A DNA stretch of 64,000 nt from an uncultured Methanomicrobiales archaeon (GCA_963697895.1 OY969100.1:1984001-2048000); one strand, 5' to 3'. Shown: positions 1 through 64,000, counted from the stretch's first letter. The notes: generated by a model not told the origin, from the letters alone. Program-made: numbers and translations.

Positions 1-100
1 CAAGACAGAGATCGGAGCGGGAAATATATCGTTCTCAAAACTTACCGGCCGGAGTCTGATGAACCAACCGGTGTGTCCATCATTTCCGAATATTCTGCAG

Positions 101-1258
101 TTAAGGGTTCGCGACAGATTTTCCCTGGTCCCGGATCTTTCTGATCTCATCGATCCGGGGAATCGGCCTGACCCCTGCGAGAAGGATCAATATTGCAACA
201 TAACGGGAATGGCTCAACGGATAATCTCCGGATCTCACTTCTCTCCCGGCGATGCTCCGATCAATCCATTTTCTCACTGTCATTGACCCCTTCATGCTTA
301 TCTCATGGGTTGGCCCGGCGATCAGGATCAGCCCTTTCTCTGCGGAAGAGAGATCGCATTGAACTGAGATCTCCTCATAGACCGCTCTTTTCGCGAGTGA
401 GACCAGCCTGATCGCTTTGGTATGACTATCCTCGAAAGAGGTCCCCGCTAGTTTAAAATGGCGGATGAATTCGAATCCTCCTTTGACAACCTCTTCAGTC
501 GCATAACCGAGGGCAATGAATCCCATACCCCGCATCGTATTCAGCACCTCGCCTGTGTCGAGCACGACCTCGCCGACATCCCGTCCGGGGCTCTCATGGA
601 ATTCTCCGGCACGAAGAAGAAGGCCAAAACGCTGTGCAATGAGGTCATTGATCTGATCAAATGTCCTGAGATGGAGGCTCCGGTCAGGTTGTAATTTTCC
701 TGAACCGGGAACGAAAGACCGGTTCACCGACTCCTTTTTTTCAGACAATAACCGTCCGGCCTTCGGATACCAGATTTCATTGTCGAAAATAATGATTCCA
801 TCGAGCATTGGGTTAAGAAGATCCAGATCATCAGCAGCCCGCACCGTGCGCTGCTCACCTTCGGCAACGCACGGAAGCGTGAATAATCCAAAAACCGGCT
901 CAACCATCACCTTCCGGATGGACTGTATGATACGGGGGGCGGCTTCCGCCATAGTACCCCCAAGTCCCATGCAAAAAAGAATTGCATCCAGATCACCCGT
1001 ATCCAGCCTTTGGATCTTTTCTATAATCTCTTCGATGGTAATATTTTCGAGGATATCATCAGGATGGCGGGGATCCATGGACGGGAAAAATAGTTTCTGC
1101 ATATCTGGCATAGAAGAGAGACCCGTTAGAACATCAGAATCGCGATCAACGGCAATTGCATCGAGGCAGATGACTTTGCCGAACTTACGGTCTTTGGCAT
1201 ACAATGTATCCACCATCCGACATCCTGCTCCTCCAAGGCCTATAGCCACAACCCGCAT
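101..1258 (-). CDS. Tubulin/FtsZ superfamily protein, divergent CetZ-like
   Basis: N-terminal AIGLGGAGCR GTP loop, IIIFDNE, VVLDTGEVLNT and C-terminal VRSGDYP typical of CetZ; tubulin signature degenerate (MGLGGTMAE). Confidence 0.8.
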   Translation of the reverse strand: MRVVAIGLGGAGCRMVDTLYAKDRKFGKVICLDAIAVDRDSDVLTGLSSMPDMQKLFFPSMDPRHPDDILENITIEEIIEKIQRLDTGDLDAILFCMGLGGTMAEAAPRIIQSIRKVMVEPVFGLFTLPCVAEGEQRTVRAADDLDLLNPMLDGIIIFDNEIWYPKAGRLLSEKKESVNRSFVPGSGKLQPDRSLHLRTFDQINDLIAQRFGLLLRAGEFHESPGRDVGEVVLDTGEVLNTMRGMGFIALGYATEEVVKGGFEFIRHFKLAGTSFEDSHTKAIRLVSLAKRAVYEEISVQCDLSSAEKGLILIAGPTHEISMKGSMTVRKWIDRSIAGREVRSGDYPLSHSRYVAILILLAGVRPIPRIDEIRKIRDQGKSVANP

Positions 1259-1699
1259 CCGATCTATCCTGCCGGCAATTCATACATCCCGGTTCTATGA
1301 ACTGTGTGTACTCTCCCGTGCCATATTATTTTGGCTCTTACCGGCAGACCTGTTCGCCTTGAACGAAGGGGACGCAAGTGGCAACTCGACGGCCCGGAGG
1401 GACCCAGAATGCCCAGACATCATGTATTTATGATAATTTCTGAAAGAAACGGAATATAGGAGAAATATTAATTTTATACACTAATTCCTCCCTACACTAT
1501 TCGGATGGCAATAAAGGGTTTTCTTTTTTTTCAGGCGGGAAATAACGACTTCTTTACCTCCCATTCCATTGAGCGCGAATATTAAGGACCGATTATGGCG
1601 CCGTTTCGATCCCGGTCGGGGCTTCTTTTGACTACGGGAGATCGATTCGATAATATATTTAACCCTTGTGGGCGATACTACACACTGAGGTGCATTACC

Positions 1700-2686
1700 T
1701 TGAGTTATGGAATAGAATTTGTACCAGGAAACGTGAACGTGAAACAGGTGGTCAATTACTGCAAGCTTGCGGAATCAAAGGACATTGATTATGCCTGGAT
1801 CACGAATCACTACAACAATCGTCATTGCTACCCGACTCTGGCCGCGATCGCAATGAACACGACAACCCTGAAGATGGGTCCGGGGATCATGAATGCGTTT
1901 ACGGATACCCCCGCCGCAATGGCTTCTTTCTTCTGCACATTAAATGAGATATCAGATGGAAGGGCGGTGCTCGGGATCGGACCCGGAGACCTTTCTACCC
2001 TTCCGAAACTTGCGATCAAACCGGAGAAACCCGTAGCACGGCTGAAAGAAGCGGTCGCTCAGATCAGGAAGCTCTGTGCCGGTGAGGAAGTAAAGAAGTC
2101 AGGTATGGAGTTCTTCGACTATGATGGCGCGAAGCTGACCGGTGTCAATCTCCCGGGCAAAAAAGGCGTTCCTATCTATATCGGAGCCCAGGGACCGAAA
2201 GTTCTCGAGCTTGCCGGTACGGTCGGGGATGGCGCCCTGATTAATGCATCCAATCCAAAGGATTTCGCGGTCGCGATCCCCATTATCAAGGCCGCCGCCG
2301 ACAAGGTCGGAAAGAAGGGATTCGATGTAGGCGCGTATACCGCAATGTCCATTGATATGAACGAGAAAAAGGCACGAAATGCGGCAAAGATCGTTGCTGC
2401 ATTTATCGCCGCCGGATCCCCGCCGGATCTCCTCACCCGCCACGGACTCGACCTGAACAATGTCGCGAAGATCAAAGCAGCATTGTCCAAATTCGACTTC
2501 AAAACGGTAGGAGAGCTCGTCGGTGACAAAGAGATCGATGCATTCACCATCGCAGGAACACCCGACATGGTCAAGCAGAAATGCGACGCACTCACAAAGG
2601 CCGGGGTTACACAGATCATCTTCGGGTCCCCCCTCGGGCCTGATATGACAACTTCGATCCGTCTGCTTGGCAAATACATCGTATAA
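1700..2686 (+). CDS. mer: F420-dependent methylene-H4MPT reductase
   Basis: YGIEFVP, WITNHYNNR, GRAVLGIGPGD, IYIGAQGPK, FGSPLGP; TTG start at 1700 after GAGGTG SD. Confidence 0.95.
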   Translation: MSYGIEFVPGNVNVKQVVNYCKLAESKDIDYAWITNHYNNRHCYPTLAAIAMNTTTLKMGPGIMNAFTDTPAAMASFFCTLNEISDGRAVLGIGPGDLSTLPKLAIKPEKPVARLKEAVAQIRKLCAGEEVKKSGMEFFDYDGAKLTGVNLPGKKGVPIYIGAQGPKVLELAGTVGDGALINASNPKDFAVAIPIIKAAADKVGKKGFDVGAYTAMSIDMNEKKARNAAKIVAAFIAAGSPPDLLTRHGLDLNNVAKIKAALSKFDFKTVGELVGDKEIDAFTIAGTPDMVKQKCDALTKAGVTQIIFGSPLGPDMTTSIRLLGKYIV

Positions 2687-2758
2687 GAAACTGAGAGAGA
2701 AAACCAATCTTTTTTTAATAAGTACCGGTTTTCTTAGAAGTATCCCAAAAAGGGAACC

Positions 2759-3691
2759 ATGTTCACCATAACGGAGATCCCTGCTGGTAAAGGGATTTTA
2801 CAATACCGGGAAGAGACACTCACCGGTCTGCGGTGTCGGATCTCACCGGAGAGACTCCAAAGGCGGGTCGATAACTCCTTCTTCATGCCATCGGTCCCTG
2901 TTGAATGCCCGTTCTGTCCGGATTCCGTCACTAAGGTCACACCCTGTTTTAAGGACGGGAAACGTATCCATGTCGGGGAGAGTGTAACATTTCCAAACCT
3001 CTTTCCCTTTGCAGCACACCATACCGTAACGGTCATAACCCGTTCACACAACCCGGAACAATTCAACGCATCGCAGCTGAAGGACGCCTTCATCGGTCAG
3101 ATCCGTTCATTCCAGCATACAGAAGGATATCCAAGCATCAACTGGAATTTCCTCACCTCTTCAGGAGCGAGTCTGACACACCCTCACCTGCAGGGAATCG
3201 CTGACCGACGGCCGGGTGTCATCGCGGAGCGGTACATCATCAGGAGCGGCGAGCATCGTGTACGGACCGGGTGCTCATACTGGGAAACTCTCAGGATTAC
3301 GGAAACCATTACGGACCGTTACCTCCTCGGGGATGAGATCGTTTGGGCGTCACAGGGCGTCCCTCTGGGGGAACGGGAGATACGGGGATATCTCCCGATA
3401 GCCCATCTCGATTCTCTTGAATCATATCTCGATCCTCTTATATCCGGTATTATGCGGGTGATCGAGTTCTATCGGCATCTCGGCACTCATGCGTTTAACA
3501 TGGGAATTTTTTTCGACCGGTCCGACAGGGATCACGGATTCTCGGCATTCTGTTCGTTCATTTCAAGAATTAACCCCAACGCCTCTTCGATCAGTGATTC
3601 GGCATTTATGGAACGGCTTCATCTGGAACCCGTCATCCTCACGCTCCCTGAAGAACTGGGGAGGTTTTATCGCGAGGCGATCGCCAGATAA
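2759..3691 (+). CDS. GalT-like HIT-superfamily nucleotidyltransferase
   Basis: CPFC zinc motif, FPNLFPF, GASLTHPHLQ (HxHxQ active site). Confidence 0.85.
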   Translation: MFTITEIPAGKGILQYREETLTGLRCRISPERLQRRVDNSFFMPSVPVECPFCPDSVTKVTPCFKDGKRIHVGESVTFPNLFPFAAHHTVTVITRSHNPEQFNASQLKDAFIGQIRSFQHTEGYPSINWNFLTSSGASLTHPHLQGIADRRPGVIAERYIIRSGEHRVRTGCSYWETLRITETITDRYLLGDEIVWASQGVPLGEREIRGYLPIAHLDSLESYLDPLISGIMRVIEFYRHLGTHAFNMGIFFDRSDRDHGFSAFCSFISRINPNASSISDSAFMERLHLEPVILTLPEELGRFYREAIAR

Positions 3692-3830
3692 TCTCATCAC
3701 GAACCGACAGCTTATTTTTCTCCAGATCTTTGAAATACATGAGAACATGTCAATTATAATTGAGAACAGATCCGGGTTGACCTTTCACCGGTGACAGAAC
3801 CTACCAGAGAAAAGAAAAAAGAATGCTGAA

Positions 3831-4670
3831 TTATTCAGGTTTGCTGATCAGCTTGGTCTTTGAGACGATAACGCCGTCCTTCTTGTGTGGTTTTCTTATC
3901 ACACCATCAGAGGCTTTCTCGATCTCCCGTGCATCGTCGCAGAGGATTGCTGCTGCTTTCATCATTTCATGAGCACTTGCCACAATCGGGACATATTGCT
4001 CCCATTCTTTCGTCATGAAACAGCCCTTTACGTTTACCATTGCAACGGCGGATGCAATCTCATATGCGGCACGCGCCTTTGCCAATGCGTAGGGGTTGGT
4101 GAATTCTCCCATCACGGCCTTATCGGAGGACATGACAATCTTGGGAAGAACCAGATCATGCCCTTTCTTCCCGGCCTTTACCTGATTGATCACGTCGTCG
4201 AGCGCCATCTGCATCTTGCGGAATGCGCCGGTAAGGGCGAGGACTTTGACGAGATTCCCATTGTAGTCAGCCATCTCGATAGGGTCAAGGAACTCCCTGC
4301 GTGCACCAATCATGGAGTCGGCCTTCATGATGATGTATCCGAATTTACTATCCTTCATTTCGGCCCATTCTTTTTTAGTCGTGACATCATCGGTAATCAC
4401 AACTACCGGTATACCCGCCGCAGCAAGTTGCTCACGGGCACCGGTCGGACCCGGCAACACCCCATTTGGAGATACAACGATGGCAAAATCAGGCTTCCAT
4501 GCCTTCATGTTCGAAACTACCCGGTCGATATCTTCCGGCTGGAGCTTCGTCCCGCTGGTCGCCATGAATGTCTGCATATCTTCCCTGTCTGCCCGTTCGT
4601 CAAGGAGCAGTTCGGCCATTACACCACTTGCAATGTTGCCCAATTTGGCAACTCCTACTTTAACTACCAT
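3831..4670 (-). CDS. mtd: F420-dependent methylene-H4MPT dehydrogenase
   Basis: [44 protein letters not shown]; ATG at 4670 with GAGGTG SD. Confidence 0.95.
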
Positions 4671-4853
4671 TTTACACCTCACAATTTTATAACACGTTAC
4701 TATACCACCGGGGAAATATAAACGTTTTGAAAATTTTCTTTCTATGCTCTCTGTTCAGCGGAGCGCGTGCATTTGGGGTGATATAGGAGATGTGGCGGGA
4801 TCCAGCCGATGTTAACGAAAAGTGTTTTATGTCTCCCCGCACAATGCTCTCGT

Positions 4854-5258
4854 ATGAAGGATGGGCTCCTCACGGATCGCCAGAAAGAAGTACTCCGCTA
4901 CAGGAAACAGGGGATGACCCAGCAGCAGATTGCGGATATCATCGATACCTCGAAGGCGAACGTCTGCACGATCGAAAAATCGGCAATGGAAAACATCAGA
5001 AGAGCTCGTGACACGCTTGAATTCCTTTATACTCTGGATGCGACCCATCTCTGCACGATACAGGCCGGTACCGATCTGCTGGACGTCCCTCCTGTAGTAT
5101 ACCAGGAGGCGGAACGCCATGGTATCAAGGTGAAATACGATACCATCTCACTCATCAATAAACTCCGCGAATCAGCGCCGGAGCGATTCAGAGCCAGACA
5201 AGTCAGGGAGAATGTCGATGTTTACATTAATGACGAAGGTGATCTCTATTTCGGATAA
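4854..5258 (+). CDS. tfx: Tfx-family DNA-binding protein
   Basis: LLTDRQKEVLRYRKQGMTQQQIADII.TSKANVCTIEKSA HTH plus Tfx C-terminal domain. Confidence 0.85.
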   Translation: MKDGLLTDRQKEVLRYRKQGMTQQQIADIIDTSKANVCTIEKSAMENIRRARDTLEFLYTLDATHLCTIQAGTDLLDVPPVVYQEAERHGIKVKYDTISLINKLRESAPERFRARQVRENVDVYINDEGDLYFG

Positions 5259-5339
5259 TCAGGTATACATTTTCACAAATTCCAGCAGGTTGTACTAATA
5301 TTTATATCCGAATTTAACTAATAATAATGGAAGCCTATA

Positions 5340-5890
5340 TGTGGTTAACGGCAGGGGCTCCACAATCAGGATGATAATTTCCGCATGGTGGCTCTCGAGA
5401 GGGATTCCTGCATGTGGATTCATCCGGATGTGCTCTGTTTCCGTGACCCGTATGGTCCACCCCCCGTAAAATCGAACGGGGGTTATACCGAGAAGAAGTT
5501 GTGAATTGTTCACAACGGGCTGAAGCGCGGAATCTGATCAGGTACGCAGGGTGGACGTTGATGAAAACGAGCCCGTACAGAGCGTCCGAGTCAGGATCTA
5601 TTCAAGAGACTGGTAGTCTGGTATAATCCAGGGCAGTGGTGGAACCACATACATGATATGCGGTCAACACTTCTTCATCCGGGTACGGATGGCGGGGTGA
5701 CTGGCCGGGGTATGGGTATTTCAACAGAAAGCGGTTTCGGTTCAGTATTACGCGAGAATTATCGCGGTAATCTCGGCCTCCCTATATGAAACGGGAGAGA
5801 ACAGAAACAATGGAATCGGCCGGATATCGGCTGATTCAGATAACAGTGGATAGTGTGCTCATAAAAAAGCACAAGAGGAATGATTGAAGC
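5340..5890 (+). ncRNA. Long structured 5' leader of the rpl3 (S10-like) operon; candidate r-protein autoregulatory RNA
   Basis: No credible ORF; TATA-like TTTATAT near 5301; stems at 5461-5482, 5498-5516, 5553-5587, 5676-5691, 5813-5837. Confidence 0.5.
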
Positions 5891-6904
5891 ATGCCAAAAA
5901 TTAACAGGCCACGCAGGGGTTCCCTTGCATTCAGCCCGCGGAAGCGTGCAAAGAGTCCGATCCCGAAATATCAGTCATGGCCGGTATTCGAAGGGGCACC
6001 GATGCTGCAGGGCTTTGCCGGGTACAAAGTGGGAATGACGCATGTTATCATGGTGGATGACCATAAGAACAGCCCCACCGAGGGAAAGGACATCATGGTA
6101 CCGGTTACCGTAATCGAAGTGCCGGCAATGAAAGTCGCCGCAATCCGGGCTTATACGAAGGATACGTACGGGAAACGCCCGCTCACTGAGATCTGGTCCG
6201 ATCAGATCGATCCGGAACTCTCGCGTCGGATAACCGCCCCGAAAGAATATGATCCTACCCATGCACGTGAAGAGATCCAGAAAAGCATCGCAAGCGGATC
6301 AGTTGTTGAATTGTGTGCATTGATGTATACTCAGCCGGGTTCAGTGACGGGAATTCCTAAAAAAGTTCCGGATCTCATGGAGATCAGGGTAGCCGGAGGG
6401 TCCCTCGATAAGCGGTACGAATTCATTTCAGGGCTCCTCGGAAGAGAAGTAAGCCTGAACAACGTCATTTCGATGGGTGCATATGCCGATATCACCGCAA
6501 TTACGACTGGGAAAGGGACTCAGGGCCCGGTAAAGCGATGGGGAGTGGCGCTTCGGAAGCGCAAACATTCCCGCGGTGGAAAGGAGCGACATGTAGGTAC
6601 TTTAGGACCGTGGAACCCTCACCATATCCGTTGGCAGGTACCCCAGATGGGACAGATGGGGTATCAGCAGAGGACAGAGTTTAATAAAAGGATCCTGAAA
6701 ATCGGAGAAGATGGAGCGGATATTACCCCGGAAGGTGGATTTCTCCATTACGGGACTGTGAAGAATCCGTATGTCCTGATCAAGGGTTCCGTACCCGGAC
6801 CGGTGAAGAGGCTTGTGCGGATTCGACCTGCAATGCGTCTGGGAGAACATGTAGTGCGTGCTCCGGTTCTCGAATTTGTGAGTACACAGAGTAAGCAGGG
6901 GTGA
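5891..6904 (+). CDS. rpl3: 50S ribosomal protein L3
   Basis: [37 protein letters not shown]. Confidence 0.97.
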
Positions 6905-6910
6905 TCAGGT

Positions 6911-7657
6911 ATGAAAGCACAAGTTAGGACACTCGACGGGAATATCACGCGTGAGATTCCGCTTCCGGCAGTATTCGAGGAGGAATACCGACCGGATCTC
7001 ATAAAGAGAGCGGTCATTGCGCTACAGAGTACCCGGAGACAGCCACATGGCACCGACCCCTTTGCCGGAATACGGTCTTCGGCAGTCGGATGGGGGAGCG
7101 GGCGCGGGGTATCCCATGTACCACGAATCAGGAATGGATCGCGGGCTGCAAAAGTACCACAGGCAAAGGGGGGCAGGGCAGCACACCCCCCTCTTACCGC
7201 GAAGATTCTTATCAGACATATTAACAAGAAGGAAAAACAAAAAGCGCTCCGATCAGCAATAGCCGCAAGTATATGTGATGAATTAGTGAGAGGCCGGGGC
7301 CATGTCTTCGAAGGAGATGTCCCTGTCGTAATCGAAGACCGTTTCGAAGAGCTCTCCCGGACCAGCGAAGTTATTGCGGCACTCTCGGCTGCCGGTGTCT
7401 ATGGGGATGTTGAACGGGCCAAGTTGAGTAAAAAAGTGCGGCCAGGTCGTGGGAAGATGCGGGGGCGCCGGTACCGTCAGCGGAAGAGTCTGCTAATCGT
7501 CACCGCCGATAAACCACTCCGTGCAGCCCGGAATCTTGCGGGTGTCGATGCGGTCACAGTCGATGAGCTGAATACGGAACATCTGGCACCGGGAACTCAC
7601 CCCGGGAGACTCACGGTGTGGACAGAGAGTGCATTGATGCGGCTGGAGGGGAGATGA
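6911..7657 (+). CDS. rpl4: 50S ribosomal protein L4
   Basis: RPDLIKRAV, GSGRGVSHVPR, LAPGTHPGRLTVWT. Confidence 0.97.
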   Translation: MKAQVRTLDGNITREIPLPAVFEEEYRPDLIKRAVIALQSTRRQPHGTDPFAGIRSSAVGWGSGRGVSHVPRIRNGSRAAKVPQAKGGRAAHPPLTAKILIRHINKKEKQKALRSAIAASICDELVRGRGHVFEGDVPVVIEDRFEELSRTSEVIAALSAAGVYGDVERAKLSKKVRPGRGKMRGRRYRQRKSLLIVTADKPLRAARNLAGVDAVTVDELNTEHLAPGTHPGRLTVWTESALMRLEGR

Positions 7658-7660
7658 ACC

Positions 7661-7909
7661 ATGGTTCTGAAACATCCGTTCGTCACAGAAAAAGCCATGA
7701 TGATGCTCGAAAACCAGAATAAGCTTCAGTTTCTGGTACGAAACGAAGCCACAAAACAGCAGATCAAACGGGAGATCGAAACCACATTTGAACAGAAAGT
7801 CACCTCGGTGAACACAATCATGACATCGAAAGGTGAAAAAAAGGCCATTGTGAGTTTTGTAAATGAAAAGGCTGCAGAGGAGATACTCAGCCGTCTCGGC
7901 ATTATGTAG
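7661..7909 (+). CDS. rpl23: 50S ribosomal protein L23
   Basis: HPFVTEKA, KKAIV; operon position. Confidence 0.95.
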   Translation: MVLKHPFVTEKAMMMLENQNKLQFLVRNEATKQQIKREIETTFEQKVTSVNTIMTSKGEKKAIVSFVNEKAAEEILSRLGIM

Positions 7910-7918
7910 GTGTTAGAT

Positions 7919-8635
7919 ATGGGACATCGAATAACAACACAGAACAGAGGAAAGGGAGGACCCACATATCGGGCGCCATCTCATAGATATAAGGCAGCAT
8001 TGCGCCACCTCGGGAACGGAGACGCGCTGGTAACAGGAACAGTCATCGATATCGAGCATGATCCGGCACGGAATTCCCCGATAGGAAAGGTACGCCTCGA
8101 TAACGGTTCTCAATCCTATGCCCTTATCACTGAGGGTATCGGGGTCGGTGATGTGATCTCCTGGGGATCGGATGCTGAGGTGAAGAACGGCAATACGCTC
8201 CCCCTTCGGGCGATCCCGACCGGCGCATATGTTTGTAACATCGAAGCGCGCCCACAGGACGGGGGAAAATTTGTGCGTTCAAGCGGGGTTCAGGCAATCG
8301 TGATCGATAAAGCTGAGGACCGGGTTGGTGTGCAGATGCCCAGCGGGGCGACGAAATGGTTTAATGCTCGGTGCTCTGCAACGATCGGAATCGTTGCCGG
8401 AGGGGGCCGTGGTGAGAAACCGTTCGTTAAGGCAGGAAACAAATACCACAAGATGAAAAACACGGCATCCAACTGGCCACGTGTGCGTGGCGTCGCAATG
8501 AACGTAATCGATCATCCCTTCGGGGGCGGGGGACATCAGCACCCGGGACGACCGAAGACTATTGCCCGTGGTACATCGCCGGGAAGGACGGTTGGCCATA
8601 TTGCCGCCCGTCAGACTGGAAGGGGCAGAAAGTAA
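7919..8635 (+). CDS. rpl2: 50S ribosomal protein L2
   Basis: IEHDPAR, WPRVRGVAMNVIDHPFGGG. Confidence 0.97.
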   Translation: MGHRITTQNRGKGGPTYRAPSHRYKAALRHLGNGDALVTGTVIDIEHDPARNSPIGKVRLDNGSQSYALITEGIGVGDVISWGSDAEVKNGNTLPLRAIPTGAYVCNIEARPQDGGKFVRSSGVQAIVIDKAEDRVGVQMPSGATKWFNARCSATIGIVAGGGRGEKPFVKAGNKYHKMKNTASNWPRVRGVAMNVIDHPFGGGGHQHPGRPKTIARGTSPGRTVGHIAARQTGRGRK

Positions 8636-8649
8636 GGAGATGGTGAAAT

Positions 8650-9063
8650 ATGGCAAAGAAAACACAGAAGAGATTACCCAGACGGCGTGAGGAGTTCACC
8701 TACCACGGCCTCAGGGTCGAGGAGCTACAAAAAATGGCAACCATTGAACTGCTCCCGGTGATGCCAGCCCGTGCCCGCCGCAAGATAAGAAGAGGTCTCA
8801 CCCGGAGTGAGGAGAATCTCCTCGCGAAGATCAGAAAGGGTGGCGAGCATATCAGAACACATGTTCGGGATATGGTGATCATGCCGGAAATGATCGGGAA
8901 AGAGATCGAGGTCCATAACGGGAAGGAATTTGTAAAAGTCGAACTCCAGCCAGAGGCAGTCTTCCACTACCTGGGAGAGTTTGCCCTGACCCGGAAGAGG
9001 GTCTCTCACGGCAGTGCCGGTATCGGAGCGACCCGTTCGAGCAAATATGTACCGTTGAAGTGA
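8650..9063 (+). CDS. rps19: 30S ribosomal protein S19
   Basis: [28 protein letters not shown]. Confidence 0.97.
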
Positions 9064-9068
9064 TGGAA

Positions 9069-9530
9069 ATGGCAAGAGTTGCATATGGAACTACAATCGC
9101 AGGAGAGAACATCGCCCGCGGTAAGGCAAATGAACTGCCCATTTCTCCGAAGCATGCAATTGAGATCGCTCAGTTCATCAAACGGAAGCGGGCTGATGAC
9201 GCGATTGCATACCTCGAACAGGTTGTCATCCGGAAAAAAGCGATACCGTTCAGGCGATTCAACCGGAACGTGGCACACCGGCATGGCTTGGAAGGCTGGG
9301 ATGCCGGCCGCTACCCTAAAAAGGCATCGGAGGCCTACATCAGACTCTTGGAGTCGGTGAAAAAGAACGCCGAATATATCGGCCTCGATACGGAGAAACT
9401 CGAGATCGTTCACGCCGCAGCAAACAGAGGAAGGGCTCAGAAAGGGTTTTTCCCACGGGCAATGGGGCGGGCCACGCCGAAGATGCGGGAAACGGTTAAC
9501 ATCGAGATCATCGTCCGGGAGGTGGAATGA
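9069..9530 (+). CDS. rpl22: 50S ribosomal protein L22
   Basis: [25 protein letters not shown]. Confidence 0.96.
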
Positions 9531-10231
9531 TGGCAGTGGAGAGAAAATTTATCGCAGAAGGAGTCCGACGGGCGCGAGTTGAGCGGCATCTCGTTCATGA
9601 ACTGAAACGTGCCGGTTACGGAGGGATGGACCTGGTCAGGACCCCACTCGGCACACAGGTAACGATATTCGCCGAGAAACCCGGTATAGTTATCGGAAAA
9701 GGGGGAAAGGTGGTACGTCAGCTGACTCAGGATCTTGCCACCGATTTTGGGGTGGAGTCCCCGCAGATAGAAGTACAGCAGGTCCCAAATCCGAGCTTTA
9801 ATGCACAGATCATGGCAGAAAGGCTTGCAAATGCGCTAGAACGCGGCTGGTATTTCAGGAAAGCAGGTTCAAGCGTGATCCGCCGGGTAATGGAGTCCGG
9901 GGCACTTGGCTGTGAGGTGATCATTGCGGGCAAACTGACCGGGTCACGTGCGCGGGTACAAAAATTCACCGAAGGATACATCAAACATAGTGGTGAACCG
10001 GTCAACACCATCGTTGAAAAAGGGTTTGCAGTCGCAATCAAGAAACTGGGTGTTATCGGTGTCCAGGTAAGAATCATTCCACCCGGTGCACGCCTGCCCG
10101 ATCACTTCGAAATGATCGAGCCCAAAGAGAAGGCGCCCAAAAAATCGGAGATTATCGTTACCGATATAGGCGAAGATGTCGAGCTGGATCTCGATCTTGC
10201 GGGGGATGAAGAGTTCGTGGAGGAAGAGTGA
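9530..10231 (+). CDS. rps3: 30S ribosomal protein S3
   Basis: KH motif PGIVIGKGG, GALGCEVIIAGKL. Confidence 0.97.
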   Translation: MAVERKFIAEGVRRARVERHLVHELKRAGYGGMDLVRTPLGTQVTIFAEKPGIVIGKGGKVVRQLTQDLATDFGVESPQIEVQQVPNPSFNAQIMAERLANALERGWYFRKAGSSVIRRVMESGALGCEVIIAGKLTGSRARVQKFTEGYIKHSGEPVNTIVEKGFAVAIKKLGVIGVQVRIIPPGARLPDHFEMIEPKEKAPKKSEIIVTDIGEDVELDLDLAGDEEFVEEE

Positions 10232-10434
10232 TGGCCATATTCCGGGCACATGATGTGGCTCAGCTCTCCGATGTGGAGTTGAAAGAACAGATGGGAAAGC
10301 TCAGGCTTGAATTGATCCAGCATTACGGTAAAGTGAGCGCGGGTGGGGCAACCGAGAACCCCGGTCGGATAAGAGAACTCCGCCGTACCATCGCCCGTAT
10401 GATGACTGAACAGAATAAGAGGGTACGGGCATGA
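10231..10434 (+). CDS. rpl29: 50S ribosomal protein L29
   Basis: ENPGRIRELRRTIARMMT. Confidence 0.95.
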   Translation: MAIFRAHDVAQLSDVELKEQMGKLRLELIQHYGKVSAGGATENPGRIRELRRTIARMMTEQNKRVRA

Positions 10435-10715
10435 TTTCGCCCCAGAACGTCATACGGCACGAACTGATCGGCCTTGACGTTCTGGTCGTCCATGCCAGCA
10501 ACCCGACACAGGAAGGGTTTAAGGGCCGGATCATCGATGAAACCAGAAATTTGCTGATCATTGAAGGAGGATGTGGCGTGCGGAGGATTCCCAAAAGGAT
10601 GAGCATCGTTCGCGTTACGCTTCCGGATGGCAGATTGGTCGAGGTGGATGGCTCTGTGCTGGTGATGGCCCCTGAAAGGCGAATCACCGTCCAGATAAAA
10701 AATAGAGGTACATAA
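10431..10715 (+). CDS. rnp1: Ribonuclease P protein component 1 (Rpp29)
   Basis: [26 protein letters not shown]; canonical position. Confidence 0.92.
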
Positions 10716-11041
10716 TGGCAAAAAATATCGGTTTGAACGTCCAGCAGCCTGAAGAGGCATGCAATGACGTTAATTGTCCGTTTCACGGCACTTTACCGGT
10801 GCGCGGCCAGGTGATCACCGGCAAAGTCGTGAGCGATCACATGATGGAAACGGTCGTTGTCGAGCGTGACTATCTCCACTTTGTAAGTAAGTACAACCGG
10901 TACGAGAAGCGGAGTTCCCGGTTCCATGCCCATAGTCCTCCGTGTCTGCACGCGAAGACCGGGGATATGGTGAAAATTGCTGAATGCAGGCCGCTTTCAA
11001 AAACGGCAACCTTTGTCGTGGTGGAGGTGGCCCGGTCATGA
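10715..11041 (+). CDS. rps17: 30S ribosomal protein S17
   Basis: [26 protein letters not shown]. Confidence 0.97.
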
Positions 11042-11436
11042 AGGCAAAACAGTCAAAAACCCCCCGGGCACTTGCAACGGGAACGCGGCTAATCTGCGCC
11101 GATAACACCGGCGCACGAGAGGTCCAGATCGTTTCTGTCTTTGGATATCATGGAGTAAGGCGCCGGCAGCCGAAGATGGGACTAGGAGATCTCGCCACCG
11201 TGAGCGTAAAGAAAGGAACCCCGGATATGCGGCGTAAGCTGGTCCGGGCTGTTGTCATCCGGCAGAGAAAGGAAATCCGGAGACCGAACGGGCTCCGGGT
11301 GTCGTTTGATGACAATGCGGTCGTGGTCGTTGATGAAAAGAATGAACCCAGGGGAACAGAGATTAAGGGACCTGTTGCCCGTGAAGTGGCAGAACGGTTC
11401 CCGAAACTCGGGACCATGGCCACAATCATTGTATGA
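11038..11436 (+). CDS. rpl14: 50S ribosomal protein L14
   Basis: [25 protein letters not shown]. Confidence 0.97.
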
Positions 11437-11445
11437 GGGGAGTAC

Positions 11446-11811
11446 ATGGTACGAATTGTCAGCAAACAACCAAGGAAACAGCGAAAAGCACGTTATAATG
11501 CACCCGCTCACCTCAGGAGCAGGTTCCTCTCTGCACCCCTCTCGACCGTGCTCAGAGATCAGTACAAGAAACGGAGTCTGCGGGTTGTGAAGGGAGATAC
11601 CGTAAAGATCCTCCGTGGTGAATCGGTCGGAACAGAGGGGATGGTTGATCTGGTCGATACGAACAAATCCCGAATTGTTGTTCAGGGGGTCTCCATACCG
11701 AAATCAGATGGTACCGAGATGCCAAGGCCGGTGCATCCCTCAAATGTCGAGATCACCAAGCTAAACCTGAAAGACAAGCGTCGGATGGAAAAACTCGGGG
11801 AAGGTGTCTAG
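11446..11811 (+). CDS. rpl24: 50S ribosomal protein L24
   Basis: SKQPRKQRK, KGDTVKILRG KOW motif, VHPSNV. Confidence 0.96.
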   Translation: MVRIVSKQPRKQRKARYNAPAHLRSRFLSAPLSTVLRDQYKKRSLRVVKGDTVKILRGESVGTEGMVDLVDTNKSRIVVQGVSIPKSDGTEMPRPVHPSNVEITKLNLKDKRRMEKLGEGV

Positions 11812-12537
11812 ATGGGCGATCATCTGAAGCGTCTGAATGCCCCTGATTCGTGGCACATCTCGAAGAAGACGAATGTCTTCATCACGAAAACAGCCCCGGG
11901 ACCGCATAATGCCAATGCTATGCCGCTGGTGGTGTGGCTTCGCGATCACATGGGGATCGCGAGGAACCTGAAGGAAGCCAAACAGATCCTTTCGCGGAAG
12001 GACGTCATCATTAACGGCCGTCCGTGCCGGGATCCGAAGATCGGGATTGGTATATTTGACATCATATCCCTCCCACGGGCCGGGAAACACTATCGTATCC
12101 TCCGGGATAAGAAAGGTCGCCATCGGACAATCGAAATAAACGACGAAGCGGCCCATACCCGATTGGCAAAAATACGGAACAAAACGATCATATCCGGTGG
12201 CCGTGTGCAGCTAAACCTACGGTTTGGAGGTAATATCATTGCCGATAACCAATATAAGCCACAGGATTCCGTGGTCCTTTCTCTTGTGCCTGAAGAACGT
12301 TTCAGAATTGTCGATCACTTTCCATTTGCCGTCGGGAATATGGCAATGGTGATCGGCGGTAAGCACTCGGGAAAGGTTGCCCGGATTGTTACAATTGAGA
12401 AAGTTCCCGGGAGCGTACCGAATCGTGTCATCCTGGAAGACGATATCTCCAAAACGCGCTTCGATACGATTGATTCCTACATCTACATGGTGGGAAGAGA
12501 GACTCCGGCACTCACTGAATGGGGGATTGAAGAATGA
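11812..12537 (+). CDS. rps4e: 30S ribosomal protein S4e
   Basis: HLKRLNAP, PGPH, GGKHSG. Confidence 0.96.
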   Translation: MGDHLKRLNAPDSWHISKKTNVFITKTAPGPHNANAMPLVVWLRDHMGIARNLKEAKQILSRKDVIINGRPCRDPKIGIGIFDIISLPRAGKHYRILRDKKGRHRTIEINDEAAHTRLAKIRNKTIISGGRVQLNLRFGGNIIADNQYKPQDSVVLSLVPEERFRIVDHFPFAVGNMAMVIGGKHSGKVARIVTIEKVPGSVPNRVILEDDISKTRFDTIDSYIYMVGRETPALTEWGIEE

Positions 12538-13040
12538 ACCCTATGCATGAGCTCCATATCGATAAGGTGGTTGTTCACATGGGAGTCGGTGAGAGCGGGG
12601 ATAAACTCTCCAAGGCTATTGAGATCATGAAGACGATCACCGGGCAGACCCCCGTAAAGAGCATCGCAAAGAAGACCCAGCCGGCCTTCGGAATCCGAAA
12701 GGGTGCGCCTATCGGCTGCAGGGTCACACTTCGCGGCGCAGCAGCCCGGAATTTTCTTGCTACATCTCTCGACATTATAGAGCGGAGGCTTTTTGTTACA
12801 CAGTTTGATAATAAAGGGAACTTTTCGTTCGGCATCGAGGAGCATACTGATTTTCCCGGTATGTCATATGATCCGCAGATCGGAATATACGGCATGGATG
12901 TCAATGTGGTTCTCGCCAGGAAGGGCGTGCGAATTGCCCGACGTCGCGCCGAACAGAAGAAACTTCCGATGAAACAGCAGGTCAACCGCGAAGATGCGAT
13001 GAAATTTCTGCAGTCATCGTACCAGGCAGAGGTGCGATAA
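12534..13040 (+). CDS. rpl5: 50S ribosomal protein L5
   Basis: [33 protein letters not shown]. Confidence 0.97.
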
Positions 13041-13195
13041 TGGGTGGAGAACGGACGAAAAAATTTGGTCGCGGTGCAAATGAATGTAAGATGTGCGGCC
13101 GGAAACAGGGCCTTGTTCGCAGGTATCATATCATGTTCTGCAGGCAGTGTTTCCGCGAATGGGCCCAGAAAATGGGTTTTAAAAAGATGAACTGA
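13040..13195 (+). CDS. rps14: 30S ribosomal protein S14 (zinc type); absent from the supplied ORF track because <60 aa
   Basis: Hand translation [51 protein letters not shown]. Confidence 0.95.
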
Positions 13196-13206
13196 GGGGT
13201 GCTGAC

Positions 13207-13599
13207 ATGTCTAGACTCAATACTATCGCAGACGGAATGAGCGCACTCAAGAACGCAGCGGATTGCGGCAAATCGGAATGTGTCATCGAACCAGCGAGCA
13301 AATTGCTTGGTGCAATGTTCCGTACGATGCAGGAGGCCGGATATCTTGGTGGATTTGAATTCATCGACGATGGCCGTGGTGGTCAGTTCCGGGTGCATCT
13401 GAATGGCAGAATAAACAAATGTGGCTCGATATCTCCTCGTTATTCCGTACCTCTCAGTGAACTCGAATACTGGGAGATGCAGTTCCTTCCTGGTAAAAAC
13501 TTTGGACTCCTGATACTTTCCACCTCACGGGGTGTCATGTCCCATGACCAGGCCCGGAAAGAGGGTATCGGTGGAGAGCTGCTCGGTTATGCGTACTAA
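13207..13599 (+). CDS. rps8: 30S ribosomal protein S8
   Basis: [24 protein letters not shown]. Confidence 0.97.
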
Positions 13600-13610
13600 G
13601 GGTGAAGGAA

Positions 13611-14135
13611 ATGACAAACGTTATTAATCTCCCGATTCCCGAGGGCGTGAACGTAACCGTGCAGGGCACGGTATTGCATGTATCAGGGCCGAAAGGACAA
13701 CTAGAACGGGATATGCGATTCCCCCAGATAACTGTGAAAGTTGAAGGGAAGGAGGTCGTTATCGCAACCGGTTCTGAACGGAAACGGATCACCGCGATGG
13801 TCGGAACCTATGGTGCCCATACGAAGAACATGTTCACCGGGGTGACCGAGGGATTTGAATACCACATGAAGGTGGTATACAGTCACTTCCCCATACAGCT
13901 GAAGTTGCAGGGGAACCGGTTGGAGATAACAAATTTCCTCGGGGAGAAAAAATCACGATACGCGCGGGTTGAACAAGGGGTCAGTGCAAAAGTGGGAAAC
14001 GATGAGATCGTCCTCTCGGGAATCGATAAGGAAGCAGTGGGTACGAGTTCAGCGAACATCGAGCATGCGACCAGAATACGAAACCGTGACCCCCGCGTGT
14101 TTCAGGATGGGATATACCACGTACGGAGGTCATGA
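13611..14135 (+). CDS. rpl6: 50S ribosomal protein L6
   Basis: VSGPKG, VYSHFPI, NFLGEK, DPRVFQDGIY. Confidence 0.97.
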   Translation: MTNVINLPIPEGVNVTVQGTVLHVSGPKGQLERDMRFPQITVKVEGKEVVIATGSERKRITAMVGTYGAHTKNMFTGVTEGFEYHMKVVYSHFPIQLKLQGNRLEITNFLGEKKSRYARVEQGVSAKVGNDEIVLSGIDKEAVGTSSANIEHATRIRNRDPRVFQDGIYHVRRS

Positions 14136-14140
14136 TTCAG

Positions 14141-14560
14141 ATGGCTGGTGAAAAACAGAGGTTATTGCGTGCCCGTGTTGCGAAGCGTGCTTCGTTTAAA
14201 CGTGACGGAGAAGGGAAAAAGAAACAGCTCTCCGATGCATGGCGGCGTCCGCGAGGACTACATAACAAGCAACGCAGACAAAAAAAAGCAAAAGGCCCAC
14301 TTCCGACTCCTGGATTTGGAAGTCCGGTTGCGGTCCGAGGGATGCACCCGAGTGGATACTATGAGGTGCGTGTTTCCACCCCCGGAGAACTCAAAGCTCT
14401 TGACCCGGATATGCACGCGGTCAGAATTGCAGGTTCTGTAGGGAATCGTAAGCGTTTGCTGATACAGCAGGACGCCGTATCCAGTGGACTGAAGGTGTTG
14501 AATGCACGTAACATCGCCATAAGGCATGAGGGTGAAGAAGAGGTGGAGAGCGATGAGTAA
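14141..14560 (+). CDS. rpl32e: 50S ribosomal protein L32e
   Basis: WRRPRGLHNKQR, RGMHPSG, LKVLN. Confidence 0.96.
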   Translation: MAGEKQRLLRARVAKRASFKRDGEGKKKQLSDAWRRPRGLHNKQRRQKKAKGPLPTPGFGSPVAVRGMHPSGYYEVRVSTPGELKALDPDMHAVRIAGSVGNRKRLLIQQDAVSSGLKVLNARNIAIRHEGEEEVESDE

Positions 14561-15005
14561 TCTCTCTAATCAGAGACGAATGGGGGCTTCAATCCTTAAA
14601 TGTGGTGCCAATCGTATCTGGTTCGATCCCGAACGTCTTACGGATATCCAGAATGCCATCTCCCGGGATGACATCCGCGGACTCATCGAGGCGGGGGCGA
14701 TAACAGCCCACCAGATACAGGGAGTGAGCCGGGGACGAGCACGCCTGAAGATTGCCAAGCGCTCCTATGGCCATTGCAGAGGCCCGGGACGGAGAAGAGG
14801 CGCCGCAGGAGCCAGACACCCAAGCAAGCGCCAGTGGATAAAGCGAATCCGGGCGATCAGACGGGTTCTCGTAGAACTGCGCGGTAGCTCCGCGATTGAT
14901 CCACATATGTATCGGATCCTGTACCGTAAGGCGGCAGGCGGGCAATTTAGGAATATTGCGCATCTGAAGGCGCAACTGGAGATAATGACCGGGAGGATGA
15001 AGTGA
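14553..15005 (+). CDS. rpl19e: 50S ribosomal protein L19e
   Basis: [28 protein letters not shown]. Confidence 0.96.
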
Positions 15006-15006
15006 T

Positions 15007-15534
15007 ATGGCAACAGGAGCACGATTTTTTGTCCCCTTCAGAAGGAGAAGGGATGGCAAAACAGACTACTACAAACGTTCCAAAATGGTTGTTGCGGATC
15101 GGCCCCGGATGGTCGTCCGGAAGACGAACCGGCATATCATTGTCCAGCTGGTCACCGCCGAGCTCATTGGTGACCGGACTCTCGCTGCAGCAAACTCGGG
15201 AGAGCTCGTGAAATATGGGTATACAGGCTCGGCCTCGAGTACTCCCGCTGCGTTTCTTACTGGGATGCTGCTTGGGGTAAGGGCACTGAACGCAGGCAGT
15301 GAGAGAGCAATACTGGATATCGGACTGAATCGCGCGACACCTGGTGCACGGGTTTTTGCCTCGTTGAAAGGTGCGGTCGCGGCAGGTCTGGACATCCCCC
15401 ATGGCGAGGAGGTTCTGCCGGATGATGGCCGGGTGCGCGGATTACATATAGTATCATATGAACCGGACCGTGCATCCGGGCTGGCAACGAACGTAGAACA
15501 GACGATGGATGCTATCATGAAGGAGCTTGAGTAA
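15007..15534 (+). CDS. rpl18: 50S ribosomal protein L18
   Basis: [26 protein letters not shown]. Confidence 0.96.
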
Positions 15535-15535
15535 C

Positions 15536-16153
15536 ATGGCATATGAAAAAGAGCAGTGGGTCCCCCTCACCGGACTTGGCAAAGCAGTCGCCGCCGGAGA
15601 GGTGACCAATATTGACCAGGTACTCGAGAGCGGAAGGCCAATAAAAGAGCCCGAGATCGTGGACGCATTCCTGCCAGACCTGGAGGACGAAGTGCTGGAT
15701 ATCCAGATGGTGCAGCGTATGACAGATTCCGGACGCCGTGTGAAGTTCCGTGCGGTTGTTGTGGTTGGAAATCGTAACGGCTATATCGGGTTCGGCCAGG
15801 GAAAGGATGTACAGGTCGGCGATGCGATTAAAAAGGCGATTGTGGATGCAAAGACCAACCTCATCAAAGTCAAAAGAGGATGTGGCAGTTGGGAATGCGG
15901 ATGTAATCTCACACATTCGATTCCTATGCAGGTCGAAGGGGCTGCGGGAAGTGTGCGTGTCACCCTGAAACCGGCCCCGCAGGGAATCGGGCTTGTCACA
16001 GGAGAGATCAGCCGGAAGGTACTGGAACTTGCCGGGATCAGGGATGCCTGGACATTTTCACGTGGCCAGACACGGACAACGATTAATTTTGCAAAAGCGA
16101 CCTTCAATGCGTTGAAAGCAACAAACATGATCAGGATGGGGGGAGCGCAGTGA
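15536..16153 (+). CDS. rps5: 30S ribosomal protein S5
   Basis: [29 protein letters not shown]. Confidence 0.97.
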
Positions 16154-16614
16154 TGTTTGCGATTGTCCAGGTCCGCGGAGTGGTAAATACCCGCCGCGAT
16201 ATCAAGGATACCCTGAAAATGCTTCGCCTGCACCATATCAATCACTGTGTGCTTGTTCCCGATACGCCCGAGTATCTGGGCATGATCAGGAAAGTAAAGG
16301 ACTTTGTGGCCTATGGTGAAGCAGATGCCGAAACCATTGAAACGATCCTGCGAACCAGAGGACGGGTTGTGGGAGATTATCCCCTTACTGACGAATATGT
16401 TCGCTCTCATTCGTCTTATCAGAGCATTGGGGAGTTTGCGAATGCACTTGCGTCAGGTGAACAGCGGCTCATCGATATGCCCGGATTAAAACCGGTTCTT
16501 CGCTTGCACCCACCTCGGAAGGGATATAAGACTATCAAGAGAACATTTCCACAAGGTGGCGCCCTCGGCTACTATGGAGAAGAGATTAATGCGCTCCTGC
16601 ATAAGATGAGGTGA
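16153..16614 (+). CDS. rpl30: 50S ribosomal protein L30
   Basis: TLKMLRLHHINHC, RLHPPRKG. Confidence 0.96.
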   Translation: MFAIVQVRGVVNTRRDIKDTLKMLRLHHINHCVLVPDTPEYLGMIRKVKDFVAYGEADAETIETILRTRGRVVGDYPLTDEYVRSHSSYQSIGEFANALASGEQRLIDMPGLKPVLRLHPPRKGYKTIKRTFPQGGALGYYGEEINALLHKMR

Positions 16615-16619
16615 AGGCA

Positions 16620-17045
16620 ATGCCAGTCAACAAACGTTCAAAATTCCGCGGGTCAAGAACCTGTGGGGGCGGCACCCATAAAAATCGTCGCGGGGCGGGA
16701 AATAGAGGTGGCAGAGGTAGGGCGGGTCACCGGGATCATCGGTTCACCCACTTCCTCCTTTCAGGTGAAATCCATAACGGGAAACACGGGTTCTTCAACC
16801 AGGCCGCGGTCCCCGTCAGTGCCTTATCAATCGGCGCCCTTGATCAGATGCTACCGGCACTGCTCGCAGAGGGTATAGTGATGCAGGAAGGGGATGCGTT
16901 CGTGATTCATGCCCCGGGTATGGGTATCGATAAGGTACTGGGAGCTGGGAAGGTTACAAAAAAGATGTATATCTCTGCAAAGGCCTTCTCAGAACAGGCA
17001 AAGCTGAAGATCGAAGCCATGGGTGGTAAGGCACAGGTCATCTGA
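16620..17045 (+). CDS. rpl15: 50S ribosomal protein L15
   Basis: RGSRTCGGG..RGAGNRGGRGRAG, KVLGAG. Confidence 0.96.
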   Translation: MPVNKRSKFRGSRTCGGGTHKNRRGAGNRGGRGRAGHRDHRFTHFLLSGEIHNGKHGFFNQAAVPVSALSIGALDQMLPALLAEGIVMQEGDAFVIHAPGMGIDKVLGAGKVTKKMYISAKAFSEQAKLKIEAMGGKAQVI

Positions 17046-17068
17046 CCTGATAATTCCCGGGTGAGGAA

Positions 17069-18502
17069 ATGGGAAGCCTGCTCGATCGGATGGAACCCCT
17101 CCTGGCAGCAATGCCTGCAGTCAGGAGCCCGGAGGGACACATCCATTTTAAGAATAAGCTGCTTTGGACAGCCGGCATATTAATCCTGTATTTTGTACTG
17201 ACCAATATTCCTCTGTGGGGTCTCGCCCCGACCTCACAGGATATGTTTCTCTATTACCGTGCCCTCGTTGCAGGAGCGAGCGGATCATTGATCCAGCTCG
17301 GTATCGGCCCGATCGTAACCGCATCCATCGTTTTGCAGCTCCTGAAAGGTGCCGATATACTTCATATCGATACGACGGAGGCACGCGGCCAGGTCATGTA
17401 CATGGGACTTCAAAAGCTCCTCATCTTCGCGATGATCATCATCGAAGCTCTTCCGAACCTGATTGGCGGGTTTCTGCAACCTGATCCGGCTATTGCGGCG
17501 GAGTTCTTCGGTGGGAACCTCTTTGCGGTCACGCTCATCATTTTCATCCAGATTGTTATCGGCGGGATCCTCATCATGTTCATGGATGAGGTGGTCACCA
17601 AATGGGGTATTGGATCCGGGGTCGGTCTCTTCATCATTGCAGGTATATCCGAAGCGATCGTCAACGGGTTCATTAACTGGACCCCGGTAAGCGATCCCTA
17701 CCCGGTCGGGTTCATCCCCCGCCTCTTTGCGGTGCTAATAGACGGAGCGAATTTCATCCAGTATTTCGGGTTGAATCTTCTTGCGTTCGTATCAACCGTA
17801 ACGATATTCCTGATCATCGTGTATGTGGAATCGACTAGGATCGAAATACCCCTGGCACATGCCCAGGTGCGGGGAGCGAGGGCCCGGTTTCCGGTAAAAT
17901 TGATCTATGCAAGTGTCCTTCCGATGATCCTGGTACGGGTGCTGCAGGCAAATATCCAGATGATCGGGTTGTTCCTTTATAATATTGGAATCACCATATT
18001 AGGCACATTCGACGGGGCAACCGCGGTTAGCGGGCTGATGTACTATCTTTCCCCGATTTATGGGCCGCAACAATGGATGTGGTGGGTGTTTGATGTCGGT
18101 CATCCCGCATGGCAGGTCCTCATCCGTCTGGGTATCGATACGGCTTTCATGGTCATCGGAGGTGCGGTCTTCGCGCTCTTCTGGATTAAAACAGCCGGAC
18201 TCGATTCGAAGGATGTGGCTCGACAGATACAACTCTCCGGTATGTCCATTCCGGGATACCGGAGAAATCCACAGGTGCTTGAAAAGTATCTCGACCGGTA
18301 CATCCCCCGCGTAACGGTAATCGGCGGTATCTTCATCGGGGTGCTTTCAGTGGCCGCTAATCTTTTCGGGGTGATCGGAGCCGTGAGTGGTACCGGTCTC
18401 CTCCTGACGGTAAGTATCACCTATCGTCTCTACGAGGAGATCGCAAGCCAGCAGATCATGGAGATGTACCCATTCATGCGGACATTCTTCGGAAAAGAAT
18501 AA
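17069..18502 (+). CDS. secY: Preprotein translocase subunit SecY
   Basis: LGIGPIVTASIVLQLL, WGIGSGVGLFI, IPGYRR, SGTGLLLTV. Confidence 0.97.
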   Translation: MGSLLDRMEPLLAAMPAVRSPEGHIHFKNKLLWTAGILILYFVLTNIPLWGLAPTSQDMFLYYRALVAGASGSLIQLGIGPIVTASIVLQLLKGADILHIDTTEARGQVMYMGLQKLLIFAMIIIEALPNLIGGFLQPDPAIAAEFFGGNLFAVTLIIFIQIVIGGILIMFMDEVVTKWGIGSGVGLFIIAGISEAIVNGFINWTPVSDPYPVGFIPRLFAVLIDGANFIQYFGLNLLAFVSTVTIFLIIVYVESTRIEIPLAHAQVRGARARFPVKLIYASVLPMILVRVLQANIQMIGLFLYNIGITILGTFDGATAVSGLMYYLSPIYGPQQWMWWVFDVGHPAWQVLIRLGIDTAFMVIGGAVFALFWIKTAGLDSKDVARQIQLSGMSIPGYRRNPQVLEKYLDRYIPRVTVIGGIFIGVLSVAANLFGVIGAVSGTGLLLTVSITYRLYEEIASQQIMEMYPFMRTFFGKE

Positions 18503-18845
18503 TCTATTTTTCAAAATTTTCAGGTTTGTCGGAAGAAAAATCCGATCAGATAGGCGGATCATAAAAAACGACGGACTTTTTTGCATTATAAATGGGGTCG
18601 GTAACTTCAAAGGAAAGGAGCGGCACTTCCCAAACTTTTAAATCGAATAATAATTTGGCTGAAATAATCAACACGTAAGAACCGCCTGTTTTCGATGACA
18701 TTTTACCGATGGAAGAAATAAAAGGGAAAATCCACACGATTAACCGATCTTTTTATGGGATATGCAGACAGATTTTCTATACCGATTTCACCGCGCCAAT
18801 CGTGAATCCGGAACCCATTTTATATATACGATCGGAGGAGGAAAG

Positions 18846-19418
18846 ATGACAGGAAGGAGGGTGATCATTACCGGAGTGCCGGGTGTAGGAAAAACTACGG
18901 TGGTGAACGGTGCGCTTGCACGACTCAAAGATGAGGGAATCTTATATGAATCCCTCAATTTTGGCACATTCATGTATGATGTTGCACGGCAGGAGGGCAT
19001 GGTGCAGAATCGGGACGAGATGCGACGACTCGATCGGGAACAGCAGAAACGTCTCCAGCAACTGGCAGCACATGGAATGGCAATGGTGCCGGGAAATGTG
19101 ATCATCGACACTCACGCATCGGTAAAGACACCAAATGGATACCTTCCCGGACTTCCGGAATGGGTCCTCCGTGAACTGTTGCCTGATACCATTATCCTCG
19201 TGGAGACCGATGAAGACCAGATCCTGATGAGGAGGCTCGCAGACGAGACCCGCACGCGTGATATGGAAGGTAGCAGGTCGATCTCACTCCATCAACAATT
19301 TAACCGGTCAATAGCTGCATCATATGCAATGGTGACCGGATGCACAGTAAAGACGGTTGTCAATGCCGACCATCTCCTTGAACAGGCGATTGATGATATG
19401 GCAGCCACACTCAGGTGA
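18846..19418 (+). CDS. adk: Adenylate kinase, archaeal type
   Basis: GVPGVGKTT, RDEMRRL, IIDTH, GYLPGLP; GGAGG SD and TTTATATA box upstream. Confidence 0.95.
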   Translation: MTGRRVIITGVPGVGKTTVVNGALARLKDEGILYESLNFGTFMYDVARQEGMVQNRDEMRRLDREQQKRLQQLAAHGMAMVPGNVIIDTHASVKTPNGYLPGLPEWVLRELLPDTIILVETDEDQILMRRLADETRTRDMEGSRSISLHQQFNRSIAASYAMVTGCTVKTVVNADHLLEQAIDDMAATLR

Positions 19419-19424
19419 CATGCA

Positions 19425-20021
19425 ATGGATATGAAGAAATACGGGGGATATATCGCCCTTCTGGTTGCGCTTCTTATGATGCTCGCGTACAGTGTGCCGG
19501 CGATTCGGAATGGTGTTGGAAGTGTGATAGACCTGATATTCGGGCCGCTTGTTGATCTTTTCGGGATCCCGTTTTATGTGCTAATAATCATTCTGGCAAC
19601 CCTCACTGCTCTGTATTCCTCCCTCATCCAGAAGTATACCATCGATTATGAGCATATGCAGGATGTACAGGCGCGCATGAAGGATTTCCAGAAGGAATAC
19701 CGTGAGGCACAGCTTTCACAGGATGAAAAAAAGATCAAAAAGCTCGACACAAAAAAAGATCGACTGATGAAGGAACAACTGGAGATGTCCCAGCAGCAGT
19801 TCAAACCGATGGCATATATTCTCGTTATTACGGTTCCGATCTTCTTCTGGCTTCTTTACCGGCTTAATGGCATCAATACTACGATAACAATGCCGTTTTT
19901 TGGACAGCTCGCCCTTACGGAGGCAATCTGGATTTTGCCTTCATGGATTCTCTGGTATATGCTCTGTTCGCTCACCATCAGCCAGGTGGCGAGAAAGTCC
20001 CTTAATATCGGGGGCATCTGA
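19425..20021 (+). CDS. DUF106 / EMC3-TMCO1 (Oxa1 superfamily) membrane protein
   Basis: TM-coiled coil-TM architecture, FKPM, WILWYMLCS; canonical adk-DUF106-cmk position. Confidence 0.9.
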   Translation: MDMKKYGGYIALLVALLMMLAYSVPAIRNGVGSVIDLIFGPLVDLFGIPFYVLIIILATLTALYSSLIQKYTIDYEHMQDVQARMKDFQKEYREAQLSQDEKKIKKLDTKKDRLMKEQLEMSQQQFKPMAYILVITVPIFFWLLYRLNGINTTITMPFFGQLALTEAIWILPSWILWYMLCSLTISQVARKSLNIGGI

Positions 20022-20557
20022 TGAGGATTACGGTGAGCGGTCTCCCGGGTTCCGGGACGACTTCACTCGCCCGGTATCTTGCCTCAAAAAAGGGATTTTC
20101 GTTTATTTCTGCTGGTGAGGTATTCCGGCAGATGGCAGAGCAAAGAGGCATGAACCTTTCAGAATTTGGTATGCTTGCCGAACGGGAGCCGGAAATAGAT
20201 AAGTTGATCGATTGCCGGCAGAAAGAGATTGCGTACTCATTGGATAACATCATCGTCGAGGGAAGACTTTCCGGGTGGATGATCGACGAAGCGGACCTGA
20301 AATGCTGGCTTTCTGCGTCATTGGAACGCAGGTCGTGTCGAATTCAGACCCGCGATCAGATTAAGGACATAGAAACCGCTGCACTGCTGACCGAAGAGCG
20401 TGAACGGTGTGAATCCCTCCGGTACCAGGAATACTATGGGATCGATATAAGCGATCTCTCTCCTTATCATATCATTCTGAACTCTGAGCGATGGGGCATT
20501 GAGGGTCTTGGGGAGATAATGGACACTGCAATTGCTTCGATCGAACAGAATCCATAA
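20021..20557 (+). CDS. cmk: Cytidylate kinase
   Basis: ITVSGLPGSGTTS, SAGEVFRQMA, EGRLSGW. Confidence 0.93.
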   Translation: MRITVSGLPGSGTTSLARYLASKKGFSFISAGEVFRQMAEQRGMNLSEFGMLAEREPEIDKLIDCRQKEIAYSLDNIIVEGRLSGWMIDEADLKCWLSASLERRSCRIQTRDQIKDIETAALLTEERERCESLRYQEYYGIDISDLSPYHIILNSERWGIEGLGEIMDTAIASIEQNP

Positions 20558-20718
20558 TATAAGAATGCTACCCGGATTTTTAGCATGAGTTTCAGTATTT
20601 CCGGAATTCCGATACAAACCAGCAAATTAACCATTCTTACTAGTGATCCTGGATATGGAAGCAGTGACTTGATCTGGGAGCACAATGTTAAGGCTTTCAT
20701 GAGTACATCCTGTTCCGT

Positions 20719-21168
20719 ATGGATGAGCATGAGATCGCGGTCAGGATCGTTTCTAACTGGAACACTGAATCAGTTGCAGCTCTCTACCGGGCAGGTGGCT
20801 GGTGGAAGGAAGAATGGAACCACGAAGAGTTGACCGATCTCATGCGATTCAGTTATGCTTTCGTCATAGCATACCGGATCGCATCCGGCACCGCAGTAGG
20901 AATGGGAAGAGCGATTTCAGACGGTGTTTCGGATGCATATATTCAGGATCTCGTTGTATTGCCGGAATGGCGTGGAAAAGGGGTCGGAAAGAGGATACTC
21001 TCAACATTGATCGAATATTGTCGAAGCCGGGATATAGAATGGATTGGTCTTATTGCAGAACAGGGCACAGAGGGATTTTATACATCGATGGGGTTCTCTC
21101 TGCTCGAAGGCTGCGTACCTATGAAATATCGGAGGGAGATCGCGCATGCTGGCATTGAAAGACTTTAG
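20719..21168 (+). CDS. GNAT N-acetyltransferase
   Basis: VGMGRAISDG..AYIQDLVVLPEWRGKGVG, FYTSMGF. Confidence 0.9.
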   Translation: MDEHEIAVRIVSNWNTESVAALYRAGGWWKEEWNHEELTDLMRFSYAFVIAYRIASGTAVGMGRAISDGVSDAYIQDLVVLPEWRGKGVGKRILSTLIEYCRSRDIEWIGLIAEQGTEGFYTSMGFSLLEGCVPMKYRREIAHAGIERL

Positions 21169-22054
21169 ACCGGTCACCCTGGCTGATCAATCTTACTTCC
21201 AGAATCATTTTGAGCGGTATCCACAGGTCCATAGCGATAACACGTTTACCAATATGATCTGTTGGAATCACTATGCCAATTATGAATTTGCTCACGTCCG
21301 GGATAATATCATCATTTCAAGCACAATTGATGGAAAGACAACATTCCGGCCACCGATCGGGCCGCAGGACAATGGTCTCCTTCGCGAGGTGATCCGGCTT
21401 GCTGTGGATTTTGGTGACACCGTTCCGTTTGTCCTGGTAGACGATGAATCACGGGAGTGGATTCAAGAGATATTCACAGACATTGAGTTGTCGCTCGATC
21501 GTGACTATGCGGAGTATGTATATCGGTCATCAGATCTCGCAAATCTTCCGGGAAAGGAATATCTCACCATCCGTCACCAGGTAAATAAATTCAGGCGGAA
21601 TTGTTCACCGGTCGTTCAGCCATTGGGTATTTCGGCTCTTGAAGAAGTGAAACAATTTCTCCTTGAATGGTGTGAATGGAAGGATTGCGACGGGAAAGAA
21701 TTTCTCAAGAATGAGAAAGATGCCATTCTCTTTGCGATTGACCACTTCAGCGAACTCGGCCTGAAGGGTCTTTCTATTCGAGTGCAAGGGAAAATTGGGG
21801 CCATTTCACTCTACGAACCGCTCAATCCCGATACAGTTGTCGTTCATTTCGAAAAAGGACTGCCCGACTGTGAAGGGATTTATAAGGCGATCAACGCAGA
21901 GACCGCTCTCCTGCTTCAGGACGCGTACCGGTACATCAATCGTGAAAGCGATATGGGGGTACCTGGACTGCGCGAAGCAAAGCTTCGATATCATCCGGAT
22001 CATATGGTGGAGGTGTATACTGCCCGGGCAGACGAACTTGAAAAATACCTTTAA
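21146..22054 (+). CDS. DUF2156 (LPG synthase C-terminal-like) soluble protein
   Basis: EYVY....LANLPGK, HFEKG, YINRESDMGVPGLREAKLRYHP. Confidence 0.88.
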   Translation: MLALKDFRPVTLADQSYFQNHFERYPQVHSDNTFTNMICWNHYANYEFAHVRDNIIISSTIDGKTTFRPPIGPQDNGLLREVIRLAVDFGDTVPFVLVDDESREWIQEIFTDIELSLDRDYAEYVYRSSDLANLPGKEYLTIRHQVNKFRRNCSPVVQPLGISALEEVKQFLLEWCEWKDCDGKEFLKNEKDAILFAIDHFSELGLKGLSIRVQGKIGAISLYEPLNPDTVVVHFEKGLPDCEGIYKAINAETALLLQDAYRYINRESDMGVPGLREAKLRYHPDHMVEVYTARADELEKYL

Positions 22055-22354
22055 GAATTGAATCAAAGTTTTGTTGATATAAAATTTTTCTGAATGTGGG
22101 ACCTCCTTCAACCCTGATTTTTGGTCTTTTTTTTAACCTCATTTTCAGCGGTGCGCGGCAGAATTTTACGAGCAAAATGGCCAGATTTGAAATGCGCCTG
22201 ATTATGAGTTTTATTTCGACGAAAGGGTTAATATACGTGAGCAATATCCAGAAGCGTCGTCAATTCATGCGATGACTCGACAAAAAAGTTTAAGTCAGGA
22301 AGGTCCGAACTTCTAAGAAATAGTTTGTGAAAACTATAGTGGGAGTGAAAAAAA

Positions 22355-22780
22355 ATGCTTGACATGAAACATGAAGTTCTGGTCCAACAGATGAAAGATG
22401 AAGATGTGATTAAAAAGTTTAAGAAAGAGAAGGCATGGGGCCTCTGCACCAACGTCGACCTGAGAGCGTGCAATCCTCAGACGATACGGAACCCGGAGAA
22501 GATTAGGGAGTTTATCATAGAACTCTGTGATCTGATCGAGATGAAGAGATTCGGCGAGCCCACTATCGTACACTTTGGCCCCAACGAACGCGTCGCAGGG
22601 TACTCCATGACACAACTCATCGAAACATCCCTGGTTTCCGGACACTTTGCCAACGAAACAAATGCAGCATACCTAGACATCTTCAGCTGCAAGGAATATC
22701 CTCCGGAGAAGATGGCAGAATTCTGCAAACGATTCTTCGGTGCAAAATCTATGACATACAACGTGGTCTTCAGGCAGTAA
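22355..22780 (+). CDS. speD: Pyruvoyl-dependent S-adenosylmethionine decarboxylase family proenzyme
   Basis: DLRACNP, GYSMTQLIETSLVSGH, AYLDIFSC. Confidence 0.75.
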   Translation: MLDMKHEVLVQQMKDEDVIKKFKKEKAWGLCTNVDLRACNPQTIRNPEKIREFIIELCDLIEMKRFGEPTIVHFGPNERVAGYSMTQLIETSLVSGHFANETNAAYLDIFSCKEYPPEKMAEFCKRFFGAKSMTYNVVFRQ

Positions 22781-22897
22781 ATCAAATAGGAGACAACATT
22801 CTTTTTTATATTTCTGCAGATTTACTCGGTCATAATGGTCCAGTTGAAGGCATATTCCGGGCTTCTACCCGATATGTATCGCTGAAACCCGGTTGGT

Positions 22898-23341
22898 TCA
22901 GGGCAGGTAGGGATCAAACCAGTGTTTGATCCGCTGTTCTGCCGCCTCGTACCCGCCATCGATAAATATTGCGCCGATCAACGCCTCAAGTGTCTCGGAA
23001 AGGACATAGGGTTGTCGCTCTGCATGTTGTTTTTTCTCTCCTAGACCCAGCTGTATAAATGCACCTATTCCGATATCACTCGCAATCTTTGCCAGGAGCT
23101 CCTCACGCTCGAGTTCTTTCTTTTTCTGTGTGATCTCATCCGGAGTGGAATATCCTCCCCGGATGAGGAGGTCTACCAGGATCGCTTTCAGAACGGCGTC
23201 TCCGAGTGTGCTGAATATCTCCTGATCTACACACATGCAGTTCCGCTGCTTCTGCTCGTTTGCGAAGGCTTTCCGTGTCAATGCGCGTCCGAGCGTGGCT
23301 TTTTCAAAAAACACATATCCCAACAGATCCTCGATACCCAT
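22898..23341 (-). CDS. Ribonuclease III catalytic-domain-only protein
   Basis: LGYVF..ALT, TLGDAVL, LSETLEALIGAIFIDGG; no dsRBD. Confidence 0.85.
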   Translation of the reverse strand: MGIEDLLGYVFFEKATLGRALTRKAFANEQKQRNCMCVDQEIFSTLGDAVLKAILVDLLIRGGYSTPDEITQKKKELEREELLAKIASDIGIGAFIQLGLGEKKQHAERQPYVLSETLEALIGAIFIDGGYEAAEQRIKHWFDPYLP

Positions 23342-23613
23342 ATAGTTTGCAGCTCCTAACTCATCCGGAAATATGGTTGTCTCGTATCTTGATAAATGAT
23401 CTGAAAGAAGGACGAAAACGTGATTGTACGAGCGAGTCCCAAAATCTTTGAATGGGAGACCCCTGGGATTATCTTTTTTGTTGAATTCGGAATCGATCGA
23501 ACAATTTTTGGTCGCAGGTAATAATGGAGGCCTTCAACACTATACGTTGATGATTGAGGTGGCACAAGATGCCTGGGTTTGACAATATCCCCGTCTCTAC
23601 GAAGCCAATCACC

Positions 23614-24201
23614 TCAAATCAGTGTAAAAATTCCATCGGAAATAATCTTGATAGCGATGGCGGCGACGAGCAGACCAAGCACCTTTGCAATGATTTCCGT
23701 AACACAGTCGCCCAGAAAACGCTGAATTGAGGCTGCGTATTTAAGGATTACCCAGGTTGCGGCAAGAGACAGTGCAATTGCGATCGCCGGGATGATTATC
23801 CCGTAATCCTTGGAGAGAAGGAGCACAGTGGTTATTGCTCCCGGCCCGCAAAGGAGCGGGGTTCCGATCACGACCCCTGCTGTAGTGGCGGAGTGATCGC
23901 CCCCCTTTCCGATCGCGATGCCAAGCGACATCTGCATGCCAAGAATGAACAGAAGAATGCCTCCCGCGATCTGGAAACTGGATAGGGTTATTCCCAGCGT
24001 ATCAAATATCAGGAAATTGAAAAAAAGAAAGATATACATCAGAATACCCGCGACAGCGACCGCGATGAATGCCTGCTTATTGATCTCTCCGGCTGGTTGC
24101 CCTTTCGTCATCGAGGCGAAAATGGGGACGCTCAGGAGGGGATCGAGGATGACAAAGAGCGCCGAAAATGCAAAGATAACGGCCGAGAGAGCGTCCTGCA
24201 T
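23614..24201 (-). CDS. MarC family membrane protein
   Basis: LFVILDPL, GITLSSFQIAGGILL, PLLCGPGAIT; likely ATG at 24201. Confidence 0.9.
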   Translation of the reverse strand: MQDALSAVIFAFSALFVILDPLLSVPIFASMTKGQPAGEINKQAFIAVAVAGILMYIFLFFNFLIFDTLGITLSSFQIAGGILLFILGMQMSLGIAIGKGGDHSATTAGVVIGTPLLCGPGAITTVLLLSKDYGIIIPAIAIALSLAATWVILKYAASIQRFLGDCVTEIIAKVLGLLVAAIAIKIISDGIFTLI

Positions 24202-24711
24202 GGTCCTTATGTCAATTGTTGTCTCTCCGGATGGATAAACAAGCTGGATCCTATTGTCCGGATCGAGAGCAATCCCACCGAGGAAGATAAAGGAAAGAAT
24301 CCCCATAAATTAATCATGCCTTCCGAAAAAAGGGGTCATACGCCAGCAGAACGCCTGTGGCCGTATAAGGAATGAGCGAGAACCAACTATTGACCGGGCC
24401 GATCTTCGGAATTTTAATAATGCAGGAAAATGATGACAGAAAGGAGCGTGTTCAGAGGATGCTCTTGATTTTGGAACCACCTGATAGATAGGGGGATGCC
24501 AGATTTTTGGGGGGTGTCCAGCAAAACGAAAAAAACCAGGTGTTGCCATCACCAAGAGCTAATAGTATATGGGTGTCCTGTTCTTAAAAAATTTGAGGTA
24601 TTAAGATGAATTGCCTGTGATGATCGGATCCAAATGATCGCTTTCCATGCGAGATCCGGCACTGCTTCGAAATGAAAATCCGGATATTTGAGAAGATCGG
24701 CGATATGAGAT

Positions 24712-26067
24712 CTAGCGCCGATCGACCAGTCGTTTAGGCCTTCCCTTAACCCGGTAGAGTTCAAGGGCTCCCGGGCGTACGAAATTAAGAATAATCCGGA
24801 AGCGGTCGTCCTGATATTCCTCTTGAAGTCCGCGTTTTTTGCCAATAAACGCAGAGATGAAACGATCATGCACTTCCCGCTGATCGCAGGAATCCAGATC
24901 AAGACATTCAATACTGACGCGAAGCATCGTCTCTCCTTCGTCCTCTCCTCCGTACAGGAATGCTTCATATTCACCAGTCAGCTGCTCCATGTTCTCCCGT
25001 TGAAAAACACCTCGTTCTATATCCACCCGGTTAAGGGGAGTTCCATGGACCCAAACGGTCTCGGACTCGCGTTGAGGGTTCATTATCTTCATATGCGTCC
25101 TGCCGCAGACACAACGCTCCCGGGACAGAACTACGCTCGTATCTTCGGTATCATAATTGATGAGCAGTGTCCCGCACGTCCCCCCGACCGGAATGAGCGT
25201 TGTGAGGATATTTCTTCCACACTCACCATCCGGAACGAATTGTTTCAGATTCGGATCATAGAGATCCAGGTGCACTAGATCTTCAGGTACATGAAGCCCG
25301 GAGAGGTCGGCACATTCCCCGCACATTGCCCCCTCTGTACTTCCATAGGTATTGTAGACAGTACATCCCCAGATCTCGCTCAGATAAGCCCGGGATTCCG
25401 GAGCAAAACTCTCCCCTCCGACAACCAGACGCTCGATCGATGAATCTGCGGGTACTATTCCCTCTTCCCGCAGGTTTCGTGCAAGCCGAAGCAGCTTAAA
25501 GATGCTTCCCACGATTCCAGTTGGTTTATAGCTCTTAAGCACCCGTACGGAAAAGTTGCAGTTTCCGATCGGGATGACCGTAAAACCGATATCGTGCGCA
25601 GCGAGTGTCATAGTGTTTGCCCCGACATTCATGCCGTAAGAAGCACAAATGACAACCCGGTCGTGTCGGTCGAACCCTTGCGAGATGAATATCCGGGCGT
25701 ATCGTTCTGCATATCGCTCCCAATCTTTCCACGTCAGGAAGAAGCTTTTTGGTATCCCTGATGTACCGCTTGTCTCATGTACCGTAAAAATTTCTTCCCA
25801 TTCTGCACTTCTGAACAGAAAATCCTTCGATACAGGTGGTTGATTCTCACGGATGGTCTGACCGGATATTACCGGGAGCCTTGCCAGATCTTCATGAGAT
25901 GTGATCGTTGCAGGATCTATCGCGTGTTCGCGAAACCATGCACGGTAAAAGGGAGAATGTTCATTCGCGTACTGCACAGTATAGCGAACCCGTTCGTCTA
26001 CCAGCGCATCGAGGTCCTTTCTTCCCAGTGTCTCAACCGACTGATTGAAAAAGGGCATGGTATCCAT
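24712..26067 (-). CDS. ftsA: Coenzyme F390 synthetase
   Basis: HETSGTSGIPKSFFLTW, CASYGMNVGANTM, YGSTEG, LLINYDTED, GRPKRLVDRR. Confidence 0.9.
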   Translation of the reverse strand: MDTMPFFNQSVETLGRKDLDALVDERVRYTVQYANEHSPFYRAWFREHAIDPATITSHEDLARLPVISGQTIRENQPPVSKDFLFRSAEWEEIFTVHETSGTSGIPKSFFLTWKDWERYAERYARIFISQGFDRHDRVVICASYGMNVGANTMTLAAHDIGFTVIPIGNCNFSVRVLKSYKPTGIVGSIFKLLRLARNLREEGIVPADSSIERLVVGGESFAPESRAYLSEIWGCTVYNTYGSTEGAMCGECADLSGLHVPEDLVHLDLYDPNLKQFVPDGECGRNILTTLIPVGGTCGTLLINYDTEDTSVVLSRERCVCGRTHMKIMNPQRESETVWVHGTPLNRVDIERGVFQRENMEQLTGEYEAFLYGGEDEGETMLRVSIECLDLDSCDQREVHDRFISAFIGKKRGLQEEYQDDRFRIILNFVRPGALELYRVKGRPKRLVDRR

Positions 26068-26655
26068 GACGTGGAGTATAAGGAAAATAATCCCATAAAT
26101 ATTTCCTTCCGGGAAAATCTTCCCGGAGGAACAAGACTTCGATACGCAAAGTCTGAGAAAGAGGGAATATACCTTGTCCGATAGATATATCCCGATTGCG
26201 ATATCAGGCGGGGTACTTATCTCGCGAGCAAAAAAATGGCAAAGCAGAAAAGCAGTACGGAATGAACGAAGTGATAACGAAATTACTTGTTCGATCCTGA
26301 ACTGGTTGGAAAAGAGAAGGAGAATGGCACTGATATCTCAGGTAACAACAAAAAAAAATATAATTGCTCCCGCTGTGGTACCAAGGCCTGTTCAGATATG
26401 GCGACCCCCCTCATCATGGTTAAAATGCAAGGTCTATTTGGTTTGAGAATTTCTGCTTTATACGGCAAAGAACATATATCCTCAATGCCGGCTTTCTCCC
26501 TTCAATTCCGCATTTTCAGGTATATGCAAAGCAAAAGGAAATCATAACCGGGTGAGGATCATCCATAACTATATGATTTTTCCCATAAACCACTATACAA
26601 TCCCACGATAAATCAGTTATCTCCAGGGATGAGTCAAAGAACTGAGGAAAGTAAT

Positions 26656-27039
26656 ATGGCCGTCGTAAAGAGATACAAATGCAGATTCTGCTCGTATGTC
26701 TACTCCCCACTCAGGGGTGAACCGCATAACGGGATTCCTGCGGGAACACCGTTTGAAGATCTTCCGGATACGTATGTCTGCCCGATCTGCGGTATGGAAG
26801 GGAAAGGGAAGATAGGCACTTGGGGTTTTGAGGAATTCGTTCCAACAAAATGGATCTGTCAGGTCTGCGGATATGTATACGATCAACAGCGGGGTGAGCC
26901 GCATCGTGGTATTAAACCCGGTACTATGTTTGAGGATCTCCCGGATGACTATACCTGCCCGATCTGTGCAATCGACCCGAAAATAAGCAAGGATTATGGA
27001 AAGGTATTCAAACAGGGATTTGAGCCCCTGATGGTGTAA
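26656..27039 (+). CDS. Tandem two-domain rubredoxin
   Basis: Two CxxC...GTxFEDLPDxYxCPIC units. Confidence 0.9.
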
Positions 27040-27067
27040 AGCTAACGCCCGGGCATTGACTGCCAGA

Positions 27068-27360
27068 TCATCTCATCAAATTTTTTCTTTTCTGATCGTC
27101 CTCTTTCGTGGCATCCCGTGCCGCACGGTCTGTTCTCTCCGTCTGCAGACCTCGTTCATCCGACCGCATTACTTTCAGTAGTTCGATGAACACCGAGAGC
27201 ACTGCGGCTTCGAGCGGGTCACCGGTTGTGGCGAACCGAGTGTCCGTGTGAGAACGGATCATGCCGTCGAGCCGGTCGGATGTGCCGGGGCTCTCTCTTC
27301 AGTGCCCGGCGTACCCGCCTGCCAGCGCTCCCCGGTGTCTGTGCCATACTTTCCTGTACC
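27068..27360 (-). pseudogene. Decayed small helical protein resembling the PolB2-associated (arCOG07300-like) family
   Basis: Fragments ERW, RRALKRE and DRLDGMIRSH...DPLEAAVLSVFIELLK lie in different frames; boundaries approximate. Confidence 0.4.
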
Positions 27361-27612
27361 CGGTTAGTTCTGCGCTGACGTTTTTATATACAGTCACTGT
27401 GTCTGTGCATTGATACCAATTTCTCCCTCGGAACGTGGAAACTCGGTATGCGAGGTGAAAGTTGACAGGTGTTCATCAAGGAAAAAAATTATGACGGATT
27501 GTAATCTGTCGATGATCCGAAGGATGGTGGATTGTCGGGTTCATTTTAATGGGAAAGCGAGAACAGATGCCCTTTTCGTGATGCAAATTCCCATATCCGG
27601 AGTAAAAAAAAA

Positions 27613-28653
27613 TTAGATGAGGAGTTGTATCGGGTGGTGAGTGTCAGCGGCGACATCGGTACCCATAGTGCGTACTGCTTCGAGGGTGACGATATCCATA
27701 TACGCCTGGGTAGTGATCATCGGCTCGACGTTCTCGATCGGGCCGTACATGATCAGGTCTGCCCCGAGCGTGCTCGCGATCAGGTTGCATCCGATATCAG
27801 GTGCGGACCATGCTGCCTGTTTGATACCCTCCATGCCGCCGAGGTAGTGATGGGACATCTGCTCGAGGAGGAGGGGTTTGTCCTTGTAACCTGCTTCGAG
27901 GAGGGAGGGGTTCTTCTTCGTTCCCTTCCAGCGCCGGAGCCACGTCCATGCGACGGTCATGTTGTGATACGCACCGCCGGTTGGGAACCCGTGAATTGCC
28001 TTGCATGCGAGGATCTCACGGTATGAGCCTCCGGAGCCGAGCCCGAGCGGGGTAGCCGCGGTGTCGAGAATGGGCCGGGTGATCCCGCACTCCTCGGCGA
28101 TCTGCAACATACCCTTCGTCTGGCCGGCGACACCACCCTCAACGAGCACCTTCTCTCTCCCTGCTACCGACGGGTCGGCCGGGTTAAAGGCGAGGACGAT
28201 TGCTGCGTTGACATCGCTGTTCTTCAGTGCCTCGATGTTTTCCGGTAAGATCGAACCGTTAATCGAGTTGTAGATCGCCCTGTCAGCGAGACCGACCTCG
28301 GTTACATATTTACAGGCATGAGCGAGTGCGGCCGGTACTGATGAATCCATCAGGAATGCGGTCTTGTTGTCGATACTGTCAAACCAGCTGAAATAGTTCT
28401 CAAACGCTGGAGCGGACTCCGAAAGGATTTGGATAAAATGGGGAATCCCCACAGTGTCAGAGAGTACCTGGCACCTGTTCCAGAGGGCCTCGGCCTTTGG
28501 TTTGTCAATCTTACCCGCCTTATCATCGAGCACGATCTCATGCTTGTTGTAGAAGATCGAAGCAGCCAAGACGGTCGGGTATTCACCTGGCTGGCCACCT
28601 ATCTTGGTACCATTGAAATCCCAGATTTTCTGCTCTTTTTCAAATCTGAACAT
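27613..28653 (-). CDS. mtrH: Methyl-H4MPT:CoM methyltransferase subunit H
   Basis: MFRFEKEQ, GGQPGEYPTVL..SIFY, IYNSIN, GADLIMYGPIEN. Confidence 0.96.
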   Translation of the reverse strand: MFRFEKEQKIWDFNGTKIGGQPGEYPTVLAASIFYNKHEIVLDDKAGKIDKPKAEALWNRCQVLSDTVGIPHFIQILSESAPAFENYFSWFDSIDNKTAFLMDSSVPAALAHACKYVTEVGLADRAIYNSINGSILPENIEALKNSDVNAAIVLAFNPADPSVAGREKVLVEGGVAGQTKGMLQIAEECGITRPILDTAATPLGLGSGGSYREILACKAIHGFPTGGAYHNMTVAWTWLRRWKGTKKNPSLLEAGYKDKPLLLEQMSHHYLGGMEGIKQAAWSAPDIGCNLIASTLGADLIMYGPIENVEPMITTQAYMDIVTLEAVRTMGTDVAADTHHPIQLLI

Positions 28654-28669
28654 ATCTTTTCATACCTCC

Positions 28670-29407
28670 TTACAGTAATACATTCAATTTTGGCAGCAGC
28701 ACCAGCAGCAGTACGAATACGATCAATCCTGCCACCAGTCCATAGAGTATGCCGATATCTCGGCCGATTTTTCTGCCCACTCGCTGGGCGATCTCTGCAT
28801 CCACGAACTCGATCTGTTTTTCAACCTTGTCGAGCCGCTTCTCGATCTCCAGGAATTGAGGATTGACGCCTGCTGCGGCAACTTCGACGCCACCGGCGGC
28901 TTCCTTGACCTCGATGATCATCGCGTCGGCAGGGAATGCTCCCGGATCCTGTGCCTTGAGTTCGGCGAGTTTCGCCTTGACGGCACCGAGATCCTCGGTC
29001 TCCATAATGTCGACGACTTTAACCTGCTCCTGGAACCGCTTGATCGCTTCATCCTTGAGGTTCTCGATGAAGGGGATCGCACCTTCCGCACCGACGACCC
29101 TTCCGTCCTTCACGCCATTGGCGTGGAGTGCCTTCATGGTCTGCCCGGACAAGTGCCCCTTCACCTCTGTACCACAAGTGAGCATGAACCGGATATTCGG
29201 GTTGGAGATGATGTTTGCAATGACCTTCTCCAGACCGAGGTTTTCCGTCTTACAGGACCCGCAGATCGCAGCCCCCGCATCACAGATACCCTGCTCGTCG
29301 AGGTGAGAGCCCATGGTCACGACAGCGGTGGGGTTGTTGGGATCGCCCGAGTGGAAGTCACCCCTTACGAGCGGCCATCCACTAGCCGGATTTTTCTTAT
29401 CAACCAT
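28670..29407 (-). CDS. mtrAG: MtrA-MtrG fusion protein
   Basis: MtrA domain ([18 protein letters not shown]) followed by Mtr[34 protein letters not shown]. Confidence 0.92.
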
Positions 29408-29410
29408 TTT

Positions 29411-29626
29411 TTACACCCCTTGCATGAGGAGCACCGGCACCACAATCAGGATCAGGGCCACGACGACGCCAGCGGTGAATCCGACAATCCCGATAGACGT
29501 TATTGCGGAATCGAATTTATTAGTCCTGGCCAGTATCTGGGATTTATAGCGGATATTCTCCACCATATTGTCGATCGCAACCATCCTGATTGGTCCGGCT
29601 GCTTTTGATCCTTCTTCTTCTGCCAT
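29411..29626 (-). CDS. mtrF: Mtr subunit F
   Basis: VENIRYKSQILARTNKFDSA plus TM helix. Confidence 0.92.
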   Translation of the reverse strand: MAEEEGSKAAGPIRMVAIDNMVENIRYKSQILARTNKFDSAITSIGIVGFTAGVVVALILIVVPVLLMQGV

Positions 29627-29631
29627 CTCCG

Positions 29632-30354
29632 TCACCCCATCAATACGAACCCGAGAAGGGCGAAGATCACGATAAGTCCAATCATAAGGCCCTCGATCTT
29701 ACCTGAATAGACACCCGAGGCAAATTTATCCCGGTATCCGATGTCAGTCACCATCTTCTCGATTATCTTCATTCGTGCATGAACCAGTGCCAGTTCCCCG
29801 GAGAGCGGCCGTACTTCACCAGTTGCCTCTTCGGCACCCCCGGCGGCTTCCTTGACCTCGATGATCATCGCGTCGGCAGGGAATGCTCCCGGATCCTGTG
29901 CCTTGAGTTCGGCGAGTTTCGCCTTGATGGCACCGAGATCCTCGGTCTCCATGATGTCAACGACTTTAACCTGCTCCTGAAACCGCTTGATCGCTTCATC
30001 CTTAAGATTTTCAATAAAGGGGATCGCACCTTCCGCACCGACGACCCTGCCGTCCTTCACGCCATTGGCGTGGAGTGCCTTCATGGTCTGCCCGGACAGA
30101 TGCCCCTTCACCTCAGTACCACAGGTGAGCATGAATCGGATATTCGGGTTGGAGATGATGTTTGCAATGACCTTCTCCAGACCGAGGTTCTCCGTCTTAC
30201 AGGACCCGCAGATCGCAGCCCCCGCATCACAGATACCCTGCTCGTCGAGGTGGGAGCCCATTGTCACGACAGCGGTGGGGTTGTTGGGATCGCCCGAGTG
30301 GAAGTCACCTTTTACGAGCGGCCAGCCACTGGCCGGTGATTTTTTATCTACCAT
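29632..30354 (-). CDS. mtrA: Mtr subunit A
   Basis: VTMGSH, EVKGH, C-terminal [12 protein letters not shown] plus TM. Confidence 0.96.
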
Positions 30355-30365
30355 TTCTTTTCACC

Positions 30366-30647
30366 TCAGACAAAATGGAACACCAGAATACCCGCAATGA
30401 GCAGTCCGACAGCCAGTCCATACCAGAACGCGGTCATACTGCCCGCGATAGGAAGTGCTTTCTCCCTGTTCGGGAACGATGCGCGGAAATTGCCGTAACC
30501 TGAGAGCATATTGACGAGGTCTTCGGATATCCCTTCAATGATCTGAACCTTCTCAATGATGGGGGCAAATGACTCTCCTGCCGTCGTCACGATCCCGACA
30601 AGGGGATCTACCACAAGCCCATACTCGGGAAGAACTTCTACGAACAT
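30366..30647 (-). CDS. mtrB: Mtr subunit B
   Basis: VLPEYGLVVDP, SFPNRE, TAFWYG. Confidence 0.93.
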   Translation of the reverse strand: MFVEVLPEYGLVVDPLVGIVTTAGESFAPIIEKVQIIEGISEDLVNMLSGYGNFRASFPNREKALPIAGSMTAFWYGLAVGLLIAGILVFHFV

Positions 30648-31495
30648 TACTGTCCCTCCATTTCAGGGATCGGCTTTGAATCAAGCCAGCTCGCCGCATC
30701 GCGTTTCGACAGCATGACATACCGGTTGTAGGTATACCACCATCCGATCAGGCTAATGATGATCGTCAGAATGGCCGGTCCCGTGCTGATCAGGGCAAGT
30801 GATATGACCCCGCCCGCGAGCATGGAAAGGAACCCTGCCTCTGCGGCAAGCATCAGCATGCGATCCTGTTTCCACCCCGGGCCCAGTGTTGCATTGAACG
30901 GGTGCTGGATTGCAATTGCCGAGAGCATGAACATGGTCGCGATCAGAGCCCCGCCGATATACGAGGCCACGTAGCTTGGCAGTGAGATCCCGAGGAAAGT
31001 CACCGAACCGGTTGTCAGTCCCAGGAACGTGAAATTCCCGGTCAACATCGCCGAGAAACCAAGCAGTGCCAATGCACCTACTATCGTGAGTTCAGTGAGG
31101 GATTTGATCATCACCGGTATGCGCATATTGAGCACATTGTTCGCCAGATAACCGAGAATAATCCCAATAATGGCCGCTATAACAAGGGCAACGATGGGTG
31201 TCAGGGCACCGTATCGGGTCGCAAACATCATTGCAATGATTCCCGAACCGAGAGATACCATACCAGCCGAAGGTACACCCGTGCCGATACCATAACTGCA
31301 GAGGGTTTTGATGGTATGACTTCCCCATATAATTGCTACAACCGCCCCAAGCCCGCCGAAGAATGAAAACCACGGAGTGCCGATCAGGACATTCAGCCAG
31401 GTCAGGTATATCAATACCATGCTGCCGATAAGTCCTGCGACCAGGATTTTGTTATGGGGGATGCCACCCTCGATAACTTCAACTTTCACAGTCAT
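30647..31495 (-). CDS. mtrC: Mtr subunit C
   Basis: SYGIGTGVPSAG, AIQHPFNATLGP. Confidence 0.95.
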   Translation of the reverse strand: MTVKVEVIEGGIPHNKILVAGLIGSMVLIYLTWLNVLIGTPWFSFFGGLGAVVAIIWGSHTIKTLCSYGIGTGVPSAGMVSLGSGIIAMMFATRYGALTPIVALVIAAIIGIILGYLANNVLNMRIPVMIKSLTELTIVGALALLGFSAMLTGNFTFLGLTTGSVTFLGISLPSYVASYIGGALIATMFMLSAIAIQHPFNATLGPGWKQDRMLMLAAEAGFLSMLAGGVISLALISTGPAILTIIISLIGWWYTYNRYVMLSKRDAASWLDSKPIPEMEGQ

Positions 31496-31505
31496 TTCAT
31501 TCACC

Positions 31506-32336
31506 TCAGATTGCCACAATCGCAATTGCGACCAGTCCGACCAGAGCAGATGCAGTTGCAGATGCAATGACTGCCCGTGGCCAGCGCTTGAACTTGGGGT
31601 CGTGCGGTCCTTCGATCGTGCCGGTTATGTTATAAGCTGCAAGGACTGCGTTCACGAGGAAGAGTCCGATGGCGAATATACCGGCGAGTGTCACTGCAAT
31701 GGGCATGACCTGGGTGGCCGTTGCATTCAATACTCCCGGCAAGGATCCTGAGTACACGTCGAGCAGCATGATGTAGATGAGCGTCCCACCGGCACCGCCG
31801 AAGAGACCCCCGGTCACACCGCCGACATAGGATACGAACGGTAATCCATGTCCTTCAGTCCCCTGGGACTTATATTCCGGCTGGGAGTCCCCGGTTATCG
31901 GGTCCTTCTTTACCTTTCCGGATGCAGCAGGAATGCCCATCCCATACACATAGATGAAATTGACAAACAGGCAGGTGATCGCCATCATCAGTCCGCCGCC
32001 AACCGCTCCGGTGACAAAGGCAATAAGAAGCCCCTGCGGGGCAGCGAGCGCCCCTCCAAAGAGCCCTGCGAGCCCAGCACCGGCAGCGAGCATCGCGACA
32101 CCGGTTGCGATACCGGGTGCCTGGCCCATTGCAGCAGGTGCTCCTCCTACTGGGACGAACATCACACCGAATCCGATGAGAATTCCACCGATGGTAATCC
32201 CAATCAATGCGATAAAAGAGAGCGGGATCATCACATACATGATTCCGAGGAGAATTACAAGGATCACGAGTGCAATGACGGATGCAACGGGATCCATGCC
32301 TGCCCCGCCTGATGGTTTCGCTCCGACAGCGCTCAT
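31506..32336 (-). CDS. mtrD: Mtr subunit D
   Basis: FVPVGGAPAAM, DPITGD, GTEGHGLP, GTIEGPHDPKFK. Confidence 0.96.
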   Translation of the reverse strand: MSAVGAKPSGGAGMDPVASVIALVILVILLGIMYVMIPLSFIALIGITIGGILIGFGVMFVPVGGAPAAMGQAPGIATGVAMLAAGAGLAGLFGGALAAPQGLLIAFVTGAVGGGLMMAITCLFVNFIYVYGMGIPAASGKVKKDPITGDSQPEYKSQGTEGHGLPFVSYVGGVTGGLFGGAGGTLIYIMLLDVYSGSLPGVLNATATQVMPIAVTLAGIFAIGLFLVNAVLAAYNITGTIEGPHDPKFKRWPRAVIASATASALVGLVAIAIVAI

Positions 32337-33235
32337 GAAGACGCCTCCTCCGGCTTGGTGTACGGGCCGAAGTTCTTCCGAGCCCAGACCTCAATGTACC
32401 GGTCGATGATCATGAATATCAGAATGAGAATAATTCCAACAATGATTGCTCCCCATCCGGCACCGGTACTTTCGAAGATGACCGATCGCCAGAGTTCCAG
32501 GAAGACGATGAGACCGAAGCAGACTCCGGATGCAGGTCCACCCAGCTTAGCGCTGAACCAACCGTTGTCAAGTGAATTTCTCTCGCCAGCTTCTGCATAT
32601 CGTACGATGTTTCCTGATGCGGAGATTGGTACGCCTGCTCCGAAATTCTGCGTCTGGTACTGACGCTCCTTCCCATAGAAGGGGTTTCCGACCGCAGAAC
32701 CAGCTGCACCGAGTGCAATACCCCATACAAGACCAAGCAGGGGCAGCGGGAACGGATGTCCCAATGCAGCGTTCATCAGGTAACAGAGTGTTACCGTTGT
32801 AAATATCGCCACGAATGCATGTGCCATCGTGACGGTCGTCATGGACTTGAGAATATCGACGAACACTGGTTGTCCGAACTTGGCGAGACTCGCTGTCCTC
32901 CCGAGATATGCGGTTGTCGCGTAGACACCTTGTACAAAGGTGGCAAGCGCACATCCGAGGGCGATAGCAAGGATCGCGTTAATCTGCATTGCCATGAATG
33001 CCCAAGCAATTCCCGCCCCGAGTGCGATCCAGAGACCCCACGCCGGCGGTTCACCTGCAATTGCCTTATTGAAAATGCGGTGAACATAGCCCATCTGCGG
33101 AGCGAGCTGAACCTGCGAATTCGGGTCTCCCTGAGATCCGATATCTGATTCAACATCTTCCGCAGCACCGGCTACCGTGGCAAGAGCACCTGCCAATGCA
33201 GTAATTCCAATGCCAAATACAATGTTTTCCACCAT
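32333..33235 (-). CDS. mtrE: Mtr subunit E
   Basis: EDVESDIGSQGDPNSQVQLAPQMG..HRIFNKAIAGEP. Confidence 0.97.
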   Translation of the reverse strand: MVENIVFGIGITALAGALATVAGAAEDVESDIGSQGDPNSQVQLAPQMGYVHRIFNKAIAGEPPAWGLWIALGAGIAWAFMAMQINAILAIALGCALATFVQGVYATTAYLGRTASLAKFGQPVFVDILKSMTTVTMAHAFVAIFTTVTLCYLMNAALGHPFPLPLLGLVWGIALGAAGSAVGNPFYGKERQYQTQNFGAGVPISASGNIVRYAEAGERNSLDNGWFSAKLGGPASGVCFGLIVFLELWRSVIFESTGAGWGAIIVGIILILIFMIIDRYIEVWARKNFGPYTKPEEASS

Positions 33236-33523
33236 TTAGCCTCCTCCCTGCGTGCTGAATTGTGCACGAGAGTGTTCATATTGCAGTGCCACTCACATCG
33301 AGTACAAACCCTTTGTGGTCTTGTAACAGTTGATTATAAACGAGTTAAAGGTTTCGAAAAGATTTGTTTATAACGCTTTTTAATATGCGCAAATCATAAA
33401 AACGACGTTTTTACGCCGTTTTTCTTGACAGATAACATTTCGTTAAAGCAAAAAAAATTGTCCTCTTGGATTCTCCAGTTTTACTTTTCTTTGACGAAAA
33501 AAAAACTATCAGATTGAGGGATG

Positions 33524-34411
33524 TCACGCAGTGACACCCAGAAACATCCGGATACTAACACCGATAAGGAAGGATACTGCCGCAATACCGAGACTTAATC
33601 CTGCCATCTCCGTGAACCGCTTCCGGAAATTGAGATCCTGTGCCACAGACATGTACCAGGTGAAAAGAACGATAATGATCACCGCTCCGACAAGAGTGAC
33701 GGGCAGTGCCACAAAAGGACTTTGAAAGATGAGAAACGGTGCGATAAGCGCAATGACAGTCACGAAATATGCAATTCCCGTATAAAGTGATGCGGTAAAA
33801 GGATTGTTTCTTGTCCCTTCAGATTTTCGGGACAGATATTCAGCTGCTGCCATGGAGAGTGATGCGGCAACGCCCATAATCAGTCCAACTACTGCGATGA
33901 GGCGCGAATCCTGCAGTGCAAAGGTTAAACCTGCGAGGGTGCCGGTGAATTCGACTAGAGCATCGTTGAACCCGAGGACTACCGATCCGATATAACGGAG
34001 TTTTTGTTCATCAATCAAAGCAATAATCTGCTCTTCGTGATGCTGTTCCCGGGCACGGATCTGTTCTGCTTCCGGAAGGGTGGCTGCCAGAACCCCGTAC
34101 ATCTTCGTTGCCTCCCCCCCGGCCCGCTCCATCAGTTTAATGCCAAAGGTAAGGCCTAAGATCCGCGTGAGGAGATAATAAAACCAGAATTTAAAAGTGT
34201 CTGGCGGAATGGTCTCTCCTGTATAGTGTTGCCAGATATCGGCATGTTCCCGTTCTTCCTGTGCCAGCTGAATGAGAATATTGTGATTATACGGATCTTT
34301 TACCACAGACGAAAGTGCAAGATAGATATTATACTCTGTTATCTCTTCCCGTTGAAGATTTCTGACCAATATTAGCAGATCACTGTTCAGGGGAGCATCT
34401 GGCATGGGCAT
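33524..34411 (-). CDS. Rubrerythrin/ferritin-like domain fused to VIT1/CCC1 transporter (MbfA-like)
   Basis: E..EY..Y, EEREH, EQHHE ferritin-like ligands; VLGFNDALVE, SLSMAAAEYLS VIT1 motifs. Confidence 0.88.
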   Translation of the reverse strand: MPMPDAPLNSDLLILVRNLQREEITEYNIYLALSSVVKDPYNHNILIQLAQEEREHADIWQHYTGETIPPDTFKFWFYYLLTRILGLTFGIKLMERAGGEATKMYGVLAATLPEAEQIRAREQHHEEQIIALIDEQKLRYIGSVVLGFNDALVEFTGTLAGLTFALQDSRLIAVVGLIMGVAASLSMAAAEYLSRKSEGTRNNPFTASLYTGIAYFVTVIALIAPFLIFQSPFVALPVTLVGAVIIIVLFTWYMSVAQDLNFRKRFTEMAGLSLGIAAVSFLIGVSIRMFLGVTA

Positions 34412-34538
34412 TCGGATTCTCTGTCGGTTATACGGATCCTTAATGATTATTATATGTTACGTGGGATAATGCAGATGTACACCAAAAAAATGGGGCGATT
34501 TAAGACCTTAATAATGATCATTGACGATAAATTTTGTA

Positions 34539-35391
34539 GGGTATAGTACCATTTTAGCCACCACCTCGTAACTACTACGAGGTAACAATGGTCAGGATCC
34601 AATGCCCACGATGCCAATGCGAAAAGCTGTATAAATTGGGTAGTGGTAAGAGAAGATGTTCTCAATGCCGGTACGACTTTAAACCTCATAGATTGCCGCT
34701 ATACCTCACTCGCGAACAATGGAAAGAGATCATCACCTGGTTCCTCCTCGAACAGAGCAGCCAGAGCATAGCTGATAGAACTGGGATTGAACGTAAAAGG
34801 GTTCTCAGGGCTCTAAGCGTGATACGAAGCGCTCTGATGAAGGATGTCCCGGAAATCTTTTCTGGAACGGTTGAAGTTGATGAAACATACCTGGGAGGGC
34901 AGTGGAAAAATAAACGTAAATTCATCCGAGATCACGGGAGCAAGCGAGGAAGAGGAACAACGAAACAACCTATCTTCGGAATTCTTTGTAGAAATGGATT
35001 GGTTTGGGCAGAGATTGTCAATAATGTCGAAGCTGAGACCCTCCTGCCGCTAATTTCCAGCAAGGTGAAGAAGGGATCGATTGTTTGTTCAGATACGTGG
35101 AGAGCATATACAGGAATCGCATCGCGAGGATTTGTTCATCGGCTTGTAAATCATGGAGAACGGCAATATAGTGATGGAAGGGGTAGTCACATCAATGGGT
35201 TAGAGGGATTCTGGGGTTATCTTAAACGTAAGTTGGCGGCCAAAGGAGGAATCAGGAGGGAAAAATTATACCTATATTTAGGTGAATATGTCTGGAGATA
35301 TAATCATAGAAAATATACCGATAAAATGAAATTGAAGCGCATACTTGAACTATTAGAGGAAGAGGTTAGTGGCTAGTTTGTCACTATACCC
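34539..35391 (+). mobile_element. IS1595-family insertion sequence, 853 bp, intact
   Basis: Imperfect TIRs GGGTATAGTaccatttTAGCCAC / GGGTATAGTgacaaacTAGCCAC; identical 8-bp TSD ATTTTGTA at 34531-34538 and 35392-35399. Confidence 0.93.
34588..35376 (+). CDS. IS1595 (ISXO2-like) DDE transposase
   Basis: CPRC..CSQC zinc finger, HTH, VEVDETYLGG, SDTWRAY, HINGLEGFWGYLKR, YLGEYVWRYN. Confidence 0.93.
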   Translation: MVRIQCPRCQCEKLYKLGSGKRRCSQCRYDFKPHRLPLYLTREQWKEIITWFLLEQSSQSIADRTGIERKRVLRALSVIRSALMKDVPEIFSGTVEVDETYLGGQWKNKRKFIRDHGSKRGRGTTKQPIFGILCRNGLVWAEIVNNVEAETLLPLISSKVKKGSIVCSDTWRAYTGIASRGFVHRLVNHGERQYSDGRGSHINGLEGFWGYLKRKLAAKGGIRREKLYLYLGEYVWRYNHRKYTDKMKLKRILELLEEEVSG

Positions 35392-35459
35392 ATTTTGTAT
35401 TTCATCTAATTTCCAACTACCCAGGGAATGGAAGTCCGTTTATCGCCGTACGCCGGGTA

Positions 35460-36677
35460 TTAACCAAAGTCACGATGTACAGGGGGAAGAAGTTGCTGAA
35501 CATATTCCGAGACCCAGCGGAGAGGCAGGTGGAGTTCGGTTGCGATGCGCTTGAGATCATCGTATTCAGGTTTTACACTGATGATCTTTCCTTCCAGCGT
35601 GGAAGTCTTTACCCGAATATTATACCTGCGGCCACCCACCTGAACCGTTACGGTTGTCTTAGAACGGTCCGCGACCACCCGGGGAATATCCATCACCCGG
35701 ACACCAAGAGTTCCGGTCTCTTCCATGAGGATTGTCAGGAGTACGGGGTATTTTATCCGGTCTGTAATGATATGGAGTATCTGAACGGGACGATTCTTTT
35801 TCCCGTTTGCCTGGGTGACATAGGCATCGACTGCCCCCGCTTCACGGAGTAGCTCAAGAGTATAACCAATCGTCTCTCCATTGATATCATCAAGATTCGT
35901 CTCCAGCATGATGATATGATCCGGGATTACATGCATATTGGTACCTTCCACAACCCGGAGAACCGCCGGTCTCCCCTGAACCTGTCCTGAACCAGCACCA
36001 TAGCCGACCCGGGCCGGAGTCAACGGCGGATAGACATCAACCCACCTGTCTGCAATATTGGCAAGGACAGCGATACCGGTTGGAGTAGTCAGTTCATCGT
36101 CAGAAGGAAGGGTCGCGAATGGGACGTGATGCCGGGAAAGGAGTTCCAGAGTTACTGGTGCCGGGCCGGGAATTTCACCGGTCATGATCCGTGTTAGTCC
36201 GGACCCCAGTGCGGGAGGAGTGGCGAAGATCTCTCCCTGAAGTAGGCCCGCCTTATCGAGGAGAAGGAGGGAACCAATGATATGGAAGAGGATATCCACC
36301 GATCCGGTTTCGTGATTATATCCGTCGGGATGGACTTTTCCAGCGGCACCTATCAGGTCATCGAGCACTTCCCCCGCAAACTTGCCTGCCTGGGGAGAAA
36401 GTCCGAGGTCACAGTTCAGATCAGCAGCCGTACTTTTGAGATCCCCCGAAATTCGATTATTCTGTTTCTCGCCGGAGACGGCAATTTTTTTGGCCATTAT
36501 TCCCCCTGCGTCGACCTCTCGAAGTTCGAACGAGAATTTGCCGGAGCGAACTGAACCATCGAGTAGATCCGCCAGCTGCTGCAAGAGGTCCGTGGAACCG
36601 GTAAGGTCCGCGAGGGCTGCCAGGAACATATCACCGGTTATCCCGGCGATTTTCGGGTCAATTACCAGGATGTTCAT
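35460..36677 (-). CDS. larC: LarC-family nickel insertion protein (divergent)
   Basis: AGITGDMFLAAL, PAPVT, ELTTPTG, GYGAG, LETNLDD, KKNRP, ETGTLGVR, KPEYDD. Confidence 0.88.
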   Translation of the reverse strand: MNILVIDPKIAGITGDMFLAALADLTGSTDLLQQLADLLDGSVRSGKFSFELREVDAGGIMAKKIAVSGEKQNNRISGDLKSTAADLNCDLGLSPQAGKFAGEVLDDLIGAAGKVHPDGYNHETGSVDILFHIIGSLLLLDKAGLLQGEIFATPPALGSGLTRIMTGEIPGPAPVTLELLSRHHVPFATLPSDDELTTPTGIAVLANIADRWVDVYPPLTPARVGYGAGSGQVQGRPAVLRVVEGTNMHVIPDHIIMLETNLDDINGETIGYTLELLREAGAVDAYVTQANGKKNRPVQILHIITDRIKYPVLLTILMEETGTLGVRVMDIPRVVADRSKTTVTVQVGGRRYNIRVKTSTLEGKIISVKPEYDDLKRIATELHLPLRWVSEYVQQLLPPVHRDFG

Positions 36678-36692
36678 AAAGGTAAGATGATT

Positions 36693-38535
36693 TTAAGCAC
36701 CGGACGATCTACTGAGGCGTGTGTAGATCTTCTGTGCAAGTCGAGCAACATCGAATGCACGTTCACGGCCCCCGGGAATTGCCTTAGTGAGGTATGCACC
36801 TGTCTCTGCGCCCTTTGCTGCAGCTTTCTCATCCATGCCAAGCAGGGTGGCGACCGCTGCAGGTACGGTGATATTGATGATAGTATGACCAATATATTGC
36901 AGTTCCTGCGTAAGTACCGCCCCGACAAAGAGTGCTGTGCCCATATCCGGGTTATCACGTCCTTTTCCTTCGATAACAAATTCTGGTACCGCTTTGGCAG
37001 AAAGATTATCAATATGATACGGTTTTCCGTCGATCGTGATATCATATGCGACGTATGAATCAAATGCCCAGTACTTTTTCGTAAAGGAATCGGTGCGTCG
37101 TCCCTGCGGCCTGATTTCAGTAAACTTAAGGGCAATTTTCCGTCCGGTAAATCCAGAAAGGACCACAGAGCCTCTGGTCTCGACAAAGGCTTTCCGTTCC
37201 TCATCAAGTGTCTTCGCCGTCTCTTCAACCGATTTTCCGGCCTTTATCATCTCATAAGCCGTTACTGCCCGGCGATAGATTGCCCGATCCCGTACATCTT
37301 CGCTTGCGAGAATGCAGGCCTGCGTAACCGAACCACGGGAAACCATCTCGGCCTTTCGTGCGATGGTATTGAGGGAACACAATGCCATCTCGGGATCAAT
37401 GAAAGAATTTCAGCTTATACTCGCGAATGGCATCAGCAACCGGGTAGAGATCGCCCCTGTTTTTTATAAGCAACCGTATCGCGGGCATGGTATCTCCGCA
37501 GACATGACCGAGTGGAGGGTTGACCGGCCCCCCAGAGAATCCTGCCCCGATGATCGCGGATTCTTCAAATCCCGCAAAGATTTCTTCGAGCGCCATGGAA
37601 GCAATGACTGAAGGACCGCCGATGTCCTTCAGGATGAGGCCGAAGTCACCGACGACCCGTGCGGTATCATACTCCTCGTGGGTACCCCTGACGTGAATTT
37701 TTACGGGAAGCCCTGCTGCCTCTATGGCACCTTTTCCAGCCAGATATGCAGTATCAACTTCTCCAAAAGCACCGAATTCCTCACCGAGCGCTGCATCCGG
37801 GTGAACCATCTCAAGGGATACCGCTGCACCGATAAGGGCAGGCCAGAGGGGGTATGCCGTGATTCCTGCACCATGCATACTCCTGATCATTGCATCGGTT
37901 CCCACTTTTGCGGCATTTCGGGCGAGCTCGGGGATATTATAGTCCTCTCCCAGTGCGCTGTGGCCATAAATTGCTCCACCGGCAATGAACGGCGGAAGCA
38001 CGGAACCATCGACCCGGGTCAGTTTTTTGTCCATTAACTCGGTATAGACCGCGAGATATGCCGGAAATGCCGGTATTTTATGAGTGAACTTCCCGGTTGT
38101 CAGGGCGATGGCACTCGTCCGGGGTGCACCGGCATGCATGCGGGCAATCGCTCCCAGCTTTCTATTCCCGAGCGGTACACCCGATCGGGCACAGCTTCCG
38201 GTAAAATACGCCAGAGAAGCCACGATCAGGGCTGCATTTTCCGGGGCCGCCCCTGCATTCATGCTCTGCCGGATCGCCTTTTCCATCACCATATCGAGCG
38301 GCAGGCTTGCGGCTGCAGCATCGACCAGGGTCATCCGAGATAAAAGTTCCATATCGGGCGACGCGAAGCCACAGAATACATCCTCAGCGAGCGAGTTTGC
38401 CGCACAATAGACAGGGATCACGAGGGAACCGTGTCCGCGTGTGGCGGCCTCCAGCTTATCATTCGTCATGTAGTCAGGTTTGAAGGTCGCTGCAGCATGG
38501 GTTGCAAGTATTATCTTTTCCCGTTCGTTTTCCAT
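36693..38535 (-). pseudogene. Unknown ~613-aa protein split by a single +1 frameshift (ORFs 38535-37396 and 37388-36693)
   Basis: Removing one base in the T run at 37408-37410 joins ...EYKL to NSFIDPEMALCSL...; 1842 nt = 613 aa plus stop; ends 15 bp before larC. Confidence 0.7.
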
Positions 38536-38829
38536 AATCCGTCACACCGGTTCTTTTATCCGTGGTTAGTTGGTTCTGTATCAGATAAAATATGGGGTCC
38601 GGAGAAATGTTCCAACAAAATGGTCAGGGAAACTGCATCAGAGCTGTATTCCCTGATTTAGATTTTCCTGGCGAAGCCGTCCCGATTGGGGCCTGAAGTA
38701 ATGAAAACCCATACTGGTCAGGTCATACTTCCGGAATTCGAAGACTCCTCAATGCTCACCAGACCCTCTGCTCGCATCGGAAGTCATTCATAGAAGAGGG
38801 TCGTAATATTCAGTTAAGGGGGAATTGCT

Positions 38830-39255
38830 GTGCAGGAAGAAGGAGACCATCTGGAAATAGTGCGGCCCCGGGGCAGGCCGCGTGTACGCCGGAAGATTGA
38901 ACCGGAAGGTCCGGTCCGCTGCTACGCCCCCCAGTGTAATGTTCGGGGAAAGGAGGAAGTGGTGGTGCTCCTTCCCGAAGAGCTCGAACTCCTGAAACTG
39001 GTCGATCTTCAGGGGCTCGAGCAGGAGGAAGCAGCAACATCCATCGGGGTTTCACGGCGTACTGTCTGGCGGGATCTGCACGAAGCCCGCCGAAAAGTGG
39101 CAGACGCCCTGGTCCATGGAAAAGAGATCGAAATCTCAGGGTGTACTCTGAGATCAGAGGGCCGGTGTCCCCGGTTGGCTGATGGCCTCTGCCCGAAAGA
39201 AGAGGGCGTTACCTGCCCTAAACGCTGGCAGCGAGGCAATCAATCCAGAGACTGA
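38830..39255 (+). CDS. DUF134 family HTH protein with Cys-containing tail
   Basis: RGRPR, EELELLKLVDLQGLEQEEAA..GVSRRTVWRDLHEARRKVADALVHGKEIEI. Confidence 0.9.
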   Translation: MQEEGDHLEIVRPRGRPRVRRKIEPEGPVRCYAPQCNVRGKEEVVVLLPEELELLKLVDLQGLEQEEAATSIGVSRRTVWRDLHEARRKVADALVHGKEIEISGCTLRSEGRCPRLADGLCPKEEGVTCPKRWQRGNQSRD

Positions 39256-39334
39256 TCAATCCCATCCGATAGCTCTTCCACCGCATTTCTTTTCCGTGAA
39301 TCGTTTGAAGCGCACGATCTGACTTTGCACTAAC

Positions 39335-39360
39335 TTTAAATATTTATCCTCATAAGTGTA
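39335..39360 (+). promoter_or_regulatory. TATA box (TTTAAATA) plus degenerate operator copy TTATCCTCATAAGTGTA
   Basis: 13/17 match to the box at 42492-42508, in the same position relative to TATA. Confidence 0.5.
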
Positions 39361-39389
39361 ATTATCCCTGAGTATATCGAGGACTTTTC

Positions 39390-39530
39390 ATGCCGAACTA
39401 TGACGGATTCGAAGCCCTGGTACAGGGGTGTGCGATCGGACAGGAATGGGGCTGCAGACAGTCATGCAGGGGATTTTGCCCGCCTGCACACCATGAAAAG
39501 GAAAACCAGCTCCGGAAAGGCAGTCTATAG
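39390..39530 (+). CDS. 46-aa Cys-rich DUF5320-like mini-ORF or remnant upstream of atwA
   Basis: MPNYDGFEALVQGCAIGQEWGCR aligns ungapped with MPGLNGTGPLGQGQITGRGFG (8/21 identical); GAGGA SD. Confidence 0.5.
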   Translation: MPNYDGFEALVQGCAIGQEWGCRQSCRGFCPPAHHEKENQLRKGSL

Positions 39531-39560
39531 GGTAATTACACCCACGGGAGCGATGAAGGA

Positions 39561-41189
39561 ATGACTTCACCACTGATAACTATTAAAAACCTTTGCATAG
39601 AGTTCGACGGAAAGAACGTCCTCAAAAACCTGTCCTTTGAGATCCTGGAAGGAGAGATCGTCGGGATCATCGGCAGGAGCGGTGCGGGTAAGAGCGTGCT
39701 CATGCATCTGCTGCGGGGTGTTGAGCAGCCCCCGAGTGCGGGTTCCATCGTCTATCATGTCGCCCTGTGCGACACCTGTTACTATACGGATGTGCAGAGC
39801 AGGACGGGGGGGAAATGTCCGCAATGTGAAGGCAAGCTCGTTGGAAAGGATGTGGACCTCTGGAACGAGAAGAGCGACCTCCTGAGATCAAGGGTTATGC
39901 ACCGGACCGCCATCATGTTCCAGCGGACATTCGCGCTCTATGGAAACGACCGGGTGATCGAAAACGTCCTGCACGCCCTTGATGATGTCGGATATCCTCC
40001 CGAGAACGCGATCAACCGGGCGGCAGACCTCCTCGAACAGGTTCGTCTGGGCCACCGGATGATGCATATCGCCCGGGACCTGTCTGGGGGTGAAAAACAG
40101 CGTGTGGTGCTGGCCCGCCAGCTGGCAAAAAACCCCGTCATCCTCTTCGCCGATGAACCGACGGGTACCCTGGATCCGAGAACCGCACGACTGGTTCATG
40201 AGATGCTGGTCGAGGCCTCACAAAACAATCAGATGGGCATGGTGATCACCTCCCACTTCTCCGGTGTGATCGAGGATGTCGCCCATCGTGCATTGCTCCT
40301 TGATAACGGGGAGATCTCGATGGAGGGGCCTCCCCAGGAGGTCATATCTTCTTTCCTGGCTCAGCTCCAGGATGGTGAAATTATTGACCGGTGTGCCCTG
40401 GGTGAACGGATCCTGTCGGCACGGGATGTGGCAAAGAAGTATATAACAGTGGATCGCGGGGTAGTCAAGGCGGTCAACGGTGTCAGCTTCGAGGTTGCTG
40501 AACACGAGATATTTGGTATTATCGGGACGAGCGGTGCCGGCAAAACCACGCTCTCCCGGATGATTGCAGGGATTATCGAACCGACAACCGGAGAGTTGAA
40601 TATGCGGATCGGGGAAGACTGGGTGGATATGACCACGCCGGGGATCAATTCCCGCGGGCGGGCGAAGGGATACATCGGCCTCCTCCACCAGGAATATGAC
40701 CTCTTTCCCCACCGTACGGTCCTCGATAACCTGACGGATGCTATCGGGCTCGAGTTTCCAAAGGAGCTCGCGATGCACAAGGCGAAGATCAGTCTGCGGA
40801 TGGCAGGGTTCCCGGATCTCTTCCTCGACGGGATTCTTCAGCGTTTCCCATCGGAACTCTCCGAAGGGGAACGGCACCGGGTGGCCCTCGCCCAGGTGCT
40901 GATCAGGGAACCACGGCTGGTAATCCTCGACGAACCGACTGGTACGATGGATCCGATCACCAAGGTCGATGTGAAACAGTCCATCCTTCATGCACGCCAT
41001 GAAATGGAGGAGACATTCATCGTGGTCTCCCACGACATCGACTTTGTCCGGGACATCTGCGACCGCGTTGCACTCATGCGGGGAGGAAAGATCATCCATA
41101 TCGGGCCGACCATGGAGGTACTCGACATTCTTACCCGTGAAGAGCGTGAAATGATGGCCGAACGTACGGCATCTGTCACGGAGACCTGA
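39561..41189 (+). CDS. atwA: Methyl-coenzyme M reductase system component A2 (dual ABC ATPase)
   Basis: GRSGAGKS, CxxC..CPQC insert, AIMFQRTFALY, HRMMHIARDLSGGEKQR, DRGVVKAV, LHQEYDL, EPTGTMDPITK. Confidence 0.93.
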   Translation: MTSPLITIKNLCIEFDGKNVLKNLSFEILEGEIVGIIGRSGAGKSVLMHLLRGVEQPPSAGSIVYHVALCDTCYYTDVQSRTGGKCPQCEGKLVGKDVDLWNEKSDLLRSRVMHRTAIMFQRTFALYGNDRVIENVLHALDDVGYPPENAINRAADLLEQVRLGHRMMHIARDLSGGEKQRVVLARQLAKNPVILFADEPTGTLDPRTARLVHEMLVEASQNNQMGMVITSHFSGVIEDVAHRALLLDNGEISMEGPPQEVISSFLAQLQDGEIIDRCALGERILSARDVAKKYITVDRGVVKAVNGVSFEVAEHEIFGIIGTSGAGKTTLSRMIAGIIEPTTGELNMRIGEDWVDMTTPGINSRGRAKGYIGLLHQEYDLFPHRTVLDNLTDAIGLEFPKELAMHKAKISLRMAGFPDLFLDGILQRFPSELSEGERHRVALAQVLIREPRLVILDEPTGTMDPITKVDVKQSILHARHEMEETFIVVSHDIDFVRDICDRVALMRGGKIIHIGPTMEVLDILTREEREMMAERTASVTET

Positions 41190-41837
41190 TCGCCATGCGG
41201 GATGCACGCACCCTCACGATTCACGACCCCGGATCTGCACTCAATGGACTCTATCCCCGGTAACATTGTAAGTCCCTGAACTCCTTGCCCGGTTTAGGGA
41301 AGAGCGGGAGGAAAAACGCAATGTGTTACGGTGAAGGATATCAGAACCGGTTTCATACCGGGCGGAAAGATCCTTCCCTGAATCCGGATCCCTCCCGACT
41401 CGCAATCGGACCGTTCCTGATTTATCCATATTTGGGTCAGGAGGAGCGGATGAAGGATTGTGCCATCCGACAGGTGTCGGTTTGCGTTACCCTTTCCGGA
41501 GAAGAGAATATAAGGGGTGAACGACCAGGGGACACGGCGTCCGGTGTGGTGAATGTCACCACAAGGGCACCAGCGTGTCAGAAACTGTTCATTTCCCTGA
41601 GTTTACCGGGCCAAGAGGGAGATATCTTTGATTGAAATATTGCCCCTGCTCAAAAGCTTTTTATTATGAAATTTTGCGGATCCCCCAACGAACTGCTGGA
41701 TCTGACATACATCGGGGGTATACATCCGAGCCTGTCCCTCAGTAGGACGTAATAGGGATAAGGTTTATGAGGGGCATACGACCCTGCACCGGGCTCGATG
41801 CCGGATTTTCAAATGCGCTGCAGGGGGTAATTCCACA

Positions 41838-42185
41838 TCAGCTGCCGCACTCATGCGTGTGGTGGCAGCTGCTCTCTCCCGGGGTGATCCGTCCGGCAAT
41901 GAACTCATTGATGACGGTATCGATCGGTCCCCTGATACCGAGATACACCTCGATATTGTTCGCACAGAAGAGGTCCACCGCTTTGGGACCCATCCCGCCG
42001 ACAACCACGTGAGTGACCTGGTGCTCGGCGAGCAGGGCTGGCAATCGGCCCGGCTCATGGCCGGGGTTTGGTAGATCCACACGCTGAGTAATCTTCCCAT
42101 CCTCCACTGTGAAGAGGATATACCCTTGACAATGTCCAAAATGTCCGGAGACCTCGTCCCCGTCCTGTGCTATGGCAACTTTCAT
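41838..42185 (-). CDS. NifB/NifX (COG1433) cluster-binding family protein
   Basis: MKVAIA..VSGHFGHC, PGHEPG, GGMGPKA, C-terminal CHHTHEC. Confidence 0.9.
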   Translation of the reverse strand: MKVAIAQDGDEVSGHFGHCQGYILFTVEDGKITQRVDLPNPGHEPGRLPALLAEHQVTHVVVGGMGPKAVDLFCANNIEVYLGIRGPIDTVINEFIAGRITPGESSCHHTHECGS

Positions 42186-42195
42186 GTGAAAAAAC

Positions 42196-42459
42196 CTACC
42201 TGTTCTGACCGAAAGGGCCCCGGCCCCCGCCGAAACCCCGTCCTCGACCGCAACCGCAGGGGATGCCGCCGCGTCCCAAACCATACACCGGTGCCTGTGG
42301 CACAGTTTCCTGCCCGTTCTCTGCAATCTGCGGGGATGTACCCTGCTGCATGAGAGGTGTCATACGTTCAGCGCTGAAAGAGGCGTTCCGGCATCGTCCG
42401 AAACCCCTCCCTGTTATCTGACCCTGCCCCAAGGGTCCCGTTCCATTTAATCCCGGCAT
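42196..42459 (-). CDS. DUF5320 family Gly/Arg-rich protein
   Basis: MPGLNGTGPLGQGQITGRGFGRC, YGLGRGGIPCGCGRGRGFGG. Confidence 0.85.
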   Translation of the reverse strand: MPGLNGTGPLGQGQITGRGFGRCRNASFSAERMTPLMQQGTSPQIAENGQETVPQAPVYGLGRGGIPCGCGRGRGFGGGRGPFGQNR

Positions 42460-42491
42460 AAGTATCACTGGTAACTCCTTAGAACCATATC

Positions 42492-42508
42492 TACTCATAT
42501 GTGCATAA
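42492..42508 (-). promoter_or_regulatory. Palindromic operator TTATGCACATATGAGTA just downstream of a TATA-like CTTAATTA
   Basis: 16/17 identical to 45119-45135; CATATG core. Confidence 0.65.
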
Positions 42509-42619
42509 ATAATTAAGCCTATCTGATAGGGCAAGTTTTATTCGATTGGTGAACCACGGGGTTTTATCTTTGAATATTGAAGGGACAATTAATTTCAGAC
42601 CAGATATCGTCATTTATTT

Positions 42620-42965
42620 CCGGACAGAAGCCCCTATTTCTTTTCAGGCATATCCCCCTTGGTACGCCGTTTACGCCCTTCAATCTCGATGGTCTTACCA
42701 TTCACCACCGCATCAGCGATTTTTCGTCGGGCTTTATGGAGGTCTCCCTCAGAATTGGTTCTTTTGATAAGCCGTGTTTTCCCGGGTCGCTGGTTTTTGG
42801 TCGAGCCCCCGGAGATCGACCAGATTTAGCGGTGCCAGCTGGGAAAGCGTTACGAACGCAGTCTGCTCGTGGGTTGCATTGATGAGGTTAGAAGCGGGGA
42901 GCAGCGCTTCCTTGGCAGTCCGGTTCACGCGAGGTCACACTCGACGTTTGCAGAAACCGCCTCTT
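42620..42965 (-). pseudogene. Decayed second DUF134 gene
   Basis: 42744-42676 reads DLHKARRKIADAVVNGKTIEIEG (17/23 identical to the intact DUF134); upstream LNLVDLRGLDQ and RRV*PRVNR with stop and frameshifts; boundaries approximate. Confidence 0.8.
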
Positions 42966-42973
42966 TTTCGCCC

Positions 42974-43858
42974 TTATACCGCCTTACTCACCTCAAGTGA
43001 CGGGAGCAGGTTGGCCGCCAGTCTCTGTATGGCCCGTGCCGCCAAAAAAGTGTCATTGCCGGTGATGGCTCTCCGGGCCCTGACCGTTTCGATAACCGCG
43101 GGATCGAACGGGATCTTTCCGATGACCGGGATCCCCTCCTCCCGGCACCACCGTTCGATCATCTCCGTGATGGACATGTCCAGATCAAAGCGGTTGATCG
43201 CAAGAACGATCTTCCCTGTAAACTGCCGGGTGACTGCTGCCACCCGTTTGAGATCATGTAATCCCGAAACGCTGGGTTCTGTCACGATAAGGATGACATT
43301 CATCCCCGTGATGGTGGAGATGAGGGGGCAACCAGTACCGGGAGGTCCGTCGATCAGCAGGAGATCGCACCCCTTGTCCGCCTGAAGGGCGGTCTTTTTC
43401 ACCTCATGCACAAGCAAGCCCGAGTTTCCTGCTCCTGGACGGAGGCGTGCATGGGCGAGGTCTCCCACTGAAGTCGAGGATAGGCAGATCTCTCCGCATA
43501 GGCGGGGTTCCATGCGGATCGCGGCCGTGGGACAGACATGGGCACAGACAGCGCACCCTTCGCAGCGGGCAGGGGTGATCCGGTATCCCTGCTCATCATC
43601 AGCGACAACGGCGTGGAAACGGCAGAAGGCACCGCATGCGCCGCAACTTGAGCAGAGTGCGGGATCGATGACTGCGGCATTCATCCCATAGAACGGTTTC
43701 ATCCAGATACGCTTCGGTGCAAGGAGAATGCCAAGGTTAGCCGCATCCACATCGCAATCCGCGAGCACAAGGCTCCTTGGAAGCAGGTTGGCGAGCGCTG
43801 CGGTGATCATCGTTTTTCCTGTACCCCCTTTACCGCTGATCACCGCGAGCCGGATCAT
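42974..43858 (-). CDS. MinD-superfamily P-loop ATPase with inserted 4Fe-4S ferredoxin domain (COG1149)
   Basis: SGKGGTGKT, DCDVDAAN, CSSCGAC / CEGCAVC..CP, NSGLLV, DGPPGTGCP. Confidence 0.92.
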   Translation of the reverse strand: MIRLAVISGKGGTGKTMITAALANLLPRSLVLADCDVDAANLGILLAPKRIWMKPFYGMNAAVIDPALCSSCGACGAFCRFHAVVADDEQGYRITPARCEGCAVCAHVCPTAAIRMEPRLCGEICLSSTSVGDLAHARLRPGAGNSGLLVHEVKKTALQADKGCDLLLIDGPPGTGCPLISTITGMNVILIVTEPSVSGLHDLKRVAAVTRQFTGKIVLAINRFDLDMSITEMIERWCREEGIPVIGKIPFDPAVIETVRARRAITGNDTFLAARAIQRLAANLLPSLEVSKAV

Positions 43859-44706
43859 CAGTGCACCCCCGTGAGAGCACAGCATCGGATGAAGAGAGCG
43901 AAAAAGCGCTCCTGCCATGCCGGCTCGGCCCGGCAGATCAGGTCTCCATGGTTCTGGACCGCGGCGATCCCCCGATCGAACGGAATTGTCATAAGTACTT
44001 GCAATTCATGCTGTGCGCAGAACTCGAGGGTTTTTTCGTCTCTGCCGTCACTCCTGTTGATCACCACCCCGGAAGGTATACCCATCCCGTCTGCCACCTC
44101 TGCGGCGAGACGGAGGTCGTGCAGGCCGAAAGGGGTGGATTCTGTGACGAGGATGCAGGCATCACATCCGTCCATTGTCTCGATCACGGCGCAGGCAGTG
44201 CCGGGTGCCGCATCATAGATGACCAGATCATCATCTTTTGCCCTCTCCTTTGCCGCCCGGATTACGGGGGTTGCCTGGGGCTTCCCCTCGTCAAGGATCC
44301 CCGTGATGAGTTTCAGCCGGGGTGCGGGGGTGGCGACCGTGATCTGACCGATCCGTGCCGGGTCCTCCCGGATGGCGCCCTTCGGGCAGGCCAGCGTACA
44401 CCCTCCGCACGAGTGACACAGGTCGGGGAAGAAGAGAATCCGGTCTCGGAGCACGGTGATCGCCCCGAACTGGCAAGACTCGGCACACGTACCGCAATGG
44501 TCGCAGACACTCTCTTCAAAGGACGGGATCGGCACAGTCACATTAGTAACCGTGGCAGGTGCAGGAAAGAAGAGATGGAGATTGGGCTCTTCTACATCAC
44601 AGTCCACGAGAGTCACCTCACGGGTCAGGGATACCGAATAGGCGAGGTTTGCTGCCACAAGGGTCTTACCGGTACCCCCCTTCCCGCTTGCTATCGCTAC
44701 CTTCAT
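43858..44706 (-). CDS. Second MinD-superfamily ATPase with 4Fe-4S ferredoxin domain (COG1149)
   Basis: SGKGGTGKT, DCDVEEPN, CDHCGTC / CHSCGGC..CP, TESTPFGLHDL. Confidence 0.92.
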   Translation of the reverse strand: MKVAIASGKGGTGKTLVAANLAYSVSLTREVTLVDCDVEEPNLHLFFPAPATVTNVTVPIPSFEESVCDHCGTCAESCQFGAITVLRDRILFFPDLCHSCGGCTLACPKGAIREDPARIGQITVATPAPRLKLITGILDEGKPQATPVIRAAKERAKDDDLVIYDAAPGTACAVIETMDGCDACILVTESTPFGLHDLRLAAEVADGMGIPSGVVINRSDGRDEKTLEFCAQHELQVLMTIPFDRGIAAVQNHGDLICRAEPAWQERFFALFIRCCALTGVH

Positions 44707-44763
44707 GCGCTGTCCATCTCCGGGACATTGGGCCATTGGACTGCTTGAATGCTATTCTTACCC

Positions 44764-45099
44764 CTACCCCGTACGCTTTAGGGTATTTTCCTTAAACTGC
44801 CCGTATGCGTCCCGGACGGTCCCATTGCCGCGGTATGCGTACATTGCAATGCCCGCCGCGACGAGAACCTCGTGGGCGTTTCCGCCTACCTGACCGCTGA
44901 CAAGCGCTTTTACCCCGCGATCGATGAGTAGCTGGGCGGCTTTCGGACCCACGCCTCCGGCACCGGCTGCGAACTGGTTCTCATGCGCCTCGATAGTATT
45001 GCTATCGGTATCGATAAGAATAAAGTACGGAGCGCGTCCGAATCGCTCTTCTGCCGGGGCATCCAGTGTCGGTCCCTGAGCAGTAATACAAATTTTCAT
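44764..45099 (-). CDS. NifB/NifX (MTH1175-like) family protein
   Basis: MKICITAQG, RFGRAPYF, GGVGPKAAQ, GQVGGNA. Confidence 0.9.
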   Translation of the reverse strand: MKICITAQGPTLDAPAEERFGRAPYFILIDTDSNTIEAHENQFAAGAGGVGPKAAQLLIDRGVKALVSGQVGGNAHEVLVAAGIAMYAYRGNGTVRDAYGQFKENTLKRTG

Positions 45100-45118
45100 T
45101 TGATAGTTCTCCCAATAT

Positions 45119-45135
45119 TACTCATATGTGCAAAA
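45119..45135 (-). promoter_or_regulatory. Palindromic operator TTTTGCACATATGAGTA just downstream of a TATA-like TTTATCTA
   Basis: 16/17 identical to 42492-42508. Confidence 0.65.
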
Positions 45136-45300
45136 TAGATAAACATGCTGATGATATTAACCGTACTGAAGTCCTATCATCATATGAACGAAAAAGAGCA
45201 GAATGAAAGATAAAACCTCCAGGAAACACACCCCCGGGTAGTTTATCGGATATGACGATCGGAGAATCCATCAGGTCACGGTAAGAAACAACAGGTGCGT

Positions 45301-46158
45301 ATGACATCGGAGCTTACGATTACAATACTGGTCGACAATAATACCCTCATCGACCGGTATTTTTTCGGGGAACCCGGCCTCTCGCTGCTTGTCGAAGTGG
45401 ACGGGAATCGAATCCTCTTTGATACCGGTTATTCGGATATATTCATCAGCAATGCCGGAAGGATGGGAATCGACCTCCTGACCCTCGATTATGTGGTCTT
45501 TTCCCACGGTCATCTGGACCATACCGGAGGGTTCCCGCACCTTCTCCGTCACCTTACGGAAGCGTCGATCGAGGGGGTATCGCATCCGCTGCCTGAACTC
45601 ATCACCCATCCCTATGCTTTGTACCCCCGGCCGAAACCTCCGCTCCCGAATATTGGCTCCCTCGTAAGCAAAGAGGAAGTGGCACGCCACCTCCCCGTCA
45701 GGACAAGCCGGAAACCGGTTTGGCTCACCGAGAATCTGGTCTTCCTCGGGGAGATCCCCCGGAGATTCCCGTTCGAGGAGCAGGACCCTGGGACGCGAAA
45801 GATCGTGATGCCGAACGGCAATATGGAGCCGGATCTACTCATTGACGACTCTGCACTTGCATATCGCTCGGAAAAGGGTCTGGTTATTATTACGGGTTGT
45901 TCCCATGCCGGGATAGTAAACATCGTCACCCATGCACGTCAGGTCTGCGATGAAAAACGGGTGGTGGATATCATCGGCGGTCTGCATCTGCAGAATGCGC
46001 CGCAGGAAAAGATCGAGGGAACCTGTGCCGGTCTGTCCGGCTTGGGTCTCCATGCCCTCCACTGCTGTCACTGCACCTCACTTCCTGCAACGATCGCTCT
46101 TGCCGGGTGTTGCCCGGTCCGGGAAACGGGTGTGGGGCTTTCAATCACCTACCTATAA
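45301..46158 (+). CDS. MBL-fold metallo-hydrolase (COG1237 type)
   Basis: LFDTG, SHGHLDHTGG, GCSHAG, GGLHL, CHCT. Confidence 0.9.
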   Translation: MTSELTITILVDNNTLIDRYFFGEPGLSLLVEVDGNRILFDTGYSDIFISNAGRMGIDLLTLDYVVFSHGHLDHTGGFPHLLRHLTEASIEGVSHPLPELITHPYALYPRPKPPLPNIGSLVSKEEVARHLPVRTSRKPVWLTENLVFLGEIPRRFPFEEQDPGTRKIVMPNGNMEPDLLIDDSALAYRSEKGLVIITGCSHAGIVNIVTHARQVCDEKRVVDIIGGLHLQNAPQEKIEGTCAGLSGLGLHALHCCHCTSLPATIALAGCCPVRETGVGLSITYL

Positions 46159-46198
46159 GTATCGAGGCCGGGGATTTTCAAAAAAAAAGGTATTGATC

Positions 46199-47899
46199 TT
46201 ACCGGGCCGGTATGATCAGGGAACGCTCTCCGGCGGGCATGAACTCGCGGATGGCACCCTTTGCGAACTCGCGGCGTGGCTCGGAGAAGTCGAACTTCAG
46301 GGACGGGTCTGCGAAGCAGATCTTGATCAGGGGGGACAGTGCCCATGCGTCGCCGCGGCCGATATGGGCTGCGCCGGCGATTGCGGCATATTCTCCCTGG
46401 TGACCCACGTTCATCGCGTAGTTCGGGTAGTTCGGTCCACGGAGCTCGCCGACCGCACCCTCGTCGGGTCGGACAGAGAGCGAGTTCGTCGAACCGCACT
46501 GGTCCTGCAGGTCGTAGCCGAAGAAGCCGAGACGTGACCATCCTTCCTTGTGCAGGAGCATGGACATGTACCAGCCGTTCAGGCCGGCATTCGAGTTGCC
46601 GGTTGCGATTGAAACCGACAGACCTGATGCTGCGGCCAGGACAGATGCACGCTGGGAACCGCCGAAGTGGTCCTCGAGGGCGGTCGGGAAGCCTTCATAT
46701 TGCTCCATACCGTACATCGTTACCTCACTGGCAATATCGTTGACATTCTCCTGGGTCGGCTTGAGCCGGTCTTTCTCAGACGGCATCGCAGCATTGACCT
46801 TGTACTTGTCCTTGATGTAGTCCATACCGTAGTAGGTGTAGTCGTCAAGGATGTTGTCCGTGTATGCTGCGGTTGCATACTGGGTGAATCCGACACCACC
46901 GGACATGTAGGACCCGAGCCAGATCTGGTCGAAGAGCATGGTTCCTGCTGCGACGATCTCGAGGGACGCACGTGCCGGGTCGTTCGGGTACTTCCGGTCG
47001 GTCTGGATCATGTCGGCGAAGTTGCCGAACTTGATGCCACCGGGTTCGTTCGGTCCACGGGCACGGCGGGCGGGCAGGATGTCTGCCATCTGGATAACAC
47101 CGGCGTGCTTTGCGGCGAATGCGAGGTCCGCGACTGCGGCCTCACCGGCACACATCCGGTACGCACCGATGAAGGACATACCGAGCTGCATGGCGGACCA
47201 CCTGCTGGTCGTACCGCCATCACAGGTACGGGAGACGATCGTCGGGATGTGGATCGCCTGCCACAGGGACTTGCCGATCGCTGCCTTTAACTGGGCAGCC
47301 TGTTTCGCCGGGAAGAGCTTGTCGAGCTTGATGACGAACTGGGGCTCGAGTGAGTCGGCCATCTCGTCATCGCCGGTGAATACCTTACAGTAACAGTCCT
47401 CGACGAGGGAGGGGTGGGTCTCGACCATGTGTTCCTGGACGACGGCCGCACCGGGCATCGCGTGGTTCAGCACGTGGAGGTATTCGTTGATCGTCTCCGG
47501 GGTGACTTCCTTGGAGAGACGCTTCTGCAGGGTCTGGTGAGCGAGGTCCATGTTGACGATGATCGTCCGCCGGATATCGTCCCACATCTGCTGCATTGCG
47601 GCGTTGTTGACGAAGTGGAGGTCGTCACCCTCGACGAATACGCCGGTGGTGCTGACCTCATAGGGTGTCAGCTTGCGCTGCCCGAGCGGGATACCACCAA
47701 GGTGGCAGCGCACGGGGTCGTACATGCTGATGCCGCGGGCCATCGCCTCTTTCTGCCCTTCTGCGACGAACTCCATCTTGCGGGCGGACTGCTTGAGCCC
47801 CTCTCGCGCATAGAACGTGGAGGTGGACGCCGGGTCTTCGGCGAATTTCTCTTTCAGCGCCTTCAGGAAGAGCTTCTGGGATCTCTCAATTTTTGCCAT
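46199..47899 (-). CDS. mcrA: Methyl-coenzyme M reductase alpha subunit
   Basis: [54 protein letters not shown]. Confidence 0.99.
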
Positions 47900-47904
47900 C
47901 GTAA

Positions 47905-48669
47905 TCACTCCGTCGGCATAAAGCCGTATTTGGTCCTCAGCGAGTGGATACGCTGAATATACTCAACGTACTCCTTGTCGTCACGGAATGCGACACCGCC
48001 GTTCGAGTTGAAGATGGTGGTGTGCGCCTTGAGCCACTTCGCGTCAGCGGGCTTGCCAACCTTGACCTCCTTGTCGAGGGGCTCACCGATCTGGTTCTTG
48101 ACGTACTTCACAATGCCGGATTTCTTGTCGAGGAGGCAGCGCTGGAGCATATCAAACATCATCCCGTCTTCACCGAGACGGAGCGAGTGCCCGTGCACCG
48201 TCGCACCGCGGACACCGGTAAGTGCCGGGTCAAAGATCTCGGTGTTGACGAGTTCCTTCGCGTACTTCTCGAGGTCACGTTCGCGGCACTCGACGATCTG
48301 ACGTCCTGACAGGGTTCCCGGGTCGACACCGCGGAACCGGTATGCCTCAAGGTAACTCCGCTCGTACGGGTGGCAGGGTGCAAACCACATCGAATCCGTA
48401 AACTGGATGTACCGGATACGGTCGCCGGCCTTCGCGCCGTCGGTCGGGGTCACCATCTTCCGGATCGGGCATGCCGGCTCCTGCTGCTCTGCAAGGGGCG
48501 GGTGGGCGGTCGGATATGCTGAACCCGGGGCACGGTGTCCCATGATCAATACAATATCCTCATCCGACACATCACGTATCTTCTCAAGCTTATGGGCTGG
48601 GTCCATGTACTTCCGCCTGTTCTCGGCGACTGTGGATGAACCGGGTCCATACTGTGCTTTGTAAGCCAT
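47905..48669 (-). CDS. mcrG: MCR gamma subunit
   Basis: [27 protein letters not shown]. Confidence 0.98.
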
Positions 48670-48676
48670 TATTTCA

Positions 48677-49312
48677 TCACTTCCTATTTTGGGATGTTTT
48701 CATCAGTCTCAACACTGCGTGAATGACTTCTGCCATTTTCTCCCGAGTGGGCGTCTGCCCCCGCGTCACACCACTAACGATCGCCATGACCGTCCCTTTT
48801 GTCCGGATTTTATCCGGCGGGGGCATGACGAGCGCGGTCCTGACACCTACTTTTGCAAAGTCCTCGAAATCAACCGGAGCCTGGGAAACGACAACCGCCT
48901 GCACCTCGCAGGCCGAAAGGATATACCGTACCTTGTGCACCACGTGAGAACGGACGTTTCCATGGTGTAGGATTGCAATCCGATGCTTCTCGATCTGCCT
49001 GACTTCCTTCTCGGTCAGGCCAAAGCCTGCACCGAGCACCGCTCCTCCGATGTTTGGCGCATCCGGTGGCACCCCGCTCCCTGCATTGAGAACGATGGTG
49101 CTGATGCTGTATTCTATTCCCTGTTGCCGTAATGCCGAGGTGATATCACAGACCGGTTTGGTCACGTGCCGGCGGCCGGGGGACATCCCCACTACAATGA
49201 CATCCGGATACCGGGTCTCCGATATCGTGCCACGCTGGGCGATCCCTCCGCCTTTTCCGGTACCCATCGCCTCACGGCAATCGACTACCTGGGTGACTCT
49301 TCCCATCGGCAT
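48677..49312 (-). CDS. mcrC: MCR operon protein C
   Basis: VVDCRE..GKGGGIAQRGT, SPGRRHVTKPVCDIT. Confidence 0.96.
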   Translation of the reverse strand: MPMGRVTQVVDCREAMGTGKGGGIAQRGTISETRYPDVIVVGMSPGRRHVTKPVCDITSALRQQGIEYSISTIVLNAGSGVPPDAPNIGGAVLGAGFGLTEKEVRQIEKHRIAILHHGNVRSHVVHKVRYILSACEVQAVVVSQAPVDFEDFAKVGVRTALVMPPPDKIRTKGTVMAIVSGVTRGQTPTREKMAEVIHAVLRLMKTSQNRK

Positions 49313-49314
49313 GG

Positions 49315-49785
49315 TTATTTCGTTCCCTGAAGAATGATCGGACCGCTCCGACTCTTTGGATCGGCCATTCCAATAATAGCCTTGTCGGCATCGGGTCCGT
49401 ACTTTGCATAATCTGTCAATGATGCCTCGGTCTTCATGAACCGTCCTTCCGTCATCTGATAAGTCAGGTCAGAAAGGATCAGGTCGCATGCGACTTTTAT
49501 CGCGGGTATAACATCCTTACTTTCGAGTTCAAGTATGATCGTGCCAACATGGACCTCCAGTTCTATCTCCTGATCACCCACATGAATCTCTTTCCTCATC
49601 TCGTGAGGATTCGGGGTACCATGGGCCGGTCCATAGGGGACGGCAGGGGGGAGGCTTGGTCCGTTCAGGACCATCCTCCTCACCCCTTCTGTGGTAACGA
49701 TCAGGTTCAGGAGCCGTTCAACCCGCTCCGGGTTGATAAGCCGCATGGGAACGATTCGTACCTGAGGATATATGGCGTCTGTCAT
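49315..49785 (-). CDS. mcrD: MCR operon protein D
   Basis: PQVRIVPMR, GPSLP..VPYGPAHG, TDYAKYG. Confidence 0.95.
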   Translation of the reverse strand: MTDAIYPQVRIVPMRLINPERVERLLNLIVTTEGVRRMVLNGPSLPPAVPYGPAHGTPNPHEMRKEIHVGDQEIELEVHVGTIILELESKDVIPAIKVACDLILSDLTYQMTEGRFMKTEASLTDYAKYGPDADKAIIGMADPKSRSGPIILQGTK

Positions 49786-49801
49786 TCGTATCCTGAGAGA
49801 T

Positions 49802-51109
49802 TTACGCGGATTTTGCGATGGTCTGCATCGGCTTCTTGAATTCTTCAAGCTGGCCGAATGTGTCCTGGTAGATCTTCGAGGTCGCCTCTGGTCCGAACAT
49901 CTGGGTTCCTGCATCGAGCGCACAGGCGGCAACGATACAGGGGATACCTACACCGGCCGCATGACGGGTCACGACGTGGTTACCGTTGAAGACTCCGGGA
50001 CCGCCGCCACCATAGATCGAGTGGCTGAAGAACGAGAACCCAACCGCGACACCCATGACTCGCCCGAAGTCACAGCCGGGGAGACCGGTCTCGTGCTCGA
50101 GGAGATCGTTGAAGTACAGGAGGGTCGCAGATACTGCCTGCGCAAACCGCCCGGCACCACAGTTCACCATGGTTGCCGCAAGCGTTCCCGCTGCCGCATA
50201 GGCGTTCCAGAGCATCGGGTCCTTGGTATCGTAGAAGATATACCCGGACTTGCCCTTCTTGCCTGCCTTGATGACTTTGTCCTCAATGGCACGCTCGACA
50301 AGACTCTGGACGACGGTTCCGATGGTTCCGGTCTTCCCGTTCTTCTTGACGAGGTCGTAGACGATGTTGTTCGCGTTCAGGCCCTGGTATGCATAGAGAA
50401 GCAACTGTGCACGCTCGAATGGCCCGATTGCCATACCCATCTCGAACTCTCCCGCATGTTCGAAGGTGGACGAGAGTGCCGATGCCTGGATGGCATTCCG
50501 GTGGGTCATCATCGCCGCATGGTTAGCGGGGATGTTCCTGAGCGCATAACCGAGACCTTCGTTGTTCTGGGGGATGGAAAGGATCGAGACGATGTTTCCG
50601 CCCTGCATGTCCATCGTCTGCGGGTATGCACCCCAGACGCAGGACTTGACAAACGCCCCGTCGAACATGCCGACCTTGTACTGCTCGATTATAGCATAGG
50701 TCGTAGCCGCTGCAACCGCAGTCGATGCCGCATCATAGGTTGCGGCTGCCTCGAGGCGGGAGCTGGGGACTTCGACGAGGAGCATCTTGCCGCCGCCGAC
50801 CTTCGTGATCTTGGTGTTGTCCCCGTCGGTGACCGAGACCATCTTCTTGATCTTGTCGGAGAGGGCATCCACGTCCTTTACGACGTCTGCCTTGATGCTC
50901 CGGCCAAGGATCTGTTGGTCCTTCCCGATCTTACCGGTCTTTAACGCATTGTCGATACCGGCGACGTTGATGGCTACCGTCCTCTTGGTGAGGTCGATGA
51001 TCTTCTTTGCACCCGGGTTGATCAGGGGGCTGATCTTTTCGAGGGTTACACCACTCTTTAACAGTTTTCCCTCGTCATCGTAGAGGTCTACTGTCTCTTT
51101 ATATTTCAT
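49802..51109 (-). CDS. mcrB: MCR beta subunit
   Basis: WGAYPQ, EGLGYALRN, FSFFSHSIYGGGGPG..GNHVVTRH. Confidence 0.98.
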   Translation of the reverse strand: MKYKETVDLYDDEGKLLKSGVTLEKISPLINPGAKKIIDLTKRTVAINVAGIDNALKTGKIGKDQQILGRSIKADVVKDVDALSDKIKKMVSVTDGDNTKITKVGGGKMLLVEVPSSRLEAAATYDAASTAVAAATTYAIIEQYKVGMFDGAFVKSCVWGAYPQTMDMQGGNIVSILSIPQNNEGLGYALRNIPANHAAMMTHRNAIQASALSSTFEHAGEFEMGMAIGPFERAQLLLYAYQGLNANNIVYDLVKKNGKTGTIGTVVQSLVERAIEDKVIKAGKKGKSGYIFYDTKDPMLWNAYAAAGTLAATMVNCGAGRFAQAVSATLLYFNDLLEHETGLPGCDFGRVMGVAVGFSFFSHSIYGGGGPGVFNGNHVVTRHAAGVGIPCIVAACALDAGTQMFGPEATSKIYQDTFGQLEEFKKPMQTIAKSA

Positions 51110-51560
51110 AAATTTTCCTCCAAATAGTCTATTTCGCCACAATATACGTTACGTTTACTGAACACTGAGTGTGCTGGAATTGAACGCTGACAGGAGATGT
51201 CGGTGACTATGCACGTCCCCTCACGGGACATCAGATAATACTATATGTCGTGATATAAGTATTCCGATCTGCATTCAAATAATATTTTATATAATAGTAT
51301 TAAAATATTTATGAAAATTAGGGGAATATTCAAATATTAGATATATTTTTGGTTTCAAGTGTTTGGGGAGTATTACGATTTTTAAAAAATATGTGATATT
51401 ATGTTATTGATATCGACAATTTTTCAGAAAATCCGTTGCGCTTCCCGCTTGGTGGGGAACACATTTTTCACCGATTTTTGAAGGAGATCGGGTAAGGATA
51501 CAATGACATGTTCTTCAGCTGAATCAGTACCCACCCGGAGATGCCGCTCAAAAAAAAATA

Positions 51561-52361
51561 TCAGATCTTCTGATATAACTTTCCATATACCGTCTGTCCT
51601 TTTCTCTTGCGGTGACGTTCCCCGAGGTCTCCTTCGTAGAATGCAAATTTGGCCTTTTCGCCCTCGCACTCGAGGTCGACGTCTTCCACGTACCGGAATC
51701 CCGGCATCATCACGTCGATCGTGCCGAAGACGCAGATCTCACCCTCGACCATCTGGCCGCCGACCCGGCTCTTTGCGTTTCCCTTGATGACGATCTTTCC
51801 GCCTTCTGCATGAGTCCCGACATGGACATCAGCATTCCCGTCGATGACGATCTCGCCACCATTCATGAATGTGCCGATGTCGCTCCCGGCATTACCCTTC
51901 ACATGGATTTTTCCGCCCTGCATTCCGCGCCAGTCACCCCGGTACGCCGCCCCGAGGTAATTGCCTGCATCTCCATCGACGACAAGCTCTCCGCCCTTCA
52001 TGGCGATACCTGAAAAGGCATCGACATTTCCTTTCACATGGATTTTTCCGCCCTGCATCCAGCCGCCGACATACATATCCGCACTGCCTTCGATCTCGAT
52101 CTCTCCGGCGCTCATCTTCGTTCCGATGTATTTTAACCGCGAGAGATCTCCTTTGAGAACGATTTTTGTGTCAGCCGGAGTCGCCCCGGGTGCACCCGAA
52201 ATGTCGAAATACTCGCCGAGTGTCGAAGAGGTCCTGCCCTCATAGACCGGGAGGCTTGCGATCTCTGTCACCTTTTTACCGGCAAATGCATCGGGGGTGA
52301 TGCTGTCCACCTCCAGGTAGAGGCCGGGCTGGGTTTTCATTGTGAGTGTTACCGTTTCCAT
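51561..52361 (-). CDS. fwdC: Formylmethanofuran dehydrogenase subunit C
   Basis: GXGXG repeats, AYRGDWRGMQGG. Confidence 0.95.
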   Translation of the reverse strand: METVTLTMKTQPGLYLEVDSITPDAFAGKKVTEIASLPVYEGRTSSTLGEYFDISGAPGATPADTKIVLKGDLSRLKYIGTKMSAGEIEIEGSADMYVGGWMQGGKIHVKGNVDAFSGIAMKGGELVVDGDAGNYLGAAYRGDWRGMQGGKIHVKGNAGSDIGTFMNGGEIVIDGNADVHVGTHAEGGKIVIKGNAKSRVGGQMVEGEICVFGTIDVMMPGFRYVEDVDLECEGEKAKFAFYEGDLGERHRKRKGQTVYGKLYQKI

Positions 52362-52373
52362 CTCCTCATCCCC

Positions 52374-54086
52374 TCAGTGGGTTGCATCCACCTCGATGAT
52401 TCTCGGGTTCGGTGCATAGTGGCTCTGGACTTCGTAGTTGCCCTGGTTCACGCTGTAGAATTTCAGGAACTTATCCTGGACATCCCGGACGACCTGCGGG
52501 TTGTCATTGACGGTTGGATTGACCCATATCGTCCGCTTGTTTCCGTTGCTGACAATCTCCCCGTCCTTAACGACAGGTACACCCGTCTTAAAGACATAAG
52601 CCGCAGCGCTGAATGCCTTCTCGATGGCATCCGGTGTAAATGGCTTCTCCGGGTTCAGGTCATAGAGCACGACGTCCGCATCCATCCCTGGCATCAGTCC
52701 GCCATAGATACTTCCGAGACCGAGCGACTTCGCAGGTCCTGCACGGGTCATCTGGGCGATCTCGTACAGACCGAGCTCACGGTCGATTCCGGCGATATTG
52801 CTTCCTGAAACGACCTTGTCGCTGTACTTGAAGGCATCGATCTGGGCCTTCCGGGCTTTCTCGCTCATGAGCCACTTGATAACCCGCGGGTACCGGATGA
52901 ACGGCCCGGCATTCGGGTGGTCGGTGGTGATAAACGTCCGCATCGGGTCTTTGGTGAGCAGCCCCAGCTCAAGCCCGATCGCCCACTGTATCCCGCACAC
53001 CTTTATGTCCGGGCTGTACACGTAGGGTACGATCCCGGCAGCGGTCTCGAGCTCGACATCCACGTTTGCCCATTTCAGGTGGTTCAGCTCGGTAAGGTGA
53101 TGTTCGAACGGTCCGTCGGCGGTCATTGTCGTCGTCTCGTCGAGTGTCACGCAGCCGAGGTCGATCGTGAGATTTTTATTCTTATTGACGTAATCTATGA
53201 CCTCTGGTGCCTTCGACTCGAAATTTCCCCAGTTATCCCCACCGTAGGAGTGGAACTGGAGATGCGTGGAATGAAGGACCTGTTCACGTCCAAACTTGTT
53301 CTTCGGCTTTATTCCTTCGGCAAGCTTCAGGGTATCCAGGGTCACCTTGTAGTTGCCCGGGTCGCCCAGGCTGTTCTGGTGAACATGGACCGAATGGGGC
53401 AGACCGAGATACTCATTCGTCTCGATCAGTCCTTTGACGATCTGGGCAGGGGTAATATCGAAGTAAGGGACAGGATCGTCGATTGTGAGACAGTTGAGCC
53501 CCCAGCCCCACGCCTCCGTTCCACCGGGGTTCACGACCTTAATCGCGAATCCCTTGGTCACTTTCAGCAGCCATGCGGCATAGGCGGCCATGTTCTCGAT
53601 CTCGTCGTTCTTGAGATACTCGAGAACGAACCAGTTATTGCCAAAGACCGGGAATGCACCCTCGTCGATGATAGGGGTATCCTTGATCTCTTCATGGACA
53701 TGCCGTGCGTACAGCGGCGGCATCGCTGCTTCCATCGCGACGGTGTAACCCATCCGGGCATAATCATACCCGGTCTTGAATGTGGTTGGAATGGAGAATC
53801 CGCCGGCCATCCTGGTGGTCCCGGTCCCTTTCCGGTATGCCACCTGGAGTTTATCTTCGGGCCGGTAGTTTCTTCCTTCGTTGACTTTCGGACCCGCAAT
53901 ATGGGCATGGATCTCCACCGCACCAGCCATGACCGTCTTTCCTGCTGCATCGATCGTCTTTGCCTTGCCGGAAAGAGCGGAACTCTCTACGATTTTGCCA
54001 TCCTTTATGGCGATATCTTTCTTGTCACCCTTGATCCCTTGGACCGGATCAAAGACAAACCCGTTCTTGACGAGGTATTCCGACAT
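52374..54086 (-). CDS. fwdA: Formylmethanofuran dehydrogenase subunit A
   Basis: HAHIAGPKVN, KVVNPGG, HLQFHSYG, TTDHPNAGPF. Confidence 0.97.
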   Translation of the reverse strand: MSEYLVKNGFVFDPVQGIKGDKKDIAIKDGKIVESSALSGKAKTIDAAGKTVMAGAVEIHAHIAGPKVNEGRNYRPEDKLQVAYRKGTGTTRMAGGFSIPTTFKTGYDYARMGYTVAMEAAMPPLYARHVHEEIKDTPIIDEGAFPVFGNNWFVLEYLKNDEIENMAAYAAWLLKVTKGFAIKVVNPGGTEAWGWGLNCLTIDDPVPYFDITPAQIVKGLIETNEYLGLPHSVHVHQNSLGDPGNYKVTLDTLKLAEGIKPKNKFGREQVLHSTHLQFHSYGGDNWGNFESKAPEVIDYVNKNKNLTIDLGCVTLDETTTMTADGPFEHHLTELNHLKWANVDVELETAAGIVPYVYSPDIKVCGIQWAIGLELGLLTKDPMRTFITTDHPNAGPFIRYPRVIKWLMSEKARKAQIDAFKYSDKVVSGSNIAGIDRELGLYEIAQMTRAGPAKSLGLGSIYGGLMPGMDADVVLYDLNPEKPFTPDAIEKAFSAAAYVFKTGVPVVKDGEIVSNGNKRTIWVNPTVNDNPQVVRDVQDKFLKFYSVNQGNYEVQSHYAPNPRIIEVDATH

Positions 54087-54088
54087 CC

Positions 54089-55402
54089 TTATACCCCCTG
54101 CATTGCGGTAACCCGGTCGCGGACACGGGTCAGGAACTCCACATCCGTAAGCATTCCTTCGGGCGGATCAACGACCTTGCGTGCCTCGATCGGCACATTA
54201 TCCATCCGATAGCAGTTGCCTCCGACCTCAACCCCGACAAATGCAACCGGTACATGCAGCTTTGACACTTCAGTGGTGGGCGTGATATGCGGATCGATAG
54301 CGACAGAGGGCAGCTTGGAGATCTGTTTTACCGAGCTGATCGGGAAGTGGGCACCGGGGTCGCTGCCGATCACGAAGACCGCGTCCACTTCGCCTCTCCG
54401 GAGGAGGTCATTGGAACTGCTGTCACCGGGGTTGTACCGGGCAAATCCCCGGGATAAATCCACACAGTACGGGAAGCCGAACTGCCAGCCGAGTACCTGG
54501 CCGGAACCGGTGACATTATAATGACCACGCATCGCAATGATGCTGAATTTTGTATATTCGTTCATATCCTTGGTAACCATGATCGCTTCATCGATGTTGT
54601 GATTTTTGCCAAGCGACTGTGTTACCCCCATCCCGAAGAAGATGACTCCGAACCGGCCGCTCTTGAGCATCTCCACGGCTTCGTATATCTTTTCCTTCGG
54701 AATGCCGGCTACTATATCAGGCAGGGTTTCGCCCCGGATTGCAACACGGAAGGCATCGAGAAGTTCATAGTCACGTCCCTGCTCTATCTGCAGGTGAATA
54801 TCCGCCATCTTTGCGGTATCTGTGTTTCTCGGGTCGACCACGACCAGTTTCCGGTTTTTATGTCCTTTGTTTACAAAGAAGCCCCGCGGGAAGATAGAAT
54901 ACCGGGCCATATGGCGCGGATGTGCATGAGTAGGGTTGGACCCCCAGAAAATGATGCGGTCAGCACGGTTTTTAACCTCTCCCAGTGTGCAGCTCGGGAT
55001 CCCCACGTCCTGAATTGCGAGCAGGGATGAGCCGTGACACACCGTCGCAGTGTTATCCACGACGGCCCCGACCTTCTCCGCGATCTCGTGACCGATACTC
55101 TGGGCATCGCAGCTCGTCGAGCTCCATCCATACATGAGCGGCTTTTTCGATTTTACCAGCATCTGTGCGGTATATTCGACCGCTTCATCATAGGATACTT
55201 CCTTGTACGAACCGTCCGGCTGCTGCATCCGGGGACGCGTAATCCGGTCAGTTGCCTGGGAATGAAGGAACTTCGACGCACCGATCACGCATGCATTATA
55301 GACATCTTCGATCTTTTTGCCGTCGTCGGAGACAACGATCTCCAGATCATCGCAAAGAGTCCCGCAGAACGGGCAAATTACATCGGGTACTGTCTTTGAC
55401 AT
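54089..55402 (-). CDS. fwdB: Formylmethanofuran dehydrogenase subunit B (Cys form)
   Basis: CPFCGTLCDD, TATVCHG, HAHPRH, MRGHYNV. Confidence 0.97.
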   Translation of the reverse strand: MSKTVPDVICPFCGTLCDDLEIVVSDDGKKIEDVYNACVIGASKFLHSQATDRITRPRMQQPDGSYKEVSYDEAVEYTAQMLVKSKKPLMYGWSSTSCDAQSIGHEIAEKVGAVVDNTATVCHGSSLLAIQDVGIPSCTLGEVKNRADRIIFWGSNPTHAHPRHMARYSIFPRGFFVNKGHKNRKLVVVDPRNTDTAKMADIHLQIEQGRDYELLDAFRVAIRGETLPDIVAGIPKEKIYEAVEMLKSGRFGVIFFGMGVTQSLGKNHNIDEAIMVTKDMNEYTKFSIIAMRGHYNVTGSGQVLGWQFGFPYCVDLSRGFARYNPGDSSSNDLLRRGEVDAVFVIGSDPGAHFPISSVKQISKLPSVAIDPHITPTTEVSKLHVPVAFVGVEVGGNCYRMDNVPIEARKVVDPPEGMLTDVEFLTRVRDRVTAMQGV

Positions 55403-55803
55403 CAGATCTCACCTCTGCACTTCTTCTGGACCAGTTCTATGGAATTCAGCACGGGTTCATTCATTGCAACTTCCACCTCGATAGGAGTTCCCTTGAAGGT
55501 AGGCATACCGGTGGAATAGGTGTTCGGGTTGACGACCGAATTTGCCCAGGGCCCCATCGGGATGTAACCGAGGCCGGGATGCGGCCCCTGTGTCGTCTCG
55601 ATCGCCTTTACCACCACACTTCCGAACTCACTGGTAACCCGCACATTGGTATTGCGCCAGGCACCCAGTTTCCGGAAGTCTGCGATATCCAGCTCGATGA
55701 TGCCGCACGCTTTTCGATAGGCATCTTTCTCCTTACCGCCCTCCATGGCGACGCCCTGCTGGATCGAGCGCCCCGAAATAAGATTCAGCGAAATTTTAGC
55801 CAC
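55402..55803 (-). CDS. fwdD: Formylmethanofuran dehydrogenase subunit D
   Basis: SGRSIQQG, IPMGPWAN, TGMPTFKG; GTG start. Confidence 0.95.
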   Translation of the reverse strand: MAKISLNLISGRSIQQGVAMEGGKEKDAYRKACGIIELDIADFRKLGAWRNTNVRVTSEFGSVVVKAIETTQGPHPGLGYIPMGPWANSVVNPNTYSTGMPTFKGTPIEVEVAMNEPVLNSIELVQKKCRGEI

Positions 55804-55817
55804 GCTCCTTTCCTCCC

Positions 55818-56243
55818 TTATCTGGTCAGATCGGGGAGCGGGCTCGGGCCGAGATCGCGGACGGTCTTGATCACATCATCAACCACTTTTGCCCACTTCG
55901 CTCCCTCAGATGCCGATACGAATGTCATCCGGAGCCGCTTATCTTCAAGACCAATGTTCCTCAGGAGGCTCTTTAAGATGAACATCCGTTTTGCGGCTTT
56001 ATAGTTCCCTTCAAGATAATGACAGTCCCCGAAATGGCACCCGGAGACGAGAACACCATCTGCACCATCACTGAACGCCTTCAGGATGAAGAGCGGGTCG
56101 ACACGACCGGTGCACATGACACGGACGATCCGGATGTCCGGCTGATACTGGGTCCGGGCACTTCCGGCCAGGTCTGCACCGGCATAAGAGCACCAGTTGC
56201 AGACGATACCGAGGATTTTGGGTTTCCACTCTGGATCTGCCAT
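55818..56243 (-). CDS. mvhD: MvhD [2Fe-2S] subunit
   Basis: CNWCSYAGADLAG, RVMCTGRV, GCHFGDCHY, VSASEG. Confidence 0.96.
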   Translation of the reverse strand: MADPEWKPKILGIVCNWCSYAGADLAGSARTQYQPDIRIVRVMCTGRVDPLFILKAFSDGADGVLVSGCHFGDCHYLEGNYKAAKRMFILKSLLRNIGLEDKRLRMTFVSASEGAKWAKVVDDVIKTVRDLGPSPLPDLTR

Positions 56244-58351
56244 TACTTCGCACCTCCCAGGAGGAAAGCGTCAATCTGTGCCACGATCTGCGGGGTTGCA
56301 AAGTGCTGCATCCATATTGCGCCACCCGGGCAGAATCCGCCGCAGGTACCACAGCCTTTGCATTTAGCCTCCGTGACCTGCATCACTTTTCGTCCGTCTT
56401 TCTCGACGAGGGAAAGCGCATTGTACGGGCAGAGGTTCACGCACATACCACATCCGGCACATTTCTCCTCCATACACTGGGCGAAGTAGGGTTCGAGCTC
56501 GACTTCCCCCCGCTGGATCGGGATACTTGCCGCCGATGCGGCTCCCTCCGCGGAGGCGACGGTATCGGGGATATCCTTCGGTCCCTGGCAGACACCGGCA
56601 AGGAATACTCCGGCCGTGGTTGTTCCGCAGGGGTTCAGCTTGGGGTGTGCCTCCATGAGCCATCCGTCCATGGAACAGGAGACCCCGAAGAGTTTCCTGG
56701 TCCGGTCCGTATCCGAGGAAGGCTGGACTGCGGCAGCAAGCACCACAAGGTCAGCATCGAGCCTCATCGGACGGTCGAGGAGCGTGTCGTCTGCGATGAC
56801 GGTGAGATTCTTGCTCTCTGCATCCTCGAGGATATTCGATACCCGGCCACGGATGAATTTCGCTCCTTCATCCTGGATCCGGTAATAGAACTCCTCGTAC
56901 ATCTTGCCGAATGACCGGATATCCATGTAGAATATATATGGTTGTACACCCGGGATCTTCTCGATGATCTGGTGTGCATGCTTCAGGGAATACATGCAGC
57001 AGAACCGGGAACAGTATGGTTTTCCGACTCCGGTGTTGTCACGGGACCCTGCACAGAGGATGAACGCGACCTTCTTCGGAGTCACCCCATCGCTCGGGCG
57101 GACCAGGTGGCCGCCGGTCGGTCCGGATGCACAAATGAGCCGCTCGAATTCAAGGCTCGAGATCACATTATCGAACTTCTTGTACCCCCATTCATCCTTC
57201 TTCTCGATGGGGAAGATGTCATAGCCGAGTGCCAGGATGGCGGTCCCGACCTTGACTTTAACGAACGAATCCTCCTGCTCGAGTTCGATTGCCTTCTTGT
57301 CGCCGCAGGCGGTGACACAAAGGCCGCACTTTATACAGGAGTCCTTGTCGACGGTATAAATGAGCGGGACAACCTGTGGGTGGTTGATATAAATCGCCTT
57401 CCGCGGCTTCATCCCCATCTCAAACTCGTTCGGCTGGATCACCGGACATACCGGGTCACAGTCACCGCAGCCGTTGCAGCCACCTCCAACGATGCCCTTA
57501 GCTTCCGCCTCTGCCGGGGTGAGCACACCGCGGGCTTTCTTCCGGAGTGTCACATCGAAATTACCGATATACCCCTCCACAGAGTCTACCTCGGTATAGG
57601 TCATGAGCTCGATGTTTTCCGACCTTCCGACATCCACCATCTTCGGGGTGAGGATACACTGGGAACAGTCCAGGGTCGGGAAAGTCTTGTCCAGCTGGGA
57701 CATGCGTCCGCCGATCGTCGGGCTCTTTTCGATCAGATAGGTCTTGATGCCTGCATTTGCAAGATCGAGTGCCGCCTGCATACCGGCGATACCTGCACCG
57801 ACCACCATTGCCGCCCGTTCTACGGGGACAGCCTTCGGAATCAGGTCCTCAAGCAGGGAGGCCTTGGCAACCGCAATCCTTACGGCGTCCTTTGCCTTAT
57901 CTGTGGCGCCCTCGCGGTCATGCATATGTACCCAGGCGTTCTGCTCACGGATATTGGCCATCTCAAAGCGGAAAGGGTTGATACCTCCTTCCTTGGTTGC
58001 GGTCCTGAATGTCGGTTCATGGAGCCGGGGAGAACATGCCGCAACAACCGTGCCAGTGAGGTTATGTTCCTTTATTGCGTCCTCGATGATCTTCTGACCG
58101 GGGGTCGAACAGACATACTGGTAATTTGCCACGAAGGCTACATTCGGGAGTGTCTTCGCATAATCCTGGACAGCATTGATGTCGATCGAACCCGCGATGT
58201 TCGTTCCACAGTGACAGATGAAGACACCGATCCGCGCCTCTTTCGTATCCGGAGACCGCTTTATTGCCGGTGCCGCTTTCGCTTTCACTTCCGCCTTTTG
58301 TTCCTTCTTCGATGCAGTTGATTCTTTCTTTGATTTTTTCGCTTCGGCCAT
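56243..58351 (-). CDS. hdrA: Heterodisulfide reductase subunit A
   Basis: CHCGTNIAG, ACSPRLHE, GAGIAG, KTFPTLDC, CSRFCCMY, GPKDIP. Confidence 0.97.
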   Translation of the reverse strand: MAEAKKSKKESTASKKEQKAEVKAKAAPAIKRSPDTKEARIGVFICHCGTNIAGSIDINAVQDYAKTLPNVAFVANYQYVCSTPGQKIIEDAIKEHNLTGTVVAACSPRLHEPTFRTATKEGGINPFRFEMANIREQNAWVHMHDREGATDKAKDAVRIAVAKASLLEDLIPKAVPVERAAMVVGAGIAGMQAALDLANAGIKTYLIEKSPTIGGRMSQLDKTFPTLDCSQCILTPKMVDVGRSENIELMTYTEVDSVEGYIGNFDVTLRKKARGVLTPAEAEAKGIVGGGCNGCGDCDPVCPVIQPNEFEMGMKPRKAIYINHPQVVPLIYTVDKDSCIKCGLCVTACGDKKAIELEQEDSFVKVKVGTAILALGYDIFPIEKKDEWGYKKFDNVISSLEFERLICASGPTGGHLVRPSDGVTPKKVAFILCAGSRDNTGVGKPYCSRFCCMYSLKHAHQIIEKIPGVQPYIFYMDIRSFGKMYEEFYYRIQDEGAKFIRGRVSNILEDAESKNLTVIADDTLLDRPMRLDADLVVLAAAVQPSSDTDRTRKLFGVSCSMDGWLMEAHPKLNPCGTTTAGVFLAGVCQGPKDIPDTVASAEGAASAASIPIQRGEVELEPYFAQCMEEKCAGCGMCVNLCPYNALSLVEKDGRKVMQVTEAKCKGCGTCGGFCPGGAIWMQHFATPQIVAQIDAFLLGGAK

Positions 58352-58365
58352 TTTCGTCTCCTCCA

Positions 58366-59256
58366 TCACAGGATCTTCTGCAGGAACGGCTCGCAGCTGA
58401 TCGCATGGAGATCCAGTGCAAGTTCCTGCGGGGTCATTCCCTGGGCGAGCCCGAGCAGTTCATTGTAGTGCAGGACGGGAAGGTCATAGCTCACGCCAAA
58501 CTTTTCCTTTATTTCAATCTGTCCGCGGTCGAACTGAAGCTGACAGAACGGACAGATATCAGTGAGTGCATCGATGCCCATCTTGGACAGCGTGATCAGT
58601 TTCTCGTTGGCAATATCGAGTGCGTGAACAATATCATAACCGCGGACACCACCACCGGCGCCACAACAGAGCATCTTGTTCCGGTATTCCACCGGCTCTG
58701 CGCCGAGGGCCGCGACCATCTCTTCGATCCAGACCGGGTGCTCTGTGGTTCCGAAGTGACGCTCTTTCCGGGGTTTCATCAGGTGGCAGCCATAATGCAC
58801 CGCGATTCGGGTGCCCGTGAGCGGGTTCGTCACACTGTCCCGGATCTTTTTAACACCGACGATCTTCGGGTCGTATAAGAGTTCTGCAAGGTGGTAGACC
58901 TCAATGGAGCCCTTATATTCCATATCGATCTCTTTCAGTACCTCATTGACCCCGTCACGAAGCTCTTCGTTGTGCTTGAGTTTATGGTTCACTTCCCAGA
59001 TGGACTTATAGCAGCCATTGCAGATCAGAGCGATATCCTTCTTCATCTGTTCCGCAAGCACGATATTCCGGGCAGCCATCGCATACCATACATTCAGGTC
59101 AATCGATCCAAACGCACCTGGTGCGGGGCAGCAGCTGGCGCCCTCGAGGTCCAATAATTTGATCCCGAGCTTCTCCGAGGTCCGGTACGATGCCGCTTCG
59201 GAGCCGGGGTACCGGTTGGGTGCGATGCATCCGAGATAAAACGCGTATTCGTGCAT
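58366..59256 (-). CDS. hdrB: Heterodisulfide reductase subunit B
   Basis: SCCPAPG, CNGC, HYGCH, CCGAGGG, CPFCQLQFD (CCG domains). Confidence 0.97.
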   Translation of the reverse strand: MHEYAFYLGCIAPNRYPGSEAASYRTSEKLGIKLLDLEGASCCPAPGAFGSIDLNVWYAMAARNIVLAEQMKKDIALICNGCYKSIWEVNHKLKHNEELRDGVNEVLKEIDMEYKGSIEVYHLAELLYDPKIVGVKKIRDSVTNPLTGTRIAVHYGCHLMKPRKERHFGTTEHPVWIEEMVAALGAEPVEYRNKMLCCGAGGGVRGYDIVHALDIANEKLITLSKMGIDALTDICPFCQLQFDRGQIEIKEKFGVSYDLPVLHYNELLGLAQGMTPQELALDLHAISCEPFLQKIL

Positions 59257-59262
59257 CAGCAT

Positions 59263-59844
59263 TCACCCCTCTCGTTCCTTAACAATTCTGTCTGCATTCT
59301 TCTTCAGCTCGAAATGATCAAGGATCTTCTGGATACCCTTGATATAATCGGGTCTCCCGTGTGTTGTCGGGGGGTCTGCGGGAAGACCGAGTTTCACGCG
59401 TGCCGCCCTGTTGACATCATTGTTCGGCACGCCATGGCCCGTGGTATAAATCGCCTGTACCGTCTTCAAGAAATTGACCGGTATGATATCGCGCTTGAAT
59501 GCGAGATTCCTCATGGCCATGATCACATCGGTTGGTGCGATATCCCTCGGGCACCGGTCTGTACAGCTGTAACAGGTTGTGCAGAGCCAGAGGTCCGGGT
59601 CAACAAGTGCTTCATTTTCGAGCCCGAGCAATGCTCTCCGGACAAACTTACGGATTCTATAGGAGCTTCGGGGTGCAGAAGGACATGATGCGGTACAGGT
59701 CCCGCACTGGTAGCACATGTGTGGAATGGTCATCGAGATCTTTTCCACGGTCTTCGTGAACGCGGGGTTCGAGTCCTCATCGTATAAATTGCGGTCCTTC
59801 AGTTTGTTTTCGAGTGCTTCAGGGTAACCTTTGGTTTTTGCCAT
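59263..59844 (-). CDS. hdrC: Heterodisulfide reductase subunit C
   Basis: CYQCGTCTASCP, LWLCTTCYSCTDRCPR. Confidence 0.96.
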   Translation of the reverse strand: MAKTKGYPEALENKLKDRNLYDEDSNPAFTKTVEKISMTIPHMCYQCGTCTASCPSAPRSSYRIRKFVRRALLGLENEALVDPDLWLCTTCYSCTDRCPRDIAPTDVIMAMRNLAFKRDIIPVNFLKTVQAIYTTGHGVPNNDVNRAARVKLGLPADPPTTHGRPDYIKGIQKILDHFELKKNADRIVKEREG

Positions 59845-59854
59845 GTCTCATTCC

Positions 59855-61018
59855 TCACGCCTTCTCCGTAACCTTGAGTTGCACCTCTCCCGGCGTCTCT
59901 TCTTTCACCTTGGAAGTCCGGGGTGTGCAGAGCTTCTCTTTGATCTTATTGTACAGATCCGTCTCTTTACCGGTGATTCGAATGCCTGTCCGGTGAAGGA
60001 GAATGATATCCTCACCTGGACATGCATTCACGCACGCACCACAAAGAATACAGAGATCTTTGTTCACCGCAATGGTCGGCTCTATCTGGCCTTTCATCTC
60101 GGCTGCCGGTTTGGAGCTCGGGAGGTAAATGGCATTTGCAGGACAGATCTCTACGCAGGTGGAACAGCCACCGGGGCATTTTTCCGCATGGAATTCGATA
60201 TCGCCCTCAAAGATCTTTTCAACGGTGATCGCCTCGGTCGGGCAGTTCCGGGAGCACCAGGTGCAGGTACAACAGAGATCCTTGTCGATGTCGACTTTAC
60301 CGGGCATCTTGTCGCTCTCGATCTGCCGTTCGACGGTGATACATTCCTCCGGGCACATCTCGACACAGACCATGCATGCATCGCATTTGCTCTCATCCCA
60401 GACGACTTCTCCCTGAATATTTCCGGATTCGGCTGTGAACTCCTTGTGTTTCACATCGATCGCCGGGCAGAGTGCTCCACAGATCCCGCAGAGCGTGCAT
60501 TTCTCCATATCCACCTTGAATGTGGTTTTGCTGGTCAGTGCCGTCTGCCGGTCCTTGGCGCCTTCAGCAGCGCCTTCGAACTCGGGGACATTTCTGATGA
60601 TCGCATCACGCGGGCAGACCTCGTCACAGATGGTGCATTTCACGCATTTTTCGTCGCTGATTTCTGCAACGATATTGTACTGTGGGAATCCCTCCTTCTC
60701 GATAATGGGAAGGCGTTCCTCGTTATCCACTTTGAGCGTCAGTGCATTGAACGGGCACATGATTACACAGACGCCACAGTAAACGCATTTTGTCTCATCG
60801 ATATCGACCGGAGCCGCATATTCGACCACTCCCCGCTTGGTTGCCCCGACGAGCCCGAGGGCAATCGCATCTTCAGGGCATGCCTCAACGCAGACCCCGC
60901 ACCCCGTGCATACCTCTGCGTTCAGAATCAGGTCTGAAACTTGCTGGAGAAGCCGCTGCTCTCCGGTAACATTCACACCTTCCCGTTTCTTGGAATATTT
61001 AGGATAAATCGTTGTCAT
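59855..61018 (-). CDS. fwdF: Polyferredoxin, formylmethanofuran dehydrogenase subunit F
   Basis: About eight CxxCxxCxxxCP motifs; operon context. Confidence 0.9.
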   Translation of the reverse strand: MTTIYPKYSKKREGVNVTGEQRLLQQVSDLILNAEVCTGCGVCVEACPEDAIALGLVGATKRGVVEYAAPVDIDETKCVYCGVCVIMCPFNALTLKVDNEERLPIIEKEGFPQYNIVAEISDEKCVKCTICDEVCPRDAIIRNVPEFEGAAEGAKDRQTALTSKTTFKVDMEKCTLCGICGALCPAIDVKHKEFTAESGNIQGEVVWDESKCDACMVCVEMCPEECITVERQIESDKMPGKVDIDKDLCCTCTWCSRNCPTEAITVEKIFEGDIEFHAEKCPGGCSTCVEICPANAIYLPSSKPAAEMKGQIEPTIAVNKDLCILCGACVNACPGEDIILLHRTGIRITGKETDLYNKIKEKLCTPRTSKVKEETPGEVQLKVTEKA

Positions 61019-61050
61019 GCAGGTACCTCACATTCCTTCACGCTCATTCA

Positions 61051-61314
61051 TCACACCTTTGCCTCTGACATCACGGAACCACGACCTTCCAGCCGGATGA
61101 CATCATGTGGACATGCTTCGACGCATACACCGCACCCCGCGCAGAGCTCTGACTTGAAATCAATCACCATGGATTTTCCATGGCGTACCTTGTAGATCTT
61201 CTCATTTGTGACAGGATCTATGGTATAGAGTTCAAGCGCATCGACAGGACATGCGACCACACAATTACCGCAGCCAGTACAACGTTCCATGTTTACGTGC
61301 ACTGCAAATGCCAT
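61051..61314 (-). CDS. fwdG: 2x[4Fe-4S] ferredoxin, Fwd subunit G
   Basis: CTGCGNCVVACPV, CAGCGVCVEACP; first gene of the operon. Confidence 0.8.
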   Translation of the reverse strand: MAFAVHVNMERCTGCGNCVVACPVDALELYTIDPVTNEKIYKVRHGKSMVIDFKSELCAGCGVCVEACPHDVIRLEGRGSVMSEAKV

Positions 61315-62071
61315 GTTTTTATCACGCACCAGATTGGATCGATTAAAAAATCGACTAAAGAAGAATGGTTAACTAATGTAGATAAACTCTTCTGATTTCT
61401 CCCTGTTATGACGGCAATTTGGGCGGGTATGATTAATTATTTGTTTTTATTTAGTAAATAAGTTAACTGAAATACCATAAAATACGCCGGAGACCCCTGC
61501 GTTCATCAGGTGCTTTCATTCATTTCAGTCATAGAATAAAAATCTGTTGGTCTTTTCCTTCTTTTTGTAAAGGAGGGTTATATAGTTGTCTTTTGTGAAA
61601 TTATTACGTAATATCTAGGTACTCGGGAAAAAAATCGGGAAATCTTTTAGATTATTTTCGTCATTCCTGAATCCTGTCGTCCCTTCATTTCCCTATTCTA
61701 ATCCCCGTTTTTATCCGCGTATGGTTAATGCTTTGATATTGACATAACTGGATTCTCACTCGGGAGACGGGTAGATTAACGGTACGATTTCTGGTTCGAT
61801 TCCGGATCGGGTTGAATTCCGCGGTCTCATTCCGGAAAAACTGCAATTGGTTTTCGGCAAAACCGGGATAGGGGTATGATCCTGTTATTGATCCACACCC
61901 CGGATATTTCTGCAAAGAATATGGAGAACCGGGATTCGTCAGGGGATTTTCGGGTTTTCACTTTTTTTTATTTTCTCGGGTTTGATCCATCCGGAGTCCG
62001 CTAGGAGAATCGCAATAAGAAAAAGTTATTTTCATCGCTTACCGTACCTCCTGATGAAACGAGGTTGTGAA

Positions 62072-62956
62072 ATGGAACTAAACGGTGTACCGATTGATGA
62101 TACCTACGCTGAAGCATTTCCGATATGGATTTCGAGGGTCATTATCACTGCAGTAACAGAAGAATGGGCCTACAGGGCCGCAACTGAAGCGACAGGATTT
62201 GCGACATCTGCGATCGGCTGTCCGTGCGAGGCAGGAATTGAGAGTATGCTCAGCCCGGATGAGACCCCAGATGGAAGGCCCGGGGTATCAATCCTCATAT
62301 GCACGGCCAAGAAGAAAATGAAGGAACAGCTCATAGAAAGAATTGGAGAGTGTATTTTTACCGCTGCCACAACGGCGGTATTTGACGGTCTTCCGGAAGC
62401 AGAAGAAAAAATACCTGTGAAATTACACTTCTTCGGGGATGGATATGAATACAAGAAGGAACTGGGGGGACGACAAGTCTGGGCGGTGCCTATCATGTCC
62501 GGAGAATACATCGGTGAGGAAGAGTTCGGGATTATGAAGGGTGTTGCAGGGGGCAACTTCTTTGTGATGGGGGAGAATCAAATGGCTGCACTAATGGGTG
62601 CCCAGGCAGCGGTCGATGCAATAGGTTCTGTTTGTGGAGTAATAACGAGTTTCCCCGGAGGCATCGTAGCCAGCGGCTCGAAGGTGGGTTCGAACAAATA
62701 TAAATTCATTCCTGCGAGCACAAATGAAAAATACTGCCCAACCCTTCGTGATAAGGTCCCGGACAGCAAGGTGCCGAAAGGGGTGAATGCGATGTTCGAG
62801 ATAGTTATCGATGGTCTGGATGAGAGCTGCGTATCAGAGGCGATGGCAGAGGGAATCAGGGCGGCAGTCATGGTACCGGGAGTCAAATACATCAGTGCAG
62901 GAAATTTTGGAGGCACTCTCGGGCCATTTAAATTCGAACTGCATAAAATCCTTTAA
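62072..62956 (+). CDS. ftr: Formylmethanofuran:H4MPT formyltransferase
   Basis: IDDTYAEAF, TGFATS..CEAGI, TPDGRPG, SGSKVGS, SAGNFGG. Confidence 0.96.
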   Translation: MELNGVPIDDTYAEAFPIWISRVIITAVTEEWAYRAATEATGFATSAIGCPCEAGIESMLSPDETPDGRPGVSILICTAKKKMKEQLIERIGECIFTAATTAVFDGLPEAEEKIPVKLHFFGDGYEYKKELGGRQVWAVPIMSGEYIGEEEFGIMKGVAGGNFFVMGENQMAALMGAQAAVDAIGSVCGVITSFPGGIVASGSKVGSNKYKFIPASTNEKYCPTLRDKVPDSKVPKGVNAMFEIVIDGLDESCVSEAMAEGIRAAVMVPGVKYISAGNFGGTLGPFKFELHKIL

Positions 62957-63100
62957 TTTTATTTCTGCACCATTTCGATTTCTTTAAATATCTCATTACC
63001 GATTATTCTGTTAACGATAATTTCGGCGACAAAATTTTCCCTTCAGGGGGCATTCGAATTATCAGATCGGAGTATCGGGTAAACGGAAAGGCGGCGATAT

Positions 63101-63994
63101 ATGGCGAATATCCCTGATCCCTATCTCATTCGCTATCCGCAGATTGTGGCAGTTGCTGATGAGGCAGATGCCCGGATTGAGCTCATCGAATTTTTCGAAT
63201 GTACCGGCGGGGCGATGTGGTCAAAGTACCACTACATTCAGAGTCCACTGGTCGAGTCGGTGCGGCATGTCGGGGGGACCATCCGGTATATGCTGAAAAC
63301 GGGAGCGGTAGATCTCGCACTGGAGGGATCCCGATTCCCTGCAGGGATATCGGGGGCCTCTGTCAGCAACGACGAGATCATCATCAGCTATATCGGCATC
63401 GGCGGGGGTGGCGTCGGTGCTGCGGGATGCAGGGCAAATGCGGGGGGTGTGCTCCGGTGCGAAAGCGACCCTTCAGGGGGAGGACGACAGGCTGGTGCAA
63501 CGATCTGGCTTCCAAGGCAGACACGGGTCCTGATCGGGATCGATGACACGGATACCCCTGAACAGGGAGCTACCTGGACGCTGGTGCATAATATCGCGAA
63601 GGCAGTGGAAGATTGTGCGACCCGTTATCTCTCGCACACTATTGTACAGCTCTATCCCGTGCCGTACCGGACCAAGAACTGCGTCAGTCTGGTATGTGAA
63701 TTCGCTTCATCCGACCCCCTGACGCTTATAGAACGGTTTCGACAGCTCCTGGAACGGTATACCCTGTCAGACGAGACGGGTATGGCGGTGTTCAGCGGTT
63801 TCGATCCGTCTTTTCTGTATCCATTTGGAAGGAAAGTGAAATGTGGAGAAATCTCCCGGGATCTCCTGATGGAGATACGGGACCCGAGACTCCGCATCAT
63901 GATGAATGGCCGCGGTATTATCGGGGCGGTCGCGGCAATACCGTTCTATACCCGGTATGAGGAGGCGCTTGCACTGTGCGATGGGTCGAGCTGA
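63101..63994 (+). CDS. mmp11: Methanogenesis marker protein 11
   Basis: GGAMW..HY..SPL, YIGIGGGGVGA, IGIDDTDT..GATW, HTIVQLYP, GIIGAVAAIPF. Confidence 0.8.
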   Translation: MANIPDPYLIRYPQIVAVADEADARIELIEFFECTGGAMWSKYHYIQSPLVESVRHVGGTIRYMLKTGAVDLALEGSRFPAGISGASVSNDEIIISYIGIGGGGVGAAGCRANAGGVLRCESDPSGGGRQAGATIWLPRQTRVLIGIDDTDTPEQGATWTLVHNIAKAVEDCATRYLSHTIVQLYPVPYRTKNCVSLVCEFASSDPLTLIERFRQLLERYTLSDETGMAVFSGFDPSFLYPFGRKVKCGEISRDLLMEIRDPRLRIMMNGRGIIGAVAAIPFYTRYEEALALCDGSS

Positions 63995-64000
63995 AAGCGG

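Follow-up and report, generated by a model that had tools for sequence, protein, structure and literature searches.

Organisation of the mcrA-mtrE interval

The window, a stretch of 64,000 nucleotides from a Methanomicrobiales archaeon in which positions are counted from the first letter, holds 12.6 kb of genes between mcrA and mtrE (33524-46158). All the gene families named there by a first-pass annotation are present as judged by profile matches; that list had overlooked an IS1595 element, the frameshift in the 613-residue protein and a DUF134 remnant, and its AtwA gene is one of two A2 genes. The features are the following.

32333-33235, minus strand: mtrE, flanking gene
33524-34411, minus strand: VIT1/CCC1-family metal transporter (PF01988, 47.1 bits against a cut-off of 28.1)
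34531-35399, plus strand: IS1595-family element, including the target duplication
34588-35376, plus strand: IS1595 transposase ORF (PF12762, 111 bits; NF033547, 146.5 against 75)
35460-36677, minus strand: LarC-type nickel-insertion protein (PF01969, 293.5 bits; TIGR00299, 103 against 90; NF052512, 117.4 against 50)
36693-38535, minus strand: U613, conserved 613-aa protein, split into 379 aa (37396-38535) and 231 aa (36693-37388)
38830-39255, plus strand: DUF134/UPF0251 (PF02001, 76.4 bits against 27; Sigma70_r4_2, 30.1 against 25.7)
39390-39530, plus strand: 46-aa ORF (MPNYDG...) directly upstream of AtwA2
39561-41189, plus strand: AtwA2, complete MCR component A2 with two ABC NBDs and a zinc-binding motif (TIGR03269, 841.8 bits against 517.1)
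41838-42185, minus strand: NifX-like protein b, last gene of the ORP-like cluster (PF02579, 72.4 bits against 26.3)
42196-42534, minus strand: DUF5320 (PF17253, 34.5 bits against 27, match from residue 26)
42622-42768, minus strand: decayed DUF134 remnant (tblastn E 9e-9, 54% identity over 41 residues)
42974-43918, minus strand: MinD/CbiA P-loop ATPase copy b with an inserted 2x[4Fe-4S] ferredoxin domain, Orp3/Orp4-like (PF01656, 55.8; PF10609, 49.4; Fer4 families)
43858-44736, minus strand: MinD/CbiA P-loop ATPase copy a with an inserted 2x[4Fe-4S] ferredoxin domain (PF01656, 55.3; PF00037, 42.4, two stretches)
44764-45099, minus strand: NifX-like protein a, which opens the ORP-like cluster and diverges from the MBL gene (PF02579, 73.9 bits against 26.3)
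45295-46158, plus strand: MBL-fold metallo-hydrolase (PF00753, 50.7 bits; 2p4z, E 6.5e-30)
46199-47908, minus strand: mcrA, flanking gene

With at least six transcription units distributed over the two strands, the genes do not form an operon. The interval had been read as one co-regulated module; the mixed strands, the IS, the frameshift and the pseudogene remnant speak against this, and the interval is a patchwork of units rather than a single module. VIT1, the IS and the LarC end stand out by lying in a stretch of lower GC content (0.45-0.47 at 33-36 kb as against 0.53-0.60). Across 51 genomes the gap between mcrA and mtrE is at most 675 bp in 39 and enlarged, with varying contents, in 12, only six of which contain A2.

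The transporter, annotated as ferritin-VIT1, belongs to the VIT1 family, while a ferritin-like N-domain is a sub-threshold possibility (Rubrerythrin, 18.4 against 22.8). Its score with the MbfA equivalog model lies below the cut-off (30 against 450 bits). The IS1595 element is bounded by terminal inverted repeats of 23 nt (34539-34561 and 35369-35391) and by an 8-bp target-site duplication, ATTTTGTA (34531-34538 and 35392-35399). It is a recent arrival outside any conserved unit; contigs of all four metagenome runs carry the empty site, joining 34530 to 35392 and skipping 861 bp.

LarC lies downstream of U613 in one shared unit and is one of two genomic paralogues, with 32% identity to the other (G000:C1, ~1746-1747 kb). 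U613 is split in the assembly by one extra base near 37411, which is missing in the contigs of runs X1 and X4; at the junction EYKL runs into KFFH and a stop, and the reading continues in the next frame as NSFIDPEMALCSL, where P0002 has EYKLNSFIDPEMALCSL. The relatives of U613 (603-620 aa, 53-97% identity) share with it the lack of any Pfam domain match, and a fold search with its AF2 model (pLDDT 83.6) gave no match. U613 is followed by LarC or a LarC2-like gene in 15 of 15 loci. The window LarC passes both the LarC1 and the LarC2 models of the NPN cofactor pathway, and LarB and two LarE genes are encoded elsewhere in the genome, where no LarA-type (PF09861) user was found. Unlike the LarC of that pathway, the window type is always preceded by U613, which is of no known family.

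A second A2 gene behind DUF134

Two A2 genes of the genome exceed the TIGR03269 cut-off. One heads an atwA-mmp3-mmp6-mmp5-mmp15-mmp17-mmp7 operon 284 kb away, and AtwA2 is 72% identical to it. The AtwA of the first-pass annotation is a full A2 and a paralogue of the A2 in the canonical activation operon. AtwA2 keeps both NBDs, the zinc-binding motif (CDTC-x12-CPQC) and the McrA-latch contact region, in which it has a 'PKEL' stretch in common with the mmp-linked A2. It aligns with the solved A2 8s7v_K over residues 5-532 (E 6e-178), the latch contacts P396/F399 corresponding to P400/L403. The available portion of an A2 preprint (10.64898/2026.03.18.712670) names the motif CXXCX12CXXC as distinguishing A2 and reports a pair of A2 solely for cases in which MCR and ACR occur together; the tree given there was made with clustering at 70% similarity, which may have merged 72%-identical paralogues like AtwA2. 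Compared with the A2 bound to McrC, Mmp7, Mmp17 and Mmp3 in the MCR activation complex (8s7v/9h1l cryo-EM, Nature 2025), AtwA2 is likewise a full A2, but it lies outside the mmp operon, is paired with DUF134 and ORP-like genes and evolves faster. It is also dispensable in places, since it is missing from 3 of 11 family genomes and two TAA codons interrupt it in G013. At least two A2 matches occur in 17 of the 61 genomes of the order sample, and DUF134 stands beside each of the 15 non-mmp A2 genes fetched (14 within 1.3 kb, one at 4.1 kb).

A tentative TATA-like TTTAAATATTTAT lies ~50 nt upstream of the 46-aa ORF. In relatives the ORFs at this position read MP[DN]FDG.GPLKRGR.IGRG.GPC, and three of them match PF17253 (E 6e-6 to 9e-4), only L118 above the 27-bit gathering cut-off. 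The ORF of the window has no Pfam match; tentatively, it is possibly a diverged copy of this DUF5320-like mini-ORF.

The DUF134 protein, the sole PF02001 match in the genome and its only intact copy, consists of a sigma-70-region-4-like HTH and a Cys-rich tail, C-x9-C-x7-C-x8-C. When 141 A2 loci are pooled, 43 have DUF134 immediately upstream, 37 of them on the same strand; these counts overstate independence because the loci are kin and were partly picked as second copies. These loci span Methanoregulaceae, Methanomicrobiales family f2, Methanocorpusculum-like, Methanocellaceae-like, Methanobacteriales and Methanococcales genomes, and DUF134 at A2 is Pfam-confirmed in six other lineages; the linkage is thus not unique to this genome and recurs in several orders. 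Within 6 kb of DUF134-linked A2 we found NifX-like genes (15/43), DUF5320 (13/43), MBL (9/43; Pfam-confirmed in L161) and MinD-Fer4 (5/43), whereas none of the four occurs within 6 kb of any of 63 mmp-linked A2 genes. A part of the neighbourhood recurs widely, namely DUF134 next to A2, often with the ORP-like companions; LarC, U613 and VIT1 are sporadic, each being near DUF134-linked A2 in 3 of 43 loci.

The order DUF134, NifX-like, A2 is kept in seven of seven Methanocellaceae-like second-copy loci, in two of which it follows mcrBDCGA and precedes NifX, DUF5320, MinD, MinD, NifX, DUF134 and MBL. DUF134 also lies directly upstream of A2 on the same strand in Methanocaldococcus, Methanothermococcus, Methanobrevibacter and Methanobacterium, with NifX-DUF134-A2 in three of these loci; the gap is 42 bp in Methanocaldococcus. 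In G059 the ORP-like cluster is followed at 22 bp by A2, and in G035 the two run in the same direction; the named Methanoregula loci L090 and L104 show the same arrangement. A single clade of DUF134-linked A2 is rejected by the AU test (dlnL 434, p 7e-61; the group was named after the first tree), so that the pairing was re-made, or homogenised, several times; at least three class II lineages either re-made or maintained it. A search for a shared operator motif found none.

The ORP-like cluster and a possible supply of metal clusters

In the ORP-like cluster, the PF02579 match of NifX-like protein b is seen only from the internal start MKVAIAQ, and DUF5320 probably starts at the MPGLNGTGP methionine near 42459. 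The solved sequences nearest to MinD copy a are MinD and polyferredoxin parts only. The DUF134 remnant, with an internal stop and without the Cys residues and the HTH, sits between MinD copy b and DUF5320, where relatives hold an intact gene. The adjacent MBL protein is of the same family as PDB 2p4z and TM1679.

The cluster resembles the ORP complex of Desulfovibrio vulgaris (Orp3, Orp4, Orp5, Orp8, Orp9) as given in the available part of PMC6345978, the two MinD ATPases corresponding to Orp3/Orp4 and the small PF02579 proteins to Orp8. In contrast to that system, MrpORP (Orp9) is lacking here (NF041136 partial matches of 22-90 bits against 450), as is a sigma-54 regulator; a single co-directional operon stands in place of the two divergent operons, an A2 ATPase is attached, as is an MBL hydrolase, and the host is a methanogen without nitrogenase. 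According to the same portion of that source, ORP clusters also occur in bacteria devoid of MCR, so their general role cannot be MCR-specific. A fixed linkage of the NifX/MinD cluster to A2 is not upheld. The NifX-MinD-MinD-DUF134 cluster stands without A2 in the fetched 20 kb of all 20 DUF134 loci from single-A2 relatives (adjoining DUF134 in 13), and in three of four near-relative metagenome runs the contigs pass from AtwA2 directly to the MBL side, so that all 4,072 bp of the cluster are missing.

The genome encodes a NifB homologue that lacks a NifX domain (354.8 bits against 343.65) and exactly two PF02579 genes, both in the interval; NifD was not found in it (58 against 653 bits) and exceeds the cut-off in only 8 of the 61 genomes of the order. 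The NifX-like proteins share their domain family with the NifX/NafY-type carriers of FeMo-co and NifB-co, and their cluster binding is putative. They differ from the carriers of nitrogen fixers in having no nitrogenase and no NifEN to serve, and in adjoining A2 and mcr rather than nif. The MCR activation complex bears three L-cluster-like [8Fe-9S-C] clusters on McrC/Mmp7 (PMC12176620, available part), and the route of such clusters to archaeal targets is described as unresolved in the corresponding part of PMC13474568. A NifB without nitrogenase together with the sole NifX-like genes at this site would fit a pathway in which clusters made by NifB are carried to the MCR activation complex.

Alternative readings and proposed mechanism

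The interval is best explained as a lineage-specific, still-changing enlargement of a normally ~200-bp mcrA-mtrE spacer, in which separate units have piled up; one of these is old and conserved, the ORP-like set with A2 behind DUF134, and LarC with U613, VIT1 and the IS are mobile pieces that were added separately. That the conserved set and the DUF134-linked A2 work for MCR activation is the explanation that we favour, with moderate confidence.

Alternatively, the neighbours may have no common job, the cluster being a general Fe-S or 'orange protein' system of anaerobes (proposed for cell division in Desulfovibrio) and A2 using a convenient landing site, either the DUF134 promoter or the mcr-mtr spacer. 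The occurrence of the cluster without A2, also in bacteria, the variable contents of enlarged gaps and the near relatives lacking the cluster at this site agree with such a coincidence, which we nevertheless consider rather unlikely: DUF134-A2 recurs far from mcr and mtr in Methanocorpusculum-like genomes, Methanobacteriales and Methanococcales, the pairing was re-made or maintained repeatedly, NifX, MBL and DUF5320 never accompany mmp-linked A2, and no nitrogenase is available to use the NifX-like proteins.

It is very improbable that the whole 12.6 kb, from VIT1, LarC and U613 to the MBL gene, is one co-regulated Ni/Fe-S module for MCR activation. Most of the products handle metals, and the outlying genes do recur beside DUF134-NifX-A2, namely U613 with a LarC2-like gene in L053 and L054, VIT1 with MBL in L055 and VIT1 in L017; furthermore, U613 lies within ~10 kb of the second A2 in all four U613-bearing Methanocellaceae-like genomes. 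Against this stand the strand arrangement, the low-GC stretch, the absence of the IS in relatives, the ORP-like cluster being an indel among near relatives, the scarcity of LarC, U613 and VIT1 near DUF134-linked A2, and the rarity of U613, found in 15 of the 201 genomes of the phylum sample and in no other of the seven sampled from its own family.

We give as little credence to a new client for AtwA2, by which this A2-type remodelling ATPase would act on a non-MCR target such as the ORP-like complex or a cluster-loaded metalloprotein. Its end branch in this genome (0.35, against 0.14 for the mmp-linked A2), the long branches of its clade, its loss or breakage in some relatives and its position always amid ORP-like and never mmp genes would suit a changed function; however, its score exceeds the A2 equivalog cut-off by far, it retains the zinc-binding motif and the 'PKEL' stretch, and the A2 found in Methanococcales-type loci is the DUF134-linked one. 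Finally, DUF134 might not be a regulator but bind physically to A2 or to the ORP-like proteins, as their partner or adaptor. This reading would agree with the often short gap, the very long distances over which the pair is kept and the large Cys-rich, zinc-ribbon-like tails of A2-linked forms, but is most improbable given the clear HTH (Sigma70_r4_2 over cut-off in several members), the divergent Methanocorpusculum-like genes and its absence from the McrC pull-down in the available part of PMC12176620.

For the favoured role in MCR activation we infer the regulation, the cluster type and the target as follows. DUF134, through its HTH and Cys-rich tail, would sense redox state or clusters and so regulate both the A2 gene that follows it and the ORP-like genes (NifX-like, two MinD-ferredoxin ATPases, DUF134, DUF5320, NifX-like and MBL in the old unit). 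AtwA2 would be a working A2, inducible to supply additional ATP-driven remodelling of MCR when the enzyme has to be activated or reactivated. The NifX-like carriers and the MinD-ferredoxin ATPases may take complex Fe-S clusters, most attractively NifB-made [8Fe-9S-C], and hand them over to, or place them in, the electron-transfer module McrC/Mmp7 of the activation complex. Several results count against this mechanism: the M. maripaludis McrC pull-down, which in the available part of PMC12176620 contains Mmp7, Mmp17, Mmp3, A2 and DUF2098 and no DUF134, NifX or MinD; the lack of a shared operator motif; the dispensability of AtwA2; the polyphyly of DUF134-linked A2; and the clusters standing without A2 in single-A2 relatives. 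Nevertheless, the conserved core of DUF134, a spare A2 and cluster carriers across distant methanogens gives a hint of how the MCR activator may get its unusual metal clusters.

Organisation of the mtrE-mcrA interval

The window covers positions 1984001-2048000 of C1, the single contig of a 2.09-Mb genome (G000). The order of genes between mtrE and mcrA was obtained from an ORF listing combined with Pfam and NCBIfam scans. The gene list of the first-pass annotation proved to be correct, though its description of the interval needs several corrections.

Features of the mtrE-mcrA interval (window coordinates, strand, description)
32333-33235, minus: mtrE, flank
33524-34411, minus: VIT1-family transporter gene
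34588-35376, plus: transposase ORF of an IS1595-family element
35460-36677, minus: LarC
37396-38535 and 36693-37388, minus: U613, a conserved 613-aa protein upstream of LarC, in two pieces in this assembly
38830-39255, plus: DUF134
39561-41189, plus: AtwA (AtwA2, the A2 paralogue of the window)
41838-42185, minus: PF02579 NifX-like gene
42196-42534, minus: DUF5320
42974-43918 and 43858-44736, minus: two MinD/CbiA ATPases, each with an inserted ferredoxin domain
44764-45099, minus: second NifX-like gene
45295-46158, plus: MBL-fold gene
46199-47908, minus: mcrA, flank

These genes form at least six units on both strands. The IS1595 element has a DDE transposase, 23-nt terminal inverted repeats and an 8-bp target duplication, and its site is empty in relatives, with 34530 joined to 35392 in contigs from four of four metagenome runs containing near relatives (>=90% alike). 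At 33-36 kb, across VIT1, the IS and the 3' portion of LarC, the G+C content falls to 0.45-0.47 from the 0.53-0.60 of the remaining interval, which suggests a different origin for this end. A DUF134 remnant of 41 residues, with an internal stop codon and its cysteines lost, lies at 42622-42768 between one of the MinD genes (MinD_b) and DUF5320, a position at which relatives carry an intact DUF134 gene. No Rfam family reached its gathering score within 33000-46500, and a promoter/terminator scan (17 against 10.9 expected, and 9 against 13.3) was uninformative, the consensus being bacterial and the host archaeal. The MBL protein matched uncharacterised structural-genomics entries alone among solved structures.

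LarC and U613 form a unit of their own, only occasionally linked to A2. U613 is patchy, occurring in 15 of 201 genomes of a phylum sample, and in all 15 loci (the window and L177-L190 from relatives) the gene that follows encodes LarC or, in the Methanocellaceae-like family f14 and in f7, a LarC2-like domain only. The window copy carries one extra base near 37411, missing in contigs of metagenome runs X1 and X4. At the junction the window runs EYKL-KFFH-stop and resumes in the following frame, where a 613-aa relative with 97% identity has EYKLNSFIDPEMALCSL; the mutation may be genuine or may stem from the assembly. U613 matched no Pfam family and no PDB sequence (E<=1), and no usable match came from the protein atlas. 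Its AF2 model (pLDDT 83.6, pTM 0.86), searched as a whole chain, gave no Foldseek match in the PDB at E<=0.001 (best TM 0.13); VIA-align, run against 48,161 chains, gave no fold match either, with a top Z of 6.6 for 65 residues, and the alignment of U613 with LarC by hhalign had a probability of 0.3%. LarC itself scores above cut-off with both the LarC1 (103 vs 90) and LarC2 (117.4 vs 50) models. The genome encodes LarB (244.5 bits), two LarE (293.8 and 269.9, all above cut-offs) and two LarC genes, with no match to LarA-type PF09861 at a rated completeness of 93.85%. U613 may thus act in a nickel-pincer-type pathway, as a partner or user so far unrecognised, given the constant LarC or LarC2-like neighbour and the presence of LarB, LarE and LarC without a LarA-type protein.

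Two A2 genes in two genomic settings

The genome, with a single mcrA, holds two matches to TIGR03269 above cut-off (863.3 and 841.6 bits). One A2, 284 kb from AtwA2, heads the operon atwA-mmp3-mmp6-mmp5-mmp15-mmp17-mmp7, in which each gene exceeds its NCBIfam cut-off; the other, AtwA2, is an A2 by its whole-protein equivalog score (841.8 bits vs 517.1), is 72% identical to the mmp-linked copy (381/532) and comprises two ABC nucleotide-binding domains (PF00005, two stretches, 183.9 bits). Its zinc-binding motif CXXCX12CXXC at residues 70-89, CDTC-YYTDVQSRTGGK-CPQC, is of a pattern present in 59 of the 61 A2 sequences examined, and the accessible text of a preprint describes this N-terminal motif as a mark of A2 versus related ABC ATPases (10.64898/2026.03.18.712670). 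AtwA2 aligns with the A2 chain of the solved activation complex (8s7v_K, E 6e-178). P396 and F399 of that chain, given as McrA-latch contacts in the accessible part of the structural report (Nature 2025), correspond to P400 and L403, and the 'PKEL' stretch is shared with the mmp-linked copy. The conserved latch-contact stretch would be indirect evidence for a role of AtwA2 in MCR-stimulated ATP hydrolysis and reductive activation. AtwA2 branches are the longer ones in the A2 tree, with 0.35 against 0.14 for the mmp-linked copy in this genome. Of the 11 genomes of the own family, 3 lack this second A2, and the DUF134-linked A2 of one genome (G013:C29, 9550-11125, locus L019) is broken, with two TAA codons and a tblastn match in two pieces; a Mrp-like fragment ORF adjoins it.

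A2 is found in all 61 genomes of the order sample, this one included, and at least two matches occur in 17: 8 of 11 in the own family, 4 of 10 in family f2, 5 of 10 in f6 and none of 30 in f3, f4 and f5. Second-copy loci were fetched from 15 of the 16 other multi-A2 genomes, fragmented G019 being left out, and in 15 of 15 the A2 copy without following mmp genes has DUF134 beside it, within 1.3 kb in 14 and at 4.1 kb in G041. The pairing recurs in other lineages. Two A2 matches occur in 11 of the 15 f14 genomes in the 201-genome phylum sample; this family groups with named Methanocellaceae loci in the A2 tree, and its second-copy loci have the order DUF134, NifX-like, A2 in seven of seven. Two of them (L050, L051) read mcrBDCGA, then DUF134-NifX-A2, then NifX, DUF5320, MinD, MinD, NifX, DUF134 and MBL; to DUF134-NifX-A2, two others (L053, L054) add U613 and a LarC2-like gene, and one (L055) adds VIT1 and MBL. 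Among 80 named loci, DUF134 lies directly 5' of A2 on the same strand in Methanocaldococcus (gap 42 bp; PF02001 152.6 bits), Methanothermococcus, Methanobrevibacter and Methanobacterium, with NifX-DUF134-A2 in L140, L152 and L161 and a convergent MBL gene in L160 and L161. In two Methanoregula loci (L090, L104) and in G059 (gap 22 bp) the whole NifX-MinD-MinD-DUF134-DUF5320-NifX cluster precedes A2 on the same strand.

A total of 141 A2 loci were pooled and their neighbours called by local profile HMMs. These counts are a pattern and carry no probability, because the pooled loci are kin and some were fetched as second copies.

A2 loci with a given neighbour within 6 kb
DUF134 at most 1.5 kb upstream, n=43 (same strand 37): NifX 15, DUF5320 13, MBL 9, MinD-Fer4 5
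mmp genes following, n=63: NifX 0, DUF5320 0, MBL 0, MinD-Fer4 0
Neither setting, n=35: less than 1.5 kb of upstream sequence in 12, the rest mostly Methanobacteriales

Near the DUF134-linked A2 we also found Mcr genes (8/43), mtrE (5/43) and LarC, U613 and VIT1 (3/43 each). The other LarC of the genome lies about 6 kb upstream of the canonical atwA-mmp operon (contig C1, ~1733000-1747400, L009), and a LarC of this type is within 6 kb of an mmp-linked A2 in 10 of 63 loci. A conserved ORF of about 47 aa (MP[DN]FDG.GPLKRGR.IGRG.GPC), resembling the DUF5320 N-terminus, sits directly upstream of AtwA2 in Methanoregulaceae (L010, L011, L101, L102, L106, L108), and its version in the window (39390-39530, within 39256-39560) has diverged beyond the first six residues. 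Upstream of AtwA2 there is also a TATA-like site near 39337. Two contigs of Methanobacterium sp. UBA44 (L134, L152) carry a pair of A2-like genes that fall in sister clades of the A2 tree, and NifX-DUF134 precedes only one of them; the accessible text of the same preprint assigns one A2 to Methanobacteriota. Component A2 of Methanocella, Methanoregula or Methanolinea was not mentioned among the matches listed in our literature search, and no description of two full A2 genes in two genomic settings was found in the accessible A2 literature.

The history of the pairing was examined with A2 trees of 61 and 81 sequences (IQ-TREE, LG+G4, quick search). The DUF134-linked copies fall into separate clades, each beside or within the mmp-linked copies of its own lineage: 13 from Methanoregulaceae and f2 (support 95), one f14 clade and one nested in a Methanocorpusculum-like genus, with a similar split between copies in Methanobacterium. 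Forcing all 26 class II DUF134-linked copies together, a group defined after the first tree, cost 434 log-likelihood units (p-AU 7e-61), and a single ancient DUF134-linked A2 subfamily is disfavoured by the tree and this test. Separate clades and the AU rejection would therefore mean either that the pair was re-created by several duplications or that the two copies were homogenised within lineages.

DUF134 itself (PF02001, 76.4 bits vs a gathering score of 27 in the window) consists of a sigma-70-region-4-like HTH and a cysteine-rich tail, with Sigma70_r4_2 above cut-off in several members. A2-linked members have 5-9 Cys in Methanomicrobiales, whereas those of f14 and Methanobacteriales have 10-13, including CxxC pairs of zinc-ribbon-like type. 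We read it as a putative sensor-regulator; it may instead be a physical partner, for which a complex prediction of AtwA2 with DUF134 (ipSAE 0.00 in two runs without controls) is evidence neither way. A dyad and k-mer search upstream of 15 DUF134 and 6 NifX_a genes, a crude method applied to unaligned and differently bounded regions, gave no shared operator. Solved structures included none related to DUF134, the matches being weak HTH or designed proteins, and a literature search on DUF134/UPF0251/COG1342, to which DVU2107 presumably belongs, returned nothing on methanogenesis.

A variable insertion site and an ORP-like cluster

The first-pass annotation had taken the interval as one co-regulated metal-cofactor module for MCR activation, placed between operons that are usually adjacent. 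The adjacency is borne out in this order, the mcrA-mtrE gap being 194-674 bp in 39 of 51 genomes with both genes on one contig. In the other 12, nine of the own family and three of f2, the gap is 1.7-19.4 kb. A2 lies in six of these gaps (broken in one); the contents of the others are MBL, radical-SAM genes, unrelated ORFs or just the NifX/MinD cluster. In one part of the order, the 'island' is a variable insertion site. The expanded gaps of relatives repeatedly contain two kinds of ORF that begin with Cys motifs of radical-SAM-like type, the first at L011 7538-8692, L171 12734-13897 and L019 16687-17856 and the second at L172 1247-2209 and L171 15243-16310. Another recurrent ORF, of about 237 aa, lies next to AtwA2 or within the gap (L011 11207-11923, L170 7359-8069). 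In f4, mcrA matches with one TAA or TAG 'inside' (G003, G009, G015, G021, G033, G039, G051, G057) probably end at the terminal stop, the alignment being one residue longer than the protein.

The NifX/MinD cluster also occurs apart from A2. Of the 61 genomes of the order, 53 have DUF134, and among 20 DUF134 loci taken from 19 single-A2 genomes the co-directional arrangement [NifX]-NifX-MinD-MinD-DUF134-[DUF5320]-[NifX] is adjacent in 13 and no more than 7 kb away in another 2. An A2 gene is absent from all 20, and L048 alone lies between mtrE and mcrA. Contigs of three of four near-relative runs join 41185 to 45258, skipping the whole 4,072-bp cluster and leaving AtwA2 beside the MBL side. What survives of the module is a core of DUF134, A2, NifX-like, MinD-ferredoxin, DUF5320 and MBL genes, and not the interval as a single module. 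The observation is thus partly confirmed and its interpretation partly supported, the mechanism being throughout one that we infer.

The resemblance of the cluster to the orange-protein (ORP) cluster lies in two paralogous MinD-like ATPases with two [4Fe-4S] motifs each (Orp3/Orp4), here CbiA/ParA with Fer4 in both, and in a small PF02579 protein (Orp8), here in two copies (73.9 and 72.4 bits). In contrast, MrpORP (Orp9), in which Mrp/NBP35 is fused to a PF02579-like domain, has no counterpart fusion in the interval, NF041136 giving partial matches alone (21.7-90.4 bits vs 450) to separate NifX-like and MinD proteins. The ORP genes also form two divergent operons with a sigma-54-dependent regulator, whereas relatives here have one co-directional operon, and Pfam/NCBIfam scans detected no enhancer-binding protein gene within the interval. 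No link between ORP genes and A2 was found in the accessible literature.

NifX-like proteins and NifB-type clusters

Both NifX-like proteins carry the PF02579 domain of NifX/NafY carriers, and theirs are the only two PF02579 genes of the genome. NifD, and with it the nitrogenase that such carriers serve, is not found (best match 58 bits vs 653.55); it is above cut-off in 8 of 61 genomes of the order. A NifB homologue above cut-off lies at G000:C1:2067746-2068561, outside the window and about 33 kb beyond the mcr operon, and lacks a NifX domain, since its match is limited to profile positions 3-281 of 441. NifB is reportedly essential in methanogens without nitrogenase. Three [8Fe-9S-C]-like clusters are placed on McrC and Mmp7 in the activation complex, with NifB 'probably involved', in the accessible part of PMC12176620, a text in which NifX does not occur. 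As far as a further preprint is accessible, all methanogen NifB lack a NifX domain and NifX orthogroups are independent of nitrogenase (10.1101/2023.10.20.563283). The shuttling of clusters to archaeal targets is called an unresolved question in the accessible part of a 2026 review (PMC13474568).

The stand-alone NifX-like proteins would be reasonable carrier candidates for NifB-type clusters, because they adjoin an A2 gene in a genome without another known user of such clusters. Against this, according to the accessible parts of both sources, an McrC pull-down yielded Mmp7, Mmp17, Mmp3, A2 and DUF2098 only (PMC12176620), and ORP clusters are present in bacteria that lack MCR (PMC6345978). No link between NifX and A2 was found in the accessible literature on NifX, NifB and MCR activation in methanogens. 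We consider it rather unlikely, yet worth stating, that the ORP NifX-like carriers and MinD-ferredoxin ATPases would constitute the missing machinery that traffics and inserts NifB-made [8Fe-9S-C] clusters in methanogens, with McrC/Mmp7 as client and with DUF134, as a cluster- or redox-sensing regulator, coupling it to the A2 gene.

Should this trafficking reading be wrong, it still holds that in several methanogen lineages two full A2 genes are kept, each in a genomic setting of its own. If it is true, the long-unexplained ORP clusters of anaerobes would be chaperones for complex iron-sulfur clusters. The conserved neighbourhood of A2, NifX-like, MinD-ferredoxin and putative sensor-regulator genes names concrete candidates for the cluster-delivery gap, and represents a first physiological handle on DUF134 and the 'orange-protein' clusters.
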